In this document: positions 1 through 64,000 of the stretch, piece by piece
Layout of the letters: each line of letters opens with the position of its first letter
How positions within the stretch are numbered: the stretch's first letter is position 1
DNA from: Alphaproteobacteria bacterium
Lineage (GTDB): Bacteria > Pseudomonadota > Alphaproteobacteria > UBA7887
NCBI GenBank assembly: GCA_965216755.1
Contig: CBDCGL010000011.1
Coordinates: 2,912,001-2,976,000, forward strand
DNA length: 64,000 nt
Reading direction: 5' to 3'
Position numbers and translations under genes: made by a program
Notes under the pieces: model-generated
What the model was told of the DNA's origin: nothing
What the model saw: the letters and a program-made list of their open reading frames with translations, nothing else
The model's database searches: none

Positions 1-1
1 C

Positions 2-925
2 AATCTGTGCAAAGTCTCGCCGGCGGTCGCCCACTATCACGTCGAAGACGTGCATCGGGCCGGCGGGGTCATCGGCATTTTGGGCGAGCTTGACCGGGCC
101 GGGCTACTGGACGCAAGCGTTCGCAATATCATGGGCGAGACGCTCGCCGAGACCCTCGACAAGTGGGATGTGCGGCGCGCCAATTCACCTGAGGTCGAAG
201 CGTTTTATCGGGCGGCGCCGGGCCGCGTGCGCAGCATTCAAGCGTTCAGCCAAAACGCGACGTACGATGCCTTGGACCTGGATCGCACGGCGGGCTGCGT
301 CCGCGATGTCGCGCACGCCTATAGCCAAGATGGCGGTTTGGCGGTTTTGTTCGGCAACATCGCCGGGGATGGCTGCATCGTGAAAACCGCCGGCGTCGAC
401 GAAAGTATCCTCAGGTTTCGCGGGCCGGCGATTGTTTTTGAAAGCCAAGATGCCGCCGTCGCCGGCATTTTGGGCGGCGACGTCAAAGCCGGCGACGTGG
501 TCGTGATCCGCTATGAGGGACCGCGCGGTGGCCCGGGCATGCAGGAAATGCTGATGCCGACCAGCATGCTGAAAGCGGTCGGCCTGGGTACGGTCTGCGC
601 GTTGATCACCGACGGTCGGTTTTCGGGCGCGACATCCGGTCTGTCGATCGGCCACATTTCACCCGAAGCGGGCGAAGGCGGTGCGATCGCCTTGATCGCG
701 CCGGGCGACAAGATCGTCATTGACATTCCCGCGCGCCGGATCGACGTGGCGATTGGCGAGGCCGAGATGACCCAGCGCCGCGCCGCCATGGATGCTCGCG
801 AAGACGGCGGTTGGCGCCCCGAGAACCGCGATCGGACCGTCTCGCGGGCGCTGCGCGCTTATGGAGCGTTGGCGCGCAGTGCCGCTTTTGGCGCGGTCCG
901 TGACCCATCTCTGGTCGGTCACTAG
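2..925 (+). CDS. ilvD: dihydroxy-acid dehydratase, 5'-truncated by window edge
   Basis: Frame open from position 2 ([22 protein letters not shown]); motifs [14 protein letters not shown] and [16 protein letters not shown]. Confidence 0.95.
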
Positions 926-956
926 TCGTATTGAGTTCCGTGAGGGAGAGCTTGCC

Positions 957-1727
957 ATGAGACTTGAAAACAAAGTTGCCATGATCAGCGCCGCCGCGTC
1001 AGGCATGGGGCGTGCCGGCGCGCTGCTTTTCGCCAAGGAAGGCGCAAAGGTGGTCGCCGTCGATATCGACGAACAGCGAGTCAACGCGGTCGCGCAAGCG
1101 GTCAAGGACCAAGGCGGCGAGGCCATCGCCGTGGTCGCGGACTTGACCAAGGACGACGAATCGAAGCGCATTGTCCACGCCGCCGTTGACGGCTTCGGCG
1201 GCCTTGACGTTCTATGGAATCATGTCGGCCATCCCGGTCCGGGACGCATCGAGGGCGTCGACATGGGTGATTATGCGCTGGCTATGGATTTGAACGTTCG
1301 CTCCGTTTTGGTGACCACGGCGGAAGCTTTGCCGGCCCTGCGCGCCCGCGGCGGCGGCAATATCCTTTTTACCGCCTCGATCGCCGGCTTGGCCGGCTCA
1401 CCATTTAGCCCCATCTATTCGGCCGCCAAGTTCGGTGTGGTCGGCCTGATGCAATCGATGGCGTGCCGGTATGCGCCGGAAAACATTCGTGTCAATGCGG
1501 TTTGCCCGGCGCCCATCGACACACCTATGTTGGACATTTTCATGAAGCGGCCGGATACCCAGGGCAATCGTGAGGAGAACGAAGCGCGCATGAAACAGGC
1601 GATTCCGCTCGGCCGCGTCGGACGCCCCGAGGAGGTCGCCGCCGCAGCCTTGTTCCTGTGTTCAGACGAATCGTCGTTTATTACCGGCGTGGCGCTGCCG
1701 ATCGACGGCGGCTATACCGCGCGCTAA
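957..1727 (+). CDS. SDR family oxidoreductase
   Basis: AAASGMG Rossmann-like motif, YSAAK catalytic motif, ITGVALPIDGG C-terminus; GGGAG RBS before ATG 957. Confidence 0.9.
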   Translation: MRLENKVAMISAAASGMGRAGALLFAKEGAKVVAVDIDEQRVNAVAQAVKDQGGEAIAVVADLTKDDESKRIVHAAVDGFGGLDVLWNHVGHPGPGRIEGVDMGDYALAMDLNVRSVLVTTAEALPALRARGGGNILFTASIAGLAGSPFSPIYSAAKFGVVGLMQSMACRYAPENIRVNAVCPAPIDTPMLDIFMKRPDTQGNREENEARMKQAIPLGRVGRPEEVAAAALFLCSDESSFITGVALPIDGGYTAR

Positions 1728-1748
1728 ACAAATCTCCGGCCAGAAGCA

Positions 1749-2564
1749 TTGCGCGTCGTGAGCACGCAAAAAAGGAGCGATCTGGCCGCGCCGATCATCG
1801 CCACGAAACAGTATCACGCGCAGCCCGTGTTCCGCCCGGAGAACCTGCTGCGCGAGGCACGTCGGCAAAAAGGACTTCAAACCGGCAAGGTGCCGCCTTT
1901 GTGCGTGCTTGACCCAGACGGCGATATCGTTCGCTATCTAATTGCCACCAAGGCCGCGCAACGGGATGCCCGGTGGCCCTGTTATCATTCCGAGTTGTTC
2001 CAATTCGTCCGCAATGAATGGAAAATCGGCATTATCGGTTGTGCCGTGGGCGCGCCCTACGCTGTGTTATTAGCGGAGCAACTTTTTGCGTCGGGCTGTC
2101 AGCTGCTGGTCAGCATCACGTCCGCCGGGCAGCTTATGCCGTTGGGACCAACCCCCTATTTTGTCCTGGTGGAAAAGGCGCTGCGGGATGAAGGCACCAG
2201 CTATCATTATCTGCCACCGGCGGAGTTCGCGGAAGCCGATCCGCGCTTGATTGAACGCGTCACGCCCTTGTTGTCAGTTGCCGCGCCGGTTGTCGTGCGC
2301 GGCGCGACATGGACGACCGACGCGCCATTTCGCGAAACCGAATCCGTGATCGCGGCGGGTCGCAACCGAGGACTGGCCGCAATCGAGATGGAATGCGCGG
2401 CGCTTTACGCCTTTGCCCGCGCGCGCGGCAAACCGGTCGTCTGTTTGGCCCATGTGACGAACACCATGGCGGTGACAGAAGGCGATTTCGAAAAAGGCAG
2501 CCACCAAGGGGCGCTCGACGCGCTGGCCCTGGTTGACGCGCTCGTGCCACATGTCGCGGAATGA
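1749..2564 (+). CDS. nucleoside phosphorylase family protein (PNP/UDP)
   Basis: ALRDEGTSYHY, TWTTDAPFRET and IEMECAAL motifs; start codon uncertain. Confidence 0.85.
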   Translation: MRVVSTQKRSDLAAPIIATKQYHAQPVFRPENLLREARRQKGLQTGKVPPLCVLDPDGDIVRYLIATKAAQRDARWPCYHSELFQFVRNEWKIGIIGCAVGAPYAVLLAEQLFASGCQLLVSITSAGQLMPLGPTPYFVLVEKALRDEGTSYHYLPPAEFAEADPRLIERVTPLLSVAAPVVVRGATWTTDAPFRETESVIAAGRNRGLAAIEMECAALYAFARARGKPVVCLAHVTNTMAVTEGDFEKGSHQGALDALALVDALVPHVAE

Positions 2565-2644
2565 CGCGCGCGCCATGTGTGTGTGATACCTTTTTTGCTT
2601 CGAAGAGATTGGGCACCGATCCACATAACCGAGCTTGGCCCTAA

Positions 2645-2761
2645 GGCCGGGCTGATGCCGTGGCTGTCTCGGCCGTGTCCGATGACGACGCCAAGGCCAA
2701 ATATCCCGACGGCTGGAAAGCCCCGCTGCCTTGTTTGCGGACCGTTCCACAGCCGCAGTAG
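2645..2761 (+). pseudogene. C-terminal remnant of a 1-Cys peroxiredoxin (Prx6-type)
   Basis: 2672-2761 translates AVSDDDAKAKYPDGWKAPLPCLRTVPQPQ*, resembling the Prx6 C-terminal tail; in-frame TAA at 2642-2644 and no catalytic domain upstream. Confidence 0.65.
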
Positions 2762-2982
2762 GCAGGCATTTGGCGACGTCGGTCGATTCGCTGGACCGAC
2801 AATGCCCAAGGCGTCTCATTCAGTAAGGGCCAGCGCACGCGCGCGCCGGCCGCTTTGCTTGTGGTATAAATCGACGCAGTCCATCATGCGGGCGCAACAC
2901 GCGCGAGAGGACGTCGCGGCCGACCGTTGAAGTCATCGGGCGGTCCGTCTGACGCCACATGGCGCAAACGGGGGAATGCGAC

Positions 2983-3546
2983 ATGTCACTGTTACTGCTG
3001 GGGCTGCTGCTGTGGTGTGTGGTGCACTTGACACCCGGTCTCGCGCCGGGACTGCGCACCAACGTGATCGCGCGCACAAGCGAGGCGACATGGAAGGGCG
3101 GATTTGCCTTGCTGGTCGTGTTGTCAATTGTGCTCATGGTGTTCGGATGGCGCGCGACCACGGTCACGACGCTCTACGACCCGCCGCTTTGGGGTCCGGG
3201 CGCAACGCGATTTTTGGTATTGGTCAGTTTCGTCCTGTTCGCAGCGGCCAATATGAAAACCAACATCAAGCGCATCATCCGCCACCCGCAGCTGTCTGGC
3301 TTGATCATTTGGGCGATCGGCCATTTGTTGGCCAATGGTGAGAACCGGTCGGTGCTGCTGTTCGCCGTGCTTGGAATTTGGGCCGCGGTTGAGATTGCCG
3401 TGATCAACCGCCGCGATGGGCCACGCACGGTGCCGGCAGCTGTACCCATCGCCAAAGATATCATTCCGATCGCCGGCGGCGCGGTTGTCTATGTCGTGTT
3501 TGTTTTATTGCACCCCTATTTGTTCGGTGTATCGCCGCTTGGCTAG
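2983..3546 (+). CDS. NnrU family membrane protein
   Basis: Hydrophobic protein with IRHPQL..IWAIGHLLANG motif and LHPYLFGVSP C-terminus. Confidence 0.85.
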   Translation: MSLLLLGLLLWCVVHLTPGLAPGLRTNVIARTSEATWKGGFALLVVLSIVLMVFGWRATTVTTLYDPPLWGPGATRFLVLVSFVLFAAANMKTNIKRIIRHPQLSGLIIWAIGHLLANGENRSVLLFAVLGIWAAVEIAVINRRDGPRTVPAAVPIAKDIIPIAGGAVVYVVFVLLHPYLFGVSPLG

Positions 3547-3697
3547 TCGCCGCGGCATGCCCCCGCCGACAGTATGGTTTTTTGGTCGTGTGGCCCAGGT
3601 TCGGTGGTTGCGCGCGTGTGCCCGTTGTCAATTGTCGTTTGACATTGCCAAATGACGCGCGTCAGCCGCGACACCGTGTAAAGATGGTGGCGAACCG

Positions 3698-4336
3698 ATG
3701 GTGTTGACGAAGGAAACATTGAAGCGATGGCGCCAGCAATGGCGCGAACGCCAATGGGAAAAAGAACACGACCGCGAACGTGTGCGGTTTGTGGAGAAGA
3801 TGCTGCCCAAGAATGGCGTCGGCGCCGAACTCGGCGTGTTCAAAGGCCAATTCACGCCGTTCCTGCTGCGCCATGCCACGCCCGTCAAGCTGCATCTGAT
3901 CGATCCTTGGTACATGCTCACCGACTATTGGCATTGGGGGACCGGCAACCGCAGCACGGTCGAAGCGGTGGTCGAGCTTCTCAAGACCTGGAAAAAAGAA
4001 ATCGAGCGTCAGCAGATCGTCGTCCACATCGGCGATGACAGAGATATTCTGCCGACGTTTCCCGATCAATATTTTGACTGGGTCTATGTCGACTCAAGCC
4101 ACGACTATGACCACACCGCGGCCGAGCTCGCCGTGCTGAAATCCAAGGTCAAGGCGGATGGTATCATCGCCGGCGACGATTGGCGGCCCGATCCCGCCAA
4201 TCGGCATCACGGAGTCTATAAGGCGGTGAACGAATTTGTTCGCGATCACGCCTATGAAATCATCTACGAGAGCGCCGAGGATGGTCAGTGGGCCATCGCC
4301 ACCTCGGCTTTTGACGGGCGCGTGCGGCTGCCGTAG
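3698..4336 (+). CDS. class I SAM-dependent methyltransferase (Methyltransf_24-like)
   Basis: GAELGVFKG, LIDPW, FDWVYVDSSHDY and GIIAGDD motifs. Confidence 0.85.
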   Translation: MVLTKETLKRWRQQWRERQWEKEHDRERVRFVEKMLPKNGVGAELGVFKGQFTPFLLRHATPVKLHLIDPWYMLTDYWHWGTGNRSTVEAVVELLKTWKKEIERQQIVVHIGDDRDILPTFPDQYFDWVYVDSSHDYDHTAAELAVLKSKVKADGIIAGDDWRPDPANRHHGVYKAVNEFVRDHAYEIIYESAEDGQWAIATSAFDGRVRLP

Positions 4337-4400
4337 ACACGCGGTCGACGCATCAATTGTGTGTCAACGTATCAACGAAGATTGAGGCTGTAACGTCACC

Positions 4401-5027
4401 ATGACCTTAAGCGTCATCGGCACCGGGTTTGGCCGCACCGGGACATTGTCGATGAAAGCGGCACTGGAACAACTCGGGTTTGGCCCCTGCCACCACATGA
4501 TGGAAGTGCGCCAAAATCCCGATCAAATCGCCCATTGGGAGGCCGCGGCCGATGACCGACCGGTGAATTGGAGTGCCGTGTTCGCAAAGTATCGATCGGC
4601 GGTAGACTGGCCGAGCGCACGCTACTGGCGTGCCTTGGTGGACCATTATCCTGACGCGAAGGTGATCTTGACCGCGCGCGACCCAGAGAGCTGGTATCGA
4701 AGCATCTGCAAGACGATCTTTGTGGTCATGAAAGAGCGCGCGAACATCGACGATCCGGCGCGTCGGCGGGTAATGAATATGGCCTATCGTACGATCGTTG
4801 AGCAAACCTTTGATGATCGTCTTGACGATCGCGACCATGCGATCGCGGTATATAAACGCCATGTCGAGGCGGTGATCGCCACCGTGCCTCGGGAACGATT
4901 GTTGGTGATGGAGGTGGCCGAAGGCTGGGCACCGTTGTGCCGACATCTGGGCTGCGCCGTGCCCGATGGGCCGTTTCCGCGCAGCAACAGTACGGAAGAG
5001 TTCTGGGAACGGTTGGCGCCGCGATGA
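4401..5027 (+). CDS. sulfotransferase family protein
   Basis: VIGTGFGRTGTLSMKAALEQLG.GPCHHM N-terminus; VDWP, ILTARDPESW and GWAPLC..L...P..PFP motifs. Confidence 0.88.
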   Translation: MTLSVIGTGFGRTGTLSMKAALEQLGFGPCHHMMEVRQNPDQIAHWEAAADDRPVNWSAVFAKYRSAVDWPSARYWRALVDHYPDAKVILTARDPESWYRSICKTIFVVMKERANIDDPARRRVMNMAYRTIVEQTFDDRLDDRDHAIAVYKRHVEAVIATVPRERLLVMEVAEGWAPLCRHLGCAVPDGPFPRSNSTEEFWERLAPR

Positions 5028-5425
5028 GTGTCGCATTCGCGATCGAGCCGACCCTTGACGTCGATGAAATGATCGACGTGTTCCGGCGTTCCGGTTTGGC
5101 GGAACGACGGCCCATGGATCAACCGGAATTGTTGGCGCGCATGGCGGCGGGCGGCAATTTGATCGTCACCGCCCGAGATCAAGGGAGACTTGTGGGCCTC
5201 GCCCGCTCGGTGACCGATTTCGCTTATTGCGTTTATCTCTCGGATCTCGCCACCGACACCGCCTATCAGGGCCGAGGGATCGGCACGCGTTTGATCGCCA
5301 TGACCCAAGACGCGGCTGGACCCGATGCCAATCTGGTTTTGATATCCGCGCCCGATGCGATGGTGTTTTACCGCCGTATCGGATTGGAGAATACCCCGGC
5401 CGCCTGGATCAAGCGGGTCCGCTGA
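5024..5425 (+). CDS. GNAT family N-acetyltransferase
   Basis: YLSDLA...YQGRGIG acetyl-CoA motif, FYRRIG; ATGA overlap with upstream stop. Confidence 0.88.
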   Translation: MSVAFAIEPTLDVDEMIDVFRRSGLAERRPMDQPELLARMAAGGNLIVTARDQGRLVGLARSVTDFAYCVYLSDLATDTAYQGRGIGTRLIAMTQDAAGPDANLVLISAPDAMVFYRRIGLENTPAAWIKRVR

Positions 5426-5580
5426 TCTTTTGCCAACGGCAGGGTTCGTCATGCCGACTTATGAGCGAATGGCGCCTAAGCCCCCGAAAATCGTCGCACG
5501 ACAGACATACCCGGCCGTGTAATCTCGCATGATCGGGCGCCTGAGACGCATCGCGATCGCCCGACAGGAAGGATGCCATC

Positions 5581-5865
5581 GTGAAAGTAATTGTCATCGC
5601 GCATCGCAAAGACGCCGGTCCGAACGCGTTCGCGCCCCATTTGGCGGCGGAAGCGACCCATGCCCTCGGTTTGTATCGCGACGAAGTGGTGCGCGAAATC
5701 TACTCGCGCCGAGATGGGAAGGGCGCCGTTCTGGTGCTGGAATGCAAAGACGAAGACGAAGCGCTGGCCATCGTCTCTGAATTGCCGTTAGCCAAAGCTG
5801 GGCTGCTGACGTTCGACGTCTATGGCACCAAACCGTTCCGGGGCATTGTCGAAATTCTCAACTGA
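5581..5865 (+). CDS. muconolactone delta-isomerase-like small protein
   Basis: AE....L..LY...VREIYSR.D..GAV.VLE......A......LPLAKAG pattern; GGAAGGA RBS. Confidence 0.65.
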   Translation: MKVIVIAHRKDAGPNAFAPHLAAEATHALGLYRDEVVREIYSRRDGKGAVLVLECKDEDEALAIVSELPLAKAGLLTFDVYGTKPFRGIVEILN

Positions 5866-5897
5866 CACGCCACTGACCACGCGTGAAGGAGTCCGTC

Positions 5898-6674
5898 ATG
5901 TATCGAAAAAACCCGCTAAAGGCCCGTTTGGCGGCGGGCGGCAAGTGCTTGGGCGCGTGGACGTCACTGGCAAGCCCGGCGGTGGCCGAGATTCTGGCCT
6001 TGGCCGGTTTCGATTTCTTGATCATCGACTATGAGCATGGGCCGGCGGATCAACAAAATCTGGTCAACCAGCTGCGTGCCATGACAGCCACCGCCGCGAC
6101 CGCGATTTTGCGCGTGCCAAGCCACGATCCGAATTATCTCAAGACGGTTCTTGATCACGGCATCGAAGGGGTGATGGTGCCGAACGTCAAGACAGCCGAT
6201 GAGGCGCGCGCCATTGCCGCCGCCTGCCGCTATCCACCCGCGGGCATTCGAGGGTCGGCCTATCCGATCGCGCGCGGCGCCAGCTATGGCATCGATGCCG
6301 AGGATTATCTGCGCACCATCAACGACAATCTGGTGATCATGTGCCAGATCGAATCGAACACGGGCGTCGAAAATATCGATGCGATCGCGGCAGTCGACGG
6401 CATCGATGTGCTGTTCATGGGAGTCAACGATCTGGCCGGCAGCGTTGGTCGACTCGGCAGTTTAGACCATCCGGAGGTCCTCGGCCTGATCGAAAGGTTC
6501 GAAGCCGGCGTACGCAAATCAGGTAAATATTTGGGTAGCATTCCGCAGCCAGGCCGCAGCTATCAAGACTTGTTCGATGCAGGCTACAGCGTCGCGGCCG
6601 CCTTTTCCGATAGCTACACGTTGATGGATGCGGCCCGCGGCGCTGTCAAAACACATCGGGAGGCCAATGGTTAG
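5898..6674 (+). CDS. HpcH/HpaI aldolase family protein
   Basis: GFDFLIIDYEHG, RYPPAGIRG, QIE and LFMGVNDL motifs. Confidence 0.9.
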   Translation: MYRKNPLKARLAAGGKCLGAWTSLASPAVAEILALAGFDFLIIDYEHGPADQQNLVNQLRAMTATAATAILRVPSHDPNYLKTVLDHGIEGVMVPNVKTADEARAIAAACRYPPAGIRGSAYPIARGASYGIDAEDYLRTINDNLVIMCQIESNTGVENIDAIAAVDGIDVLFMGVNDLAGSVGRLGSLDHPEVLGLIERFEAGVRKSGKYLGSIPQPGRSYQDLFDAGYSVAAAFSDSYTLMDAARGAVKTHREANG

Positions 6675-6686
6675 GCTGCGCCCCGT

Positions 6687-8345
6687 CTAAGACGCGACGC
6701 GGGCACGATCGATAATTTCGTCGTAGGCGAGGCCGGCGGGCAAACTGCCATAGCTGCGCCCCCAATCGCCGGCCAGCCGTGACGCCAAGAAACCCTCGGC
6801 CACCGCGCTCGGCGCATGTTGCACAAGTAGCGCGCCTTGCAGGGTGAGGGCCATCATTTCGGTCAACCGACGCGCCCGGACTTCGCGCTCGCCCGGCAAA
6901 TCGAGCGCGTTTTTGAGCTGGTCGGCGGCGGCATCGAGCCGCGGATCGGTCCCCCGCGCGGCGTCGATTTCAGCCAAGAACGCCGCCAATGAACTTGGTT
7001 CGCGGCTCATGGCACGCAAGACATCCAGACAAATCACATTGCCTGAGCCTTCCCAGATGCTGTTGACGGGTGCTTCGCGATAAAGCCGCGGCAGCATTGA
7101 GTCTTCAACATAGCCGCCACCCCCAAGACATTCCATCGCTTCATAAACATGGTTCGGCAAGCGTTTGTTGACCCAATATTTGGCGACCGCGACGGCAATC
7201 CGTGCAAATAGCGTCTGATCGGGGTCGCGGGTGGCCTCGTCATAGCCGCGCGCCACGCGCATGGTCAGCATTGTGGCCGCTTCGGATTCGATCACAAGAT
7301 CGGCCAAAACGTTACGCATGAGCGGATGCTGGGTCAGGCGGCGCTGGAACGTGGTGCGATGATCGGCGTGATGGACGGCTTGGACGGTGGCCTGGCGCAT
7401 CATGCCGGCCGGCGCGACGGCCGTATCCAAGCGGGTGTGTTGCACCATGTCCATGATGGTTGCGATGCCGCGCCCCTCCTCGCCGATCAGGCGCGCCCAG
7501 GTGCCGTCATATTCGATCTCGGCGGATGCATTCGATCGGTTGCCAAGCTTATCCTTGAGCCGCTGAATCAGAAACGGGTTGCGGCTGCCATCGGGCTGCC
7601 AGCGCGGCACCAAGAAACACGACGGCCCTTTGTCGGTGACCGCCAACGTTAGAAACGCGTCCGACATGGGCGCCGAACAAAACCATTTATGGCCGCGCAG
7701 CGCATAGGCGCCATTGGCGCCAAGCGCTTCCGCCCGCGTGGTATTGGTCCGCACGTCCGAGCCACCTTGTTTTTCGGTCATTGCCATGCCGATCGTGGCG
7801 CCCGCTTTTTCCGCCGCCGGCACACAGGCCGGGTCATAGTGGCTCGACAGTGCGCGGGGTTCCCAAACGGCGGCAACGTTCGGTTGGTGACGCAATGCCG
7901 CAACCGAAGCATAAGTCATGGTGATCGGGCAGCACACGCCCGCTTCCACCTGGGTCAGCAGATATTCCAGCGACGCGTGGGCGACATGGCCGCCGGGTCG
8001 GTCCGCCGTCCAGCCAAGCGCGTGGACTTCGTGGTTGATGGCCAACGCCATGAGTTCGTGGTAGGCGGGGTGAAACACAACCTCGTCAATGCGCTGTCCA
8101 AAGCGATCAAAAGCTCTCAGTTCCGGTGGCTGGCGATTGGCGGTCGCGCCGAGCTCAAGCACGTGCTCGGTCGCCAGCAGCGCGCCAAATCGGCGCAGGC
8201 GGTCGACGGCCCAACCTGCGCCTTCGCGCTTGACCGCCTCGACCAATGCTGGATCGCGATCAAACAAATTATAGTCCGCCAGGATCGGCGGCTGGTTGGT
8301 CACCTCGTGGGTGGCGAGTTCGGTGCGCGGGGCGCGCGGCGCCAT
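6687..8345 (-). CDS. aidB: AidB-like acyl-CoA dehydrogenase
   Basis: THEVTNQPP N-terminus; CPITMTYA, MAMTEKQGGSDV, RLKDKLGNRSNAS, REAPVNSIWEGSGNV. Confidence 0.88.
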   Translation of the reverse strand: MAPRAPRTELATHEVTNQPPILADYNLFDRDPALVEAVKREGAGWAVDRLRRFGALLATEHVLELGATANRQPPELRAFDRFGQRIDEVVFHPAYHELMALAINHEVHALGWTADRPGGHVAHASLEYLLTQVEAGVCCPITMTYASVAALRHQPNVAAVWEPRALSSHYDPACVPAAEKAGATIGMAMTEKQGGSDVRTNTTRAEALGANGAYALRGHKWFCSAPMSDAFLTLAVTDKGPSCFLVPRWQPDGSRNPFLIQRLKDKLGNRSNASAEIEYDGTWARLIGEEGRGIATIMDMVQHTRLDTAVAPAGMMRQATVQAVHHADHRTTFQRRLTQHPLMRNVLADLVIESEAATMLTMRVARGYDEATRDPDQTLFARIAVAVAKYWVNKRLPNHVYEAMECLGGGGYVEDSMLPRLYREAPVNSIWEGSGNVICLDVLRAMSREPSSLAAFLAEIDAARGTDPRLDAAADQLKNALDLPGEREVRARRLTEMMALTLQGALLVQHAPSAVAEGFLASRLAGDWGRSYGSLPAGLAYDEIIDRARVAS

Positions 8346-8348
8346 GGA

Positions 8349-10769
8349 CTACCCTTTCAAATCTCGGTAAGGCCCGGCGTCGAAAGCGTCGACCTGAATC
8401 GCGTCATGGCGGGCCGCGTTTGCTGCCGTCAACAACGTCAGATCGTCGTCGCTGATCAGGCCTTTGGCATGGGCGTCGGCAACGTGTTCCGCTTCGGTGG
8501 CCCCGTTCACTTGACCGGTGCGCGCGGCGTCGCGAGTCTTGCGCCGGATCGGCGCTGCGCGCACGACCAAATCCAAAGTCGCTTCAAGGCGACCCAACCC
8601 CTCTTCCTGGCTGGCCGGAACATAGACATCGGGGGTCAGCCGCAGACGTCCGGCGCTGCCATCGAGCATGCCTTGGGCCACGCGCGCGCCCAGGCGATCG
8701 CTGGGTGGTTTCATGCGCGCGCCCAGCGGCATGGCCAAAAGCCGCGTGGTCCGTGCCACCGCACGGTTCGGTAAATTAGTGAGCACACCATCCAATGCCT
8801 GCTCCACTTGCCACGCCGCATGGGTGCACGCCCAATCGAGCATATCGCGATCGGCGGTCGGTGCCCCCTCATCGTGAAAGCGTTTGACCGCCGCCGAACC
8901 AAGGTAAAGCCAAGCCAGCGCATCGGCCAGGCGGCCGGTAATCTTTTCGCGTCGCTTCAGCGCGCCGCCCAGAGTGGCCATGGCAGTGTCGGAGGTCAGC
9001 GCAAAGGCCGCACTGAGGCGATCGAAATTTCTGACATGGGGCGCCACAAGGCCATTGACCGAAGATTGCGCCAAACGCCCGCCACTGAGCCCCAGCGCGC
9101 CGGCACGGACCGCGTTGCGGGCGACAAGATTGACATGACCAAAAATCGCGCGATCGAACCGCGTCACGTCGCCTGCCGCCAAGGCAGCCATTTCGTCCTG
9201 CACAAAGGGATGGCAGCGCACGGCGCCTTGCCCGTAGATGATCATCGAGCGCGTGAGAATGTTGGCACCTTCGACCGTGATGCCGATCGGCACGGCGACA
9301 AAGCCGCGCCCCAATATGTTCTTTGGTCCACGACAAATGCCGGCGCCACCTTGAATATCCATGGCATCGTTCAGATCGCTGCGCATGGTATCGGTCAAAT
9401 AGGCCTTGGCGATCGCCGACAGTACGGCCGGCTTTTCGCCGGCGTCGACCGCGCCGCAGGTGAGCCGGCGTGCCGCATCCATCAAATAGGTATGGCCACC
9501 GATCCGGGCCAAAGGTTCTTCGATACCTTCGAAGCGCCCGATTGGCAGGTTGAATTGCTCACGAATCGTTGCATAGGCACCGACGGTTCGTGTCGCCAGC
9601 TGGGAACCGGCGGCGGCCAGCGACGGCAGCGAGATCGAGCGCCCGGCCGCCAAACAATCCATCAGCATATGCCAACCCTGGCCGACCCCTGCCCGGCCGC
9701 CAATGATGAAATCGAGCGGCACGAATACATCGCGGCCGATAATCGGGCCGTTTTGAAACGGGACCCCCATGGGGTCGTGGCGCCGGCCGATGTCGATGCC
9801 AGGCAGATCGCGCGGGATCAGCGCGCAGGTGATGCCCAAGTCCTCTCGGTCGCCCAACAAGCCGTCCGGGTCCAAAAGCCGAAACGCGAGGCCGATTACC
9901 GTCGCCACCGGTGCCAGGGTGATATAGCGCTTTTCCCAATTCAAGCGCATGCCGAGCACGTCTTCGCCGTTAAAATCGCCCCGACAGACCACGCCAGTGC
10001 TGCGCGGCGACGCGGCGTCACTGCCGGCCTCGGGCTCGGTCAAGGCAAAGCACGGAATTTCCTCGCCACGGGCCAGACGTGGCAGATAATGATCTTTTTG
10101 CGCGTCGGTCCCATAGTGGAGCAACAATTCGGACGGCCCCAGAGAATTTGGCACCATCACGGTAACCGCCGTGGTGATGCTGCGAGTCGACAATTTCGCG
10201 ATCACCGCCGAATGGCCAATCGCGGAGAATCCCAAGCCCCCGTAATCTTCCGGGATGATCATGCCGAGGAAGCGTTTGTCCTTCAGATACGCCCATACCG
10301 CGGGCGGCAGGTCGCGCTCTTGCTGGATCTGCCAGTCATCGACCATGGCGCACAGTTCTTCGACCGGCCCATCCAGAAACGCCTGTTCGGCGTCGGACAA
10401 TGGCCTGGCCTTAAAGTCGAACAGCTTGGCCCAGTCGGGCTTCCCGGAAAACAATTCGCCGTCCCACCAAACGGTGCCGGCCTCTAGGGCGATCCGCTCG
10501 GTCTCGCCCATCACCGGCATGGCGTTGCGGAGGCGGCGCATCAAAGGCGCGGAGACCAGGCGGGCGCGCAGTGGCCGAATGCCGAACAACCCCGCGGCAA
10601 TAATGGCAATTACCGTCGAAGCCCAGAACAATACCGGGGCACCGGGGCCTGCCAGCCACCAGGCGATCAGCAACACGCCGGCCGCCGCCACCCAGGCCCC
10701 ATAGCCCCGCCCCCGAAACACCAGGATCAAGAGGACGGCAATAGCCAAAACGAATGCAAAAACTGTCAT
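8349..10769 (-). CDS. fadE: membrane-anchored acyl-CoA dehydrogenase FadE
   Basis: 806 aa; N-terminal TM helices; ALEAGTVWWDGELFSG, VMVPNSLGP.ELL, ITVEGANILTR. Confidence 0.92.
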   Translation of the reverse strand: MTVFAFVLAIAVLLILVFRGRGYGAWVAAAGVLLIAWWLAGPGAPVLFWASTVIAIIAAGLFGIRPLRARLVSAPLMRRLRNAMPVMGETERIALEAGTVWWDGELFSGKPDWAKLFDFKARPLSDAEQAFLDGPVEELCAMVDDWQIQQERDLPPAVWAYLKDKRFLGMIIPEDYGGLGFSAIGHSAVIAKLSTRSITTAVTVMVPNSLGPSELLLHYGTDAQKDHYLPRLARGEEIPCFALTEPEAGSDAASPRSTGVVCRGDFNGEDVLGMRLNWEKRYITLAPVATVIGLAFRLLDPDGLLGDREDLGITCALIPRDLPGIDIGRRHDPMGVPFQNGPIIGRDVFVPLDFIIGGRAGVGQGWHMLMDCLAAGRSISLPSLAAAGSQLATRTVGAYATIREQFNLPIGRFEGIEEPLARIGGHTYLMDAARRLTCGAVDAGEKPAVLSAIAKAYLTDTMRSDLNDAMDIQGGAGICRGPKNILGRGFVAVPIGITVEGANILTRSMIIYGQGAVRCHPFVQDEMAALAAGDVTRFDRAIFGHVNLVARNAVRAGALGLSGGRLAQSSVNGLVAPHVRNFDRLSAAFALTSDTAMATLGGALKRREKITGRLADALAWLYLGSAAVKRFHDEGAPTADRDMLDWACTHAAWQVEQALDGVLTNLPNRAVARTTRLLAMPLGARMKPPSDRLGARVAQGMLDGSAGRLRLTPDVYVPASQEEGLGRLEATLDLVVRAAPIRRKTRDAARTGQVNGATEAEHVADAHAKGLISDDDLTLLTAANAARHDAIQVDAFDAGPYRDLKG

Positions 10770-10772
10770 GGC

Positions 10773-13100
10773 TCAATTCCTGAGCGGTTTGCCGGTGCGC
10801 AGCATGTGCCCGATGCGGGCGATCGACGCCGGATGCTTGGCCAAATTGACGAACGCCTCACGTTCCAGCCGCAGGAGAGTGTCTTCGTCGGTCGGCGCGG
10901 TGATATCGGCCGTACCACCGCTGACCACGTTGGCCAAGGCGCGGCCCACCACCACGTCATGCGGGGTCGCCTTGCCGGTGCGGCGATAGCCATCGACCAC
11001 CATGCCGATGGCCACGGCCGCGGTTTCACCGGGCAAGGGAATGGCGGTTTCTTGAGGGCGCTGATAGCCGGCGACGCGCGCCAAGGCCTTGGCCTTGGCA
11101 TCAGCCAGCAACCGATCGCGATTCATGGTGATGCCATCGTCGGGGCGCAGAAATAGGGAATCACGCGCCTCCTCGGCCGACCGCGCAACGGTTGCCAAGC
11201 CAATCGTTTCGAACACCTTGATCACCGGCGGCATCGGACCGCCGGGCCGATCCGGATGGGCGAACCAACGCAACAGCAATTCCTTGCAGCCACCCCAGCC
11301 GGGAATGACACCGACGCCGGTTTCGACCAAGCCAGTATAGGTTTCGCTATGAGCTTGGACCGCGTCCGCATGCAGCATGATCTCACAGCCGCCACCCAGC
11401 GCCATACCCGCGGGCGCAACGACGACCGGAAAAGGCGCATATTTCAGGCCTCTGTAGATTTTCTGGCCGCGTCCGACCATCCGGCGCACGACAAAACTAA
11501 GGCGCAGCTTGGCCGCAATCAGGAGTAATCCGATGTTGGCGCCGACGGAAAAGTTGCTGGCTTCGTTGTAGACCACCAGCGCCTTATGGCCGCGCGGCAC
11601 TGTGGCGATGGCGGTTTTGACCATGGCCAGGCCGCCTGGCCCGAGCGCGTTCATCTTGCTGTGGAATTCGAGGCACAGAACACCATCGCCGATATCCCAC
11701 AGGCTGGCGGCACGATTTTTTGCGACGGGGCGGCTGCGACGCTTGATGTCCGCCAGCAGCAATATGCCGGGCGCGCGCGGCACATCGCGATAGGTGCCGT
11801 CAAACGTAAAACATTGACGCCTGCCGCCCAAGGTTCGGTAAAAGGTGCGGTCGCCCACCTGGCGTAGCAGCGCCGGTACGGGCCGGCCTTCATTTTCGAA
11901 CCGCGCGCAAAGCCATGCCGGCCCCAGCTGATCCATCAATTCGAAGGGGCCATACTTCCAGTTGTAGCCAAGGCGCATCGCCGCGTCGACAGACGCGATA
12001 TCGTCAGCGATCTCATTGGCCAGCGCGGCGGCGTAAGACAAAGTGCCGGCGAGCACCCGCCAGGCATAGCGGCCGCCCTTGTCGGCGTGAGACACGAGCG
12101 CGCGCAGCCCACCCTTTTTGGCCGCCGCGACGCTCGCCAGCTTGGGGCGCGCCGCGTCTTTGTACACACCCGTGGTCAGATCGCGGGCTTGCTTGACCCG
12201 CCGACCATCCGTGGTATCGAGCCGATAAAACCCGCCCTTGCCCTTACGGCCGGTATACCCCGCGGCGATCATCTCCTCGATCATTGTGGGGGCCCGGTAA
12301 ATCGCGTGAAATGGATCATCGGCCGGCAAGGCATCGGCCATGCTGTTGAGCACATGTGGCATCAGGTCCAAGCCGACCATATCCAGTAGGCCGAACACGC
12401 CGGATTTGGGAATGCCCATCGGCCGGCCACCCACCGCATCAGCTTCTTCGATCGTGAGCCCATCGTCGAGTGCCGCGACCACAGCGCATTGCAACCAATA
12501 GGTACCTATGCGATTGGCGATAAAGCCGGGCGTGTCCTTGGCGTCGATCACCGTTTTGCCCATGGCGCGGTCCATAAACGTGCGCACCCCGGCGACCGCG
12601 TCGGCGCGCGTGTCGGGCCCGGCGACCAGCTCCACCAAACGCATGTAGCGCGGCGGATTGAAAAAATGGGTGATCAAAAAATCTTCGCGAAAGCGCGACG
12701 GCATGCCTTCGGTCAACGTCGCGAGCGGCAAGGTCGATGTATTTGAAGACACAATCGTACCGTCGCGGCGCACCGCCTCCACGCGGCGATACAGATCGCG
12801 TTTGATATCGGCGCGCTCGACCACCGCCTCGATGATCCAATCGCAATCGCCGGCGCGCGCCAGGTCATCTTCGATATTGCCGGCTGTGATGCGCGCCGCA
12901 AAGCGCTTGTGCATCAAAGGCGCCGGATCGGTTTTCAGCAATTTCGCGATCGCGCCCGTGGCCAGCACGTTGCGGTCGTCCGCGCCGTCCTGCACGATAT
13001 CCAGCAACAACACCGACGCGCCGGCATTGGCCAAGTGGGCGGCGATGCCCGCGCCCATGACGCCGGCACCGATCACCGCCACCCTGTCGATCAGGGTCAC
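10773..13100 (-). CDS. 3-hydroxyacyl-CoA dehydrogenase/enoyl-CoA hydratase (FadN-type domain order)
   Basis: GAGVMGAG, SSNTS, HFFNPPRYM; C-terminal ALGGGCE and GLVE.GVG; GTGA overlap with thiolase stop. Confidence 0.92.
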   Translation of the reverse strand: MTLIDRVAVIGAGVMGAGIAAHLANAGASVLLLDIVQDGADDRNVLATGAIAKLLKTDPAPLMHKRFAARITAGNIEDDLARAGDCDWIIEAVVERADIKRDLYRRVEAVRRDGTIVSSNTSTLPLATLTEGMPSRFREDFLITHFFNPPRYMRLVELVAGPDTRADAVAGVRTFMDRAMGKTVIDAKDTPGFIANRIGTYWLQCAVVAALDDGLTIEEADAVGGRPMGIPKSGVFGLLDMVGLDLMPHVLNSMADALPADDPFHAIYRAPTMIEEMIAAGYTGRKGKGGFYRLDTTDGRRVKQARDLTTGVYKDAARPKLASVAAAKKGGLRALVSHADKGGRYAWRVLAGTLSYAAALANEIADDIASVDAAMRLGYNWKYGPFELMDQLGPAWLCARFENEGRPVPALLRQVGDRTFYRTLGGRRQCFTFDGTYRDVPRAPGILLLADIKRRSRPVAKNRAASLWDIGDGVLCLEFHSKMNALGPGGLAMVKTAIATVPRGHKALVVYNEASNFSVGANIGLLLIAAKLRLSFVVRRMVGRGQKIYRGLKYAPFPVVVAPAGMALGGGCEIMLHADAVQAHSETYTGLVETGVGVIPGWGGCKELLLRWFAHPDRPGGPMPPVIKVFETIGLATVARSAEEARDSLFLRPDDGITMNRDRLLADAKAKALARVAGYQRPQETAIPLPGETAAVAIGMVVDGYRRTGKATPHDVVVGRALANVVSGGTADITAPTDEDTLLRLEREAFVNLAKHPASIARIGHMLRTGKPLRN

Positions 13101-14236
13101 GACACGGCTTCCAGGATTGTCGCGATGCCCTGGCCACCACCGATACATTGCGTCGCCAACGCATAGCGGCCGCCATTGCGCGCCAGCAGTGCCGACGCCT
13201 TGCCAGTGATACGCGCGCCGGTCGCCCCGAGCGGGTGCCCGAACGCGATCGCCCCACCATCAACGTTGACCTTGTCCGCAGGCAAGCCCAAATCGCCGAT
13301 GCAGGCGAGCGCCTGGGAGGCAAAGGCCTCGTTGAGCTCGATCAGATCCAGATCGCCGACCGTCAACGCGGCCCGCGCCAACGCTTTGCGCGTGGCATGG
13401 ACCGGGCCGATACCCATGATCTCCGGTTCGCAGCCGGCCACGGCGATGCTTTTCAGGCGCGCCATCGGTGTCAGCCCCGTCCGTGCCGCGTAGTCGGCGC
13501 TGCAGATTAGAGTCGCCGCCGCGCCATCGGTCAGCGGCGACGACGTGCCCGCCGTGACCGTGCCGTCTTGATCAAATGCCGGCTTCAGCCCGGCCAGGTC
13601 CTCGGCGGTGGTCTCGGGACGCAAGCAGCCGTCGGCCGCAATCCGTGTGTCACCATGGCTGACCGCGACCACTTCGTCGTCGAGCCAACCGGCCGCCCGC
13701 GCCTTGGCAGCCTTGGCCTGGCTTTCCACCGCAAACGCGTCTTGGGCGGCACGGCCAATCTGATACCGCTTGGCAACGTTCTCGGCGGTATCGCCCATGG
13801 CCGCGTAGGCTTCCGGATAGCTCTCATACAGCGCCGGGTTGGGCATCGGGTTATAGCCGCCCATCGGCACCCGGGTCATGGACTCGACGCCGGCACAAAT
13901 GAACGCCTCGCCAGCCTGCATACGGATCGCGCCTGCCGCCATGTGGATGGCATACATGGACGAGCCGCAAAACCGATTGACGGTGGCGCCGGCGACGGAA
14001 ATCGGCAACCCCGCCCTGAGCGCCACGTAGCGCGCCATATTGAGCCCTTGTTCGGCCTCCGGAAACGCACAACCGATGATCAGATCCTCGATGTCGGCGG
14101 GCGTAACACCGGTCTTCGCCACCAAGGCCTGAACCACCTGGGCCGCCAAATCGTCGGGCCGCATGGGAGCCAGGGCGCCCTTATGGGCGAATGCAAAGGG
14201 AGAGCGGACATAGCCGGCGACAACCACATCCGTCAT
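13097..14236 (-). CDS. acetyl-CoA C-acyltransferase (thiolase)
   Basis: NRFCGSS, ELNEAFA, GHPLGATG and CIGGGQG motifs. Confidence 0.95.
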   Translation of the reverse strand: MTDVVVAGYVRSPFAFAHKGALAPMRPDDLAAQVVQALVAKTGVTPADIEDLIIGCAFPEAEQGLNMARYVALRAGLPISVAGATVNRFCGSSMYAIHMAAGAIRMQAGEAFICAGVESMTRVPMGGYNPMPNPALYESYPEAYAAMGDTAENVAKRYQIGRAAQDAFAVESQAKAAKARAAGWLDDEVVAVSHGDTRIAADGCLRPETTAEDLAGLKPAFDQDGTVTAGTSSPLTDGAAATLICSADYAARTGLTPMARLKSIAVAGCEPEIMGIGPVHATRKALARAALTVGDLDLIELNEAFASQALACIGDLGLPADKVNVDGGAIAFGHPLGATGARITGKASALLARNGGRYALATQCIGGGQGIATILEAVS

Positions 14237-14269
14237 GGACGGCGCCCTCGGGTTGACGCAGGCCTCCGG

Positions 14270-16597
14270 CTAGCTATCGACCAAATTGGCTGTCGCGGCC
14301 GGGTCCAGGCTGTCGGCCAAACGGCACCCATCCCGGATGGCGCCCAAATAGGAAACGACTGTGTCATGTGTCCCACCGATATTCTCGGTCACGATACCGT
14401 GTCGATTGGCGTCGATCATGCGCACCGCTTTGTCGATCGACCCAATACCTTTGAATATGGTATCGGCGCTCTTCGGATCGACGACTTGATCGCCGGTGGC
14501 CTGAATAAGACCGACCGGGCAAGTGATTTCCGTCAATTGGCGCCTGAGTGCATCGACCACCAGGCGCAGCTCATAGAGCCCACGAATCGGCATATTGCGG
14601 TAGTTGATCGCCGGATGTTCGGAGTCATTGAGGCGAAAGGGCTTGACGCCTTCCATATTGGGGACCCATTCGGCCAATTTGTTGACGCCGTGGACCAAGG
14701 GCACGAACACCAGATTGCGGTTGCGGAAATGCACCGGCGCCGACACCGCGACGACACCGGCCAGGCCCGGCGGCCGCGCCGCGGCGCAAATCAAGGCCAA
14801 GCTGCCGCCGGTGGAAAATCCCACCACGCACACCCGCTTGGCCAGCGCCGCCATGATCGCATAACCGCGGTTGACCGAATCCAGCCAATCCTGCCAGCTG
14901 CGGTCGCGCAGATCCCAAGGCGACGTGCCGTGACCAGCCAGGCGAACACCGACCACCGGATGGCCTTCGTCGACCAAGGTTTCGCCCAGCCCGCGCACTT
15001 CGGCGGGCGACGCCAAGAAACCATGAACCAAAACCACGCCCAGGTCGTTTGACGCCCCGGGCAGCAGCAGGAATGGCGCGCCGCTTTCGGTCGCGGTTTC
15101 CTGGCCGTTAATGTCTTCGTGCCGCTCCTGGGTATAGAACTGCTTGCTCCACTCATGCATGCGGCACTCATCGTCAAACCGCAAACGCGCCACGGCGGCC
15201 GCGTCGATCTTTTGGGCATCGGTGACCGCGCGCGTGATCGCCGCCATGGCCGGTGCCACGGGCGCGACCTCGTTGGCATAGACAGCGACGGTGTTTTCCA
15301 AGCGGATTTCGTCGAAACCATGTTCGTCGCGCAACTTGGGCAAAAAGACATAATGGCCGTGGTCCATGCGCACCAAACCGCTGGCCTCGCCGGTCGCCCA
15401 GAACTCGTCGAGACCGCGGACATGGCCACGCGACGTGGCGACATAGTCTTCCGGATTGATCAAGCATTCATGCAGGTTCACGGCATCGGCGTTCTGGACA
15501 TACTTGATCGCCAAATACAACGCTTTGTTGAACAGGTCGAAAGGCACCTCGGTGCGCCCGGCATCGACATACTGATCGATCACCTGGGCCGCCAAATGAC
15601 TCAGATTGACCGTGACCCCACTATAAATGCGATGCATATAGGCATCGCGCAGGCGCCGCGTCTCACGAGTCAGAAATGTTGTGAACAGACTGTCGATCCA
15701 GCGTTCGGAACGATTGTTGAGCTCGAACAGTTCATCCAACGAAACCAAGCGCAAGAATAACTGGTCGATGAACTTCCGCTCCCACCAACTGCGGAACGGC
15801 CGCGGCGCGATCGTTTCCGCGAAGCGAACATCCATGTCGGTGTCCCTGAGCAGAATATTGCCTTCGATAAGCAGCTCCTCGGCAAAGCGTTCGGTCAGCC
15901 CACTGGCGAACAGCTCAACGCCTTTTTTCAGCATGTTCTCGGCCGCGCGAATCGGGTAAAAAGTGATGTTCGCTGGGACGATCAATGTCGGTTTGTGGGC
16001 CGCGGCGACCAATTCATCAACGCCGGCCAGCTCCAAGGACGATGCCCAGCGTTCCAGCCGCGCGGCGTCGCCCTTTTGTTCCAACGAACGAATCCGGGTC
16101 TTGAACACCTCCAGTGTTAGCGCGACCACGGCCGCGCCCTTGTGATGCTTTCGGCGTGCTAGCGCGGTTGGCGAAAAAACACTATAGCGGCCGCCCTCAT
16201 CCAACACGCGGCGGTCCTTGACCATGCCGCCTTCGGGAAAAATAACGATCTTGCGGCCACGCAAAATCTCAGCCGCCAAGAACGGCAACAGCCCCGGCAA
16301 GTCATTGGGCACCGCGCCAACCCCAAACAGGAACTTAGCGAGCCTATCATTGCCTTGAAATAGCTCGCTCGCCGCGACCGCACGGCAGTAGGCCTGCACC
16401 TCACGGTAGATCAGATATTGGGGGATGACGGTTTCGAAGCGGGCGAAATGGTTGAACAGGAAAATCTGGCCGGCCTCGACCTGGCCCTCGTCCTTGTGAA
16501 ATTTAATACTGACGCCAAGCCGGTTCTCGACCCGCGAAAAGACGCGGACGCACCAGTCATAGGTCTTTTTGATGTTCAGGTCGATATCGTCATACAT
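14270..16597 (-). CDS. fusion: glycerolipid acyltransferase-like domain + alpha/beta-hydrolase (monoacylglycerol lipase-like)
   Basis: N-terminal NHFARFE, FPEGG and IVPANITF blocks; C-terminal VHGF, LAGHG, GFSTGG (Ser), GDQVV (Asp), NRHG (His). Confidence 0.8.
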   Translation of the reverse strand: MYDDIDLNIKKTYDWCVRVFSRVENRLGVSIKFHKDEGQVEAGQIFLFNHFARFETVIPQYLIYREVQAYCRAVAASELFQGNDRLAKFLFGVGAVPNDLPGLLPFLAAEILRGRKIVIFPEGGMVKDRRVLDEGGRYSVFSPTALARRKHHKGAAVVALTLEVFKTRIRSLEQKGDAARLERWASSLELAGVDELVAAAHKPTLIVPANITFYPIRAAENMLKKGVELFASGLTERFAEELLIEGNILLRDTDMDVRFAETIAPRPFRSWWERKFIDQLFLRLVSLDELFELNNRSERWIDSLFTTFLTRETRRLRDAYMHRIYSGVTVNLSHLAAQVIDQYVDAGRTEVPFDLFNKALYLAIKYVQNADAVNLHECLINPEDYVATSRGHVRGLDEFWATGEASGLVRMDHGHYVFLPKLRDEHGFDEIRLENTVAVYANEVAPVAPAMAAITRAVTDAQKIDAAAVARLRFDDECRMHEWSKQFYTQERHEDINGQETATESGAPFLLLPGASNDLGVVLVHGFLASPAEVRGLGETLVDEGHPVVGVRLAGHGTSPWDLRDRSWQDWLDSVNRGYAIMAALAKRVCVVGFSTGGSLALICAAARPPGLAGVVAVSAPVHFRNRNLVFVPLVHGVNKLAEWVPNMEGVKPFRLNDSEHPAINYRNMPIRGLYELRLVVDALRRQLTEITCPVGLIQATGDQVVDPKSADTIFKGIGSIDKAVRMIDANRHGIVTENIGGTHDTVVSYLGAIRDGCRLADSLDPAATANLVDS

Positions 16598-16702
16598 GAT
16601 GGACTCGCAGAGTCACGACCCCGGCGCCTGTCGGGCCACCAATCGTACCAAGAACGGGTTTGGCAGGGAAATTGATCTGCGCGCCGGCGCAACGGCGGCG
16701 CG

Positions 16703-17863
16703 TCAGCGGAGGTCCAGACCCCGGGCGATAATACCGCGCAGAACTTCGCGGGTGCCGCCCTGGATGGTCAGCTTGGGCGCGACCATTGTGGCGTGGTCGA
16801 TGACGTCTTGAAAATGCGGCCAATTGCCCGGTTCCGGCTCAACGAAAGCGGCCAAATCGCGGGCGCGGGCGGGCAAGGCCTGCTCCCAATTGGTGCCCAA
16901 ATCCTTGACCATGGAGGCTTCCAAAACAGGCTCTTTGCCATCGGCCAACATGCCCGCGACCGAGATCGACATGCGTCGCAGGGTGTTGAGTTGGGCAACC
17001 AGGCGGCCGACCCCTTCGGCGCCGCGGCGATCGGGCACCGCGCCCAAAACCCGCACCAGCTCGATCAGGACCTGGATCGTTTCAAGAAACCGCTCAGGTC
17101 CGCTGCGTTCATAGGCGAGTTCGCTGGTGGCCTGTTTCCACGCCATGTCGACCGATCCAAGTAGACTGGTCTCCGCTAAAATCGCGTCCTCGAATATGAC
17201 TTCGTTGAATTCATGACCACCAGTCATGAAACGAATTGGCTGCACCGTGATGCCGGGCGTCTTCATATCGACCAAAAACTGCGTCAGGCCGTGACGACGA
17301 TTTTCCTTGGTCGACGGCGAGGTCCGGAACAGGCCGATCATATAGTCAGCATTGTGCGCATAGCTGGTCCACACCTTGCGGCCATTGATCCGCCACCCAT
17401 TGTCGACTTTGTCGGCCTTGGTCTTGGCGGCGAACAGATCGGATCCGGACTCGGGCTCGCTCATGCCAATGCAAAACGTGCACTCGCCACGAATGATCCG
17501 TGGCAGAACCTCGCGCTTGACCGATTCGGCGCCGTGACGCAGCAGCATTGGGCCACTTTGCCGGTCGGCGACAAAATGGGCCTGGGTCGGTGCGTTGGCG
17601 ACCAGAAATTCCTCGGTCACGACATACCGTTCCAGGAAGCTGCGATCGCCACCACCATAGGCCTTGGGCCAAGTCATGCCGATCCAGCCGCGCGCGCCGA
17701 CTTTCCGGCTGAAAGCGCGATTAAACGATTTGCTGCCGTGGGCGGTGGCCGGATCAAAGGTACCGGCGGCGATCTCGTCGCGCAGAAACGCGCGGACCTC
17801 GGCGCGGAGCCGCTCAGCCGCCGACGGCAATTGGATCGGATCGAAGTGAATCGGGCCGGTCAT
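16703..17863 (-). CDS. acyl-CoA dehydrogenase
   Basis: CIGMSEPESGSDL, INGRKVWTS, FNEVIFED, TIQGGTREVLRGII. Confidence 0.9.
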   Translation of the reverse strand: MTGPIHFDPIQLPSAAERLRAEVRAFLRDEIAAGTFDPATAHGSKSFNRAFSRKVGARGWIGMTWPKAYGGGDRSFLERYVVTEEFLVANAPTQAHFVADRQSGPMLLRHGAESVKREVLPRIIRGECTFCIGMSEPESGSDLFAAKTKADKVDNGWRINGRKVWTSYAHNADYMIGLFRTSPSTKENRRHGLTQFLVDMKTPGITVQPIRFMTGGHEFNEVIFEDAILAETSLLGSVDMAWKQATSELAYERSGPERFLETIQVLIELVRVLGAVPDRRGAEGVGRLVAQLNTLRRMSISVAGMLADGKEPVLEASMVKDLGTNWEQALPARARDLAAFVEPEPGNWPHFQDVIDHATMVAPKLTIQGGTREVLRGIIARGLDLR

Positions 17864-18960
17864 AACGATGGCTGATCCCTGTTGGAGCCGTCGACGACGG
17901 GATTCATGGTCAGTATCGGCCACAAGGCATCGGCGCCGTTGTGGCAAACCAGCGCACCCAGCCGCGCCGCCCATTGACTTTCGCTACCGAAATCATCCTG
18001 CCACGACCACAGGCGACGGGTGAACCGATGCAGAATGTACTCCTCGGTAAAGCCGATCGCCCCATGAACCTGATGGGCAATCGCCGCCCCTTCGCGCGCC
18101 GCCTCGCCTACCCGGATTTTGGCCGACGCAACCTCGACAAAGGCCCGCTCGTCAAGTTCGTCCGCCGCCCGGATCGCCGGCGCCAAGGCACCGCAGGCGG
18201 CAATCGCCGCCGCGATCTCACCGGCGAGCTTGGCGAGTTCATGCTGGATGACTTGAAACTTAGCGATCGGCCGCCCGAACGCGACCCGTTCGGTGGCGTA
18301 GCCGACCGCGATGTCCAATATCCGTTCCAGGGCCCCGGTCATTTGCGCTACGCGGACCGCGGCCCCCATCAACCCCAGTGCGCGGCGATCTAGGCCCGCC
18401 GGCGCCATGGTTGACGACAGCGTGGGCGCATCGTCGAACGCGACGGCATCGCGCGGATCGTTGGCCAGATCATGGCCCGGCGTGACCCCGCACGCCGCGC
18501 TTTCGACCAGGCACACGAAAATTTGGTCATCGCGCGCGGCCATCACCGCGATATGAGGCGCGACCGTCGCAAACGGAACCCGCCGCGCCGCCCCGGAAAG
18601 GCGCCCGTGGCTGTCGACCGTTATATGATCACGCTCGACGACGGGCGCCACGGTGATCGGCCCATCCGGCGGTCGCATGCCGGCGCGGCCCAGCAACCAC
18701 GCCGCCAACAAGGTCTCGGCGATGGGGATCGACGCGGCAAAGGTTCCGGCCACGCGCGCAACCGCCAGGCCATCGGCCACCGACGCACCCGCGCCACCCA
18801 GTTCATCCGTCAGCCACGTTCGCGTCAGACCGGACTCCTCCAAGGCCTGCCACAAGGCCGGCCGCCAGGAGTCGTCGGCCGCCGCATTGACCATTTGCGG
18901 ATCGCCAAGATCTTGAAAAATCTTGGTTGCCGTATCGATGATCAACGGATCGGGGGTCAT
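17860..18960 (-). CDS. acyl-CoA dehydrogenase (degenerate partner subunit type)
   Basis: ERVAFGRPIAKFQVIQH and QVHGAIGFT.E present, but no SEP.GSD/KxW motifs; ATGA-coupled to the next ACAD. Confidence 0.85.
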   Translation of the reverse strand: MTPDPLIIDTATKIFQDLGDPQMVNAAADDSWRPALWQALEESGLTRTWLTDELGGAGASVADGLAVARVAGTFAASIPIAETLLAAWLLGRAGMRPPDGPITVAPVVERDHITVDSHGRLSGAARRVPFATVAPHIAVMAARDDQIFVCLVESAACGVTPGHDLANDPRDAVAFDDAPTLSSTMAPAGLDRRALGLMGAAVRVAQMTGALERILDIAVGYATERVAFGRPIAKFQVIQHELAKLAGEIAAAIAACGALAPAIRAADELDERAFVEVASAKIRVGEAAREGAAIAHQVHGAIGFTEEYILHRFTRRLWSWQDDFGSESQWAARLGALVCHNGADALWPILTMNPVVDGSNRDQPSL

Positions 18961-18982
18961 GGCGTCGGATCCACAGGGGCGC

Positions 18983-19783
18983 TCACCGACCCACGAAACG
19001 CGGCACACGCCGTTCGGCCATGGCCCGCACGCCTTCGGCGAAATCTTCGGTTTGGCGCAAGCGTTCTTGGATGGCGAGTTCGTGGTCCGTGGCCGCGGCG
19101 ATTTTGTCGGCGAGACCGGCGCGCAGGGTGGCGCGCGTTTCTTGAGTCCCGCGCGGTGATGATTCGGCGATTTCCGCGGCCAATCCGATCGCGGCGGCGC
19201 GCACCTGGTCTTGCGGGACCAAAAGATCGGCCAAGCCCATGTCAAAGGCTTCATCGCCCTTGAACCGGCGGCTGGTGTAAAACATCAGCGCCGCCTTGCT
19301 GATGCCAATGACGGCCGGCAAAGTGACGGTCAGGCCAAAGCCCGGATGAAAACCCAAGCGGGTGAAATTGGCGCAAAAGCGCGCCTCCGCACAGGTGACC
19401 CGAAAATCCGGCACCATGGCCACGCCCAAGCCACCGCCAACGGCCGCGCCGTGGATCGCGCCGACGATCGGTTTGCGGGTGCGGAACAAGCGCACGGCTT
19501 CCTGATAGAGGTGGGTGACCTGAAGCGGCCGCGCACCGCTGGCCCCGGCTTCGCCACCGCCGTCGTCATCGCGCGCGCTGAAATCGGCGCCGGCGCAGAA
19601 CGATTTTCCCTGTGCCGCCAACACCAAGGCCCGAATCTGGTCATGATCGTCCAGGCTTTCGAAGGCGTCGGCAATCTCTCGGATCAAGTCATGATCGAAA
19701 AAATTGTGCGGTGGCCGCCGAATTTCGACCACCGCCACCCGATCGATCAGCTCAACCGCAATGTCTTTGTATCCGTCGGCCAT
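18983..19783 (-). CDS. enoyl-CoA hydratase/isomerase family protein
   Basis: FCAGAD, GAAVGGG and DFAEGVRA..ERR.P.F.GR motifs. Confidence 0.9.
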   Translation of the reverse strand: MADGYKDIAVELIDRVAVVEIRRPPHNFFDHDLIREIADAFESLDDHDQIRALVLAAQGKSFCAGADFSARDDDGGGEAGASGARPLQVTHLYQEAVRLFRTRKPIVGAIHGAAVGGGLGVAMVPDFRVTCAEARFCANFTRLGFHPGFGLTVTLPAVIGISKAALMFYTSRRFKGDEAFDMGLADLLVPQDQVRAAAIGLAAEIAESSPRGTQETRATLRAGLADKIAAATDHELAIQERLRQTEDFAEGVRAMAERRVPRFVGR

Positions 19784-19824
19784 TCGTCCTCCGTTGCGCT
19801 GGCATCACCAGCTTCCCACCCATG

Positions 19825-20610
19825 CTAGACCAGTGCCTTTTCCAACAGACAATCGTCGGCCAGCGGTTCGACCGGGGTGAATTCGCGTGCGGCAATGTAG
19901 TCGGGCCGGGTCGGCTTGCGAATGGCGTTCGACGCCGCGTTGGCGGTCAAATAGACGATATTACGGCTCCAAGGCGACATATTGGCCGGGCTGGCATGGA
20001 CCAGCGAGCAATGAAAGAACAGCACGGATCCGGCCGGACCCTTTGGCGCGATAATGCCATGTGCCCGGCCCAGCCGCGCGATCGTTGCATCGTCTATGGT
20101 CCACAGCCCATAGCTGGTGGTGTCGGTGTCATAGCTTGCTTCGATACGGCCATCCCGGTGCGAGCCCGGAATGAACATCAGCGGGCCGTTGAATTCGGTG
20201 ACGTCGTCCAAGAACAGCGCCACGTTGAGCGCGCGCGGCGCCGGCATGCCGTCATCGACCGCCCATGTGCCGTAATCCTGATGCCACTGCCACAAATCGC
20301 CGTGGAACGCGGCCTTTGGATTGACCTTGAATTGGTGGATGTAGATCGCCTCGCCGAGCAGATCCATCGCCGGCTCGACCAAACGCGGATGGCGGGCCAA
20401 GCGTCCAAAAAGCGGGTTGTAGGTATGCACGGCAAACGCGACGCGCACGGCGTCGCTGTCCTTTTCACGCCGAATCTCCGGGCGGCGTTGGGCGAGCAAT
20501 TCCGCCAGTTCGCCGGTCAGCCGCTGGGTTTCGGCCCGCGAGAACAGCGTGGGAAGGAACAAATAACCTTCATCGTGATACTGTTGGCATTGCTGCCTGT
20601 TCAAATGCAC
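19825..20610 (-). CDS. PhyH-family Fe(II)/2-oxoglutarate dioxygenase, EctD/proline-hydroxylase-like
   Basis: HQFKVNPK, WQWHQDYGTW..DDGMP, NGPL.FIPGSH, distal H in LVHAS..N...R. Confidence 0.85.
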   Translation of the reverse strand: MHLNRQQCQQYHDEGYLFLPTLFSRAETQRLTGELAELLAQRRPEIRREKDSDAVRVAFAVHTYNPLFGRLARHPRLVEPAMDLLGEAIYIHQFKVNPKAAFHGDLWQWHQDYGTWAVDDGMPAPRALNVALFLDDVTEFNGPLMFIPGSHRDGRIEASYDTDTTSYGLWTIDDATIARLGRAHGIIAPKGPAGSVLFFHCSLVHASPANMSPWSRNIVYLTANAASNAIRKPTRPDYIAAREFTPVEPLADDCLLEKALV

Positions 20611-20801
20611 CGGGCCTTGGCCTCCCTATATCACGCACGCATGTGCACGCAGACGACTCTATCTTCTTCTACTTCACGCCGCAGGCGCGAGCAAGTTCGG
20701 CCCCTGCCGGCGATCCGACCGCGCAGCGTTAGCGCGCCGCGAACTTGTCTCAAGCGCCGTTTTGGGCGACGTTGTGACATGGGGTTGGCCGGAAAATCCG
20801 A

Positions 20802-22208
20802 ATGATTGAACAGATCTCGCTGCAGCGCGCGCGCGAACGCACGTGGGATGTGATCGTCGCCGGCAGCAGCTTCGCCAGCATGTTCTTTGTCGCCGGACTG
20901 CCGCGCCAATTGTCGGTTTTGTTCATCGAAAAGGGCCGCCTGCAAAGCCACGATGATCAGCTCAGCAATGGCTTGCAAGGCAGGGAAAAAATCTCACAGC
21001 AAAATGACTCGCCGTTCGACAAAAGATGGGTCGCGCACACCACATTCGGCGGCAATTCCAACTGTTGGTGGGCGCAGACACCCCGCCTACATCCGAACGA
21101 TTTCCGATTGCACAGCGCCTATGGTGTCGGCACGGATTGGCCGTTGACCTATGATGACCTGGAGCCATCCTATGTCGACGTGGAATCGATGATGGAGGTT
21201 GCCGGCGGCGGCGCCGATCACCTGTTGCCGCGCAGCCGGCCCTTTCCCTATCCGCCCCACGCGCCATCGCGATCGGACAAAGTTTTGCGTGCCCATGACG
21301 GCCACTGGATTGCCGCCCCGACCGCGCGCAGCCATGGCGGGGCACGCCCAGTTTGTTGCGCCAATGGAGTGTGCACGCTGTGCCCGATCGACTCGAAATT
21401 CACTATTCTCAACAGTATCGACCAATTCGATCGCCCAGGGCTCGCCATGGTGCTCGGTGCCGACGTGCGCGCGGTGACCATCGCCAATCAGACCGCGACC
21501 GGCGTGGTGGTGAGCCATCCGGAGGGTCAATCCGAACTCGACTCCACCCTTGTGGCGTTGGGCACGAACGCCGTTTTCAATGCCGCGATTTTGCTACGCA
21601 GTGGGTTGCAATCGCCGGCATTGGGCCGCTATCTTCACGAGCAGACCTCGCGCGCGGTGCTATTGGACGTGCCGATCCCGAACTATTTCGGCGGCACCTC
21701 GATCACCGGGCATAATTATGCGTTTTACGATGGCCCGCACCGATCCGAAGCGGCGGCTGTATTGATCGAAAATTTCAACGCGCCGCCATCGATCCGCCTG
21801 GAGCGCGGTCATTGGACCGACCGGCTGTGGCTGAACCTGATCGCCGAGGACCTGCCGCAAGCGGACAATCGAGTGGTGCTTGAAAACGACGAACCGAAGA
21901 TTCTTTGGCGCGGCCACGCGGCCTATGGCAGGGCGGGTGTTGACCGCGTCGTCGCGCGGCTCGCGGAGATTCTGCCGTTCGACATTGAAGCGATGGCGCT
22001 GCAAGACTACAAGCCGTCTGATGCCCACATTCAGGGCACAACCCGAATGGGCGACAACAAGGACACATCCGTGGTTGACGGGGGCCTAAAGACGCACGCG
22101 GTGCGTAATCTTTTGGCCTTGGGCGCGGGCGCGTTTCCCGCCTGTTCGCCGGCCAATCCGACCCTGACACTGTCGGCGCTGTCATTGCGCGCGGCGCGGT
22201 TGTTGTGA
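20802..22208 (+). CDS. GMC family oxidoreductase
   Basis: FGGNSNCW, DWPLTYDDLEP.Y, CCANGVCTLCP Cys cluster, HIQGTTRMG, ANPTLTLSALSLR. Confidence 0.88.
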   Translation: MIEQISLQRARERTWDVIVAGSSFASMFFVAGLPRQLSVLFIEKGRLQSHDDQLSNGLQGREKISQQNDSPFDKRWVAHTTFGGNSNCWWAQTPRLHPNDFRLHSAYGVGTDWPLTYDDLEPSYVDVESMMEVAGGGADHLLPRSRPFPYPPHAPSRSDKVLRAHDGHWIAAPTARSHGGARPVCCANGVCTLCPIDSKFTILNSIDQFDRPGLAMVLGADVRAVTIANQTATGVVVSHPEGQSELDSTLVALGTNAVFNAAILLRSGLQSPALGRYLHEQTSRAVLLDVPIPNYFGGTSITGHNYAFYDGPHRSEAAAVLIENFNAPPSIRLERGHWTDRLWLNLIAEDLPQADNRVVLENDEPKILWRGHAAYGRAGVDRVVARLAEILPFDIEAMALQDYKPSDAHIQGTTRMGDNKDTSVVDGGLKTHAVRNLLALGAGAFPACSPANPTLTLSALSLRAARLL

Positions 22209-22630
22209 TGCGGCTGACCCGGCGCCGTTTGCTCGCCTTGATGGCGGCGACCGCCGTGGCCGGCGGGGGCGGCGTGGTGTTGAGCACCGGATTCATCAAC
22301 TGGATTCAGGCCCAGTTGGCATCGACGTTCGGGACCGATATCGCGGCACGCGCGGCGGCCGCAGGGTTCGTTGACGATTTCGCCGGATTTGTAAAGGGCG
22401 CCGAGCCCTATCACGCGTTCAGACTGCGCGCCTATTTCCGTTTGAACCCGCCGTGGGTGCCGCTGCGCACGGCCAAAGAGGCACGGATCAAAGACCAATT
22501 GCTGCGCCAATTCGTTCTGTCGACGAACATCGTTTTGGTCGAGGAAACCGGCGCCGATTTTTCCTATTTGGGCCTCTACGACCCCTATCGCACGCCTTGC
22601 GCCAACCCCCTCGCCGCCTCTTTCCAATAG
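22205..22630 (+). CDS. Tat-signal small protein, probable GMC partner subunit
   Basis: LTRRRLL twin-arginine motif with hydrophobic helix; overlaps GMC stop; C-terminal YDPY..C.NP. Confidence 0.7.
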   Translation: MMRLTRRRLLALMAATAVAGGGGVVLSTGFINWIQAQLASTFGTDIAARAAAAGFVDDFAGFVKGAEPYHAFRLRAYFRLNPPWVPLRTAKEARIKDQLLRQFVLSTNIVLVEETGADFSYLGLYDPYRTPCANPLAASFQ

Positions 22631-22631
22631 C

Positions 22632-22733
22632 ACCCAATTACGGTGACAGTTTACTAAATATACTATATATTGACAACATCAATCAGAACATGCAATATGT
22701 GGTATATTTAGTAAACTGTCACTGTAATTGGGT
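22632..22733. repeat. long palindromic element, copy 1 (REP/MITE-like)
   Basis: 41-bp arms 22632-22672 and 22693-22733 with 3 mismatches, 20-nt loop; core TTACGGTGACAGTTTACTAAATATAC. Confidence 0.9.
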
Positions 22734-22744
22734 AAACAACAGAC

Positions 22745-22821
22745 TGGCGACCCCGGCAGGATTCGAACCTGCGACCTACAGATTAGGAATCTGCCGCTCT
22801 ATCCAACTGAGCTACGGGGCC
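22745..22821 (-). tRNA. tRNA-Arg(CCT)
   Basis: Reverse complement GGCCCCGTAGCTCAGTTGGATAGAGC-GGCAGATT-CCT-AATCTGT-AGGTCGCAGGTTCGAATCCTGCCGGGGTCG-CCA; full cloverleaf. Confidence 0.97.
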
Positions 22822-22898
22822 GTGGCGCGTTGCTTATCAAACGGCACGGCACGCCGCCAGTGAAATGCGTGACCGCGCTGGGCGCTCTGACCTGAACG

Positions 22899-23020
22899 GG
22901 TTACGGTGGTTACGGTGGTTACGGTGACAGTTTACTAAATATACCAAATATTATAGCATACTAGCATATGGCACAATATTTAGTATATTTAGTAAACTGT
23001 CACCGTAATGCACCGTAATG
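22899..23020. repeat. long palindromic element, copy 2, with terminal tandem duplications
   Basis: 34-bp arms 22919-22952 and 22975-23008 with 1 mismatch; (GGTTACGGT)x3 at 22899-22925 and (CACCGTAATG)x2 at 23001-23020. Confidence 0.9.
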
Positions 23021-23429
23021 GCGCCAAAACCCGGCCCAGGGCGACGATTTCCGGGGTGGCCATGCGGCCCGTGGCGATGGCGTCGTCGGGGTGCCAAAAG
23101 GCGAGCTCCAGCGGTTCATGGTCGGGCGCCAGCGGTTCACCATCCGCCGCAACGCTATAGTATAGCGGTGTGTAGTTGCGCAGCGTCCACGGGCTCAGCA
23201 ATGTGCCCGGGCCATGCAGCAGGGTCAGCGGCGTAATGTTCAGCCCGCATTCTTCTTGAAATTCCCGCGCCAGCGCGCGCTCGGGCGTTTCGCCAGCCTC
23301 CACCGCGCCGCCGGGAAACTTCAATACATCGCGGCCACCAAAATGCTCCGCCGCCATCAGCACGCGGCCGTCGCGCACCAACAGGCCGTAGACACGTAAA
23401 TTACAGGGCCCGTCCGCCCGCCCGGTCAC
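22989..23429 (-). CDS. NUDIX hydrolase
   Basis: Nudix box FPGGAVEAGETPERALAREFQEECGL; GTG start overlaps prpE stop; stop codon lies inside the repeat. Confidence 0.85.
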   Translation of the reverse strand: MTGRADGPCNLRVYGLLVRDGRVLMAAEHFGGRDVLKFPGGAVEAGETPERALAREFQEECGLNITPLTLLHGPGTLLSPWTLRNYTPLYYSVAADGEPLAPDHEPLELAFWHPDDAIATGRMATPEIVALGRVLAPLRCITVTVY

Positions 23430-25327
23430 GATTTGGGATAGCCGATTGTTTTCAGGCTGTCGGCGATCTCGTCCAAAATCGCCGGGTCGTCGATGGTCGC
23501 CGGCATGCGATAGCCCTCGCCATTGGCGATCTTTTGCATGGTGCCGCGCAAGATCTTGCCGGAGCGTGTCTTGGGCAGCCGCTCGACCACGGTCGCGGTC
23601 TTGAATGCCGCCACCGGGCCGATCTTTTGGCGCACCATGGCGACCACCTCGGTAATGATTTCCTCGTGCGGCTTGTTGACGCCCGCTTTCAACACCAACA
23701 GGCCGAGCGGCACCTGGCCCTTGAGCGCGTCGTTCACCCCCATCACCGCGCATTCGGCGACGTCTTGGTGGGCGGCCAGCACCTCTTCCATGCCGCCGGT
23801 GGACAAGCGGTGGCCGGCGACGTTGATGATGTCGTCGGTGCGGGTCATGACGAAGACATAGCCGTCTTCGTCTATGTAACCGGCATCGCCGGTCTGGTAA
23901 TAGCCCGGAAACTCCGTGAGGTAGGACTCGACATAGCCTTGGTCGTTGTGCCACAGGGTGGGCAGGCAGCCCGGCGGCAGCGGCAGCTTGATCGCCAAAG
24001 CGCCGATCTCACCGGGCGCCACCGGGTGGCCGGTTTCATCCAACACATCGAGACGATAGCCGGGCGACGGCTTGGTCGACGAGCCGGCTTTTTCCGGCAG
24101 CAACCCAAGGCCGACAAAGTTGGCCGCGATCGCCCATGAGGTTTCGGTCTGCCACCAATGGTCGACCACCGGCCGCTGCAAATGCGCCTCCGCCCAGGCA
24201 AGGGTATCCGGATCGAGCCGCTCGCCAGCCAGGAACAAGGTGCGGAAAGCGCTCAAATCATAGCCGGCCAACAATTTCGCTTCGGGGTCGTCGCGGCGAA
24301 TGGCGCGAAACGCGGTCGGCGCGGTGAACAGCACGTTCACTTTGTGCTCTGCCAGCACCCGCCAAAACGCGCCGGCATCCGGTGTGCCGACCGGCTTGCC
24401 CTCATACAAAATCGTCGTGCACCCATGAATAAGCGGCGCATAAACGATGTAGGAATGGCCGACCACCCAGCCGACGTCGGACGCCGCCCAATAGACATCG
24501 CCGGGCGCGACGCCGTAGATATTGGTCATGGTCCAATTGAGCGCGACCATATGGCCGCCATGGTCGCGGACCACGCCCTTCGGGATACCCGTGGTGCCCG
24601 AGGTATACAGGATATAGAGCGGATCGGTGGCGGCGACGGGCACGCAGGCTTGTGGCTGGGCGTCGGCGATCGCGTCGACCCAGCTGACATCGCGGCCCGG
24701 CAGCAGCGCCGCCTCGGCCATCGGCCGCTGCGCAATGATGCAATGCGCCGGCTTGTGGTCGGCGATGTCGATCGCTTCATCGAGCAAGGGCTTGTATTCG
24801 ACGATCCGCCCCGGCTCGATGCCACAGCTGCCGGCGACAATGACCACCGGCTTGGCATCGTCGATGCGGGTTGCCAATTCGCGCGCGGCGAAACCGCCGA
24901 ACACCACCGAATGCACCGCGCCAATGCGCGCACAGGCGAACATGGCGATCAGCGCCTCTGGCACCATCGGCATATAGATCAGCACACGATCGCCCTTGCC
25001 AACGCCATGCCTGACCAGGGCGCCAGCAAAGGTAGCGACGTGGTCACGCAATTCGCGGTAGGTGAAGCTCTGCTTGGTGTCGGTAACCGGGCTGTCGTAG
25101 ATCAGTGCCGCTTGGTCGCCACGGCCCAAATCGTCCACGTGGCGGTCGAGCGCGTTATAACACGTGTTGGTCACACCACCCATGAACCAGCGGTAAAAGG
25201 GCGGGTTCGAATCGTCCAGAACCTTGTCCCACGGCTTGAACCAATGCAGTTGGTTGGCAGCTTCGGCCCAAAAGCCCTGTGGGTCTTCTGCCGCGCGGGC
25301 ATAGGTTTCCTGATAGCGGCTGGTCAT
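23426..25327 (-). CDS. prpE: propionyl-CoA synthetase (acetate/propionate-CoA ligase)
   Basis: YILYTSGTTGIPKG, ASDVGWVVGHSY, DHWWQTET, RTDDIINVAGHRLS, LPKTRSGKILR. Confidence 0.9.
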   Translation of the reverse strand: MTSRYQETYARAAEDPQGFWAEAANQLHWFKPWDKVLDDSNPPFYRWFMGGVTNTCYNALDRHVDDLGRGDQAALIYDSPVTDTKQSFTYRELRDHVATFAGALVRHGVGKGDRVLIYMPMVPEALIAMFACARIGAVHSVVFGGFAARELATRIDDAKPVVIVAGSCGIEPGRIVEYKPLLDEAIDIADHKPAHCIIAQRPMAEAALLPGRDVSWVDAIADAQPQACVPVAATDPLYILYTSGTTGIPKGVVRDHGGHMVALNWTMTNIYGVAPGDVYWAASDVGWVVGHSYIVYAPLIHGCTTILYEGKPVGTPDAGAFWRVLAEHKVNVLFTAPTAFRAIRRDDPEAKLLAGYDLSAFRTLFLAGERLDPDTLAWAEAHLQRPVVDHWWQTETSWAIAANFVGLGLLPEKAGSSTKPSPGYRLDVLDETGHPVAPGEIGALAIKLPLPPGCLPTLWHNDQGYVESYLTEFPGYYQTGDAGYIDEDGYVFVMTRTDDIINVAGHRLSTGGMEEVLAAHQDVAECAVMGVNDALKGQVPLGLLVLKAGVNKPHEEIITEVVAMVRQKIGPVAAFKTATVVERLPKTRSGKILRGTMQKIANGEGYRMPATIDDPAILDEIADSLKTIGYPKS

Positions 25328-25391
25328 CGTCGGCGCCCTCCCGTTTGTGAACGGCAGTTTGCGCCAATCGCGCCCGCTTTTGAAGCGGGCC

Positions 25392-25427
25392 AAAAACAAA
25401 AGCGCCCGGTGTCACCACCGAGCGCTT
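25392..25427 (-). terminator. probable intrinsic terminator downstream of the yccA-like gene
   Basis: Stem AAGCGCTCGGTG/CACCGGGCGCTT followed by TTGTTTTT on the minus strand. Confidence 0.65.
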
Positions 25428-25453
25428 GGGGCTTGTTCGACTGCGGCGCGCGC

Positions 25454-26164
25454 TTATTCGCGATTGCCCATCAAGTGCAGCAGAAACATGAACAGGTTAA
25501 GCAGATCCAGATACAGGGTCAATGCACCCATGATCGCCTTTTTCTCGGCGACTTGCGCGCCGTCCGCCGATTGATACATCAGCTTTAGCTTTTGCGTGTC
25601 ATAAGCGGTGAGACCGGTGAAGATCAGCACGCCAATGATCGAGATCGCGAAGTCCAGCGCCGAGGAAGCCATGAAGATATTGACCACCATGGCGATGATC
25701 AGGCCGATCAGGCCGACGATCAAAAACTGGCCGATCGACTGCAGCGAGCGTTGGGTGGTGTAGCCGTACAAGCTCATGGCGCCGAACACGGCGGCGGCCA
25801 AGAAGAACGCCCGCGCGATACTGGCGCCGGTGTAGATATGGAAGATCGAGGCCATCGACAGGCCCATGACCCCGGCGAAGGCCCAAAACAGCAACTGCGA
25901 GGCGCCAACGCTCAGTTTCTGGATGCCGAAGCTCAGCACCAAAATGAAACCCAGCGGCGCCAACGCGACAACCCAACGTAGGCCGCTGCCGTAAATGGTC
26001 GCCATGGCGGTATCGGACGACGCCACGGCGAACGCCACCACCCCGGTCAGGCCCATGGCGAGAGCCATGTAGTTATAGATCTTCAGCATATAGGCGCGCA
26101 GACCGGCATCGACGTCGGCACGCACACCGGTTGGTTGAATAACGCGTTCGCGCTCAAAGGCCAT
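25454..26164 (-). CDS. Bax inhibitor-1/YccA family membrane protein
   Basis: DAGLRAYM.KIYNYM, AYDTQKLK, GALTLYLD..NLF. Confidence 0.92.
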   Translation of the reverse strand: MAFERERVIQPTGVRADVDAGLRAYMLKIYNYMALAMGLTGVVAFAVASSDTAMATIYGSGLRWVVALAPLGFILVLSFGIQKLSVGASQLLFWAFAGVMGLSMASIFHIYTGASIARAFFLAAAVFGAMSLYGYTTQRSLQSIGQFLIVGLIGLIIAMVVNIFMASSALDFAISIIGVLIFTGLTAYDTQKLKLMYQSADGAQVAEKKAIMGALTLYLDLLNLFMFLLHLMGNRE

Positions 26165-26343
26165 CGGAAGCAATCCTCACATTCTGGGAATTCAGACCTA
26201 TGGGGTCTTATATGGTCGGTGGGCCGGTGACATCAAGGCAAATGTCGCCCAACCGGCCAATGAAAAGCCCCCCTCAAAACCAAGGTTTCGGCCATTCTCG
26301 GCACTATTATCCGCGGTTCGCGCGGTATCGTCCATAGCAGCGG

Positions 26344-28854
26344 TTACAGCCCCCGTAATACCGCCATGGGCTTGCGCGTTAGCGCCCGCCAGGTGCCCAA
26401 GAAACCGACCAGCATTGTCAGACCGATGCCCAGCACGACGGTCGCCAACGCCTCGCGCGCCGTAAACACCCATGTCTCCTCCATAACGAAGGTGATGAAC
26501 GCCCAGGAGCCGCCAACACCGAGGGCCAGCGCGACCGCGCCGACCAAGACACCGAGCACGGCGAATTCAACCAGATAGTCACGCGCGATCTGGGCACGCG
26601 TCGCGCCCAGCACCTTGAATATCACCGCGTCGTATATGCGCCGGCGCCGATCGGCGGCCAACGCGCCACCCAGCACCAGGATACCGGCCAACACTGTGAC
26701 CCCGGCGGCGGCGCGCACGGCATCGGCGACCATTTCCACAACGCCGGCGACACTTTTCAGCAGGTCACGCACCGGAATCGCCGAAACATTGCTGAAGCCG
26801 TCGCCAATGGCGGCAACCAAGGGCACTTCCGCGGCGGGCGTCGCCTCGGCCGTGGCGACATGCGCATAGGGTGCGCCATCGAGCACGCCGGGGGACAAAA
26901 TGGCCAGAAAATTGATCCCCATTTCGCCCCAATCGATCCGCCGCAAGCTGGCGATTTCGGCGTCGATGGGTCGCCCCAACACGCTGAAGGTGATGCGATC
27001 GCCGACGGCCAAGCCCATGCCGGCGGCGCCTTCCTCACTGAACGAAACCAAGGGCGGACCATCATAGTCCGTGGGCCACCAATCGCCCGCGACCAGGCGC
27101 GCGCGTGGCGGTGGCGTCGCGGCAAAGGTCAGCCCGATATCGCCGCGCAGCATCCAACGCACGCCCGGGTCGACCGCGTCGACCGCCGCCGGGGCGCCGT
27201 TCAACGCCGTGACCCGACCGCGCAACATCGGCACCTGCTCGACCTTGCCGACGCCGTCGACGGCGCGTGCAATATTCATAAACTCGTCGATCTGGTCGCG
27301 TTGAATGTCGATGAAAAAGAACGCCGGGGCTTGGTCCGGCAACCGTTCGGTCAGGGTCCGCGCCAGATTGGCCTCGACCAGCGCGATCGCGACCAAAACG
27401 GTCAGGCCAACGCCGAGCGACGGCATGATTGTCGCCAGCGGACCGCCGGGACGGGCGAACCCGGCGACCACCCGCGACAAGGCCTTGCGGCGGTGGCGTA
27501 CCCGCCGGGCACCGCGACCCGTGGCCCACGCCACGGCGCGCAGGCACCCGAGCGAGACCACGATCGCCGCGACAAACCAAAGCGCCGCGACCGGGTCATT
27601 GGCGGTATCGATGGCGAGGGCAATGAGCGCGGCCAGCGCGACCCCGATCAGCACCAGCATCGGCCAGCGCGGGCGCGCCCGGTCGGTGGCCACCGGCCCC
27701 CGGAACAAGGTGGCCGCGCGTGTTTCACACGCCCGCGCCACCGGCCAAATAGTGAATACCAATGCGGTCAACAAGCCGAACGCCAAACCGCGCAAAACGG
27801 GCCCGGGGTAAATGCCGAACACCGGCTCGACCGGCAGCCGCGCGGCGACAAACGGCGCCAGGGCGATCGGCGCCAACGCGCCGATGGTGGCGCCCAAGAA
27901 ACATCCGACCGCCGCCACGATGGCGACCTGGATCAGATAGGCCCGAAATATCACCCGCCGGCTGGCACCAAGGCTCTTGAGAATGGCGATGGTCCGCGTA
28001 CGATCTTCCAAATGGGCGCGCACCGCCCCCGCGACGCCGATGCCGCCAACGATCAGGGCGGCCAAACCGACCAGCATCAAATACATGGTCAGGCGACTGA
28101 CGAAGCGCTGGAAACCGGGTTGGGCATTGCGGCTGTCGCGGATGCGCCATTCGGCCTCTGGAAATGTCGCGGTGACGTCTTCAACCCAGGCCGCCAAATC
28201 GGCGCCATCATTCAGCAAGACCCGGGCATAATAGCGAATCAGACTGCCCGGCTGGATCAGGCCGGTCGACTCCAAATCATCGCGGGCAATCATTAGGCGC
28301 GGGCCGAAGCTGAACGCGGTCGCAAGCCGGTCCGGTTCGCGTTCGATGACCGCGCGCACCACAAGGACGCGGTCGCCGACATCGATGCGGTCGCCGACGT
28401 CCAGATTCAGGCGGGTCAGCAGCGCCTGTTCGGCAACCGCGCCGCCGTCGGCCAGCGCGTCGGCGAGCGGCATGGCCGGCGCCAAGACCATGTTGCCGAC
28501 CAACGGGTAGAGCGAATCGACCGCTTTCAGCTCGGCCAGAACGCGCCGGTCGCCACCGCCACCGGATACCATGGTGCGCATGTGCGTGGTTTCGCTGACC
28601 GCCGCCACACGATCGCGCACCCATTCAAGACGCGCCGCCTCGATCGGCGCGTGGGTACGGCGCAGCTCGACATCGCCACCGAGCAAGGCGAGCGCGTCGG
28701 CGCGGAGGCCCTGCATCACCGACTCCGACACGGCGCCGACACCGGCAATCGCCGCCACGCCCAAGGCCAGGCAAGACAGTAAAACCGGCAAGGCGCGGAA
28801 ACCGCCGCGTAGCTCGCGCAGGGCGATGCGTGTGGCGATGGTCCAATCAGCCAT
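26344..28854 (-). CDS. ybbP: ABC transporter permease, FtsX/YbbP-like
   Basis: IALRELRGG, ELKAVD..YPL.G, IAILKSLGA, FFFIDIQ and FKVLGATR motifs. Confidence 0.88.
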   Translation of the reverse strand: MADWTIATRIALRELRGGFRALPVLLSCLALGVAAIAGVGAVSESVMQGLRADALALLGGDVELRRTHAPIEAARLEWVRDRVAAVSETTHMRTMVSGGGGDRRVLAELKAVDSLYPLVGNMVLAPAMPLADALADGGAVAEQALLTRLNLDVGDRIDVGDRVLVVRAVIEREPDRLATAFSFGPRLMIARDDLESTGLIQPGSLIRYYARVLLNDGADLAAWVEDVTATFPEAEWRIRDSRNAQPGFQRFVSRLTMYLMLVGLAALIVGGIGVAGAVRAHLEDRTRTIAILKSLGASRRVIFRAYLIQVAIVAAVGCFLGATIGALAPIALAPFVAARLPVEPVFGIYPGPVLRGLAFGLLTALVFTIWPVARACETRAATLFRGPVATDRARPRWPMLVLIGVALAALIALAIDTANDPVAALWFVAAIVVSLGCLRAVAWATGRGARRVRHRRKALSRVVAGFARPGGPLATIMPSLGVGLTVLVAIALVEANLARTLTERLPDQAPAFFFIDIQRDQIDEFMNIARAVDGVGKVEQVPMLRGRVTALNGAPAAVDAVDPGVRWMLRGDIGLTFAATPPPRARLVAGDWWPTDYDGPPLVSFSEEGAAGMGLAVGDRITFSVLGRPIDAEIASLRRIDWGEMGINFLAILSPGVLDGAPYAHVATAEATPAAEVPLVAAIGDGFSNVSAIPVRDLLKSVAGVVEMVADAVRAAAGVTVLAGILVLGGALAADRRRRIYDAVIFKVLGATRAQIARDYLVEFAVLGVLVGAVALALGVGGSWAFITFVMEETWVFTAREALATVVLGIGLTMLVGFLGTWRALTRKPMAVLRGL

Positions 28855-29518
28855 CGACACCCTCGGCCAGACGGCCGTCGACCATGCGCACGACCCGATC
28901 GCAGCGGTCAACCACCGCCGGATCGTGGGTGATGATCAGCAACGTGCCGCCACCGGCATCGTGTAACGCGAACAATGTGTCCAGAACTTGGGCGCCGGTC
29001 GCCTGGTCCAAATTGCCGGTCGGCTCGTCGGCCAGCAGCAGGGCCGGTTGGGCGACCACCGCGCGCGCCAAGGCGACCCGCTGTTGTTCGCCGCCTGACA
29101 ATTGCGCCGGATAGTGTTCGGCGCGACCGTCCAGCCCCACGGCCGTCAACGCCGTCGTTGCCGCATCGTGCGCGTCGGCGCGCCCGGCCAGCTCAAGCGG
29201 GGTCGCGACATTGTCGCGCGCGGTCATGGTCGGGATCAGGTGAAAGGCCTGAAAAACGATACCGATTTTGTCGCGGCGAAACCTGGCGAGCTGATCTTCG
29301 TCCATGGCCGTCAGATCTTGGTCCGCGACCCGGACCGCACCGCGGGTCGGCCGCTCCAGGCCGGCAGTCACCGCCATCAGCGTCGACTTGCCCGACCCCG
29401 ACGGACCGACCACGCCCAGGCTTTGGCCTGCCGGGACCTGTAAATCGATACCGCGCAGCACCGGCACGGCACCGGCGGCACTGCCAAAGGTCAAGTGAAT
29501 GTCGTCTAGATCGATCAT
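28847..29518 (-). CDS. ybbA: ABC transporter ATP-binding protein, YbbA-like
   Basis: GPSGSGKST, LSGGEQQRV, LLADEPTGNLD. Confidence 0.92.
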   Translation of the reverse strand: MIDLDDIHLTFGSAAGAVPVLRGIDLQVPAGQSLGVVGPSGSGKSTLMAVTAGLERPTRGAVRVADQDLTAMDEDQLARFRRDKIGIVFQAFHLIPTMTARDNVATPLELAGRADAHDAATTALTAVGLDGRAEHYPAQLSGGEQQRVALARAVVAQPALLLADEPTGNLDQATGAQVLDTLFALHDAGGGTLLIITHDPAVVDRCDRVVRMVDGRLAEGVDG

Positions 29519-29585
29519 CGAATATGCCGACTTTGTGGCGAGCGCGGGGCTGGACGCATTGGGCGTGGATCCCTATTCATGGGCT

Positions 29586-30275
29586 ATGTGGAGTTCTTAC
29601 GCAGCGCGACAAGCGGCGATCGCAGGGCGCGCCGCGACAAAGCGGTTTGTACACGCGCTATTGGTCGCCGCGGCCCTCGTCGCCGGGCTAGATGCCCGTG
29701 CCGATGACGGCCCGCGCATTGCCGTGTTGGGTGACAGCCTGACCGCCGGCTTCGGCCTGCTGGCCGAGCAAGCCTTTCCCGCGCTGTTGGAAGCACGCCT
29801 AAGAGAGGACGGCATTGCCGCAACCGTGTTGAACGCCGGCGTTTCGGGGGATACCACCGCCGGCGGTCTGGCCCGGCTTGACTGGGTGCTGGGGGACGAT
29901 GCGACCGCCGCGCCGGGTTACGTAATCGTGGCGTTGGGCGCCAACGACGCTTTGCGCGGCCTCGACCCCGACGCGGCGTACCAGAACCTCGCCGCCATCA
30001 TCGAGGAATTGCAGCGGCGCGGCATAGAAATCCTGCTGGCCGGCATGCGCGCGCCAGCCAGTATGGGCGCGGACTACGAAAACGCCTTCGTGGCGATCTT
30101 CCCGCGCTTGGCGCAGGCCTATGACGTGGCGCTGTATCCCTTTTTTCTCGATGGCGTCGCCACCGACCCGTCGCTCAACCAGGCCGATGGCATTCATCCC
30201 AACGAACTTGGCGTGACGATCATGGTCGACCGGATCCTGCCAACGGTCCGGGATTGGCTTGCCGCGCGCAACTGA
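29586..30275 (+). CDS. tesA: arylesterase/acyl-CoA thioesterase I (SGNH hydrolase)
   Basis: GDSLTAG, NAGVSGDTT, LGAND, DGIHPN; divergent from ybbA as expected; start uncertain. Confidence 0.88.
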   Translation: MWSSYAARQAAIAGRAATKRFVHALLVAAALVAGLDARADDGPRIAVLGDSLTAGFGLLAEQAFPALLEARLREDGIAATVLNAGVSGDTTAGGLARLDWVLGDDATAAPGYVIVALGANDALRGLDPDAAYQNLAAIIEELQRRGIEILLAGMRAPASMGADYENAFVAIFPRLAQAYDVALYPFFLDGVATDPSLNQADGIHPNELGVTIMVDRILPTVRDWLAARN

Positions 30276-30277
30276 TC

Positions 30278-30682
30278 TCACGGACCATCGCCGCGCCGTT
30301 CGATGGCGTCCATATCATCGTCGGAAAAGCCGAAATGGTGACCAATTTCGTGGATCAGCACGTGGCGGACGATCGCGTCGAGCGACTCATTGGTCTCGCA
30401 CCAATGATCCAAAATCGGCCGCCGATAGAGTGTGATCACATCGGGCCCGTCGCGGACATCGCCGACACTGCGTTCGGTCAACGCGACGCCATCATACAAA
30501 CCGAGCAAATCAAAGGGCGATTCGAGTCCCATATCGCGCTGCACCTGTTCGTCGGGGAACTCTTCGATGCGGATGACAACATCGCCGACATGGCCGCGCA
30601 ATGGCGCCGGAATCGTCGCCAGCGCCCGGTCGGCCATCTGTGCAATGTCGTTTGTTGATGGCGGATACATGGTGTGTACCAC
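30278..30682 (-). CDS. zincin-like metallopeptidase family protein
   Basis: LLGLYDG, ITLYRRPI and HEIGHHFG (HExxH). Confidence 0.88.
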   Translation of the reverse strand: MVHTMYPPSTNDIAQMADRALATIPAPLRGHVGDVVIRIEEFPDEQVQRDMGLESPFDLLGLYDGVALTERSVGDVRDGPDVITLYRRPILDHWCETNESLDAIVRHVLIHEIGHHFGFSDDDMDAIERRGDGP

Positions 30683-30707
30683 GCAAACATCCTATATTTG
30701 GGCGGTC

Positions 30708-31007
30708 ATGGTCAAAAAACTCACCGATGTGGAATTCGGCACGGCGTTGCGGTCATTGGCCGGTTGGGCGCCTGTCGCCGACCGCCACGCGATGACCAAG
30801 TCCTTCGTCTTCAACGATTTCAGCCAAGCGTTCGCCTGGATGGCGCGAGTCGCCTTGTTGGCCGAACGCATGGACCATCACCCGGAATGGTTCAATGTCT
30901 ACAATCGGGTTGATGTGACCCTGGCGACGCATGATGCCGGCGGCGTCAGCAGCCGTGATGTCGCCATGGCCGAGGCGATGGACGGCTACGCGGCGGGCGC
31001 ATCGTGA
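30708..31007 (+). CDS. phhB: pterin-4-alpha-carbinolamine dehydratase
   Basis: AERMDHHPEWFNVYNRV..L.THDAGG. Confidence 0.92.
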   Translation: MVKKLTDVEFGTALRSLAGWAPVADRHAMTKSFVFNDFSQAFAWMARVALLAERMDHHPEWFNVYNRVDVTLATHDAGGVSSRDVAMAEAMDGYAAGAS

Positions 31008-31369
31008 CCGATTTCGACCGCTGGTATTCGCGCTGGCGCGGCCGCCTGAGGGCAGTCGACGGCCGCACGCTGTTGCGAAAAGTGAAGGCGTTCGGCGCCA
31101 AAATTCCGTTCATCGAAGACGTTTTGGCTGCCTGGTACTGCGCGTTGGACCCGGCGACGCCAGCGCGGGTCAAAGCCGTTCTGATGGCTGCGATCGCCTA
31201 CTTCGTGCTGCCCGCCGATATGGTGCCCGACGTTGTGGTCGGGCTCGGCTTTACCGACGACGCCGCAGTGATGGCGGCCGCGATCACCGCGGTCAGCCGC
31301 CATATTCGGCCACGCCATCGACAGGCCGCGCGCGCTACCCTGCGAAATACCGTCCCAAATGCCCAATAA
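31004..31369 (+). CDS. YkvA/DUF1232 family protein
   Basis: D..TP..VK..L.AAIAYFVLP.D.VPD....LGFTDD. Confidence 0.85.
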   Translation: MTDFDRWYSRWRGRLRAVDGRTLLRKVKAFGAKIPFIEDVLAAWYCALDPATPARVKAVLMAAIAYFVLPADMVPDVVVGLGFTDDAAVMAAAITAVSRHIRPRHRQAARATLRNTVPNAQ

Positions 31370-31871
31370 GGCGCGCGGGCCCGCTGGGGCCGTGCGCCGG
31401 CCAGGCCTGATCGCGGGTCTGACCGAGGTGCCGACGCCGGCACTGATTTTGGGTCTGGCCGGACTGGCGCCGTTTCTATTGGGCGCCGGCGCCATGGCGC
31501 TCGGCAGTCCGACCGTGGTGGTCAACGCGTATCTGCATTTGTTGCGCTATGCGGCGATCATCCTGACCTATATCGGTGCGGTCCATTGGGGCTTGGCGGT
31601 CGCCGCCGGTGAAACCCGCTGGTGGTGGTACGCGGTTAGCATCCTACCGGCGCTGGTCGCATGGCTGGTGGTCAGCGTCGCCGGCCCGGTCTTTCAGTTC
31701 GGTGTGATGGCCATCGCCTATTTCGTCGTATTCATGGTCGATTTGCGCGCGGTCGAAGCCGGCTTGGCGCCGCGCTGGTATGCGAATCTGCGTAAGTTTC
31801 TGACCATCGCGGTGCTGCTGTGCTTCGGCGTGGTGCTGTGGGCGGTAACCCGATCCGCCAGCGGCGCCTAG
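31359..31871 (+). CDS. DUF3429 family membrane protein
   Basis: LG.AGL.PF, YAAIILTYIGAVHWG and P.WY..LR..LT patterns. Confidence 0.8.
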   Translation: MPNKARGPAGAVRRPGLIAGLTEVPTPALILGLAGLAPFLLGAGAMALGSPTVVVNAYLHLLRYAAIILTYIGAVHWGLAVAAGETRWWWYAVSILPALVAWLVVSVAGPVFQFGVMAIAYFVVFMVDLRAVEAGLAPRWYANLRKFLTIAVLLCFGVVLWAVTRSASGA

Positions 31872-31989
31872 GCGCGTGGCGGCATCACCACAACTAGAAC
31901 CTGAAAATTATCCAGAATAGGCCCTGACGATCGTGCCTCGCACGATCTATATCGAAAAATAATAGTTCTTTCGCGTAGGTCCGATCGTC

Positions 31990-33414
31990 ATGCGTGTTCT
32001 CGCCCTTGTTTTGCCCGCACTCGCGGCATTGCCATTGCTCTTGGTTGGATGTGCTGACGGCCCGCGACCCGCAAACAACCGTGCCTCAGTTGCAGCGCCC
32101 GAGCGGAGCGAACAGCCGGCAATTTGGTTTCGCATACGTCAAGAAGTCACAACCCATTACCGGGAGACCATCAGCGAATCTGCCGAAACCACAGTCGAAC
32201 GCGAAGAAGCCGAATATGTCGTGACAATAACCCCCGACATGATTTCATTGCGACGGGACCGAGGCGAAGTCATTTACGATTTCTTGGAGAATCAGATGGT
32301 CTCCATAGATCACGAAAAATATGAATACGATGAAGTCTCCTTGTATTCTGTTTTGGCATTTAATGACTATGAAAAAGTGTCAAGAGATCGCGGATATAGT
32401 GCTTTCATAAACCAAGATAGATCCGAAGAATTGCTTGGAACGCGACAGTTTGATTTGGAATCTCTATTTGGCGGCGATGTTAACGGCGAAGTTGGAAACG
32501 AAATAACGCGCGTGTTGGGTGAAAATTCGACAACCCTCTATTATGATGGCGAAGAAGTAACAAGGTTTAATTTGTCGGAACTCAAATTAGAAGAGCCACA
32601 TATAAATACATATCGAAAGTATCTCCTGTATGTGCACAGTCTGCATCCGGCAATCGTCGAACGGCTGATCGAAGGAGGTAGACTTTTTAACAACCTTTCA
32701 TACCGGACTTACCAAATCTCGCCATACCTGGTTGAGCGGAAGTTGGTCATGGTTGACCACGGTCGGCATAAACGAAAAAGTTCGTACCTGTCGGATGCTT
32801 ACGCACCAAAGACGAATGCTGAAAATAGGTTGGATCGCATAATCCAACAGTCTCGCATGAAACAGCCGACTGGGCTCGACATCCAAATGTCTGAACTGCA
32901 GCGTTTGCGCGAAGCAGGACAATACATGGATGCCAACGCCATTCTTCACAAGATTTGGCTTCAGCACGGTTTGCCGAAAGCGGGGAGGTGGCGGCACGAA
33001 ATGCAGCGTTTGTTTGATGAATCGCCTCGGGATGTGAGGCTACTAAACGCCGCAATTACGAGCCCACCGGAATCGGAAGATGGTTTGCGCCCGGCAATCG
33101 CTATCATCGATGCCGCAAGGTCAAGACTTGGCGAACGGGGTTACGTTCTGAATGTCTATATGGCCAACTACCATTTAGCGTTGAATGAAGCCAGAATAGC
33201 CGAAGATCTGATGCTCGAGGCGCTGGAGCAGAATCCATTCTTGGTCAGCGTCTACAACGACCTGGGTCAGGTTTATTTTCGCGCCTTCCAAATGCCGTCG
33301 GCGTGGGTCTGCTGGGATCGCATGCGCGAGATTGGTCCGAATCATGAGCAAGTTGCTGCGGTCAACGACTTGGAGCGACAAATCCGCCAGGCCCACCCGA
33401 GCTATTTCAACTGA
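31990..33414 (+). CDS. hypothetical lipoprotein with C-terminal TPR-like repeats
   Basis: Lipobox LVGC; C-terminal ALEQNP....YNDLGQVY...A..CW TPR-like segment; visibly AT-richer than neighbours. Confidence 0.7.
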   Translation: MRVLALVLPALAALPLLLVGCADGPRPANNRASVAAPERSEQPAIWFRIRQEVTTHYRETISESAETTVEREEAEYVVTITPDMISLRRDRGEVIYDFLENQMVSIDHEKYEYDEVSLYSVLAFNDYEKVSRDRGYSAFINQDRSEELLGTRQFDLESLFGGDVNGEVGNEITRVLGENSTTLYYDGEEVTRFNLSELKLEEPHINTYRKYLLYVHSLHPAIVERLIEGGRLFNNLSYRTYQISPYLVERKLVMVDHGRHKRKSSYLSDAYAPKTNAENRLDRIIQQSRMKQPTGLDIQMSELQRLREAGQYMDANAILHKIWLQHGLPKAGRWRHEMQRLFDESPRDVRLLNAAITSPPESEDGLRPAIAIIDAARSRLGERGYVLNVYMANYHLALNEARIAEDLMLEALEQNPFLVSVYNDLGQVYFRAFQMPSAWVCWDRMREIGPNHEQVAAVNDLERQIRQAHPSYFN

Positions 33415-33423
33415 TCGCCGCGC

Positions 33424-34335
33424 CTAAACCCGCCGCGATTCCAGGCGCGCGAGGGTCATGGTGCTGGCGATGATCACCGCAGCGCCGAGCAGGCTCCACC
33501 AGCCCGGCACTTCGCCAAACAGAAAGAAACCGAAAGCACCGGCAAAAATCAGCCTGGTGTAGTCGAACGGCGCCATCGCAGCGGCGTCGGCCATCGCCAG
33601 GCTGCGAATGGTGAAGGTTTGCGCCAGCACGCCGAGCACGCCGATCGTGCACAACAACGACAGTTCGGTCGGGGTCGGCGACCGCCACACCAGAAACGCG
33701 GGGATCGCGGCCAATATGGTCGAAAAGATGCCGAAATAGACCAGGATCGTGAGCGCGCCTTCGGTACGCGCCAAACGTTTGATGGTGATCTGGGTCAAGG
33801 CCATGAACAGGGCACCCAGCACCGCGATTGCGCCGGCCAGCTCCAGCCCGCCGGTCCCCGGGCGCGCCATGATCAGCACGCCGCCAAAGCCGACCAGGGT
33901 CGCCACGATCCGCGACCTGGTCGCGGCCTCGCCCAGCAAGACCACCGCCAAAAGAATCACAAACAGCGGCTTGGTAAAGCTGATCGCGACCGCGGCCGCC
34001 AAGGGCATGTGGCTGATGGCGTAAAAGGCGCACGCCATGGCGCCGACGCCGAGCCCGGCGCGCAGCACCAGCAAGCCCGGTTGGCGGGTACGCAAGACCG
34101 CGCCCCGACCGCGGACCACAAACGGCAACACGATGAGCAACCCAAACAGACAACGGAAAAAAGCGATTTGAAAACTGTCCAGTCGGCCGCCGAGCGATTT
34201 GACCACCGCCCCCATGCAGGAAAAGGTCACGGTCGCCAGCAGCATCCACAAGGCCCCGTGCACATTTGCCGACAGCCGCGCGACGGGCGCGACGGGCGCC
34301 GTGTCAGCCGAAGCTGCGTCGGCGGGGACGGTCAT
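33424..34335 (-). CDS. DMT/EamA family transporter
   Basis: About 10 hydrophobic segments; FFR, F..PLF...A...LGE, APFDY.RL. Confidence 0.88.
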   Translation of the reverse strand: MTVPADAASADTAPVAPVARLSANVHGALWMLLATVTFSCMGAVVKSLGGRLDSFQIAFFRCLFGLLIVLPFVVRGRGAVLRTRQPGLLVLRAGLGVGAMACAFYAISHMPLAAAVAISFTKPLFVILLAVVLLGEAATRSRIVATLVGFGGVLIMARPGTGGLELAGAIAVLGALFMALTQITIKRLARTEGALTILVYFGIFSTILAAIPAFLVWRSPTPTELSLLCTIGVLGVLAQTFTIRSLAMADAAAMAPFDYTRLIFAGAFGFFLFGEVPGWWSLLGAAVIIASTMTLARLESRRV

Positions 34336-35231
34336 TGCGGCGGCGCCGGCGGTGTTTGCGCGCGGCGCAAGGCCGCCTCGCGATGGGCGATATAGACCGA
34401 GCTGGCCACGATCACCGCGGCACCGATCCAGGTCCAGCGGTCGGGCACTTCGGCAAAGGCGAAATAGCCGATCAACGCGGCGAACGGCAGGCGCGTGAAA
34501 TCAAGCGGCAATACAGCGGTGATGTCGGCGACGGCGAAGCTGCGCACCACCGCCTGATGCCCCAGGGTCGCCACCAGGCCCAGACCGATCAGCCACAAGA
34601 ACTCGATCGCGCTGGGCGTGGTCCAGACAAAGACTGCCGGCACCAAGGCGATCGGGGTCAACAGGAACGCCAGCCAAAACACGATCGCGTTGGGATGCTC
34701 TGACCCGGCCAAGGTCTTGACGATGGTTTGGCTGACCGCCATCAACAGCGCCGCCGCCAGCACCATGATCGTGCCCGAGGTGAGCTCGACAAGACCAGGC
34801 CGCAAAATGATCATCGCGCCGAAAAAGCCGAGCGCCGTCGCCGTCCAACGGCGCGCCCGCATCACCTCGCCCAGCAACAACACCGCGGCGATCGAGGCGA
34901 ACAGCGGGGTGGTAAAGCTCAACGCCGTCGCTTCGGCCAGCGGCATCACACTGATGCCCGTGAACCACGCCATCATGGCGACCGCCGCGATCGCGGCACG
35001 CAGCACGTGAAGCCCGCGCCGCGCGGTGCGCAGCGACCCCAAGCCGCCCCGCATCAGCCACGGCGTCATCGCGATCATGCCGAACAAACAGCGGAAAAAC
35101 ACGATCAACAAAGGATCCAAACTCGCCGACAAGTGGCGCACGATGCCGTTCATCACCGAAAAGCACGCGCACGCCAGCAGCATCCACAGCGCACCGCGAA
35201 CCATCACGGGCGTCTCGTTGAGCCGCGCCAT
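34332..35231 (-). CDS. DMT/EamA family transporter (tandem paralogue)
   Basis: Same motifs (FFRCLFG, FTTPLF, LGE, PLDFTRL); start uncertain. Confidence 0.88.
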   Translation of the reverse strand: MARLNETPVMVRGALWMLLACACFSVMNGIVRHLSASLDPLLIVFFRCLFGMIAMTPWLMRGGLGSLRTARRGLHVLRAAIAAVAMMAWFTGISVMPLAEATALSFTTPLFASIAAVLLLGEVMRARRWTATALGFFGAMIILRPGLVELTSGTIMVLAAALLMAVSQTIVKTLAGSEHPNAIVFWLAFLLTPIALVPAVFVWTTPSAIEFLWLIGLGLVATLGHQAVVRSFAVADITAVLPLDFTRLPFAALIGYFAFAEVPDRWTWIGAAVIVASSVYIAHREAALRRAQTPPAPPQ

Positions 35232-35426
35232 CACTGCCAGCTTCTCCGGGAACATGGTCGCTAACCTAGGCGGTCCACGTCCCGCGCACCAGCACCGCTT
35301 TCGTCGCGCCGTCATGCCGGGCGACGCGATAACCGGCGCCAGGCCGGTCGCTGTTTACAAGTGCTTAAGTGCTGTGTGCCAGGGTGCGATCTGTGCAACG
35401 CGGACCCAGAAAAGGAGAATCGGCTC

Positions 35427-35732
35427 GTGACCGATACCGCAACCGCGACGGACGCCAACGAATATGGCGAAATGGAACGTCAAACGCTGGACGCCTTCAC
35501 CCGTTGGCATGCCTTCCATGAATCCCTGATCGATATGGGCGGATTTGCCAATTGGTTGTCTGGTGGCGAACACTCCATCGATCTGGTGACCTTTTTCGCC
35601 CTCGACAGCGAGAATACAGCCAGTTACAAGCAAGCACTCAGTGATCAAGCGGCCTTCCTGGACGGGCTCAAGCAGATGCTTGACGCAACCCGGGAAACGC
35701 TTGAAGGCTTCGAGGCCCAAAAGCAAAGCTAG
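35427..35732 (+). CDS. hypothetical acidic protein
   Basis: Strong AAAGGAG RBS before GTG 35427; fills the intergenic gap; no family recognised. Confidence 0.6.
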   Translation: MTDTATATDANEYGEMERQTLDAFTRWHAFHESLIDMGGFANWLSGGEHSIDLVTFFALDSENTASYKQALSDQAAFLDGLKQMLDATRETLEGFEAQKQS

Positions 35733-35776
35733 CGGCGTCGGCGACCACGGCCGATATTGCCGTGGTATGAGCGCCG

Positions 35777-36472
35777 ATGAACAAAGTCTACCCTGACGCC
35801 GCTGCCGCACTCGACGGACTGCTTCACGACGGCATGACCATCATGGCCGGCGGGTTTGGCCTGTGCGGTATTCCTGAGAACCTGATTTTGGCCCTGCGTG
35901 CCGCCGGCATAGGCAATCTCACTGTTATCAGCAACAATTGCGGGGTCGATGATTTCGGCCTTGGTCTGCTGCTGCAAACTCGCCAAATCAACAAGATGGT
36001 GTCGTCCTATGTGGGCGAGAACAAACTGTTTGAGCAGCAATATCTCGACGGCGATTTAGAGCTCGAGTTCAATCCACAAGGCACGCTGGCCGAGCGCATT
36101 CGCGCTGGCGGCGCCGGTATCGCGGCGTTCTTTACCCCCACAGGCGTTGGCACGATTGTTTCCGACGGCAAGGAAACTCGCGATTTCGGCGGTCGTACCT
36201 ATGTCATGGAGCGCGGCTTGACCGCCGATCTGGCCATCGTCAAGGCGTGGCGCGGCGATCGGCTGGGCAATCTGGTCTATCGTAAGACCGCGCGCAATTT
36301 TAACGCGCCCATGGCAACCGCCGGGCGCGTGACCGTGGCCGAAGTCGAAGAACTGGTCGACGTCGGCAGCCTGGACCCGGATCACATCCACACACCCGGG
36401 ATCTTTGTGCAGCGGGTTATCGCCGGTGCGACCTTTGAAAAACGCATTGAGCGACGTACGGTCAGAACATAA
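35777..36472 (+). CDS. scoA: succinyl-CoA:3-oxoacid CoA-transferase subunit A
   Basis: GGFGLCGIPENLI, SSYVGEN, PQGTLAERIRAGG. Confidence 0.92.
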   Translation: MNKVYPDAAAALDGLLHDGMTIMAGGFGLCGIPENLILALRAAGIGNLTVISNNCGVDDFGLGLLLQTRQINKMVSSYVGENKLFEQQYLDGDLELEFNPQGTLAERIRAGGAGIAAFFTPTGVGTIVSDGKETRDFGGRTYVMERGLTADLAIVKAWRGDRLGNLVYRKTARNFNAPMATAGRVTVAEVEELVDVGSLDPDHIHTPGIFVQRVIAGATFEKRIERRTVRT

Positions 36473-36483
36473 CGGAGGCGCCC

Positions 36484-37113
36484 ATGCCCTGGAGCCGAGA
36501 CGATATTTGCCGGCGCGCCGCCGCCGAATTGCATGACGGGTTTTACGTCAATTTGGGCATCGGATTGCCCACCGCGGTAGCCAATTTCGTACCCGACGAC
36601 GTTCATGTCACCTTGCAGAGCGAAAATGGCATGCTCGGCATGGGACCTTTTCCGATGGAAAACGAGGTCGATGCGGATCTGATCAACGCCGGCAAACAGA
36701 CCGTGTCTGAACTGCCCGAGTCGGTTTATTTTGATAGCGCCGAATCGTTTGCCATGATCCGTGGCGGGCATATCGATCTGTCGATCCTCGGCGCCCTGCA
36801 AGTGGCGGAGAATGGCGATCTCGCCAACTGGATGATCCCCGGCAAAATGGTCAAGGGCATGGGCGGCGCCATGGACCTGGTCGCGGGCGTCAAGCGCGTG
36901 GTCGTGCTGATGGATCACAACGCCAAGGACGGCTCGGCCAAGCTCGTGAAAAGCTGCAGTCTGCCGCTGACCGGCGCCGGTGTTGTGGACTTGGTGATTA
37001 CCGATCTGGGCGTGTTTGATTTTACCCCAGACGGCGTGCGCGTCGTCGAGCTGGCGGATAGCGTCACGATCGACGACATTCGCGAACGCAGCGAAGCGGC
37101 GATCGTGCAATAG
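36484..37113 (+). CDS. scoB: succinyl-CoA:3-oxoacid CoA-transferase subunit B
   Basis: VNLGIG.PT, QSENG (catalytic Glu), GMGGAMDLV. Confidence 0.92.
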   Translation: MPWSRDDICRRAAAELHDGFYVNLGIGLPTAVANFVPDDVHVTLQSENGMLGMGPFPMENEVDADLINAGKQTVSELPESVYFDSAESFAMIRGGHIDLSILGALQVAENGDLANWMIPGKMVKGMGGAMDLVAGVKRVVVLMDHNAKDGSAKLVKSCSLPLTGAGVVDLVITDLGVFDFTPDGVRVVELADSVTIDDIRERSEAAIVQ

Positions 37114-37131
37114 CCGCGGTCGACGCGGCCG

Positions 37132-37650
37132 ATGGGCCCCGAACATTTTCGAACCTTCGCGCGCTACAACGCCTGGGCCAATCGGCGCTTGTATGACGCC
37201 TGCGCGCAATTGTCCGACGCCGATTACACGCGGCCGCGACCGGCCTTTTTTGGCAGCCTACACGGCACACTGAACCACCTTCTGGTCGGCGACCGCGCCT
37301 GGCTTGGGCGGTTGACGGCGACCGACCCCGGAATCATGTCGCTGGATCAAGAGCTCCATGCTGATTTCGCCAGCCTGCGCGCCGCGCGCGAACAGGAAGA
37401 TCGGCGCATCCAGGCATTTGTTGACGCCTTGACCGGCGACGATCTGATCCGGCCCGTGCACTACCGCACCATGACGATGGGTGGCCAAGACCACAACGAC
37501 ACCGTCGCCACCATTCTGACCCATTTGTTCAACCACCAAACCCATCATCGTGGCCAAGCCCATGGTCTTCTCAGCCATGCCGGCGTCGCGCCGCCGCCGC
37601 TGGACCTGATCTATTTCTTGCGCCAGACCAAACCCACCGCTCAGACGTAG
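37132..37650 (+). CDS. DinB family protein
   Basis: YNAWAN, FFGSLHGTLNH, H.FNHQTHHRGQ. Confidence 0.9.
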   Translation: MGPEHFRTFARYNAWANRRLYDACAQLSDADYTRPRPAFFGSLHGTLNHLLVGDRAWLGRLTATDPGIMSLDQELHADFASLRAAREQEDRRIQAFVDALTGDDLIRPVHYRTMTMGGQDHNDTVATILTHLFNHQTHHRGQAHGLLSHAGVAPPPLDLIYFLRQTKPTAQT

Positions 37651-38885
37651 CGGATGAACATGCTGTTGATGGCGTTGAAGGCGGCAAACAGAAGGTCAAA
37701 ATCGCGCTTGAACGCCGACCACGTCATGCCTCCACGCGCGGCGTCGAGGGCGACCTGGATGTCGGCCAGGGTGCGCGCGCCATCGATCCGCGCCAGAATC
37801 GCCGGCCCCGATCGCGGCAGCGGATAGGTTACCCGCAATCCGTCCAAATCGGCGCTCAGCGGCGCGCCGGGCTTGAGCCCGCGCGCCAGTGCCGGGCCAT
37901 CGCCGTCGCGTAGCACGGGGATCGCGTCAGCTTGATCCGGTTCAGCGACACGGCCGGCCACGGACCCTTTGACCAAATAGACGACATGACGCTTGATCGA
38001 TCCGCTGAACAATTCGGCGGCGGCACAGGCGTCGGGCCAAGGCAATGCGCCAAATTCTGTCACCAGTTTCGGATCGCGGACATAGGTGCGCGGATCATAG
38101 CGGCAGGGTTCGACAAGGACCGTAACCGCCAGTCCGGCGTGGGCGACCAATTCAAACAATTCCGGCACCAGATAGGCGCGGTCGCGGGCGTGTAACAACA
38201 AGTCATAGAGGCCGGCATCGTCGCCATGCAGATGGTCCGCGACATAGGGGTTTCGGGCCAGCCAGTTACTTGCCGGCATGGCGCGCAACAGGCGCCGCAC
38301 CAGGGCCAGTCGTTTGCTGTCGGCGGCGCCTGGGCTGAGCAAATGCACCAGCGCCTGCATGGGATAAACGCCGGTGCGGCCGAGCGCGCCATAGACCATG
38401 ACCCCCATGCCGCCGTCCGGGGCGAGGGCGTCGGCCAGAGTGGCCAGGCCATCGGCGGGATCGCCGAGATGGTGAAGCACGCCACAGCAGTCGATATAGT
38501 CGAACTGGCCATGGCGCGGCGCATCCAGCAAGCTGCCTTCGATAAACCGTATATTGGTGAGCCGGCGAGTTTTGGCGCGCGCTTCGGCAATGGTTTTGGC
38601 GGCCCGCGACAAGTCGAGATAGACTACCTCCGCATCGGCGTCGCACCAGGCCAGTTGTTGAGCCAGCATGATCGCGGCATCGCCTGTGCCGCCGCCCGCG
38701 ATCAACGCCCGAAAAGGTTGTTTGAAATCGCGGCGGCCGCCGAAAACGTAGTGATTGAGTTCGTCCAGATGACTGGGTGAACCGGTAATCAGGCGTTTGG
38801 CTTCGTCGGCCGGATCGCGCGCCGGATAGGGAAATGCCTCATACTGTGCATGCACACGGTTATCGTCGGCCGCCCGATCCGCCAT
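37641..38885 (-). CDS. class I SAM-dependent methyltransferase
   Basis: QYE.FPYP, LIAGGGTG, FDYIDCCGVLHH, MVY...GR motifs. Confidence 0.85.
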   Translation of the reverse strand: MADRAADDNRVHAQYEAFPYPARDPADEAKRLITGSPSHLDELNHYVFGGRRDFKQPFRALIAGGGTGDAAIMLAQQLAWCDADAEVVYLDLSRAAKTIAEARAKTRRLTNIRFIEGSLLDAPRHGQFDYIDCCGVLHHLGDPADGLATLADALAPDGGMGVMVYGALGRTGVYPMQALVHLLSPGAADSKRLALVRRLLRAMPASNWLARNPYVADHLHGDDAGLYDLLLHARDRAYLVPELFELVAHAGLAVTVLVEPCRYDPRTYVRDPKLVTEFGALPWPDACAAAELFSGSIKRHVVYLVKGSVAGRVAEPDQADAIPVLRDGDGPALARGLKPGAPLSADLDGLRVTYPLPRSGPAILARIDGARTLADIQVALDAARGGMTWSAFKRDFDLLFAAFNAINSMFIRYV

Positions 38886-38904
38886 GGTTGAAACGCGCGA
38901 TGAC

Positions 38905-39882
38905 CTAGCCGCGGCCCATGTCGAGGACGACCTTGCCGGTCGAGCGCCGATCGCGCAGCATCCATAACGCCTCGCGCGCTTTGTCCATCGGCAGCAGATG
39001 GGAAATATGTGGCTTGAGACGCCCTTCGGCGTACCAACCCAGCATGGTGTCGAGCGAACGCATGACAACGTCTGGATCGCGCTCCATATAGGCGCCCCAG
39101 AAAAAGCCAACCGCGGCACAGTTCTTGAGCAGCAAATAGTTGGCTGGAATCTGCGGGATCGTGCCGCTGGCGAATCCAATCACGATCAGCCGCCCTTCCC
39201 AATTGATGGCGCGGAGACTTTCCTTGAGCAGGTCACCGCCGACCGGGTCATAGACCACGTCGGCGCCACCGGTCAGTTCCAGAACCCGATCGCGCAGACT
39301 TTCCTTGGTATAGTCGATCAGATGATCGGCGCCGGCGGCTTTGGCGACAGCGAGTTTTTCAGCCGACGACGCGGTGGCGATGACGGTCGCGCCCATTTGT
39401 TTGCCGATTTCGACCGCGGTCAGACCAACCCCGCCGGATGCCCCCAGCACAAGCAGCGTTTCGCCGGCCTGTAAGCGCGCGCGATGGTCCAAGGCACCAT
39501 GAGACGTGCCATATGCCACCGGAAAGGCAGCGGCGTCGGCGAAACTCATCGAATCGGGAATCGGCACAACGCGTTTTGCATCGCACACGGCCTCCTCCGC
39601 ATAGCCGCCGATTGATGTCATGGCCAACACCCGCGTGCCCGGTGCCGGCGCAGTGACACCCTCGCCGCATTCGACGACCACACCCGATGCTTCCATGCCG
39701 GGAATGAATGGCAATTCGGGTCGCGCTTGATATTTCCCCTCGATGATCAGGGTATCGGCGAAATTGATGCCGCAGGCGTGCACTTCCAGGCGCACTTGAC
39801 CGGGGCCGACAACTGGCGCCGGCACATTTTCAACGACAAGGCCATCGGCCCCACGCAATTCCTTGCAAAGCACTGCGCGCAC
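38905..39882 (-). CDS. NADPH:quinone oxidoreductase family protein (MDR)
   Basis: GINFAD...G.YQ, LVLGASGGVG, VYDPVGG, GKVVL. Confidence 0.9.
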   Translation of the reverse strand: MRAVLCKELRGADGLVVENVPAPVVGPGQVRLEVHACGINFADTLIIEGKYQARPELPFIPGMEASGVVVECGEGVTAPAPGTRVLAMTSIGGYAEEAVCDAKRVVPIPDSMSFADAAAFPVAYGTSHGALDHRARLQAGETLLVLGASGGVGLTAVEIGKQMGATVIATASSAEKLAVAKAAGADHLIDYTKESLRDRVLELTGGADVVYDPVGGDLLKESLRAINWEGRLIVIGFASGTIPQIPANYLLLKNCAAVGFFWGAYMERDPDVVMRSLDTMLGWYAEGRLKPHISHLLPMDKAREALWMLRDRRSTGKVVLDMGRG

Positions 39883-39980
39883 GGCTTTATATCTCCTGCT
39901 GCGATGGTGACGGCCGCTATATTAGAGGCGCGCGCGTGATCCCGCCATGGCAACGGAGGCGGCGGCGGCATGCACACGTG

Positions 39981-40022
39981 GCATGTGCCGAACGAGAGGG
40001 TGCATGTGCCGAACAAGAGGAT
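39981..40022 (+). repeat. 21-bp tandem direct repeat (2 copies plus a degenerate third)
   Basis: GCATGTGCCGAACGAGAGGGT / GCATGTGCCGAACAAGAGGAT. Confidence 0.75.
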
Positions 40023-40038
40023 GAACGTGACGGACAAT

Positions 40039-40602
40039 ATGCGCGGTTATTTCGCACTGGGCGTCGAGGGTATTTCCAAGCCCATGAACCTGGGCAATGT
40101 CCTGCGTTCCGCTCACGCGTTCGGCGCCAGTTGGGTGTTCACGGTGCGCGCGGATTTTTCGCGTCATCGGGCCAAATCCGACACCACCCTGGTCGCAGAG
40201 AGCGTGCCCTATTACCGCTATGACGCGCCCGAACAGGTTGAATTGCCGCAAGGCTGCGAGCTGATCGGTGTGGAATTGACCGACGCGGCCGTCGATCTGC
40301 CAAGCTTTCGTCACCCGCGCTGCGCCGCCTATGTGCTGGGACCCGAACGCGGTACCTTAAGTGCGGCGATGATCGCGCGTTGCGATCATGTCGTGAAGAT
40401 TCCGACGCGATTTTGTATCAATGTCGGCGTTGCCGGCGCGATTGTCATGTACGACCGCATGATCACGATCGGTCGCTTTGCCGAACGTCCGGTCTCGACT
40501 CGCGGCAAGGCCGTCCCCATGTCACCGCATGTGTTTGGTGCGCCGTTGGTCCGCGATCGCGACCACGGCCGCTACAAACGAAAACCAGAGCAAAAATCCT
40601 GA
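40039..40602 (+). CDS. TrmH/SpoU family RNA methyltransferase
   Basis: N.GN.LRSA.AFG, LGPERG and CINVGVAGAIVMYD SPOUT motifs. Confidence 0.88.
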   Translation: MRGYFALGVEGISKPMNLGNVLRSAHAFGASWVFTVRADFSRHRAKSDTTLVAESVPYYRYDAPEQVELPQGCELIGVELTDAAVDLPSFRHPRCAAYVLGPERGTLSAAMIARCDHVVKIPTRFCINVGVAGAIVMYDRMITIGRFAERPVSTRGKAVPMSPHVFGAPLVRDRDHGRYKRKPEQKS

Positions 40603-40629
40603 GCCACGAAACGATTGTTGACGTCGAAA

Positions 40630-41190
40630 ATGAAAGAAACGAAACGCCTCGTCTCAACGGCCAAATCGCGACGGCATGTCGCTGCCGCTTTTTTCAGTCT
40701 CGCCCTGGGGGTCGCCCATGTTCACATGGCATCAAACGCACATGCTGAGGACAAAGTGATCGGCATCGAGCGTGATTGGGCGGCCGTCACATTTGAGGAA
40801 AATGGACAATTGGTATGCTACATCGTCAGCCGGCCAACAAAAAGCGCGGGAGAATATACCAAACGCGGCCCCGTCTACGTGCAGGTGACGCGTCGCGCCG
40901 GCGAACCAAACGATGTGGTGAGTTTTCAAGCCGGGTATGCATTCAATCGGTCGGAAACCATCAGCGCCAAAGTCGACGGCAAGGCGTTTGAACTCTATAC
41001 CGATGGGCGCACGCCTGAAACCGCTTGGGCGATCGGCGACGAAGGCGATCGGGCCCTGGTCGGCGCCATGCGCGACGGCGGCAAGCTGGTGATCATCGGT
41101 GTTTCGTCGCGCGGCACCGCAACCACCGACACCTATTCCCTGCTCGGTTTCACCAAGGCCCACGCCATGATTCGCGAGGCGTGCCAATAG
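40630..41190 (+). CDS. invasion associated locus B (IalB) family periplasmic protein
   Basis: Signal peptide; DW....C, AM..G, S.RGT.T.DTYSL.GF..A......C pattern; next to rlmN; start uncertain. Confidence 0.8.
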
Positions 41191-41191
41191 C

Positions 41192-42343
41192 ATGCCCGGC
41201 GATGTCGCCCAGGTTGTCGATTTGGCAGTGGCCCCACCGCTGCCGACCGACGCGTGCCGACCGCTGATCGGCTTGGAGCGCGCAGCCCTGGGCGACGCGC
41301 TCGGCGCCTTAGAGGCGCCCGCCTTTCGCGCCAAGCAGGTTTGGCATTGGCTTTACTATCGCGGCGTACGCGATTTCGACGCCATGGCCACCTTGCCCAA
41401 GCAGATGCGCCAAGCCCTGGCCGCGCGCTATTCCATTGCCCGGCCCGAGGTCAGCCGCCTGCAAATTTCGGCTGATGGCACCCGCAAATGGCTATTGCGG
41501 TTCGCTGACGGACACGAAGCGGAAACCGTCCATATTCCAGAAGACGATCGCGGCGCGCTGTGCATATCGTCGCAGGTGGGCTGCACGCTCACCTGCCGCT
41601 TTTGCCATACCGGTACGCAAAAACTGGTGCGCAATCTGACGGCCGAAGAGATTGTCGCGCAATTGCTGGTCGCCCGTGACACATTGGGGGAATGGCCGTC
41701 GCCGGCGCAGGGTCGCATGATCTCGAACGTCGTGCTGATGGGCATGGGTGAACCCTTGTACAATTTCGACAACGTCGCACGGGCGGTGCGGATTTTCATG
41801 GACGGCGAGGGCATCTCCCTGTCCAAGCGGCGGATCACATTGTCAACGTCCGGCGTGGTACCGATGATCGAACGGTGCGGCCAAGAACTCGGTGTCAATT
41901 TGGCGGTGTCCTTGCACGCGGTCAGCGACGACGTGCGCGACATTTTGGTGCCGATAAATCGCAAATATCCGATCGCCGCGTTGCTGAACGCATGCCGGGC
42001 TTATCCGACCGGCAGCAATGCGCGGCGCATCACATTTGAATATGTCATGTTGGCCGGCGTGAACGACTCAAATGCCGACGCGCGCGCGCTGACGCGATTG
42101 TTGAAAGGCATTCCCGCCAAGGTCAATTTAATCCCCTTCAATCCGTGGCCGGGCGCGCCCTATACATGCTCCAGCAACAACCGGATTCATGCCTTTGCCA
42201 AGATTGTCAACGATGCCGGCTATTCAGCGCCGGTGCGCGTGCCACGCGGCCGCGATATTCTGGCCGCGTGTGGTCAGCTTAAATCCGCCAGCGAACGGGC
42301 CCGTCGGGCGCGCACCGGTTTGGACGCCGGCGCCGCCGTCTGA
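41192..42343 (+). CDS. rlmN: dual-specificity RNA methyltransferase RlmN
   Basis: [16 protein letters not shown] radical-SAM motif, [18 protein letters not shown]. Confidence 0.96.
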
Positions 42344-42367
42344 ATGTATTGAGACTTGGGAGACCAC

Positions 42368-43591
42368 ATGACCGACGACATCAAGAAAGTGGTGCTGGCC
42401 TATTCCGGCGGCCTGGACACATCGGTCATATTGCGATGGTTGCAGGAAACCTATCGCTGCGAAGTCATCACATTTACCGCCGACCTTGGCCAAGGCGAGG
42501 AATTGGAGCCGGCGCGGGCCAAGGCCGAGATGTTTGGGGTCAAGCAGATCTATATCGAAGATCTGCGCGAGACTTTTGTGCGCGACTATGTATTTCCCAT
42601 GTTCCGCGCCAACGCCATTTATGAAGACACCTATCTTTTGGGGACCTCTATTGCGCGGCCGCTGATCGCCAAACGCCAAATTGAGATCGCCGCGGAGACC
42701 GGCGCCGACGCGGTTTCTCATGGCGCCACCGGCAAAGGCAATGACCAGGTTCGGTTCGAGCTCGGCTATTATGCCCTGCAGCCCAATATTAAGGTCATCG
42801 CGCCATGGCGCGAATGGGATTTGAACTCGCGCACGGCCCTGATCGCCTATGCGGAACAGCATCAGATTCCGATACCGCGCGGCAAGCGCGGCGAGCCGCC
42901 CTATTCGACCGACGCCAATCTGCTGCACATTTCGTATGAAGGCAAAGCCCTCGAGGATCCTTGGCAGGAAGCCGACGAGGAGATGTTTACCCGCAGCGTC
43001 GCGCCCGAGGCGGCGCCCGATACGCCCACCTATGTGGAAATTGATTTTGAACGCGGCGACCCGGTCGCCGTCGACGGCGTCACGTTGGCGCCCGCCGCAC
43101 TGCTGACCCGCCTGAACGAAATGGCCGGCGCCAATGGCATCGGCCGCGCTGATATCGTCGAAAGCCGCTTTGTCGGCATGAAATCCCGCGGCGTGTACGA
43201 GACCCCGGGCGGCACGCTCTGGTTCATTGCGCGTCGGGCAATGGAAAGTCTGACCCTGGATCGCGGCCAAATCCAATTGAAGGACGCCTTGATGCCGCGC
43301 TATGCGGAGCTGGTCTATAACGGATTTTGGTGGTCGCCAGAGCGCGAGGCGCTGCAAGCCGCGATCGACCTGACCCAAAGCGCGGTCACGGGCACCGTGC
43401 GCCTGAAGCTTTACAAGGGCAACGCCATGGTGGTCGGCCGCAAATCGCCTTACAGCCTGTATGACGAAGATGTCGCGACGTTCGAAGAGGATTCGGTCTA
43501 CGACCAGCGCGACGCCGCGGGCTTCATCAAATTGCAGGCTTTGCGGCTGCGCACGCTCAAGGCCCGTCGCGATCCAGATCGCGGCGCATGA
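42368..43591 (+). CDS. argG: argininosuccinate synthase
   Basis: [33 protein letters not shown]. Confidence 0.97.
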
Positions 43592-43889
43592 TCTGCAAGA
43601 GCCGCTTCGGGTCGCCGGCCACGCGAACGCGTTTGCGCCGATCCTTGGTGCCGCCGATTAGGGTGAGGCATCGGGCGGGTAGGCGCCAATGCTTGGCCAA
43701 GAGCTTGATCACCGCGGCATTGGCCTTGCCGCCATCGGCTGCGGCGGTTACCCGGACCCGCAATTGGGCGTGGCCGTCGGCATCGATGATGACCCCATCG
43801 ACGGCGGCCCGGCCGGCTTTGGGCGTCACCCGCAGGCGCACCTGAACGCCGTCGGCGTCAGCATGAAACGGCCCGTCGTCGGTTGGCAA
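43557..43889 (-). CDS. DUF167/YggU family protein
   Basis: VTPKA, RVTA...GKAN.A...LA and GG.K.R.K motifs; downstream of yggT. Confidence 0.82.
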
Positions 43890-43903
43890 GGAGCGGCACT
43901 AGA

Positions 43904-44209
43904 TCAATAGCTGATCACGCCGAGACCGCGCGCCAACCATCCAAGAATGACCACATTCTTCAGGAATATCAGTGCGATGATGGCAACCAGCGGCGACAAG
44001 TCGATGCCCCCGAGATCAGGCAAAAAGCGGCGGATGGGCGCCAGCACCGGCTCGGTCAGCCGGTAGATCACCATCGAAACCGTGTTGACGAAGCGGTTGT
44101 GCATGTTGACCACGTTGAACGCGACCAGCCAACTCAGGATCGCGCCGATGATGAACACCCAGATGTAAAGGTCCACCAACCAGGCCAGGAATTGCAGAAG
44201 TTCGAACAT
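43904..44209 (-). CDS. yggT: YggT family membrane protein
   Basis: ILSWL, LTEPVLAPIRRFLP..GGIDLSP. Confidence 0.9.
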   Translation of the reverse strand: MFELLQFLAWLVDLYIWVFIIGAILSWLVAFNVVNMHNRFVNTVSMVIYRLTEPVLAPIRRFLPDLGGIDLSPLVAIIALIFLKNVVILGWLARGLGVISY

Positions 44210-44348
44210 AGGGAAGGACTGCTGTCTTGTTGGGACGCCGTGCGGGAGAGATGATTAGGCGGCACGACCAGCACACTATAGCACGCCGCTGTGACGCGAA
44301 CCGGAAATGTCGCACGCCAATGGCATTCGAGGCGCCAAATCACGGTGG

Positions 44349-44377
44349 TTGACTTGCGTGGCGACGCCGGTCATATC
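44349..44377 (+). promoter_or_regulatory. putative sigma70 promoter of tRNA-Ala
   Basis: TTGACT-N17-CATATC about 40 nt upstream of the tRNA. Confidence 0.4.
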
Positions 44378-44418
44378 ATCCCGATGGAAGCTTGTCGGCG
44401 GTGACTGTCGGCAACTTT

Positions 44419-44494
<76 letters not shown>

Positions 44495-44582
44495 AATTTC
44501 GTTTGCCGGCAGCCGCCACGCCAACCCTGCCCGCGTGGTTTCGGTTCGAGGATGCGCCTGTCACCTCCAATTCTTTCAGGGG

Positions 44583-44632
44583 CCTGCCCGGAGACATAGG
44601 TCACATTTTGTACCTAAGACATGGGTGACAAG
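44583..44632 (-). mobile_element. orphan IS481-family-like terminal sequence (remnant, no transposase)
   Basis: Minus strand TTGTCACCCATGTCTTAGGTACAAAATGTGACCTATGTCTCCGGG; two AGACAT(A/G)GGT(C/G)ACA units 25 bp apart; encodes LSPMS*, recalled as an IS481 transposase C-terminus. Confidence 0.6.
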
Positions 44633-45040
44633 CACCAGGCAAGCGGGTCACAATTCGGCGTGCGCCCGATGGTGGGCACAGCACCCGCGACCGGTTCCCT
44701 TCCCCCGCGCCTAAGTTCCACGATCGCTTGAGTCAATACGCAGCGCGAACCCAGACACGGCCACACGACAGGATCGCGGCGGCGTGTTATCGGGCCGGCA
44801 AATAAGCGAACACGGGCTTGGTGCGCATCGCTGAACGCAAGGCCGTCATTGCCGGGGTGGGCGCCGCGCCGCGCGGGACCGTCGCGTTGGCGGCATTGGC
44901 GTCGGTTCAGGCGGCGGCATAGGCGCCGCGTCCGCTGTCGATCGAACACTGTACGAAAATACTCGTCACTTTAGACGTTTAGAAATAGCCGAAAACTGAA
45001 GTCGCACACGCTTATTGCGGCGCTCTGCGGGAACGTGGCT

Positions 45041-46910
45041 TTAGTTGTCTTGTGGTGGCTCGGTGGGCACTTCCAGGCCGGCCTTGCGCAAGCCATCCAT
45101 CAAGTCGTCGACAAGATCATCGGGCATGCGACGCTTGACGTACGAGTCACGGGGATCATTGGCGAACTCAGGATGAATGGCGAGGACACGGTTAAGGGTG
45201 GCTTTCGCTGTCTCAAGTTCACCGAGCTGTGCGTAAACCGCCGCTAAGGCTCCCTGGACCATGAAGTTCTGAGGAAGGTCCGCCTTTTGTAACTCGACAA
45301 GAGCCTCGCGATATTCGCCCTTGCGACAAAAGTCGAGAGACAGAGGAAAGTGTATCCAACTTGGATAGGATGGGTTGAGCTGCATCGCCCGGCGAAGCAT
45401 TTCACCACCACGCTCCCACTCACCCGCATAGGACGTCCAATTGCCAAGGTCACCAATCATTGTCGAGTCGTAAGGATTGAGTGCGATTGCCTTGTCGGTC
45501 ATGGCGTAGAACGTGTCCAGCTTTTCTTCGCGCGCGTGGTAAATTCTTGCCAACAGGTAATAGACCTCGTAGTGCAAAGGGTCGAGTTCCCGCGCACGCT
45601 GGGTCGCCGCCAGCGCGCGGTCCAGCGCATTTGGGCGGACATTGATTTCGTAGGTGTGTTCCTCAAGATACATCCAAGCCAGGTTCAGCCAGCCAGGCGC
45701 ATAGTTCGGTGTGTCTTTAACTGCGTTCTCCAGGCAATTGCGTGCTCGGGCATGCAGCTCGATGTTGTAACTGCCAAAATACTGAGTCGCTAACAAGGTA
45801 CAATCATACGGATCTTGGGGGACGGACGGACTGCGGCTCAGCTTTTGGATCTCGGAAAGCCAGATCGGGCCCCCTACGGGCCCCAAACTCCCGACCACTC
45901 GGGCTGTGATCAGGTCCTGCGCGTCAAGAATGCTGATTGACGCGAGGCTATAGTCAAAGGTTTCCGACCATAGGTGGCCTCCGTTGTTTGCCTCGAGCAA
46001 CTGCGTGGTCACACGCAGTTGGCCCTCCAATTCTCGGACGCTGCCTTCCAAAACGTAACCGGCGCCAAGTGCGGTTCCGACTTCGCGCACATCGATCGGT
46101 TTTCCCTTGTACTGCGACGTTGAATTGCGCGCGATTACTATTAGGCTACGAAACTTCGAGAGCCCCGCGATGATATCGTCGGTCAAGCCATCGCTGAACG
46201 CCTCGTCAGCCAGATCGCCGCTCACATTGTCAAAGGGCAAAACAGCAATCGTTGGTCCAGCCCGGAGCGCCAGCTCTGATGTCGGCAGGCTGTCGAACGC
46301 GCCCCCCAGCCAGAATGCCGCGCCGATCACGGCAATGATGGCAAGCGCGCCGCTCCGGCACCGGTCGGGTGCCGTCACTTTCACCGCGCACGCGATAGAC
46401 GCGCACAGGCTTGTCAATGTTCTTGACCGGCTGCTCGCCCAGAAAATCAAACCCGAAATCAAGCTTGCCTTCCACCGCGTCATAGACCGTGCTGGCAATG
46501 CAGATGCCGCCGGCATCAGCCAGCGCTTCCATGCGCGCGGCGATGTTGACGCCGTCGCCATAGATCGTGCCGTCGTCTTCCTCGATGACATCGCCAAGAT
46601 TGACGCCAACCCGCAGTTGCATACGCCGGTGCTCAGGCAGTTCGGCGTTGCGCCCCTCAATGTTTCTCTGAATTTCGACGGCGGCTTGGACCGCTTCGAC
46701 CGCGCTCGCGAACTCAGCCAGGATGTTGTCACCCGGAGCGTTGACGACACGCCCGTCATGCTGGTCGATCACACGTCCGACCGCGGCACGATATTCCTGT
46801 AACGTGGCGACGGTGGCCGCCTCGTCGTCGCGCATCAGGCGCGAATAAGCCACGACGTCCGCGCTGAGAATTGCCGAAAGTTTTCGTTTCGGGCGCTTGG
46901 TATCGGCCAT
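45041..46910 (-). pseudogene. class III nucleotidyl cyclase-TM-TolB_N-like-TPR protein, frameshifted near 46350
   Basis: Cyclase half (SADVVAYS..GDGVNIAARM) from ATG 46910 with GGAGG RBS; TM, IAVLPF and TPR half continue in another frame to 45041; intact paralogue at 49988. Confidence 0.85.
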
Positions 46911-47135
46911 GACCACCAACCTCCACGGGTCCAGCCGCACATCGACGGTCCGATCAGCATGCTACGACCTGTGTGCGCGGGGATCAATGCAAGCAGAACG
47001 GGCGCCTGTTCGCCCGAATGCGAGCCCTGTGTGAAAACATTCATTGACAGCGGCCAGCCGGTTGCGGCGACAATTGTATTGCTGCACGAACGCGCCGATC
47101 ATTTTGGACGGCGATGAAATGAGGATTTTGGTGAA

Positions 47136-47588
47136 ATGATTGCACTAACAGTTAATGCGACGGCGCACACGGTCGACGTGGCGCCGGATACCCCGCTGCT
47201 GTGGGTGTTGAGAGAACAACTGGGCCTGACCGGAACCAAATATGGCTGTGGAATCGGGGAGTGCGGTGCCTGCAATGTTCACATGAACGGCGAACTGATC
47301 AAGTCGTGCCAAACGTCAATTGGCAAGGCTGCCGGCGCCGACATCACCACGATCGAGGGCTTGGGTAGCGACGGTCTGCACCCCGTTCAGCAGGCGTTTA
47401 TTACAGAGAATGTCACCCAATGCGGCTATTGCATTCCGGGTCAAATCATGACCATCGCCATGATGCTGTATAGCAACCCTGAGCCGACGGATCAGGAGAT
47501 CGATGTTGCTTTGAAAGAAAACTATTGCCGCTGCGGGGCGTACACGCGGATCCGCAAGGCCGTCCACCGTGCCGCTGGTGCGGTTTGA
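47136..47588 (+). CDS. iorA: isoquinoline 1-oxidoreductase alpha-type (2Fe-2S) subunit
   Basis: GTKYGCGIGECGAC..C and QCGYC..CRC motifs. Confidence 0.9.
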   Translation: MIALTVNATAHTVDVAPDTPLLWVLREQLGLTGTKYGCGIGECGACNVHMNGELIKSCQTSIGKAAGADITTIEGLGSDGLHPVQQAFITENVTQCGYCIPGQIMTIAMMLYSNPEPTDQEIDVALKENYCRCGAYTRIRKAVHRAAGAV

Positions 47589-47604
47589 CGAACGGGAGGC
47601 ACAA

Positions 47605-49839
47605 ATGAACACCATTAGACACGTGACCCGTCGCGACTTCATGAAAACGACCGCTGTCGCTGGGGGCGGTCTCCTGATCGGTCTGCATTTGCCCATCGCC
47701 GGCCGTCCCCTGGGCGCGGCGACCGCTGCAACAGACGGTGCGGTGCTGAACGCGTGGGCTCATATTCACGCCGACAACACCATCACGCTGACCGCCAGCC
47801 AAACCGAGATGGGTCAAGGCCCGACCATGGGCAATTTGATGATGTTTGCTGAAGAAATGGAGTGCGACTGGAACACGGTCACATTCGCCTTCGATACCGG
47901 CCGCGAAGAGTACACCAATCCCCTGTTCGGCTACCAAGGCACCGGGGGGAGTTCGGCGACCACGGGCTTCTGGGATGTCATGCGCACGGCCGGCGCACAA
48001 ACCCGGCATATGCTGATCCAGGCTGCCGCCAAACACTGGGGCGTTGACCCGGTCGACTGTTCGGCCCGCAACAGTGTCGTCACTTATCGTGGGCCCGACG
48101 GCGAGAAAACCGCGACGTTCGGCGAATTGGCCGTACGCGCCGCCGAAGAAACGCCGCCCGAAAATCCGCGCCTGAAATCGCCGGACGAATTCCACTTGAT
48201 CGGCACCGCCGTCAGTCGACTCGACAACGAAGTCAAGGTCACTGGCAAGGCCAAATTTGGTATCGACCACGATCTCGAGGGCATGGTGATCGGCGCGATT
48301 CGCCATGCGCCGTTCGGTGGCACACTCGCGAGCTTCGACGAAGCCGCGGCGATGGCGATGCCCGGAGTCAACGGCGTGGTCGAAGTCGGACACGCGGTCT
48401 ATCCGGAAAACAACACACCGGCGCTGATCGTCACCGCCGACAGCTACTGGCAGGCCGAACAAGGCATGAAGGCCGCCAACCCGCAATGGGATCCCGGCGA
48501 CTGGGGCGATCTGGACAGCGACCATATCTCCCAAACCCTGCTTGGTGCATTGGACAACGAAACCGGCGTGCTGGCCCGGGCCGAGGGCGATGTGGATACC
48601 GCGCTGGATCAGGCCGCCCAAGTGGTCGAGGCGACCTATGAGGTCCCCTATGTCGGCCACGCACCGCTGGAACCCCAAAACTGCCTGGCCGACTTTCGGG
48701 GCGATAGCTTGGAAGTTTGGGCACCAACCCAGTTTCCGGGCGGTGGCTATATCGCCATGGAATTGCTGACCGGCCTGCCGCGAGACAAGATCAAGATCCA
48801 CATGACCTTCACCGGCGGTGGCTTTGGCCGCCGGGCCGAAAACGACTTCATGGAACAGGCCGTGGAAGCTTCGATGAAGCTGAAAAGGCCGGTCAAGCTG
48901 ATCTGGTCGCGCGAAGAGGATATGCAGAATAACTTCAACCGACCCGCCTATGCGGCCAAAATGACCGCCGGTCTGGACGCCGACGGCCAGGCGGTTGCGT
49001 GGCGGCACAAGACCGCCGGGCCGGCGGTGTGGACGTCACCGTATCGGTCGTCGCGGTTGCAGGATGTCTACGCCGATACCGACTGGATCATGGGCGCCAA
49101 GGAAAGCGGCCTTGACGCCGACTCTGTCCAAGGCGCAATGGCCATGGCCTACGCCTTCGCAAACCTGGAGGTCTCGGTTGTCCAGAAAGACTTTCCTGTG
49201 CCGATCGGTCCCTATCGCGCGGTTGGCAATACTCAGGATTCGTTCTTTATGGACTGCTTCCTGGATGAAGTCGCCCACGCCGCCGGGCAGGATCCTTATC
49301 GGTTCCGCCGCGCCTTGCTGGCCGAGCAACCGCGCATGCAAGCCGTGCTTGACCTTGCCGCCGAAAAATCGGGCTGGGATGAGCCACCGGCCAAGGGTCA
49401 CTACCGGGGTATCGCCTTTCATCACAGCTTCGAATCACCGTTCGCGGACGTGGTCGAAATCTCGATCAGGGGCGGCAAACGGGTGACCATTCATCGCATC
49501 GTGCGCGCGGTGGATTGCGGCATCGTGGTCAATCCCGATCAGTGGGATGCCCAAATGCAAAGCGGTGTCGTATGGGGGCTGGCTCATGCGTTTCTTAGCG
49601 AGCACACCGTGAGGTACGCGAAACTGATGCAAAGCAATTACGATACCTACAAATTGCCGCGCATCGGCCAGATGCCGCCCTACGAAGCCTACGCGGTCGA
49701 CAGCAAGAACCCGCCGACTGGCCTGGGTGAACCGGCCTTCACCACAGTGACACCGGCCATATGCAACGCCATCTTCGCCGCGACAGGTAAGCGGATCCGT
49801 ACGCTGCCGCTGAAAAAGCACGGCATGAGCCTCGCCTAA
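47605..49839 (+). CDS. iorB: isoquinoline 1-oxidoreductase beta-type molybdopterin subunit, Tat-exported
   Basis: TRRDFMK Tat motif; EMGQG, GGGFGRR, WSREED, GLGEP. Confidence 0.9.
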   Translation: MNTIRHVTRRDFMKTTAVAGGGLLIGLHLPIAGRPLGAATAATDGAVLNAWAHIHADNTITLTASQTEMGQGPTMGNLMMFAEEMECDWNTVTFAFDTGREEYTNPLFGYQGTGGSSATTGFWDVMRTAGAQTRHMLIQAAAKHWGVDPVDCSARNSVVTYRGPDGEKTATFGELAVRAAEETPPENPRLKSPDEFHLIGTAVSRLDNEVKVTGKAKFGIDHDLEGMVIGAIRHAPFGGTLASFDEAAAMAMPGVNGVVEVGHAVYPENNTPALIVTADSYWQAEQGMKAANPQWDPGDWGDLDSDHISQTLLGALDNETGVLARAEGDVDTALDQAAQVVEATYEVPYVGHAPLEPQNCLADFRGDSLEVWAPTQFPGGGYIAMELLTGLPRDKIKIHMTFTGGGFGRRAENDFMEQAVEASMKLKRPVKLIWSREEDMQNNFNRPAYAAKMTAGLDADGQAVAWRHKTAGPAVWTSPYRSSRLQDVYADTDWIMGAKESGLDADSVQGAMAMAYAFANLEVSVVQKDFPVPIGPYRAVGNTQDSFFMDCFLDEVAHAAGQDPYRFRRALLAEQPRMQAVLDLAAEKSGWDEPPAKGHYRGIAFHHSFESPFADVVEISIRGGKRVTIHRIVRAVDCGIVVNPDQWDAQMQSGVVWGLAHAFLSEHTVRYAKLMQSNYDTYKLPRIGQMPPYEAYAVDSKNPPTGLGEPAFTTVTPAICNAIFAATGKRIRTLPLKKHGMSLA

Positions 49840-49987
49840 TCGGGCGATTCCGGGCTGGGTCACCCGATCCCGGCCCGGACCAAGCTTGTTGTCTGACCAA
49901 ATATCCACCTGGTTGAATGGATTAGGCCTATGTCGTACGATTGAAAACCTGAATAGATCCGGCGTTGAAGCGAAACGGTGCGCCGAT

Positions 49988-51883
49988 ATGGTTGAGCCGA
50001 ACGTCAATCGCAAACTGGCGGCAATACTGAGCGCCGACGTCGTCGGCTATTCACGGTTGATGCATGACGACGAGCCGGCAACGGTCGCGTTGTTGAAAGA
50101 TTATCGGGCGGCGGTCGGGCGGGTGATCGAACGCCGCAAGGGCCGGGTAGTCAACGCGCCCGGCGATTCAATCCTCGCCGAATTCCCAAGTGCTGTCGAA
50201 GCCGTGCAAGCGGCTGTCGAAATCCAGCAAAGCGTCCAAGGCCGCAATGTGGAGCTGCCGGAAGATCGACGCATGGCGTTCCGCATTGGCGTCAATCTCG
50301 GTGATGTCATTGAAGAAGACGACGGCACCATCTATGGCGACGGCGTCAATATTGCCGCGCGCATGGAAGCGCTGGCTGATGCTGGCGGCATCTGCATTGC
50401 CAGCACGGTCTACGACGCGGTCGAAGGCAAGCTTGATTGCGGCTTCGACTTCCTCGGCGAACGGCAGGTTAAAAACATTGCCAAGCCGATCAACGTGTAT
50501 CGGGTGCGCGGCGAAGCATCGGCTACGCCGCCGCACCCAAAAAATCCGAAGCGTCGCCGCGCCCTGATCGGTGCTCTTGGTGCGGGGGCCGCATTCCTGA
50601 TTGTGGCAGCCGGGGCATGGTGGTGGATCGCGCGCGAACCGGCACCGCATCCACTAACAACAGCCGCAACTTTGCCAGCCGGTCCATCGATTGCCGTACT
50701 ACCGTTCACTAATCTAAGCGGCGGCCACGACAACGAAAGATTCAGCGACGGGTTGACCGAGTCGATCATCTCTGGATTTTCAAAATTCGATTCGTTCATG
50801 ATCGTCGCACGCAACTCGACCTTCCAATATAAGGGCAAGTCCGTCGATGTTCGCGAGGTCGGCGCGGCGCTCAATGTCCGTTATGTTTTGGAGGGCAGCG
50901 TCCAGCGCTCCGGGGACCGGCTTCGCGTCAGTGCCCAAGCACTTGACGCCGGGAACGGCGATCATTTGTGGTCGGAAACCTATGATCGCGACGTGACAGC
51001 TGCCACGATTCTTGACTTCCAGGACGATATTACAGCGCACGTGGTCAGCAGCCTGGCATCATACGAGGCACCCTTGTGGCAAGCGGAGATCAGAAAGATG
51101 GGTGCCACGAATGCGCGCGATCAAGATAGCTACGGCTGCATACTTCTGTCTCATGTCTTTTTTAATAACTTCACGGGAGATGACCACGAGAGAGCTCGAA
51201 ACTGCCTCGAACAAGCCGTCCAACGAACGCCAACCTATGCGCCCGCATGGATTGAATTGGCATGGATTTACATCACGGAGTACAGATACCAATTCAACCT
51301 GCGCCCCGAGCCGTTGGAGCGTGCTCTCGCCGCTGCTCAACATGCATTGGAGTTGAATCCACAAAACTATTTCGTCTCCTATGGATTAGCGATGATCCAT
51401 TTCAACCGCGAACAAGAGCTCGACTCCTTTTATGCTTTGGCCGAGAAAGCGTTGGACCTTAATCCGTTCGACGCCACCATGATCGCCGAGTTCGGCGCGT
51501 TCATGGCGTATACTGGTGATTGGGACCGGGGCGCAGCGCTGGGACGGAAAGCCATCGCACTCGCGCCGGCTGGTTGGATGTATACAACACTGGCTCTCGA
51601 TCACTATCGCAAGGGTGAATATCGCCAAGCGCTTATTGAGGGCCAAAAGATCAACTTGCCCGAAAGCAATTTCGCCAACGCATTGTTGGCCGCTATCTAT
51701 GGCAAGCTAGGCGACAAAGAAAAGGCGTCTGTTCATCTCAAACGTGTCCTGGCGGTCCAACCGGGATTTGCCGCGGCACCGGGTAGCCTATTCTTGACGC
51801 GTCGCATGACCGAAGATCTCGTCGACTCGCTCATGGACGGCCTGCGCAAAGCGGGGTTGGACGAACTTCGCCCAGCTAATTAG
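49988..51883 (+). CDS. class III adenylate/guanylate cyclase with TM, TolB_N-like and TPR domains
   Basis: RKLAAILSADVVGYS, PGD, YGDGVNIAARM; TM ending WWW; SIAVLPF, YVLEGSV; TPR repeats. Confidence 0.9.
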   Translation: MVEPNVNRKLAAILSADVVGYSRLMHDDEPATVALLKDYRAAVGRVIERRKGRVVNAPGDSILAEFPSAVEAVQAAVEIQQSVQGRNVELPEDRRMAFRIGVNLGDVIEEDDGTIYGDGVNIAARMEALADAGGICIASTVYDAVEGKLDCGFDFLGERQVKNIAKPINVYRVRGEASATPPHPKNPKRRRALIGALGAGAAFLIVAAGAWWWIAREPAPHPLTTAATLPAGPSIAVLPFTNLSGGHDNERFSDGLTESIISGFSKFDSFMIVARNSTFQYKGKSVDVREVGAALNVRYVLEGSVQRSGDRLRVSAQALDAGNGDHLWSETYDRDVTAATILDFQDDITAHVVSSLASYEAPLWQAEIRKMGATNARDQDSYGCILLSHVFFNNFTGDDHERARNCLEQAVQRTPTYAPAWIELAWIYITEYRYQFNLRPEPLERALAAAQHALELNPQNYFVSYGLAMIHFNREQELDSFYALAEKALDLNPFDATMIAEFGAFMAYTGDWDRGAALGRKAIALAPAGWMYTTLALDHYRKGEYRQALIEGQKINLPESNFANALLAAIYGKLGDKEKASVHLKRVLAVQPGFAAAPGSLFLTRRMTEDLVDSLMDGLRKAGLDELRPAN

Positions 51884-52226
51884 CGCTACGGCACTCTGAT
51901 GTCGCATCGCTGCTGGTCGCCGCTCTAGAACATGACTCGCGACCGTAGGTGAGCTGAAGCGATCTAAGCTTAAACCAAACCGTCGCGAACGGCGCTTTTG
52001 TACCTGGTTTTGGTGGCCCCCCGGCGCAGCACGCTTCGCTATCCTCTGTCGTTGCAAACCATACATGGTGTTGCACGACGTTCAGTTTTTGCGATAGGCG
52101 AGATCATGAATTCTTGCCCTATTGATAGTGGAGCACTGCCGTTTCTTGCGTGGACTAGCTGTCAACGGCGAGAATGCGGTTGGGCTGCACAAAACGGTCC
52201 GGCCGCGAAAAAGTGGAGGACATGCG

Positions 52227-52685
52227 ATGAAAGTCTTTGCTGGAGTCGCGGCGCTGGCCGCGGCGAGTGCGAATATCGTTTTTGCTGATACAGGTAATGG
52301 CGTTGGATCTTGGGTGGACGTTCCCCATGACGTGATGACGCTACCAAACAAAAACACATACACGATGTCCCGCAGCAGACAGATTTGGTTTAGCGAGAAC
52401 CTCCCCAGGCTGAACAATGTTGCGCTGGACTGTTTCACGACGTGGATCAATGTTAAGGGCTCCGATGAGTTCTTCAGCCGCGGTTGGTGCTCGGGTGTTG
52501 ATGCCGACGGTGATGTGATGTGGTCGGACTTCGACATGGGTGCCGACGGCGGCACTTGGACTTGGAGCGCATTTTACCCGGATGGGCTGTGGGGAACCTG
52601 GACCTGGACATACGATTCCGCGTGGCAGGGCGGTTACATGGTCCGACTGGCCTCGGGTGAAAGCGCCGATGGGGGTAGCATTTAG
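52227..52685 (+). CDS. hypothetical secreted Trp-rich protein
   Basis: GGAGGA RBS; signal peptide; two Cys, DADGD, duplicated GTWTW. Confidence 0.65.
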   Translation: MKVFAGVAALAAASANIVFADTGNGVGSWVDVPHDVMTLPNKNTYTMSRSRQIWFSENLPRLNNVALDCFTTWINVKGSDEFFSRGWCSGVDADGDVMWSDFDMGADGGTWTWSAFYPDGLWGTWTWTYDSAWQGGYMVRLASGESADGGSI

Positions 52686-52866
52686 TTCGATAATCGATTT
52701 GCCTGGGCGCAGCGCAAATTCGGCGCGGCGTATGTACCCCTAGAGCCGACCAATCGATATCGCCGGCCCGTCGCCCATTTACCGGGCGACGGATCGGTCT
52801 GCTTGACATTGCGTCGGACCTTCTGCCCGATGTTGGTCTTTCGAGAATAGATCAAAGGACTGGCAC

Positions 52867-53646
52867 ATGGATCTCGGCATCGTCGGCCGCAAGGCCATTG
52901 TGTGTGCATCCAGCAAGGGGCTGGGCCGCGCCTGTGCCATGTCGCTTGCGCGCGAAGGGGTGGATCTTGTCATCAATGCGCGCAGCGCCGAAACATTAGA
53001 GCAGACGGCCGAAGATATCCGTCGCGAAACCGGGGTGACCGTGACCGCGGTCGCCTGTGACATCACCACACCGGCGGGACAAGATCAGCTTCTCGCCGCG
53101 TGTCCCGCGCCCGATATTTTGATCAACAATGCGGGTGGCCCGCCGCCCGGCGATTTTCGCGATTGGGCCCGCGCCGATTGGATTGCGGCCGTGACATCCA
53201 ACATGCTGACGCCGATCGAACTGATGAAGGCGACCGTCGATGGCATGATGGGCCGGGGCTTCGGGCGTATCGTCAACATCACCTCGGCCTCGACCAAGCA
53301 CCCGATCCCCGATCTCGGCATGTCGAACGGGGCGCGCACCGGTTTGGCTGGTTTTGTCGCCGGTCTCGCGCGCGAAACGGTGCGTCGCAATGTGACGATT
53401 AATTGCCTGTTGCCGGGGCCGTTCGTGACCGACCGCATGCGCCAGCACATGACCTACACGGCGCGCCAGCGCGGCCAGGACTTCCAGACATTTGCCGCGC
53501 AAGCGGCGGAACGCAATCCGTCCGGTCGGCTCGGCGACCCCGCGGAATTTGGCGATGCCTGCGCGTTCTTGTGTGCGGCCCAAATGGGCTACGTCACGGG
53601 ACAGCACCTTCTGATGGACGGCGGCAGCTTCCCCGGCACGTTCTAG
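52867..53646 (+). CDS. SDR family oxidoreductase
   Basis: ASSKGLG, NNAGGPP, GRIVNITS; atypical SNGAR in place of YxxxK. Confidence 0.9.
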   Translation: MDLGIVGRKAIVCASSKGLGRACAMSLAREGVDLVINARSAETLEQTAEDIRRETGVTVTAVACDITTPAGQDQLLAACPAPDILINNAGGPPPGDFRDWARADWIAAVTSNMLTPIELMKATVDGMMGRGFGRIVNITSASTKHPIPDLGMSNGARTGLAGFVAGLARETVRRNVTINCLLPGPFVTDRMRQHMTYTARQRGQDFQTFAAQAAERNPSGRLGDPAEFGDACAFLCAAQMGYVTGQHLLMDGGSFPGTF

Positions 53647-53872
53647 ATCAACCTTCGATCGGACGGATCCGTTTGAACAAATATACGTTGATCGCTATCA
53701 CACCGCTGGCATATGAAAGACGCCGCCGCGCCAGCCCTCGCCGTGTTTTCTTGACCAGGCGCACGATACAAAATGTGCAGCCGGCGACGGCCGAACCGCA
53801 CACATTGGTCAGAATGTCTTGCCAAGTAATGATGTCGCGCGCGCGCGGATCCGGGGACGGAATCGATCGCGA

Positions 53873-54340
53873 TCAATACTTCGCGTGATCCATGTCATAG
53901 CAACAATCGGTTTCGCCCCACGTTGGCGCGCATGATGGCGCCGACACCGTGCCGTCAGCACAATCAAGTTTGGCCGAACAGGTGACGTCGGCCACAAACC
54001 GCGTACCCGCCGCGATCCGCCGCTTCTCGGTCTCGACACCCAGTTCACCGACCGCGCCGTGGCCTTCTGCCGATCGATAGCACGCGAGAAAACGTTCATA
54101 AGCTGTCACGCCGACGGTCGTGTCAATGCGGCCGTCGCCAATGTCAGGCGTGCCAGCCGCGGCGCTCCATTCCTGCAGGACGCAACTGTCCGGCGGCGGC
54201 GCGCCCTGTGCGCTCTCAAGCGCGGCCGTTTCGACGACGTTTTGCCAACCGTCCGCTGGGCTGCAATTGTCTTGGGCCCAAACAGAACCCGTCAAAACAA
54301 ACATCAACGCGCCGGCAAGCGCGGGCATCACAAGCTGCAT
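53873..54340 (-). CDS. hypothetical secreted 8-Cys protein
   Basis: GAGGAG RBS before ATG 54340; signal peptide MQLVMPALAGALMFVLTGSVWA; 8 Cys including terminal DCCY. Confidence 0.7.
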   Translation of the reverse strand: MQLVMPALAGALMFVLTGSVWAQDNCSPADGWQNVVETAALESAQGAPPPDSCVLQEWSAAAGTPDIGDGRIDTTVGVTAYERFLACYRSAEGHGAVGELGVETEKRRIAAGTRFVADVTCSAKLDCADGTVSAPSCAPTWGETDCCYDMDHAKY

Positions 54341-54493
54341 GGGGATGGTCTCCTCGGCCGTGTGCAAAAACCGCTTTTTGTCTGTGGATAAGTCTAGCGC
54401 GCCCGGCATTCGCTGTCGAGGCGGTGTCGGTCGCTCTGGATCCGCGCTCGCGCATTCGATAACGTGGCGTCGGTGAGCGCGAGGGATTGCAGC

Positions 54494-56797
54494 ATGCAGA
54501 AGATTTTGGGCCGGTGCGCGGCCGCCATTGTGGTGGCCGCAACGCTGTTGGCGACAGGGTCGATTGTTTCCGTAGGCCAACTCCAAGCGCAGGACGCTGT
54601 TCCAACGCTTTTGGCGCCGAAGCCGACGGACTCGCAAGCGCCGGCGGCGGATACGGCGCCGACAGCCGGGCCCAATCTCGAAACCTATCTGGACGACGCC
54701 CTTTTGGCGATGGTGTACCCCGACGCCGATCGCGTCGGGCCGGTTGAAGGCGAACCGCCGGCCGCGGCGGTTTACAAGGGGGATGACCTTGTCGGCTATG
54801 TGTTCGAGCAATATGACGTGGTGCAAGGGGTCGGATATTCCAAACGCCCTTTTCACATGGTCATCGGCCTCGATTTGAGCGGCCATCTGACCGGCGCGCG
54901 ATTGGCCATGCATGTCGAGCCGATCGCCATTCTTGGTCGCACGGATGACGACTTCCACAAATATGTTGAGCAATTTGCTGGCATAGATATCCGCCGCGGT
55001 GTCAGCGTCATGCTGGATCTTTCCGGCTCGGCGCTGGAAGGCGACAAATTTGCCATGCGTGGTTCGGCGGGCGACGTCTCCAAGTTGACCCCTGTCGATG
55101 CCGTCTCACGCACGACCACCAGCTCGATCCTGTTCAGCGATTCAATCGTGCGCAGCGCGCGGATTATCGCGCGGACGCGCGGCATCGCGTTGGATGCGCG
55201 CGATTTGGGCCAACGGCTGGACATGGAAAGTTTCACTCCGATGCCATGGGTGGCGCTGATCGACGACGGCGCGCTCGCCCATTTGCGCCTGACGATCGCC
55301 GATGTTGCCGCGGCGTTCGCGGCCTTGCCCGACGACGCCAAGGCGCCGCGCAAGGTGCGCCTGTCGCCCGACGACGAGATCTTTGTCGATCTGTACGCGG
55401 CGGTCATTTCACCAGCCGGGATCGGGGTCAATTTGCTCGGCCGCACGTGGTACGACCAGTACATCTCCGGTCGCAATATCGAAGACGTGATTTTGTTCGT
55501 TGCCACCAAGGGTACGTATCGGTTCCACGGCGATGATCCGGCCGATGCCGCCCAGTTCTCGCGGTTGCGGCTCTTTCAAGGCGATACAGAAATCGCGTTC
55601 GGTCCGTCTTTGATGAAAACATTGCCATTTCATCACGCGACCGAAGCCCCGGACCTGGACGAAATCGGCTTGTTCTTTTTCTCCGGCGATGCGGCCCTCG
55701 ATCCAACACGTCCATGGCGTCTGGAGCTTGCCGTGGATGGCGACGGCGACACGCCGGCGCAAGCGATTTTCCCGGTCGACTACACATTGCCCGAGCGGTT
55801 CATATTGGCCCAACCAGAGGTCGAGTCACCAATCGACGCGGCGACCGATGCCATGGTGGCGGACGACGCGTCGATCGGCATCGATTGGCGCCAGTCTTGG
55901 ACCAATCAATCACGCAATATTGTGCTGTTGCTGGTGACGCTCGGTGTGCTCGTGGTGCTGTTGTCGCTGCAAGATCAGATCGCGCGCCGGCGCCGCCTGC
56001 ATCGTTGGCTGCGGATCGGGTTCCTGGCGTGGATTCTGATCTGGTTGGGCTGGTATGCGGGCGCGCAAGTGACCGTGATCAATCTTCTCAACATCGCGCA
56101 ATCAATCGTCTTTGATTTCGACTGGGCGTTTTTCATGGTCGAGCCGCTGATCTTCATCATCACGGCATTTGTCGCGCTGGGTTTGTTCTTTTGGGGGCGT
56201 GCGATCTTTTGTGGCTGGCTCTGTCCGTTTGGCGCGTTGCAGGAATTGCTGAACAACATTGCGACCGCGTTGCGCGTGCCGCAGTGGCGCATTCCAGAAG
56301 GGCTGCATCAACGCGCCATCGCGATCAAATATGTGGCGGTTCTGGCGTTGCTGGGGCTGACATTCTATTCGTTCGATCTGGCCATCATGGGCAGCAATAT
56401 CGAACCATTCAAGGCAGCCATCATCTTTCGTTTCGATGCACCGCTCGCCGCCGTCGCCTATGCCATGATTTTGTTGGTGTGTGGTTTGTTTGTTGAACGC
56501 GCCTATTGTCGCTTTCTTTGTCCGTTGGGTGCCGGTCTGGCGATCTTGGGTCGCGTGCGCATGTTCAATTGGCTCAAGCGTCGCCCTGAGTGCGGCAATC
56601 CGTGCCGCCGTTGTGAACGGGTTTGTCCGACCGGCGCCATTGGCCGCAGTGGCGCTATCGATATGAACGAATGTTTTTATTGCTTGGACTGTCAAGTCAC
56701 CTATTACGACAGTCATGAATGTCCGCCATTGGCGGCGCGCCGCAAGTCTGATCGCGCGCCACTCCAGGGGGCGCCGGTGCCGGCCGCGGCCGAATAG
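54494..56797 (+). CDS. NosR/NirI-like membrane protein (FMN-binding-like periplasmic domain + FeS), copy 1
   Basis: Signal peptide; GYS..P..H.EPI; FCGWLCPFGALQE; YCRFLCPLG; CGNPCRRCERVCP; CFYCLDC..CPP. Confidence 0.85.
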   Translation: MQKILGRCAAAIVVAATLLATGSIVSVGQLQAQDAVPTLLAPKPTDSQAPAADTAPTAGPNLETYLDDALLAMVYPDADRVGPVEGEPPAAAVYKGDDLVGYVFEQYDVVQGVGYSKRPFHMVIGLDLSGHLTGARLAMHVEPIAILGRTDDDFHKYVEQFAGIDIRRGVSVMLDLSGSALEGDKFAMRGSAGDVSKLTPVDAVSRTTTSSILFSDSIVRSARIIARTRGIALDARDLGQRLDMESFTPMPWVALIDDGALAHLRLTIADVAAAFAALPDDAKAPRKVRLSPDDEIFVDLYAAVISPAGIGVNLLGRTWYDQYISGRNIEDVILFVATKGTYRFHGDDPADAAQFSRLRLFQGDTEIAFGPSLMKTLPFHHATEAPDLDEIGLFFFSGDAALDPTRPWRLELAVDGDGDTPAQAIFPVDYTLPERFILAQPEVESPIDAATDAMVADDASIGIDWRQSWTNQSRNIVLLLVTLGVLVVLLSLQDQIARRRRLHRWLRIGFLAWILIWLGWYAGAQVTVINLLNIAQSIVFDFDWAFFMVEPLIFIITAFVALGLFFWGRAIFCGWLCPFGALQELLNNIATALRVPQWRIPEGLHQRAIAIKYVAVLALLGLTFYSFDLAIMGSNIEPFKAAIIFRFDAPLAAVAYAMILLVCGLFVERAYCRFLCPLGAGLAILGRVRMFNWLKRRPECGNPCRRCERVCPTGAIGRSGAIDMNECFYCLDCQVTYYDSHECPPLAARRKSDRAPLQGAPVPAAAE

Positions 56798-56816
56798 GGG
56801 CGACCGCCACAGCGCG

Positions 56817-56859
56817 AAAAAGTGCCGCCGGGCGGCAAGGTTCAGCCTTACCCGGCGGC
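56817..56859 (-). terminator. intrinsic terminator between convergent genes
   Basis: GCCGCCGGG...CCCGGCGGC stem followed by ACTTTTT on the minus strand. Confidence 0.6.
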
Positions 56860-56878
56860 GTATGCGTATATAGGGTTG

Positions 56879-57409
56879 CTACTCTTTGAAGACGTGAAGA
56901 TCGACCGGGCCGAAGACTTCACTCTCGCGACGCCCCGGCAGCTCCGGATATTCCGCCCAGGTGCGGCTTTGGAAATCGGCCGGCAGAGATTCCGCCACAT
57001 CCGAATACTGCACTTTGACCTTGAAGCGTATTTGGTTCATGGCCTTCGGATCATCCGTGCTGATGCAAGCCGGACCGTGACCGCCAAAATCGTCGGCGCC
57101 TTCCGTGACGCACCATTCCGGCTGCGGGCTGGCGTCGCTGTCCGGCTGCAGTTTCATAATCACGGACTGGCCTTCTTCAGGTCCGCCATTCACGTCCAAC
57201 ACGGCGTAGTAGCTATCTGCGACCCAACGCTCTTCCAAATCCTCGGGCACACCTTTGAGGAACAGAGTATAGCTTGGATATAGACCGCCGAAATACAGGC
57301 GCGCTTGTTCGGATGTGATCGAGACCACTTCGCCGGCCGTTGCCGGCAGCGCTGCCAAAGTCGTCCCGATGACGACAGCCGACGCACAAACCGTGCGCAC
57401 TATGTTCAT
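56879..57409 (-). CDS. hypothetical secreted protein
   Basis: GGGAGGG RBS; signal peptide ending PATA; acidic mature region with a Cys pair (EWC...PAC). Confidence 0.7.
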   Translation of the reverse strand: MNIVRTVCASAVVIGTTLAALPATAGEVVSITSEQARLYFGGLYPSYTLFLKGVPEDLEERWVADSYYAVLDVNGGPEEGQSVIMKLQPDSDASPQPEWCVTEGADDFGGHGPACISTDDPKAMNQIRFKVKVQYSDVAESLPADFQSRTWAEYPELPGRRESEVFGPVDLHVFKE

Positions 57410-57464
57410 TTCACCCTCCCAGAAACCATTATTGGGATTTTCATTGCTCATACAACAATCGTCT

Positions 57465-57510
57465 ACAAAACAAAGTGGGGTCGGACGCAACGCGCCCGCC
57501 CCCACCTTTG
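57465..57510 (-). terminator. hairpin/terminator after the amidohydrolase
   Basis: Minus strand CAAAGGTGGGGGCGGGCGC-GTT-GCGTCCGACCCCACTTTG followed by TTTTGT. Confidence 0.55.
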
Positions 57511-57556
57511 CATGGCACTAGCCCACGGGCATTGCCACGATCGTCACCGAACCGCG

Positions 57557-59068
57557 CTAGGCGGTACGGACGTAACCATAGCGCTTGTTGCTCGGGGCAC
57601 CGCCGGCCTCGCGATAATTGTGCGCGAGTTGTGCCAGCTTGTCCTCTGAGAAGTCCGGCAGATCAGGCATGTTGGTGGCGGAATCCATCGCCAAGCCGTA
57701 AATCCGCGCCGAGTTGAGGCCGAAGATCGCCTGTTTGGTCAGGCTGTTCGGGCCACCAAGCGACGGCAGGCCGTATTTCTCTTGCATGTCTTCCGGAACC
57801 TCGAGGCGACGCATGGCTTCGATCTGCCACTGCGGCGAGCCATACCAGACGGTGTCACTACCCCAGACGACATGATCGGCACCCATGCCGTTGACCAGCG
57901 TACCGATGAACGCAGCCGAGAAGCGCGGATGAGCGACCGCCGAATTGGCAAACGTCGATCCCAGCTCAGCGTAAACATTGGACACGCCGAATTCTTCGGG
58001 GATGCGCGCCAAGTCGCTGGCCCATTTGATGTCGCCGGTTTGTTCGAATTCCGCCCACGCTTGGTCCGGCAATTCGAGGAACGGCCGCAGCGCCGCGTGA
58101 TATTGGACGAAGTTCATTTCCGGCCAATCTTGCGCGGCCTTGCCGACGTCCCACACGGTCGCGTATTCCCACACGCCCTTGAACGATTGCTCGTAATCCG
58201 GCGGCAACAGACCTTTATGTGTACAGATCGTGTTGATGCCCGCCTTCAACGCCTTTTCGTAGAAAGGATACATCAGTTCTTCGTCGTCCAGCCGCCACGG
58301 GTATTTCGATGGCGAGAGCGGATCACCGATCGTGTAAGACTTCCACGAATCCGGCTTATATTGCTCGATGGCACGATCGACTTCATCCATCCAGCCATCT
58401 TGACCCGGCGTGATCACCGAATGACCGAGCATGCGGCGTGTGCCGGCGAAATCATTGACCATGTCGCGGGCGGCGACGATCTGATCATTGTACAACAGAT
58501 ACCAGGTCGGATCGTCGAACGGCGCGCCGCTCAACAACGCCATGGTGGTGTCACTGTTGTACCAAAGTTCACGAACATAGTTTTCGAACTTATAGCGGGT
58601 CAGTGACAGACCTTCTTCCTTGAGCTTTGGATTCCAATGCTCGGCGGCGAATTCACCAAGGCCGAGGATCGCCTCATGAGCAAAATCATCGCGCAGGAAG
58701 TGGGTCTGATCGTCAAAAATGAACTGCCCGGCCAACGCATTGGCCCGCTCCAACATCATTTCCGGGTCGCGCGCTTCGGCTTCTGAGACTTGGAACGTGT
58801 TGGTTCCGTAAATCTCTTTCATGGCCAAGAACGCCGTGGCCATACCGCAGCTGGTCTGCAGGAACTGTCGCCGCGACATGCCGAGATGTTTGGCATTCTC
58901 GTCGGCCAATTCTTTTATGCGCGCTTCGACTTGCTTTTGTTTCGGACTTTGCTTCGGCGGCAGATACTCACCGTTCGATACGATTTGTGTCGGCACCGGT
59001 GAATCGAACTCAAGGTTCTCCGCGCCGTCGACCAACCGCCGTTCTCGTTCGCTTAGCCAGTTAGACAC
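57557..59068 (-). CDS. amidohydrolase family protein (Amidohydro_2-like) with internal twin-arginine motif
   Basis: FDDQTH, CTHKG, QYH and WGSD metal-ligand positions; SRRQFL at about residue 65; GGGAGGAG RBS. Confidence 0.85.
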   Translation of the reverse strand: MSNWLSERERRLVDGAENLEFDSPVPTQIVSNGEYLPPKQSPKQKQVEARIKELADENAKHLGMSRRQFLQTSCGMATAFLAMKEIYGTNTFQVSEAEARDPEMMLERANALAGQFIFDDQTHFLRDDFAHEAILGLGEFAAEHWNPKLKEEGLSLTRYKFENYVRELWYNSDTTMALLSGAPFDDPTWYLLYNDQIVAARDMVNDFAGTRRMLGHSVITPGQDGWMDEVDRAIEQYKPDSWKSYTIGDPLSPSKYPWRLDDEELMYPFYEKALKAGINTICTHKGLLPPDYEQSFKGVWEYATVWDVGKAAQDWPEMNFVQYHAALRPFLELPDQAWAEFEQTGDIKWASDLARIPEEFGVSNVYAELGSTFANSAVAHPRFSAAFIGTLVNGMGADHVVWGSDTVWYGSPQWQIEAMRRLEVPEDMQEKYGLPSLGGPNSLTKQAIFGLNSARIYGLAMDSATNMPDLPDFSEDKLAQLAHNYREAGGAPSNKRYGYVRTA

Positions 59069-59343
59069 GTCTTCTCTCCTCCCAAAGTGACATCACAGAT
59101 CATTACTCTTGGACGCTATAAACGCGGCCCACATCGTGCCCTTTTGAAGGTAACGCCGTCAAAACAAAAAAACGGTGGCGCGATGACCGTTTAGCGCGCC
59201 CGGGACTTGCAGAATGGTTCAATATGGTCTGAAAGTGCGCTAGTGTCGCCCACCTGCGCCGGGCGCAGGAACGCATGGCCGTGGCATAGGTGTCTCAATC
59301 GACGCGGCGGTCTTAAGCGGCGACATGAACGTGGGGCGAGGGT

Positions 59344-61566
59344 GTGACGAGGCAAGCGCGTACGGCGCGGCCCGCAAGGTGGGGCGCGCTTTTTGTTGCG
59401 ATGTGCGTGGCCGTGGCCGGACTGGTCATGCCGACCAGTCCCACGGCTTCGGCGCAAGAAGCTGAAGAATCCTATCCGGTGCCGCTGGCCACCTGGACCA
59501 ATCCGACCACCGGCGCCGCATGGCTCAACTTGGATCTGGTCCAAGCACTGTTTCCCGAAGCCGACGATGTGGGCACGATCGAAAACGACCCGCGCGTGGC
59601 GCCGGTATACGCCAACCGCATTCTGCAAGGTTATACATTTATCACCCGCGACATCACGGAATCGCTGGGTTTTTCATCCTTACCTTTTACCATCGCGGTC
59701 GGTTTGCGGCTTGATGGCACCCTGTCGGGCGCCAGGGTCAAAGAGCATCAAGAGCCGATTATCGATCTGTACATGATCGAAAACACGATCCCCGCCTTTG
59801 CCGACCAATATACAGGCATCGATATCCGCACGCCGGTGCGTGTGCGCCTGACCAAAACACAAGACGCCGGCACGGTCGACGGCATCACGTCGGCGACCGT
59901 CAGTGCGGTTTTGTTCAACGAAGCGATTTTGCGCGCGGCGCGGCTGGTGGCATTGGCCAAGGGTATACGTCTGCATGATCAACCTGTGATGGATATCGTC
60001 GGCTATCGCCCAGCCGGATTCGCGTCGCTGGTTGCCGATGGCACTATCGGGCGCATGCGAATCAGCAAGGATGCGGCGCGCACGGCCGGCGTTGCCGCGC
60101 CCGACTTGTCGCATGATGGCATGGGCAACGATCTCTACATCTATGCCCACGAACGCGACAGCGGCGCCAAGTCGCAACCCACTTTTCCTGATGACTTGGT
60201 GATCGATCTTTATGCGGGCCCCGTCATGGTGCCGACCATCGGTCGGAATCTGCTTGGCGACAAATGGTACGATTTGTTCGTCAGTGGGCGCGATCCAAAC
60301 GCGCTCATGCTGGGGATCATGACCATAGGCCCCTATTCGATCGATGGCGAAAAGCATCTTTCCAGTGGTCCGTTCAGTCGCCTACAGCTTCGCCAAGACG
60401 GCAAGGAATGGCCGCTAACCAAGGACAATTATCGTTATTTGGGCTTCCTGCACGGCACGGACAAACCCCGCTTCGCCGAAATCGGGTTGTTCTGGGTGCC
60501 CGTTGAAAGTGGTATAGATCCGGTCCGCCCGTGGACGTTGCGCCTGTTGGTTGAAAGCGCGGTCGATGGCGCATCGGCGCCATTTGAGCTCACCTATGCG
60601 TTGGGCGACGAGTTCATATTGCAGCCGACCGGGATCGACAATGTCGTGTCAGCAGACAATACACCATTGTGGATGTCGGCGTGGCATTCACAAACCACCA
60701 ACATCGCGATATTGGCGGCGCTTCTGATCATCTTAACGATCATCTTGGTCAACATGGATGCGTTGGCGAAAAAGCCGCGTTGGCTGCAGGCGACACGTTT
60801 GTCCTTCTTGGCGGTCGTCCTTGTCTGGATGGGCTGGTATGCGGGCGCTCAACTCACCATCATCAATGTATTGACGTGGGTGCAGTCGCTGGTCACGGGG
60901 ACCGGTTTGACCGTGTTCTTGTCCGACCCCTTAATCGTTGTATTGGTCGGCTTCGTCCTGGTGACGTTCTTCATTTGGGGGCGCGGTATCTTTTGCGGTT
61001 GGCTGTGCCCATTCGGCGCTTTGCAGGAACTGCTCGGCAAGGCCGCCCAGGCGCTTGGGGTGCGCCAAATCAGTTTGAGCAACCGCGCGCATCAATGGCT
61101 TTGGCCGGTCAAATACGTCGTCTTGCTCGGGTTGGTCGGTTTGTCATTCTATTCCTTGACGATCGCCAACACAGCCGCGGAAGTTGAACCGTTTAAGACC
61201 GCCATCTCACTTCGCTTCGCGCGCGACTGGCCATATGTGGTCTATGCGCTGACCTTGCTGGCGATCGGGCTGACCATCGAACGCGCTTTTTGCCGGTTTT
61301 TGTGTCCGCTGGGCGCTGCGATGGCGATCGGTGGTCGGCTGCGCATACCGCGTTTGCTGAAACGACGCGAGGCGTGTGGTTCACCCTGCCAACTGTGTGC
61401 GCGGCGCTGTCCGATCAACGCCATAAAGCCGGATGGCCAAATCAAAATGGACGAGTGCTTTTATTGCCTGGATTGCCAAGTGCTGTATCACGACCAGCAT
61501 GTTTGCCCGCCATTGGTGCAGTCGGCCAGACGTTCGACACGCAAAACCGTGTCCCAGGCCGCTTGA
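59344..61566 (+). CDS. NosR/NirI-like membrane protein, copy 2
   Basis: Signal peptide; GFS..P..HQEPI; VDGITSATVS; FCGWLCPFGALQE; FCRFLCPLG; CGSPCQLCARRCP; CFYCLDC..CPP. Confidence 0.87.
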   Translation: MTRQARTARPARWGALFVAMCVAVAGLVMPTSPTASAQEAEESYPVPLATWTNPTTGAAWLNLDLVQALFPEADDVGTIENDPRVAPVYANRILQGYTFITRDITESLGFSSLPFTIAVGLRLDGTLSGARVKEHQEPIIDLYMIENTIPAFADQYTGIDIRTPVRVRLTKTQDAGTVDGITSATVSAVLFNEAILRAARLVALAKGIRLHDQPVMDIVGYRPAGFASLVADGTIGRMRISKDAARTAGVAAPDLSHDGMGNDLYIYAHERDSGAKSQPTFPDDLVIDLYAGPVMVPTIGRNLLGDKWYDLFVSGRDPNALMLGIMTIGPYSIDGEKHLSSGPFSRLQLRQDGKEWPLTKDNYRYLGFLHGTDKPRFAEIGLFWVPVESGIDPVRPWTLRLLVESAVDGASAPFELTYALGDEFILQPTGIDNVVSADNTPLWMSAWHSQTTNIAILAALLIILTIILVNMDALAKKPRWLQATRLSFLAVVLVWMGWYAGAQLTIINVLTWVQSLVTGTGLTVFLSDPLIVVLVGFVLVTFFIWGRGIFCGWLCPFGALQELLGKAAQALGVRQISLSNRAHQWLWPVKYVVLLGLVGLSFYSLTIANTAAEVEPFKTAISLRFARDWPYVVYALTLLAIGLTIERAFCRFLCPLGAAMAIGGRLRIPRLLKRREACGSPCQLCARRCPINAIKPDGQIKMDECFYCLDCQVLYHDQHVCPPLVQSARRSTRKTVSQAA

Positions 61567-61670
61567 TCGCGGGGTTCTCATGCTTGCCAGCCATGGTGGC
61601 GCGGTTTCGTCGATTCGGATATTAAGGTGACGAAAGCGGTGAGACCGGTCTAAGGGGACAACCGAAGATC

Positions 61671-62441
61671 ATGAACGGACCCGACCATTCGTTGATCTTT
61701 AAGTGGATCCTGGGCAATTCCTTTGCGGGGTTCGGACTTTTTATTGCGTGGCAGCAAGGCTGGCTGTCGCTGGTGGTTGCGAGTGACGCGAGCTATCTAA
61801 GCGTCGTCATGACCGCGATTTTCCTCATTTTTTGGGCCCTGAGCACGTATAAGGCGATCAGCCTGAACCGCGAGGTCAATCGGTTTCGCGCGGGCGCACC
61901 ACACGGGGTCGCCGCCGATTACATGTCCAAAATCCGGCGCGTTGCGGCGCAATCACATGGCGCCAAAGTCGACCAGGCGACGTTCGCCAACAATCTTCAG
62001 GCGCATTTGCTGCTGGCCATACAGCCGGTCAATTTTACCGCGAACTTGCTTATCCTGCTTGGTCTCATCGGCACTGTGATTGGTTTTGTTATCGCCGTTG
62101 GTGGCTTGGGCGACGCGTTGACCGGCGGCGATGGTCCCGAACGCGTGCGCGCCGTCCTCGCCCAAATCGTCAATGGCATGGGCGTGGCGTTGTTCACAAC
62201 CCTGGTCGGCAGCATCCTCGGCGGAATCTGGCTTCAGTTGCACTATCAACTTCTGTTTCGCACCAGCGCCCGTTTGGCACTGGAGATCGTTGAACATGCG
62301 GAGCTCGCAATTCTGCGCGACATGTCGTCGCCAGCCCCGGACACGTTGGCCGAGGCGCGCGACAATTGGTCGGTATCCAGCGCCAAAGCGGCCGGCCAGG
62401 TCGCGGGCGGCGAGCGCATTGCGCGAACTATGGTCCGCTGA
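61671..62441 (+). CDS. MotA/TolQ/ExbB proton-channel family protein
   Basis: LGLIGTVIGF and GMGVALFTTLVG hairpin signature; two N-terminal hydrophobic segments. Confidence 0.85.
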   Translation: MNGPDHSLIFKWILGNSFAGFGLFIAWQQGWLSLVVASDASYLSVVMTAIFLIFWALSTYKAISLNREVNRFRAGAPHGVAADYMSKIRRVAAQSHGAKVDQATFANNLQAHLLLAIQPVNFTANLLILLGLIGTVIGFVIAVGGLGDALTGGDGPERVRAVLAQIVNGMGVALFTTLVGSILGGIWLQLHYQLLFRTSARLALEIVEHAELAILRDMSSPAPDTLAEARDNWSVSSAKAAGQVAGGERIARTMVR

Positions 62442-62451
62442 CTGATCCGCC

Positions 62452-63048
62452 ATGACACCCGTGCTGAATGCCCTCAAGGGCGATACCGAATCAGCCGGCG
62501 TCGCATTTCGCGACGTCTTGTTTCTGATGGTGTTGAGCCTGGTCATCGTCATTTTCCTCATCTCTCTGTTGATCAACCCGCAAGAGGAGGAAGAGGCACC
62601 GCTGCGCACCGATATCGTGATCGAGGCGATGTGGCCGAGTGGCGAGGCGCATGATATCGACCTTTGGGCAATGGGGCCCGACGAGGTTCCGGTCGGATGG
62701 GGACTCAGCTCTGCCGGGCCGTCGCTCAATCTGGAACGCGATGACCGGGGCATCATTAACGACGCCACGACACTGAATTACGAGATCATCACCGTGCGGG
62801 ACAAGACGCCTGGCGAGTATCTTATCAACCTTCACCTTTACAATGAGTTTGAAAGTGTCTTGCCGGTGCCCGTGACGGTTAAAGTCACCGGTCGCGGCGG
62901 CCTCGGCGAGATCTTTTCCGGTGAAGTCAGAATCAATGAACGCAAACAAGAGGTGACGGTTGTCCGGTTTCGGCTCGACGAAGACGGCAATCTGGTCGAA
63001 GACAGCATCAACGACATGTTCAAATGTATTCTCTGTCGAAGGGGATGA
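62452..63048 (+). CDS. single-TM Asp-containing partner (MotB/ExbD-like TM) with YfaP/DUF2135-like periplasmic domain
   Basis: FRDVLF at the TM start; W....DIDLW..PD, LERDD.G, N.E, PGEY.INLH.Y. Confidence 0.7.
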   Translation: MTPVLNALKGDTESAGVAFRDVLFLMVLSLVIVIFLISLLINPQEEEEAPLRTDIVIEAMWPSGEAHDIDLWAMGPDEVPVGWGLSSAGPSLNLERDDRGIINDATTLNYEIITVRDKTPGEYLINLHLYNEFESVLPVPVTVKVTGRGGLGEIFSGEVRINERKQEVTVVRFRLDEDGNLVEDSINDMFKCILCRRG

Positions 63049-63076
63049 CCGGTGACGGTGCGGGCGAGCTGATGTT

Positions 63077-63502
63077 ATGGACGCGACCGTCATTCTGATC
63101 CCGGCACTGTGCGCCGCGGCGGTTACATTTTTACTTGCGATGCTATTTATCGAGTGGCGTCGCCACTGGTTCGGATATTGTTTGCTGTTTGGGCTTGCGA
63201 CGACGGCGCTTGGGCTACCCCTCTACGCCATGCGCGATGTGTTGGGCTTGCCGGATCCGGCCCCGGCCGGTGGGACTTACGAGCTGGTTGGATGGAAGAA
63301 CGACGAGTACGCCGATCAGTCATATCTCTTTGTCGCGCGCGAGGGCGAAGTCGTCCCGCGACATTTCGCGGTTGCATTTGATATGGAAAGCGCTTTGCAG
63401 TTGCATCGCTTGGCGGAAAGCGTGGACAGGCTTGATCGCGTGCGAATCTCCATTGAAAGAGGTCAAAATGGTGACACGATTTTCGTCCCGTCGCGCAAAT
63501 AG
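63077..63502 (+). CDS. small 2-TM hypothetical protein, paralogue A
   Basis: Two N-terminal TMs; LP.YA...LG.P.P and PRHF.V motifs shared with the next gene. Confidence 0.7.
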   Translation: MDATVILIPALCAAAVTFLLAMLFIEWRRHWFGYCLLFGLATTALGLPLYAMRDVLGLPDPAPAGGTYELVGWKNDEYADQSYLFVAREGEVVPRHFAVAFDMESALQLHRLAESVDRLDRVRISIERGQNGDTIFVPSRK

Positions 63503-63589
63503 GCGACCTGGCTTGCGTGAGAACGAGCCTATGACCGTTTTGGTGACGACGCGTGATGGGCGCCGACAGCATCATGCGGTGCGACGACC

Positions 63590-64000
63590 GTGAGTCATCT
63601 CATCCTTTACGGCCTGTTTGCCGCGCTGGTGTGTTTCTTGGTCGTTGCCGTTATGACCCGATCACGGCGGCTGCGGACACTCGCGGTGATGGCCGGCGCG
63701 GTCGCACTTTGGCTGCCGTATTTTGCTTTGACCCATGCGCTCGGCAATCCCAATCCGTTCCCGCCAACCGGGAACTTTCAGCTGTTGGCGTCACGTATAG
63801 ATCAAGCCAATGGCGATTGGTACATCCTGATTGACGGATATCGGCAAGCGGGCCCACCGCGCTCGTTTGTCGTGCCACTCCCCGATGTGCATGAGCGCGA
63901 TCTGCCTCGGGGGTCGCCATACGATCCGGCCGACGTTTTCTTGTCGCGCGGTGCGGGCGGCGCGATGGAATTGTTAGAGGTCGACTATTATCCGCCCGAC
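63590..64000 (+). CDS. small 2-TM hypothetical protein, paralogue B (3'-truncated; absent from the ORF track)
   Basis: GTG 63590 opens MSHLILYGLFAALVCFLVVAV...WLPYFALTHALGNPNPFPPTGNFQLL...WYILI...PPRSFVVP, with no stop before the window end. Confidence 0.7.
   Translation, partial: MSHLILYGLFAALVCFLVVAVMTRSRRLRTLAVMAGAVALWLPYFALTHALGNPNPFPPTGNFQLLASRIDQANGDWYILIDGYRQAGPPRSFVVPLPDVHERDLPRGSPYDPADVFLSRGAGGAMELLEVDYYPPD

Follow-up and report, generated by a model that had tools for sequence, protein, structure and literature searches.

Do the nine genes at positions 53873-64000 of the DNA analysed here (the window, 64,000 nucleotides) form one dedicated envelope system, in which two NosR-like proteins deliver electrons to exported partners and an ion-driven motor lends support, or are they separate units that have come to lie side by side? 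The first alternative was put forward in an earlier note on this DNA, and the gene content, the protein families and the neighbourhoods of homologous genes in other genomes were analysed with regard to it.

Gene content and layout

The nine genes described in the earlier note are all present, at about the places and in the layout given there.

g1, 53873-54340, minus strand: small exported protein of 155 aa (ORF, with a ribosome-binding site before the start)
g2, 54494-56797, plus strand: NosR/NirI-family protein, copy 1 (NosR-like 1), 767 aa
g3, 56879-57409, minus strand: small secreted protein, 176 aa (ORF and signal-like N-terminus)
g4, 57557-59068, minus strand: Amidohydrolase_2-family protein, 503 aa (PF04909)
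g5, 59344-61566, plus strand: NosR/NirI-family protein, copy 2 (NosR-like 2), 740 aa
g6, 61671-62441, plus strand: cassette subunit A, MotA/ExbB/TolQ-like channel protein, 256 aa (PF01618)
g7, 62452-63048, plus strand: cassette subunit B, single transmembrane helix with Asp21, 198 aa
g8, 63077-63502, plus strand: cassette subunit C, two-helix membrane hairpin, 141 aa
g9, 63590 to beyond 64000, plus strand: second C-type subunit, paralogue of g8, cut by the window end

The layout had been said to repeat twice. This is true of the arrangement but not of the sequences: g1 and g3 show no relationship to each other (E 0.51). In the stretch 53000-64000, neither promoter-like sites (2, against a shuffled expectation of 4.4) nor terminator-like sites (16 against 12.8) were judged to exceed expectation.

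The exported protein with eight cysteines, g1, was found as described, with a hydrophobic, signal-peptide-like N-terminus and divergent from NosR-like 1 across an intergenic gap of 153 bp. Its ATG start is preceded by a GAGGAG site, and this 155-aa form was preferred to a 366-aa ORF reaching 54973, which was rejected as an over-extension. No match to g1 was found in Pfam or NCBIfam. Its homologues fall into 14 clusters (39-63% identity), none of them named beyond 'hypothetical protein'; three of the Cys (C53, C87, C121) never vary, and three more (C137, C146, C147) are conserved in at least 90%. The second small protein, g3, lies downstream of the amidohydrolase gene g4 on the same strand (147-bp gap) and likewise has no family match in Pfam or NCBIfam; among 1.84 billion representatives it has 24 relatives at E ≤ 1e-3 and 14 at E ≤ 1e-10. 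Thus far, g1 and g3 are narrow-range exported proteins and, at most, candidate partners of their neighbours.

NosR-like proteins and the amidohydrolase

Both NosR-like proteins align end to end with the NCBIfam NosR model (NF046105), g2 with 574 bits (profile positions 19-679 of 680) and g5 with 610 bits (17-680), but these scores are below the curated cutoff of 1000. The two copies are 38% identical to each other and 35-39% identical to canonical NosR (36-39% for g5 against canonical plasmid NosR). PF12801 is matched by g2 with 52.8 bits (cutoff 22) and by g5 with 63.4 bits, while the match of g5 to FMN_bind (PF04205, 18.7 bits) falls below the cutoff of 22. In g2, an N-terminal signal or anchor leads into a periplasmic domain; the membrane domain that comes next contains two CX3CP motifs, and the C-terminal end is Cys-rich and ferredoxin-like. 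As in NosR/NirI, the FMN-binding-type periplasmic domain has an acceptor Thr column, and this Thr, the two membrane CX3CP motifs and the two C-terminal ferredoxin-like motifs with their eight Cys are kept in both copies; alignment A3 shows no variation at Thr208 of g2, in the flavinylation column, or at any of the 12 motif Cys. The flavinylation motif itself differs, reading SRTT in copy 1 and TSAT in copy 2 as against SGAT in canonical NosR. The two paralogues, each a unit of its own, are most likely flavin and iron-sulphur electron conduits across the membrane.

The genetic setting is also unlike that of NosR. While nosR-nosZ-nosD-F-Y-L-apbE lie in a row in Azospirillum lipoferum, none of nosZ, nosD, nosL and apbE lies near the NosR-like genes, and tblastn with the Azospirillum NosZ, NosD, NosL and ApbE queries gave no match in the window at E ≤ 0.01, in agreement with the reported lack of nosZ, nosD and apbE. 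The reported lack of nirS also stands, based on Pfam scans only, in which none of the 57 window ORFs matched cytochrome d1. Both the absence of ApbE from the window and the altered flavinylation motifs count against reading the NosR-like proteins as flavin conduits.

With neither NosZ nor NirS in view, a different periplasmic partner is likely for the NosR-like proteins, as had been reasoned before. This redox partner would be periplasmic and not NosZ, and the best-documented candidate class is a PQQ alcohol dehydrogenase pathway. The clustering of NapH/NosR-like proteins with PQQ alcohol dehydrogenases is already reported: in the cited passages of Méheust et al. 2021 (eLife, PMC8238504), NapH-like clusters with ExaA are counted in 172 genomes, and electron transfer from the alcohol oxidase is proposed. 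These systems resemble the present one in having a PF12801 membrane iron-sulphur protein, an N-terminal extracytosolic FMN-binding domain and a non-Nos or uncharacterised client. They differ from it in that the clusters were defined by flavinylation genes, whereas the window has no ApbE, and in that the window has no PQQ-dependent dehydrogenase (PQQ-DH); moreover, a MotA/ExbB-like cassette is not mentioned in the cited passages.

The remaining protein, g4, is an amidohydrolase with a twin-arginine motif, as had been described. It starts at a GTG with a GGAGGAGAG Shine-Dalgarno site upstream, is divergent from NosR-like 2 (275-bp gap) and matches PF04909 with 29.6 bits (cutoff 26.4); its match to TAT_signal (PF10518, 14.4 bits) is below the cutoff of 22.7. 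At the N-terminus, ~60 conserved aa precede the SRRQF motif (residues 65-69), which leads into a short hydrophobic segment, and both this extension and the motif are shared with an orthologue at locus L006 (~57-58% identity) and with a homologue on a Sphingobium plasmid (32%; alignment A4). The closest Atlas clusters are labelled 'amidohydrolase family protein' (512-517 aa), and no sequence match was found among solved structures. PF04909 includes lactonases, and g4 could be a periplasmic hydrolase of the PQQ alcohol dehydrogenase pathway.

A motor-like cassette linked to quinoprotein dehydrogenases

The hallmarks of an ion-driven motor that had been pointed out, a MotA-like gene and a partner with an Asp-bearing transmembrane helix, are indeed present. 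Subunit A (g6) matches PF01618 with 31.2 bits (cutoff 22.9), has 221 homologues at E ≤ 1e-3 and contains the invariant motifs LGLIGTV.GF and GM..AL.TTL.G (alignment A1). Subunit B (g7) combines one transmembrane helix, in which F19-R20-D21 is invariant, with a periplasmic beta sandwich on the C-terminal side; its invariant residues (alignment A2, 39 sequences) include D21, D68, D70, W72, R96, D97, D98, G100, D104, N109, E111 and E167. In its AF2 model (pLDDT 86), the periplasmic domain is predicted to be a TerD-like beta sandwich with many invariant Asp, Asn and Glu residues, the top Foldseek matches being TerD-family Ca-binding proteins (E 1.6e-5 to 6e-4, TM-score by target 0.48-0.53; for 2qz7, 3ibz and 2kxt, probability 1.00, E 1.9e-5 to 6e-4 and TM-score by target about 0.5). 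This likeness is at fold level only, as none of the 39 members matches Pfam TerD and the PDB gave no sequence match. While TerD proteins are soluble and cytoplasmic, the domain of g7 is attached to a membrane helix and its predicted location is the periplasm; metal binding is a candidate property only.

Subunit C (g8) is modelled (pLDDT 83) as a two-helix membrane hairpin with a small beta-barrel domain, placed in the periplasm, for which no PDB fold match was found at E ≤ 1e-3. The view of g8 and g9 as paralogous membrane proteins was confirmed (26% identity, E 1e-7); 137 aa of g9 are visible before the window end, its relatives having about 155 aa, and orthologues are found at loci L001, L002, L003, L007 and others. 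Together, g6-g9 constitute a conserved envelope cassette, whose C subunit is duplicated in the window.

The cassette resembles the 5:2 motors ExbB-ExbD, TolQ-TolR and MotA-MotB ('generic ion transporters' in the cited passage of PMC12505986) in the PF01618 match and conserved Thr-bearing helices of A, and in a B gene that lies directly downstream of A and encodes one transmembrane helix with an invariant Asp. It differs from them in the periplasmic domain of B, which is modelled as TerD-like and not as ExbD/TolR-like or OmpA-like, in the constant presence of a third, two-helix subunit, and in that no TonB, TolA or flagellar partner was seen. Among solved structures, A is closest to MotA (8gqy), with an E value of only 7e-4. 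By analogy with these motors, A may form a ring around B, and ions passing the Asp of B would then drive a movement, which the B and C domains might relay to the periplasm. Models of ZorA, from the anti-phage system Zorya, match the channel core of g6 weakly (E 3e-6 over 56 residues), but g6, with its 256 aa, lacks the long ZorA tail, g7-g9 do not match ZorB, ZorC or ZorD, and the neighbours of the cassette are metabolic genes.

Conservation was assessed in 79 genome loci holding relatives of g6. A g7-type partner lies directly downstream of g6 in all 78 informative loci, and a two-helix gene of the g8/g9 type follows it in all of the 75 that are informative on this point. At least 450 stretches confirmed by tblastn were found in species-representative genomes. 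The cassette is, therefore, an autonomous core, widespread and uncharacterised.

In 19 of the 79 loci, a PQQ-DH gene is found no more than about 3.2 kb from the cassette, and in the window's own clade it accompanies the cassette in 10 of 13; the other three (L003, L004 and L011) are contigs of 5,046, 10,469 and 3,070 bp, cut off at the cassette or next to it. In this clade the steady neighbours are a quinoprotein of the PQQ ethanol dehydrogenase type, a PedF-like c-type cytochrome, small uncharacterised proteins and a TPR protein; at L010, one strand carries genes for PQQ-DH, cytochrome c, two uncharacterised proteins, the TPR protein, A, B, C and C. The association recurs in a second cassette subclade, with a PQQ-DH subfamily that is only 28-31% identical. 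The cassette-linked enzymes score about 340 bits against TIGR03075 (cutoff 480), and their closest solved relatives are quinoprotein ethanol dehydrogenases (6zcv, 6zcw). The A subunit of the window nests in the PQQ-linked clade (support 100/100). Against the link, the window's 64 kb encode neither a PQQ-DH nor a cytochrome c nor a TPR protein of the cluster type. In a FastTree phylogeny, the PQQ-DH P0182 (55% identical to that of L006) falls outside a 42-row clade with seven of the eight cassette-linked enzymes, and thus gives no support to the link. In the distant cassette clade, neighbours are unrelated and varied at most loci; therefore, the cassette is not tied to PQQ-DH in general.

One system or neighbouring units

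If the nine genes formed a single system, the NosR-like proteins would keep the amidohydrolase, or g1 and g3, active by electron delivery, and the motor would aid the handling of cofactors or substrates. It is true that each NosR-like gene is tightly divergent from exported-protein genes (gaps of 153 and 275 bp), that g1 and g3 belong to genuine, if small, conserved families, and that a gap of 104 bp, in which no terminator-like site was listed, separates NosR-like 2 from the co-directional cassette downstream. Moreover, at L001 and L007, where a NosR-like gene shares the neighbourhood with a PQQ-DH, it is once more transcribed divergently from genes for exported proteins (DUF1800 and an RR-motif DUF1501), and an amidohydrolase gene is near the cassette in two genomes, those of the window and of L006. 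The genes do not, however, co-occur elsewhere, which the earlier note had named as grounds for refutation. Among the 79 loci, a NosR-like gene adjoins the cassette in three, a g4-type amidohydrolase in one and homologues of g1 or g3 in none, and the cassette stands on its own with other neighbours in 75-78. At L006 the amidohydrolase gene comes directly after the cassette and beside a PQQ-DH, but no NosR-like gene is found within 10 kb; the Sphingobium homologue, with the same RR motif, lies in an acyl-CoA catabolic cluster, and NosR is absent from the 17-kb stretch shown. To our knowledge, PF04909 enzymes are not redox enzymes. For the amidohydrolase or the small exported proteins as clients of the NosR-like proteins, no evidence was found, the conserved neighbour of the cassette being PQQ-DH with cytochrome c. 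A single system is, in our opinion, improbable.

At the other extreme, the NosR-like genes, the amidohydrolase operon and the cassette may have unrelated roles and be juxtaposed by chance, or by a loose functional tie, in a stretch where envelope and redox genes are numerous. The varied neighbours of distant cassettes are consistent with this, as are the scarcity of the NosR-like neighbour, confined to one subclade (L001, L003 and L007), and that of the amidohydrolase. Adjacency of a NosR-like gene and the cassette is known from two independent settings only, which differ in orientation (upstream on the same strand in the window; downstream and convergent in the other lineage). The NosR-like proteins of L003 and L007 are orthologous to neither window copy, sharing only 33-36% identity with copy 1 and 36-37% with copy 2. 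Nevertheless, from general knowledge we judge it unlikely that chance alone placed such genes directly beside one cassette twice independently. NosR-family genes are few per genome. The reported NapH-like/ExaA clustering in 172 genomes (PMC8238504, in the passages cited) also argues against mere juxtaposition, which we regard as rather unlikely.

The cassette could also be an energiser of the ExbB-ExbD type for transport across the outer membrane, for example to supply the quinoprotein with PQQ, or with chelated lanthanide or calcium, by a TonB-dependent route; the C proteins would then be TonB-like couplers. The motifs of A are closest to ExbB/TolQ-type channels, B has an ExbD/TolR-like membrane Asp, and TonB-dependent PQQ uptake is known in Escherichia coli and Pseudomonas aeruginosa from the cited parts of two preprints. 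At L045, and by Pfam at this locus only, a TonB-dependent receptor gene was identified about 5.5 kb away from the cassette; ORF-cluster 32, taken as the same receptor gene, occurs also at L066, L071 and L076. No such receptor was found, however, in the close-clade loci or window ORFs scanned, g7, g8 and g9 match no ExbD or TonB family, and the g8 model shows no TonB-like match, TonB being absent from the 43 Foldseek matches listed. An energiser of this type thus appears very unlikely.

As the cassette sits with a periplasmic alcohol dehydrogenase in related bacteria, the stretch looks like a patchwork. Our reading as a whole, to which we give about an even chance, is that it consists of three neighbouring units, the cassette g6-g9 and two NosR-like units, and is not one dedicated system. 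We read the motor cassette, and not a NosR-amidohydrolase system, as the most novel part of the region. Because the window's clade pairs the cassette with a PQQ quinoprotein, a cytochrome c and a TPR protein, we interpret it as a probable accessory of periplasmic quinoprotein oxidation, whose role may be the handling of the enzyme's calcium or lanthanide, or the assembly of the enzyme.

Gene layout and co-occurrence

The region at 53873-64000 holds nine genes (g1 to g9), the family assignments of which were upheld by Pfam and NCBIfam searches:

g1, 53873-54340, minus strand: small exported-type protein of 155 aa, with a signal-like N-terminus and eight Cys residues; divergent from g2
g2, 54494-56797: NosR-like 1 (copy 1), the divergent partner of g1
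g3, 56879-57409, minus strand: small secreted protein, forming a minus-strand pair with g4
g4, 57557-59068, minus strand: Amidohydrolase_2 protein; the pair of g4 and g3 is divergent from NosR-like 2
g5, 59344-61566: NosR-like 2 (copy 2), followed on the same strand by g6, g7, g8 and g9
g6: MotA/ExbB-like protein (subunit A)
g7: protein with one transmembrane (TM) helix carrying Asp21 (subunit B)
g8: protein of the subunit C type
g9: protein of the subunit C type, cut by the window end

The successive gaps from g5 to g9 are 104, 10, 28 and 87 bp, and the last four genes are referred to here as the cassette. g8 and g9 are distant paralogues, while sequence comparison showed g1 and g3 to be unrelated. 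Promoter and terminator scans of the region gave nothing above chance, and neither tRNA nor Rfam features were found in it. When NosZ, NosD, NosL and ApbE from an Azospirillum plasmid were used as tblastn queries, no match was obtained in the window at E <= 0.01; nirS was likewise not found, as judged by Pfam scans of 57 ORFs only. Because the nine genes are laid out as the earlier note described, with corrected gene starts, the family matches are upheld, and the window contains none of nosZ, nosD, nosL and apbE, the observation as such is confirmed.

Elsewhere in the window, an NnrU-family gene is located at 2953-3546, the G+C content falls to 0.54 at 32001-34000 (vs about 0.60-0.65 around it), and the only RNA genes found are tRNA-Arg(CCT) and tRNA-Ala(CGC), at 22745-22821 and 44419-44494.

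Relatives of the cassette were searched across genomes with an alignment of MotA-like proteins, yielding at least 450 stretches, of which the best 79 loci were kept. A g7 gene lies directly downstream of g6 in all 78 loci with at least 300 bp of downstream sequence, and a gene of the g8/g9 type follows in all 75 loci with at least 450 bp beyond g7. A NosR-like gene, for which NosR-like 2 and Azospirillum NosR were both used as queries and detected the same three loci only, is present in 3 of the 79 (L001, L003 and L007). An orthologue of the amidohydrolase was found in a single locus (L006, 57% identity), and homologues of g1 and g3 in none of the 79. The proposal that all nine genes form a single envelope system, in which the NosR-like proteins would serve the amidohydrolase or the secreted proteins, is not supported by these counts.

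In a maximum-likelihood tree of subunit A (72 rows, eight loci having been excluded for a stop in the match or a short match), the window falls within a clade of 13 rows with a support of 100/100, hereafter the close clade. Since L001, L003 and L007 belong to one subclade of this tree, the adjacency of NosR to the cassette was gained or retained in just two settings.

In two of these loci (L001, 14869-20276; L007, 12016-17354), the divergent partner of the NosR-like gene is a DUF1800 gene; next in order come a DUF1501 gene, whose product has an RR motif close to the N-terminus, a response regulator and a histidine kinase. In L001, the NosR-like gene was matched as two separate pieces (12562-14542), indicative of a frameshift, a break or an assembly error.

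Upstream of the region, at 47136-49839, the gene for a 2Fe-2S small subunit (PF01799) precedes that for a molybdopterin-binding large subunit (PF02738/PF20256), which bears a TAT-like motif. The pair, located 4 kb upstream of g1, is probably another periplasm-facing oxidoreductase. At 49886-51883, the window encodes an adenylate/guanylate-cyclase protein containing TPR repeats. No counterparts of these upstream genes (the TPR protein, the 2Fe-2S/MoCo pair and a 187-aa ORF) were found in the loci, save a homologue of the cyclase-TPR protein in L075 (1652-3319), located about 1.8 kb upstream of a distant-clade cassette and showing 47% identity in the cyclase domain and 26% in the TPR part.

NosR-like proteins and their exported neighbours

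The NosR model NF046105 matches both copies end to end, at profile positions 19-679 (copy 1) and 17-680 (copy 2) of 680, with scores of 574.4 and 609.8 bits respectively, both of which are below the curated cutoff of 1000. The two copies are 38% identical over their whole length, and PF12801 is found in them at 52.8 and 63.4 bits (cutoff 22). An alignment of five NosR-type proteins (both window copies, Azospirillum NosR and the NosR-like proteins of L003 and L007) showed that the flavinylation Thr column (T208 in copy 1) and D202 are invariant in all five; the flavinylation motif is SRTT in copy 1, TSAT in copy 2 and SGAT in canonical NosR. The Pfam FMN_bind model scored below its cutoff for copy 2 (18.7 vs 22) and gave no match for copy 1. 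Two CX3CP motifs and eight C-terminal Cys residues are common to the five proteins, the invariant cysteines being C573, C577, C672, C676, C700, C704, C707, C711, C727, C730, C733 and C743. Among the 30 plasmid matches to NosR-like 2 listed out of 331 records, identities are 36-39%, and several are annotated as NosR or NosR/NirI; the one plasmid region examined (H21) sits in a nos cluster. No solved structure matched NosR-like 2 by sequence.

The sub-cutoff model scores, the kept motifs and the 36-39% identities to plasmid proteins suggest that the window copies are deep paralogues inside the NosR/NirI family. They share with this family the CX3CP motifs and the Cys clusters, but differ from it in their sub-cutoff score and in having no linkage to nosZ or apbE; the NosZ, NosD, NosL and ApbE queries gave no tblastn match at E <= 1e-5 in the 79 loci either. 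Both copies carry the Cys-based cofactor motifs of the family and probably its flavinylation site, and lack its genomic-context feature. In the parts of their survey drawn on here, Méheust et al. (2021; PMC8238504) describe NapH-like proteins as mostly having an N-terminal FMN-binding domain, and count 133 genomes in which they cluster with NirS and 172 in which the cluster partner is the PQQ alcohol dehydrogenase ExaA. Electrons are proposed there to be transferred from the alcohol oxidase, and most such systems are regarded as still unknown.

The amidohydrolase g4 matches PF04909 above the cutoff (29.6 vs 26.4 bits) and the TAT_signal model below it (14.4 vs 22.7 bits). Its RR motif, at residues 66-67, comes after a conserved N-terminal stretch of about 60 aa, and both stretch and motif are common to the homologues from L006 and from a Sphingobium plasmid, the latter located within an acyl-CoA cluster. 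The best match to g4 among plasmid records (30% identity) is in an acyl-CoA cluster, and no solved structure matched g4 by sequence. Export of g4 appears plausible. The genes of this family in the window (57557-59068), in L006 (12344-13852) and in L080 (7965-9455) all encode the RR about 65 residues in, preceded by a conserved NGE..P, which is unusually deep for a TAT signal. The families of g1 (14 homologue clusters) and g3 (24 representatives) are real but narrow, their members being named only 'hypothetical protein'.

A long minus-strand fatty-acid beta-oxidation run (acyl-CoA dehydrogenases, 3-hydroxyacyl-CoA dehydrogenase, thiolase and enoyl-CoA hydratase) occupies 6687-19804 of the window, and parts of it are 61-78% identical to genes flanking the L006 cassette region.

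The cassette, its proteins and its neighbourhood

Subunit A, as represented by g6, matches PF01618 at 31.2 bits (cutoff 22.9) and has conserved channel motifs, with GTV and TT invariant in 25 sequences; it is remote from every solved motor, the best being MotA at E 7e-4. In subunit B, D21 is invariant in 39 of 39 sequences, an invariant F-R-D motif is present at the helix start, and the periplasmic domain contains many invariant Asp, Asn and Glu residues. The AF2 model of B (pLDDT 86) shows a helix at residues 12-41 and a beta sandwich, the best structural matches of which are TerD-family calcium-binding proteins (E 1.6e-5 to 6e-4, TM-score about 0.5). This likeness to the TerD domain is at the fold level of the model; no TerD match was found at the sequence level with Pfam TerD, for which 39 members were scanned, or with PDB sequences. 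A weak match to DUF2135 was given by 7 of the 39 B members (best E 0.0014). Searches of g7 against Pfam and NCBIfam, which include periplasmic domains of the ExbD/TolR or OmpA/MotB type, gave no match, and its plasmid-record matches are to Azospirillum chromids only, the one record examined being unannotated. Subunit C is modelled as a two-helix hairpin with a small beta barrel. A TonB-like role of g8 and g9 was considered and rejected, as the g8 model matched no PDB fold significantly (best E 0.048).

The cassette resembles the 5:2 motors of the MotA/ExbB/TolQ type in that A belongs to PF01618 and the adjoining B gene encodes a single TM helix with a conserved Asp, but differs from them in the modelled periplasmic fold of B, which is nearest to TerD and not of the ExbD/TolR or OmpA/MotB type. 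Identity with the Zorya system (ZorAB) was also rejected, since PADLOC gave only weak ZorA core matches, confined to residues 125-180 of g6 (best E 3.2e-6), and none for g7-g9; the Zorya set of a long ZorA tail, ZorB, and ZorC/D or ZorE was not found. The channel motifs of A, the Asp helix and TerD-like model of B, the model of C and the weak Zorya matches are consistent with a putative motor that would work like those of the ExbB/TolQ/MotA class, distinguished by a B head of a new kind and by a third subunit that is obligatory. Literature searches found no published description of the cassette; a 2025 mBio study (PMC12505986) assigns, in the part consulted, many of the MotA/ExbB homologues without a known function to a 'generic ion transporter' clade.

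A second g7-type gene was observed in L015, L017, L023, L045, L046, L066, L068, L071, L076 and L077, either just upstream of A (first group) or about 3 kb upstream (L045-type loci). In L045, this gene has TPR, DsbA-like and M12-type peptidase genes as neighbours, together with a TonB-dependent receptor.

Pfam searches on 92 ORFs from eight loci showed that the close-clade neighbours of the cassette are a PQQ beta-propeller dehydrogenase, a c-type cytochrome, two or three small unknown proteins and a TPR protein. In 19 of the 79 loci, among them 10 of the 13 of the close clade, tblastn detected a gene for a PQQ-dependent dehydrogenase (PQQ-DH) no more than about 3.2 kb from the cassette; the remaining three close-clade loci are short or cut contigs. 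L010 carries the whole PQQ-DH/cassette set of nine genes on one strand, and in L002 a set of PQQ-DH, cytochrome c and TPR genes comes straight after g9. The close-clade PQQ-DHs belong to the methanol/ethanol family, with quinoprotein ethanol dehydrogenases as their nearest solved relatives, and the cytochrome is similar to PedF. In a second cassette subclade, the linked enzymes are of another PQQ-DH subfamily, only 28-31% identical, and the further neighbours are a cupredoxin, an XoxJ-like binding protein, and TPR or Sel1 proteins. In most loci of the distant clade the neighbours are unrelated, and the cassette is therefore an autonomous unit, for which the quinoprotein link is recurrent but not universal. 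One PQQ-DH, P0182, was considered as a candidate for the genome's own enzyme and set aside; it falls outside the main cassette-linked clade, a position that says nothing on adjacency.

Interpretation and significance

The stretch is best read as a composite, in which two orphan electron conduits of the NosR family, whose exported neighbours are restricted to their lineage, lie beside a conserved three-part ion-motor cassette, for which a periplasmic quinoprotein dehydrogenase cluster appears to be the natural company. A more specific proposal, to which we assign a rather small chance of being correct, is that g6-g9 would be an undescribed class of ion-driven envelope motor, made of an ExbB/TolQ-like ring, an Asp-bearing axle with a TerD-like cation-binding head and a two-helix third subunit. 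Such a motor would serve periplasmic PQQ dehydrogenases, either by loading, exchanging or gating their Ca or lanthanide cofactor or by acting in their assembly, and the orphan NosR-like proteins, as flavo-iron-sulfur proteins, would connect this pathway with the quinone pool of the membrane.

Orphan proteins of the NosR/NapH-like kind are common, and most of them lack an explanation; the position of two of them beside a quinoprotein-linked cassette provides a concrete candidate partner class. If the cassette were only a neighbour, the finding would shrink to ordinary orphan paralogues. Of wider importance is the cassette itself. Its three genes are strictly conserved as a unit in hundreds of genomes, most of them alphaproteobacterial and many marine, and its B and C subunits are outside every described family. 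Should the cassette be ion-driven and act on behalf of periplasmic PQQ dehydrogenases, it would represent a new output for the 5:2 motor family, and would also bear on the maturation or metal supply of these enzymes.
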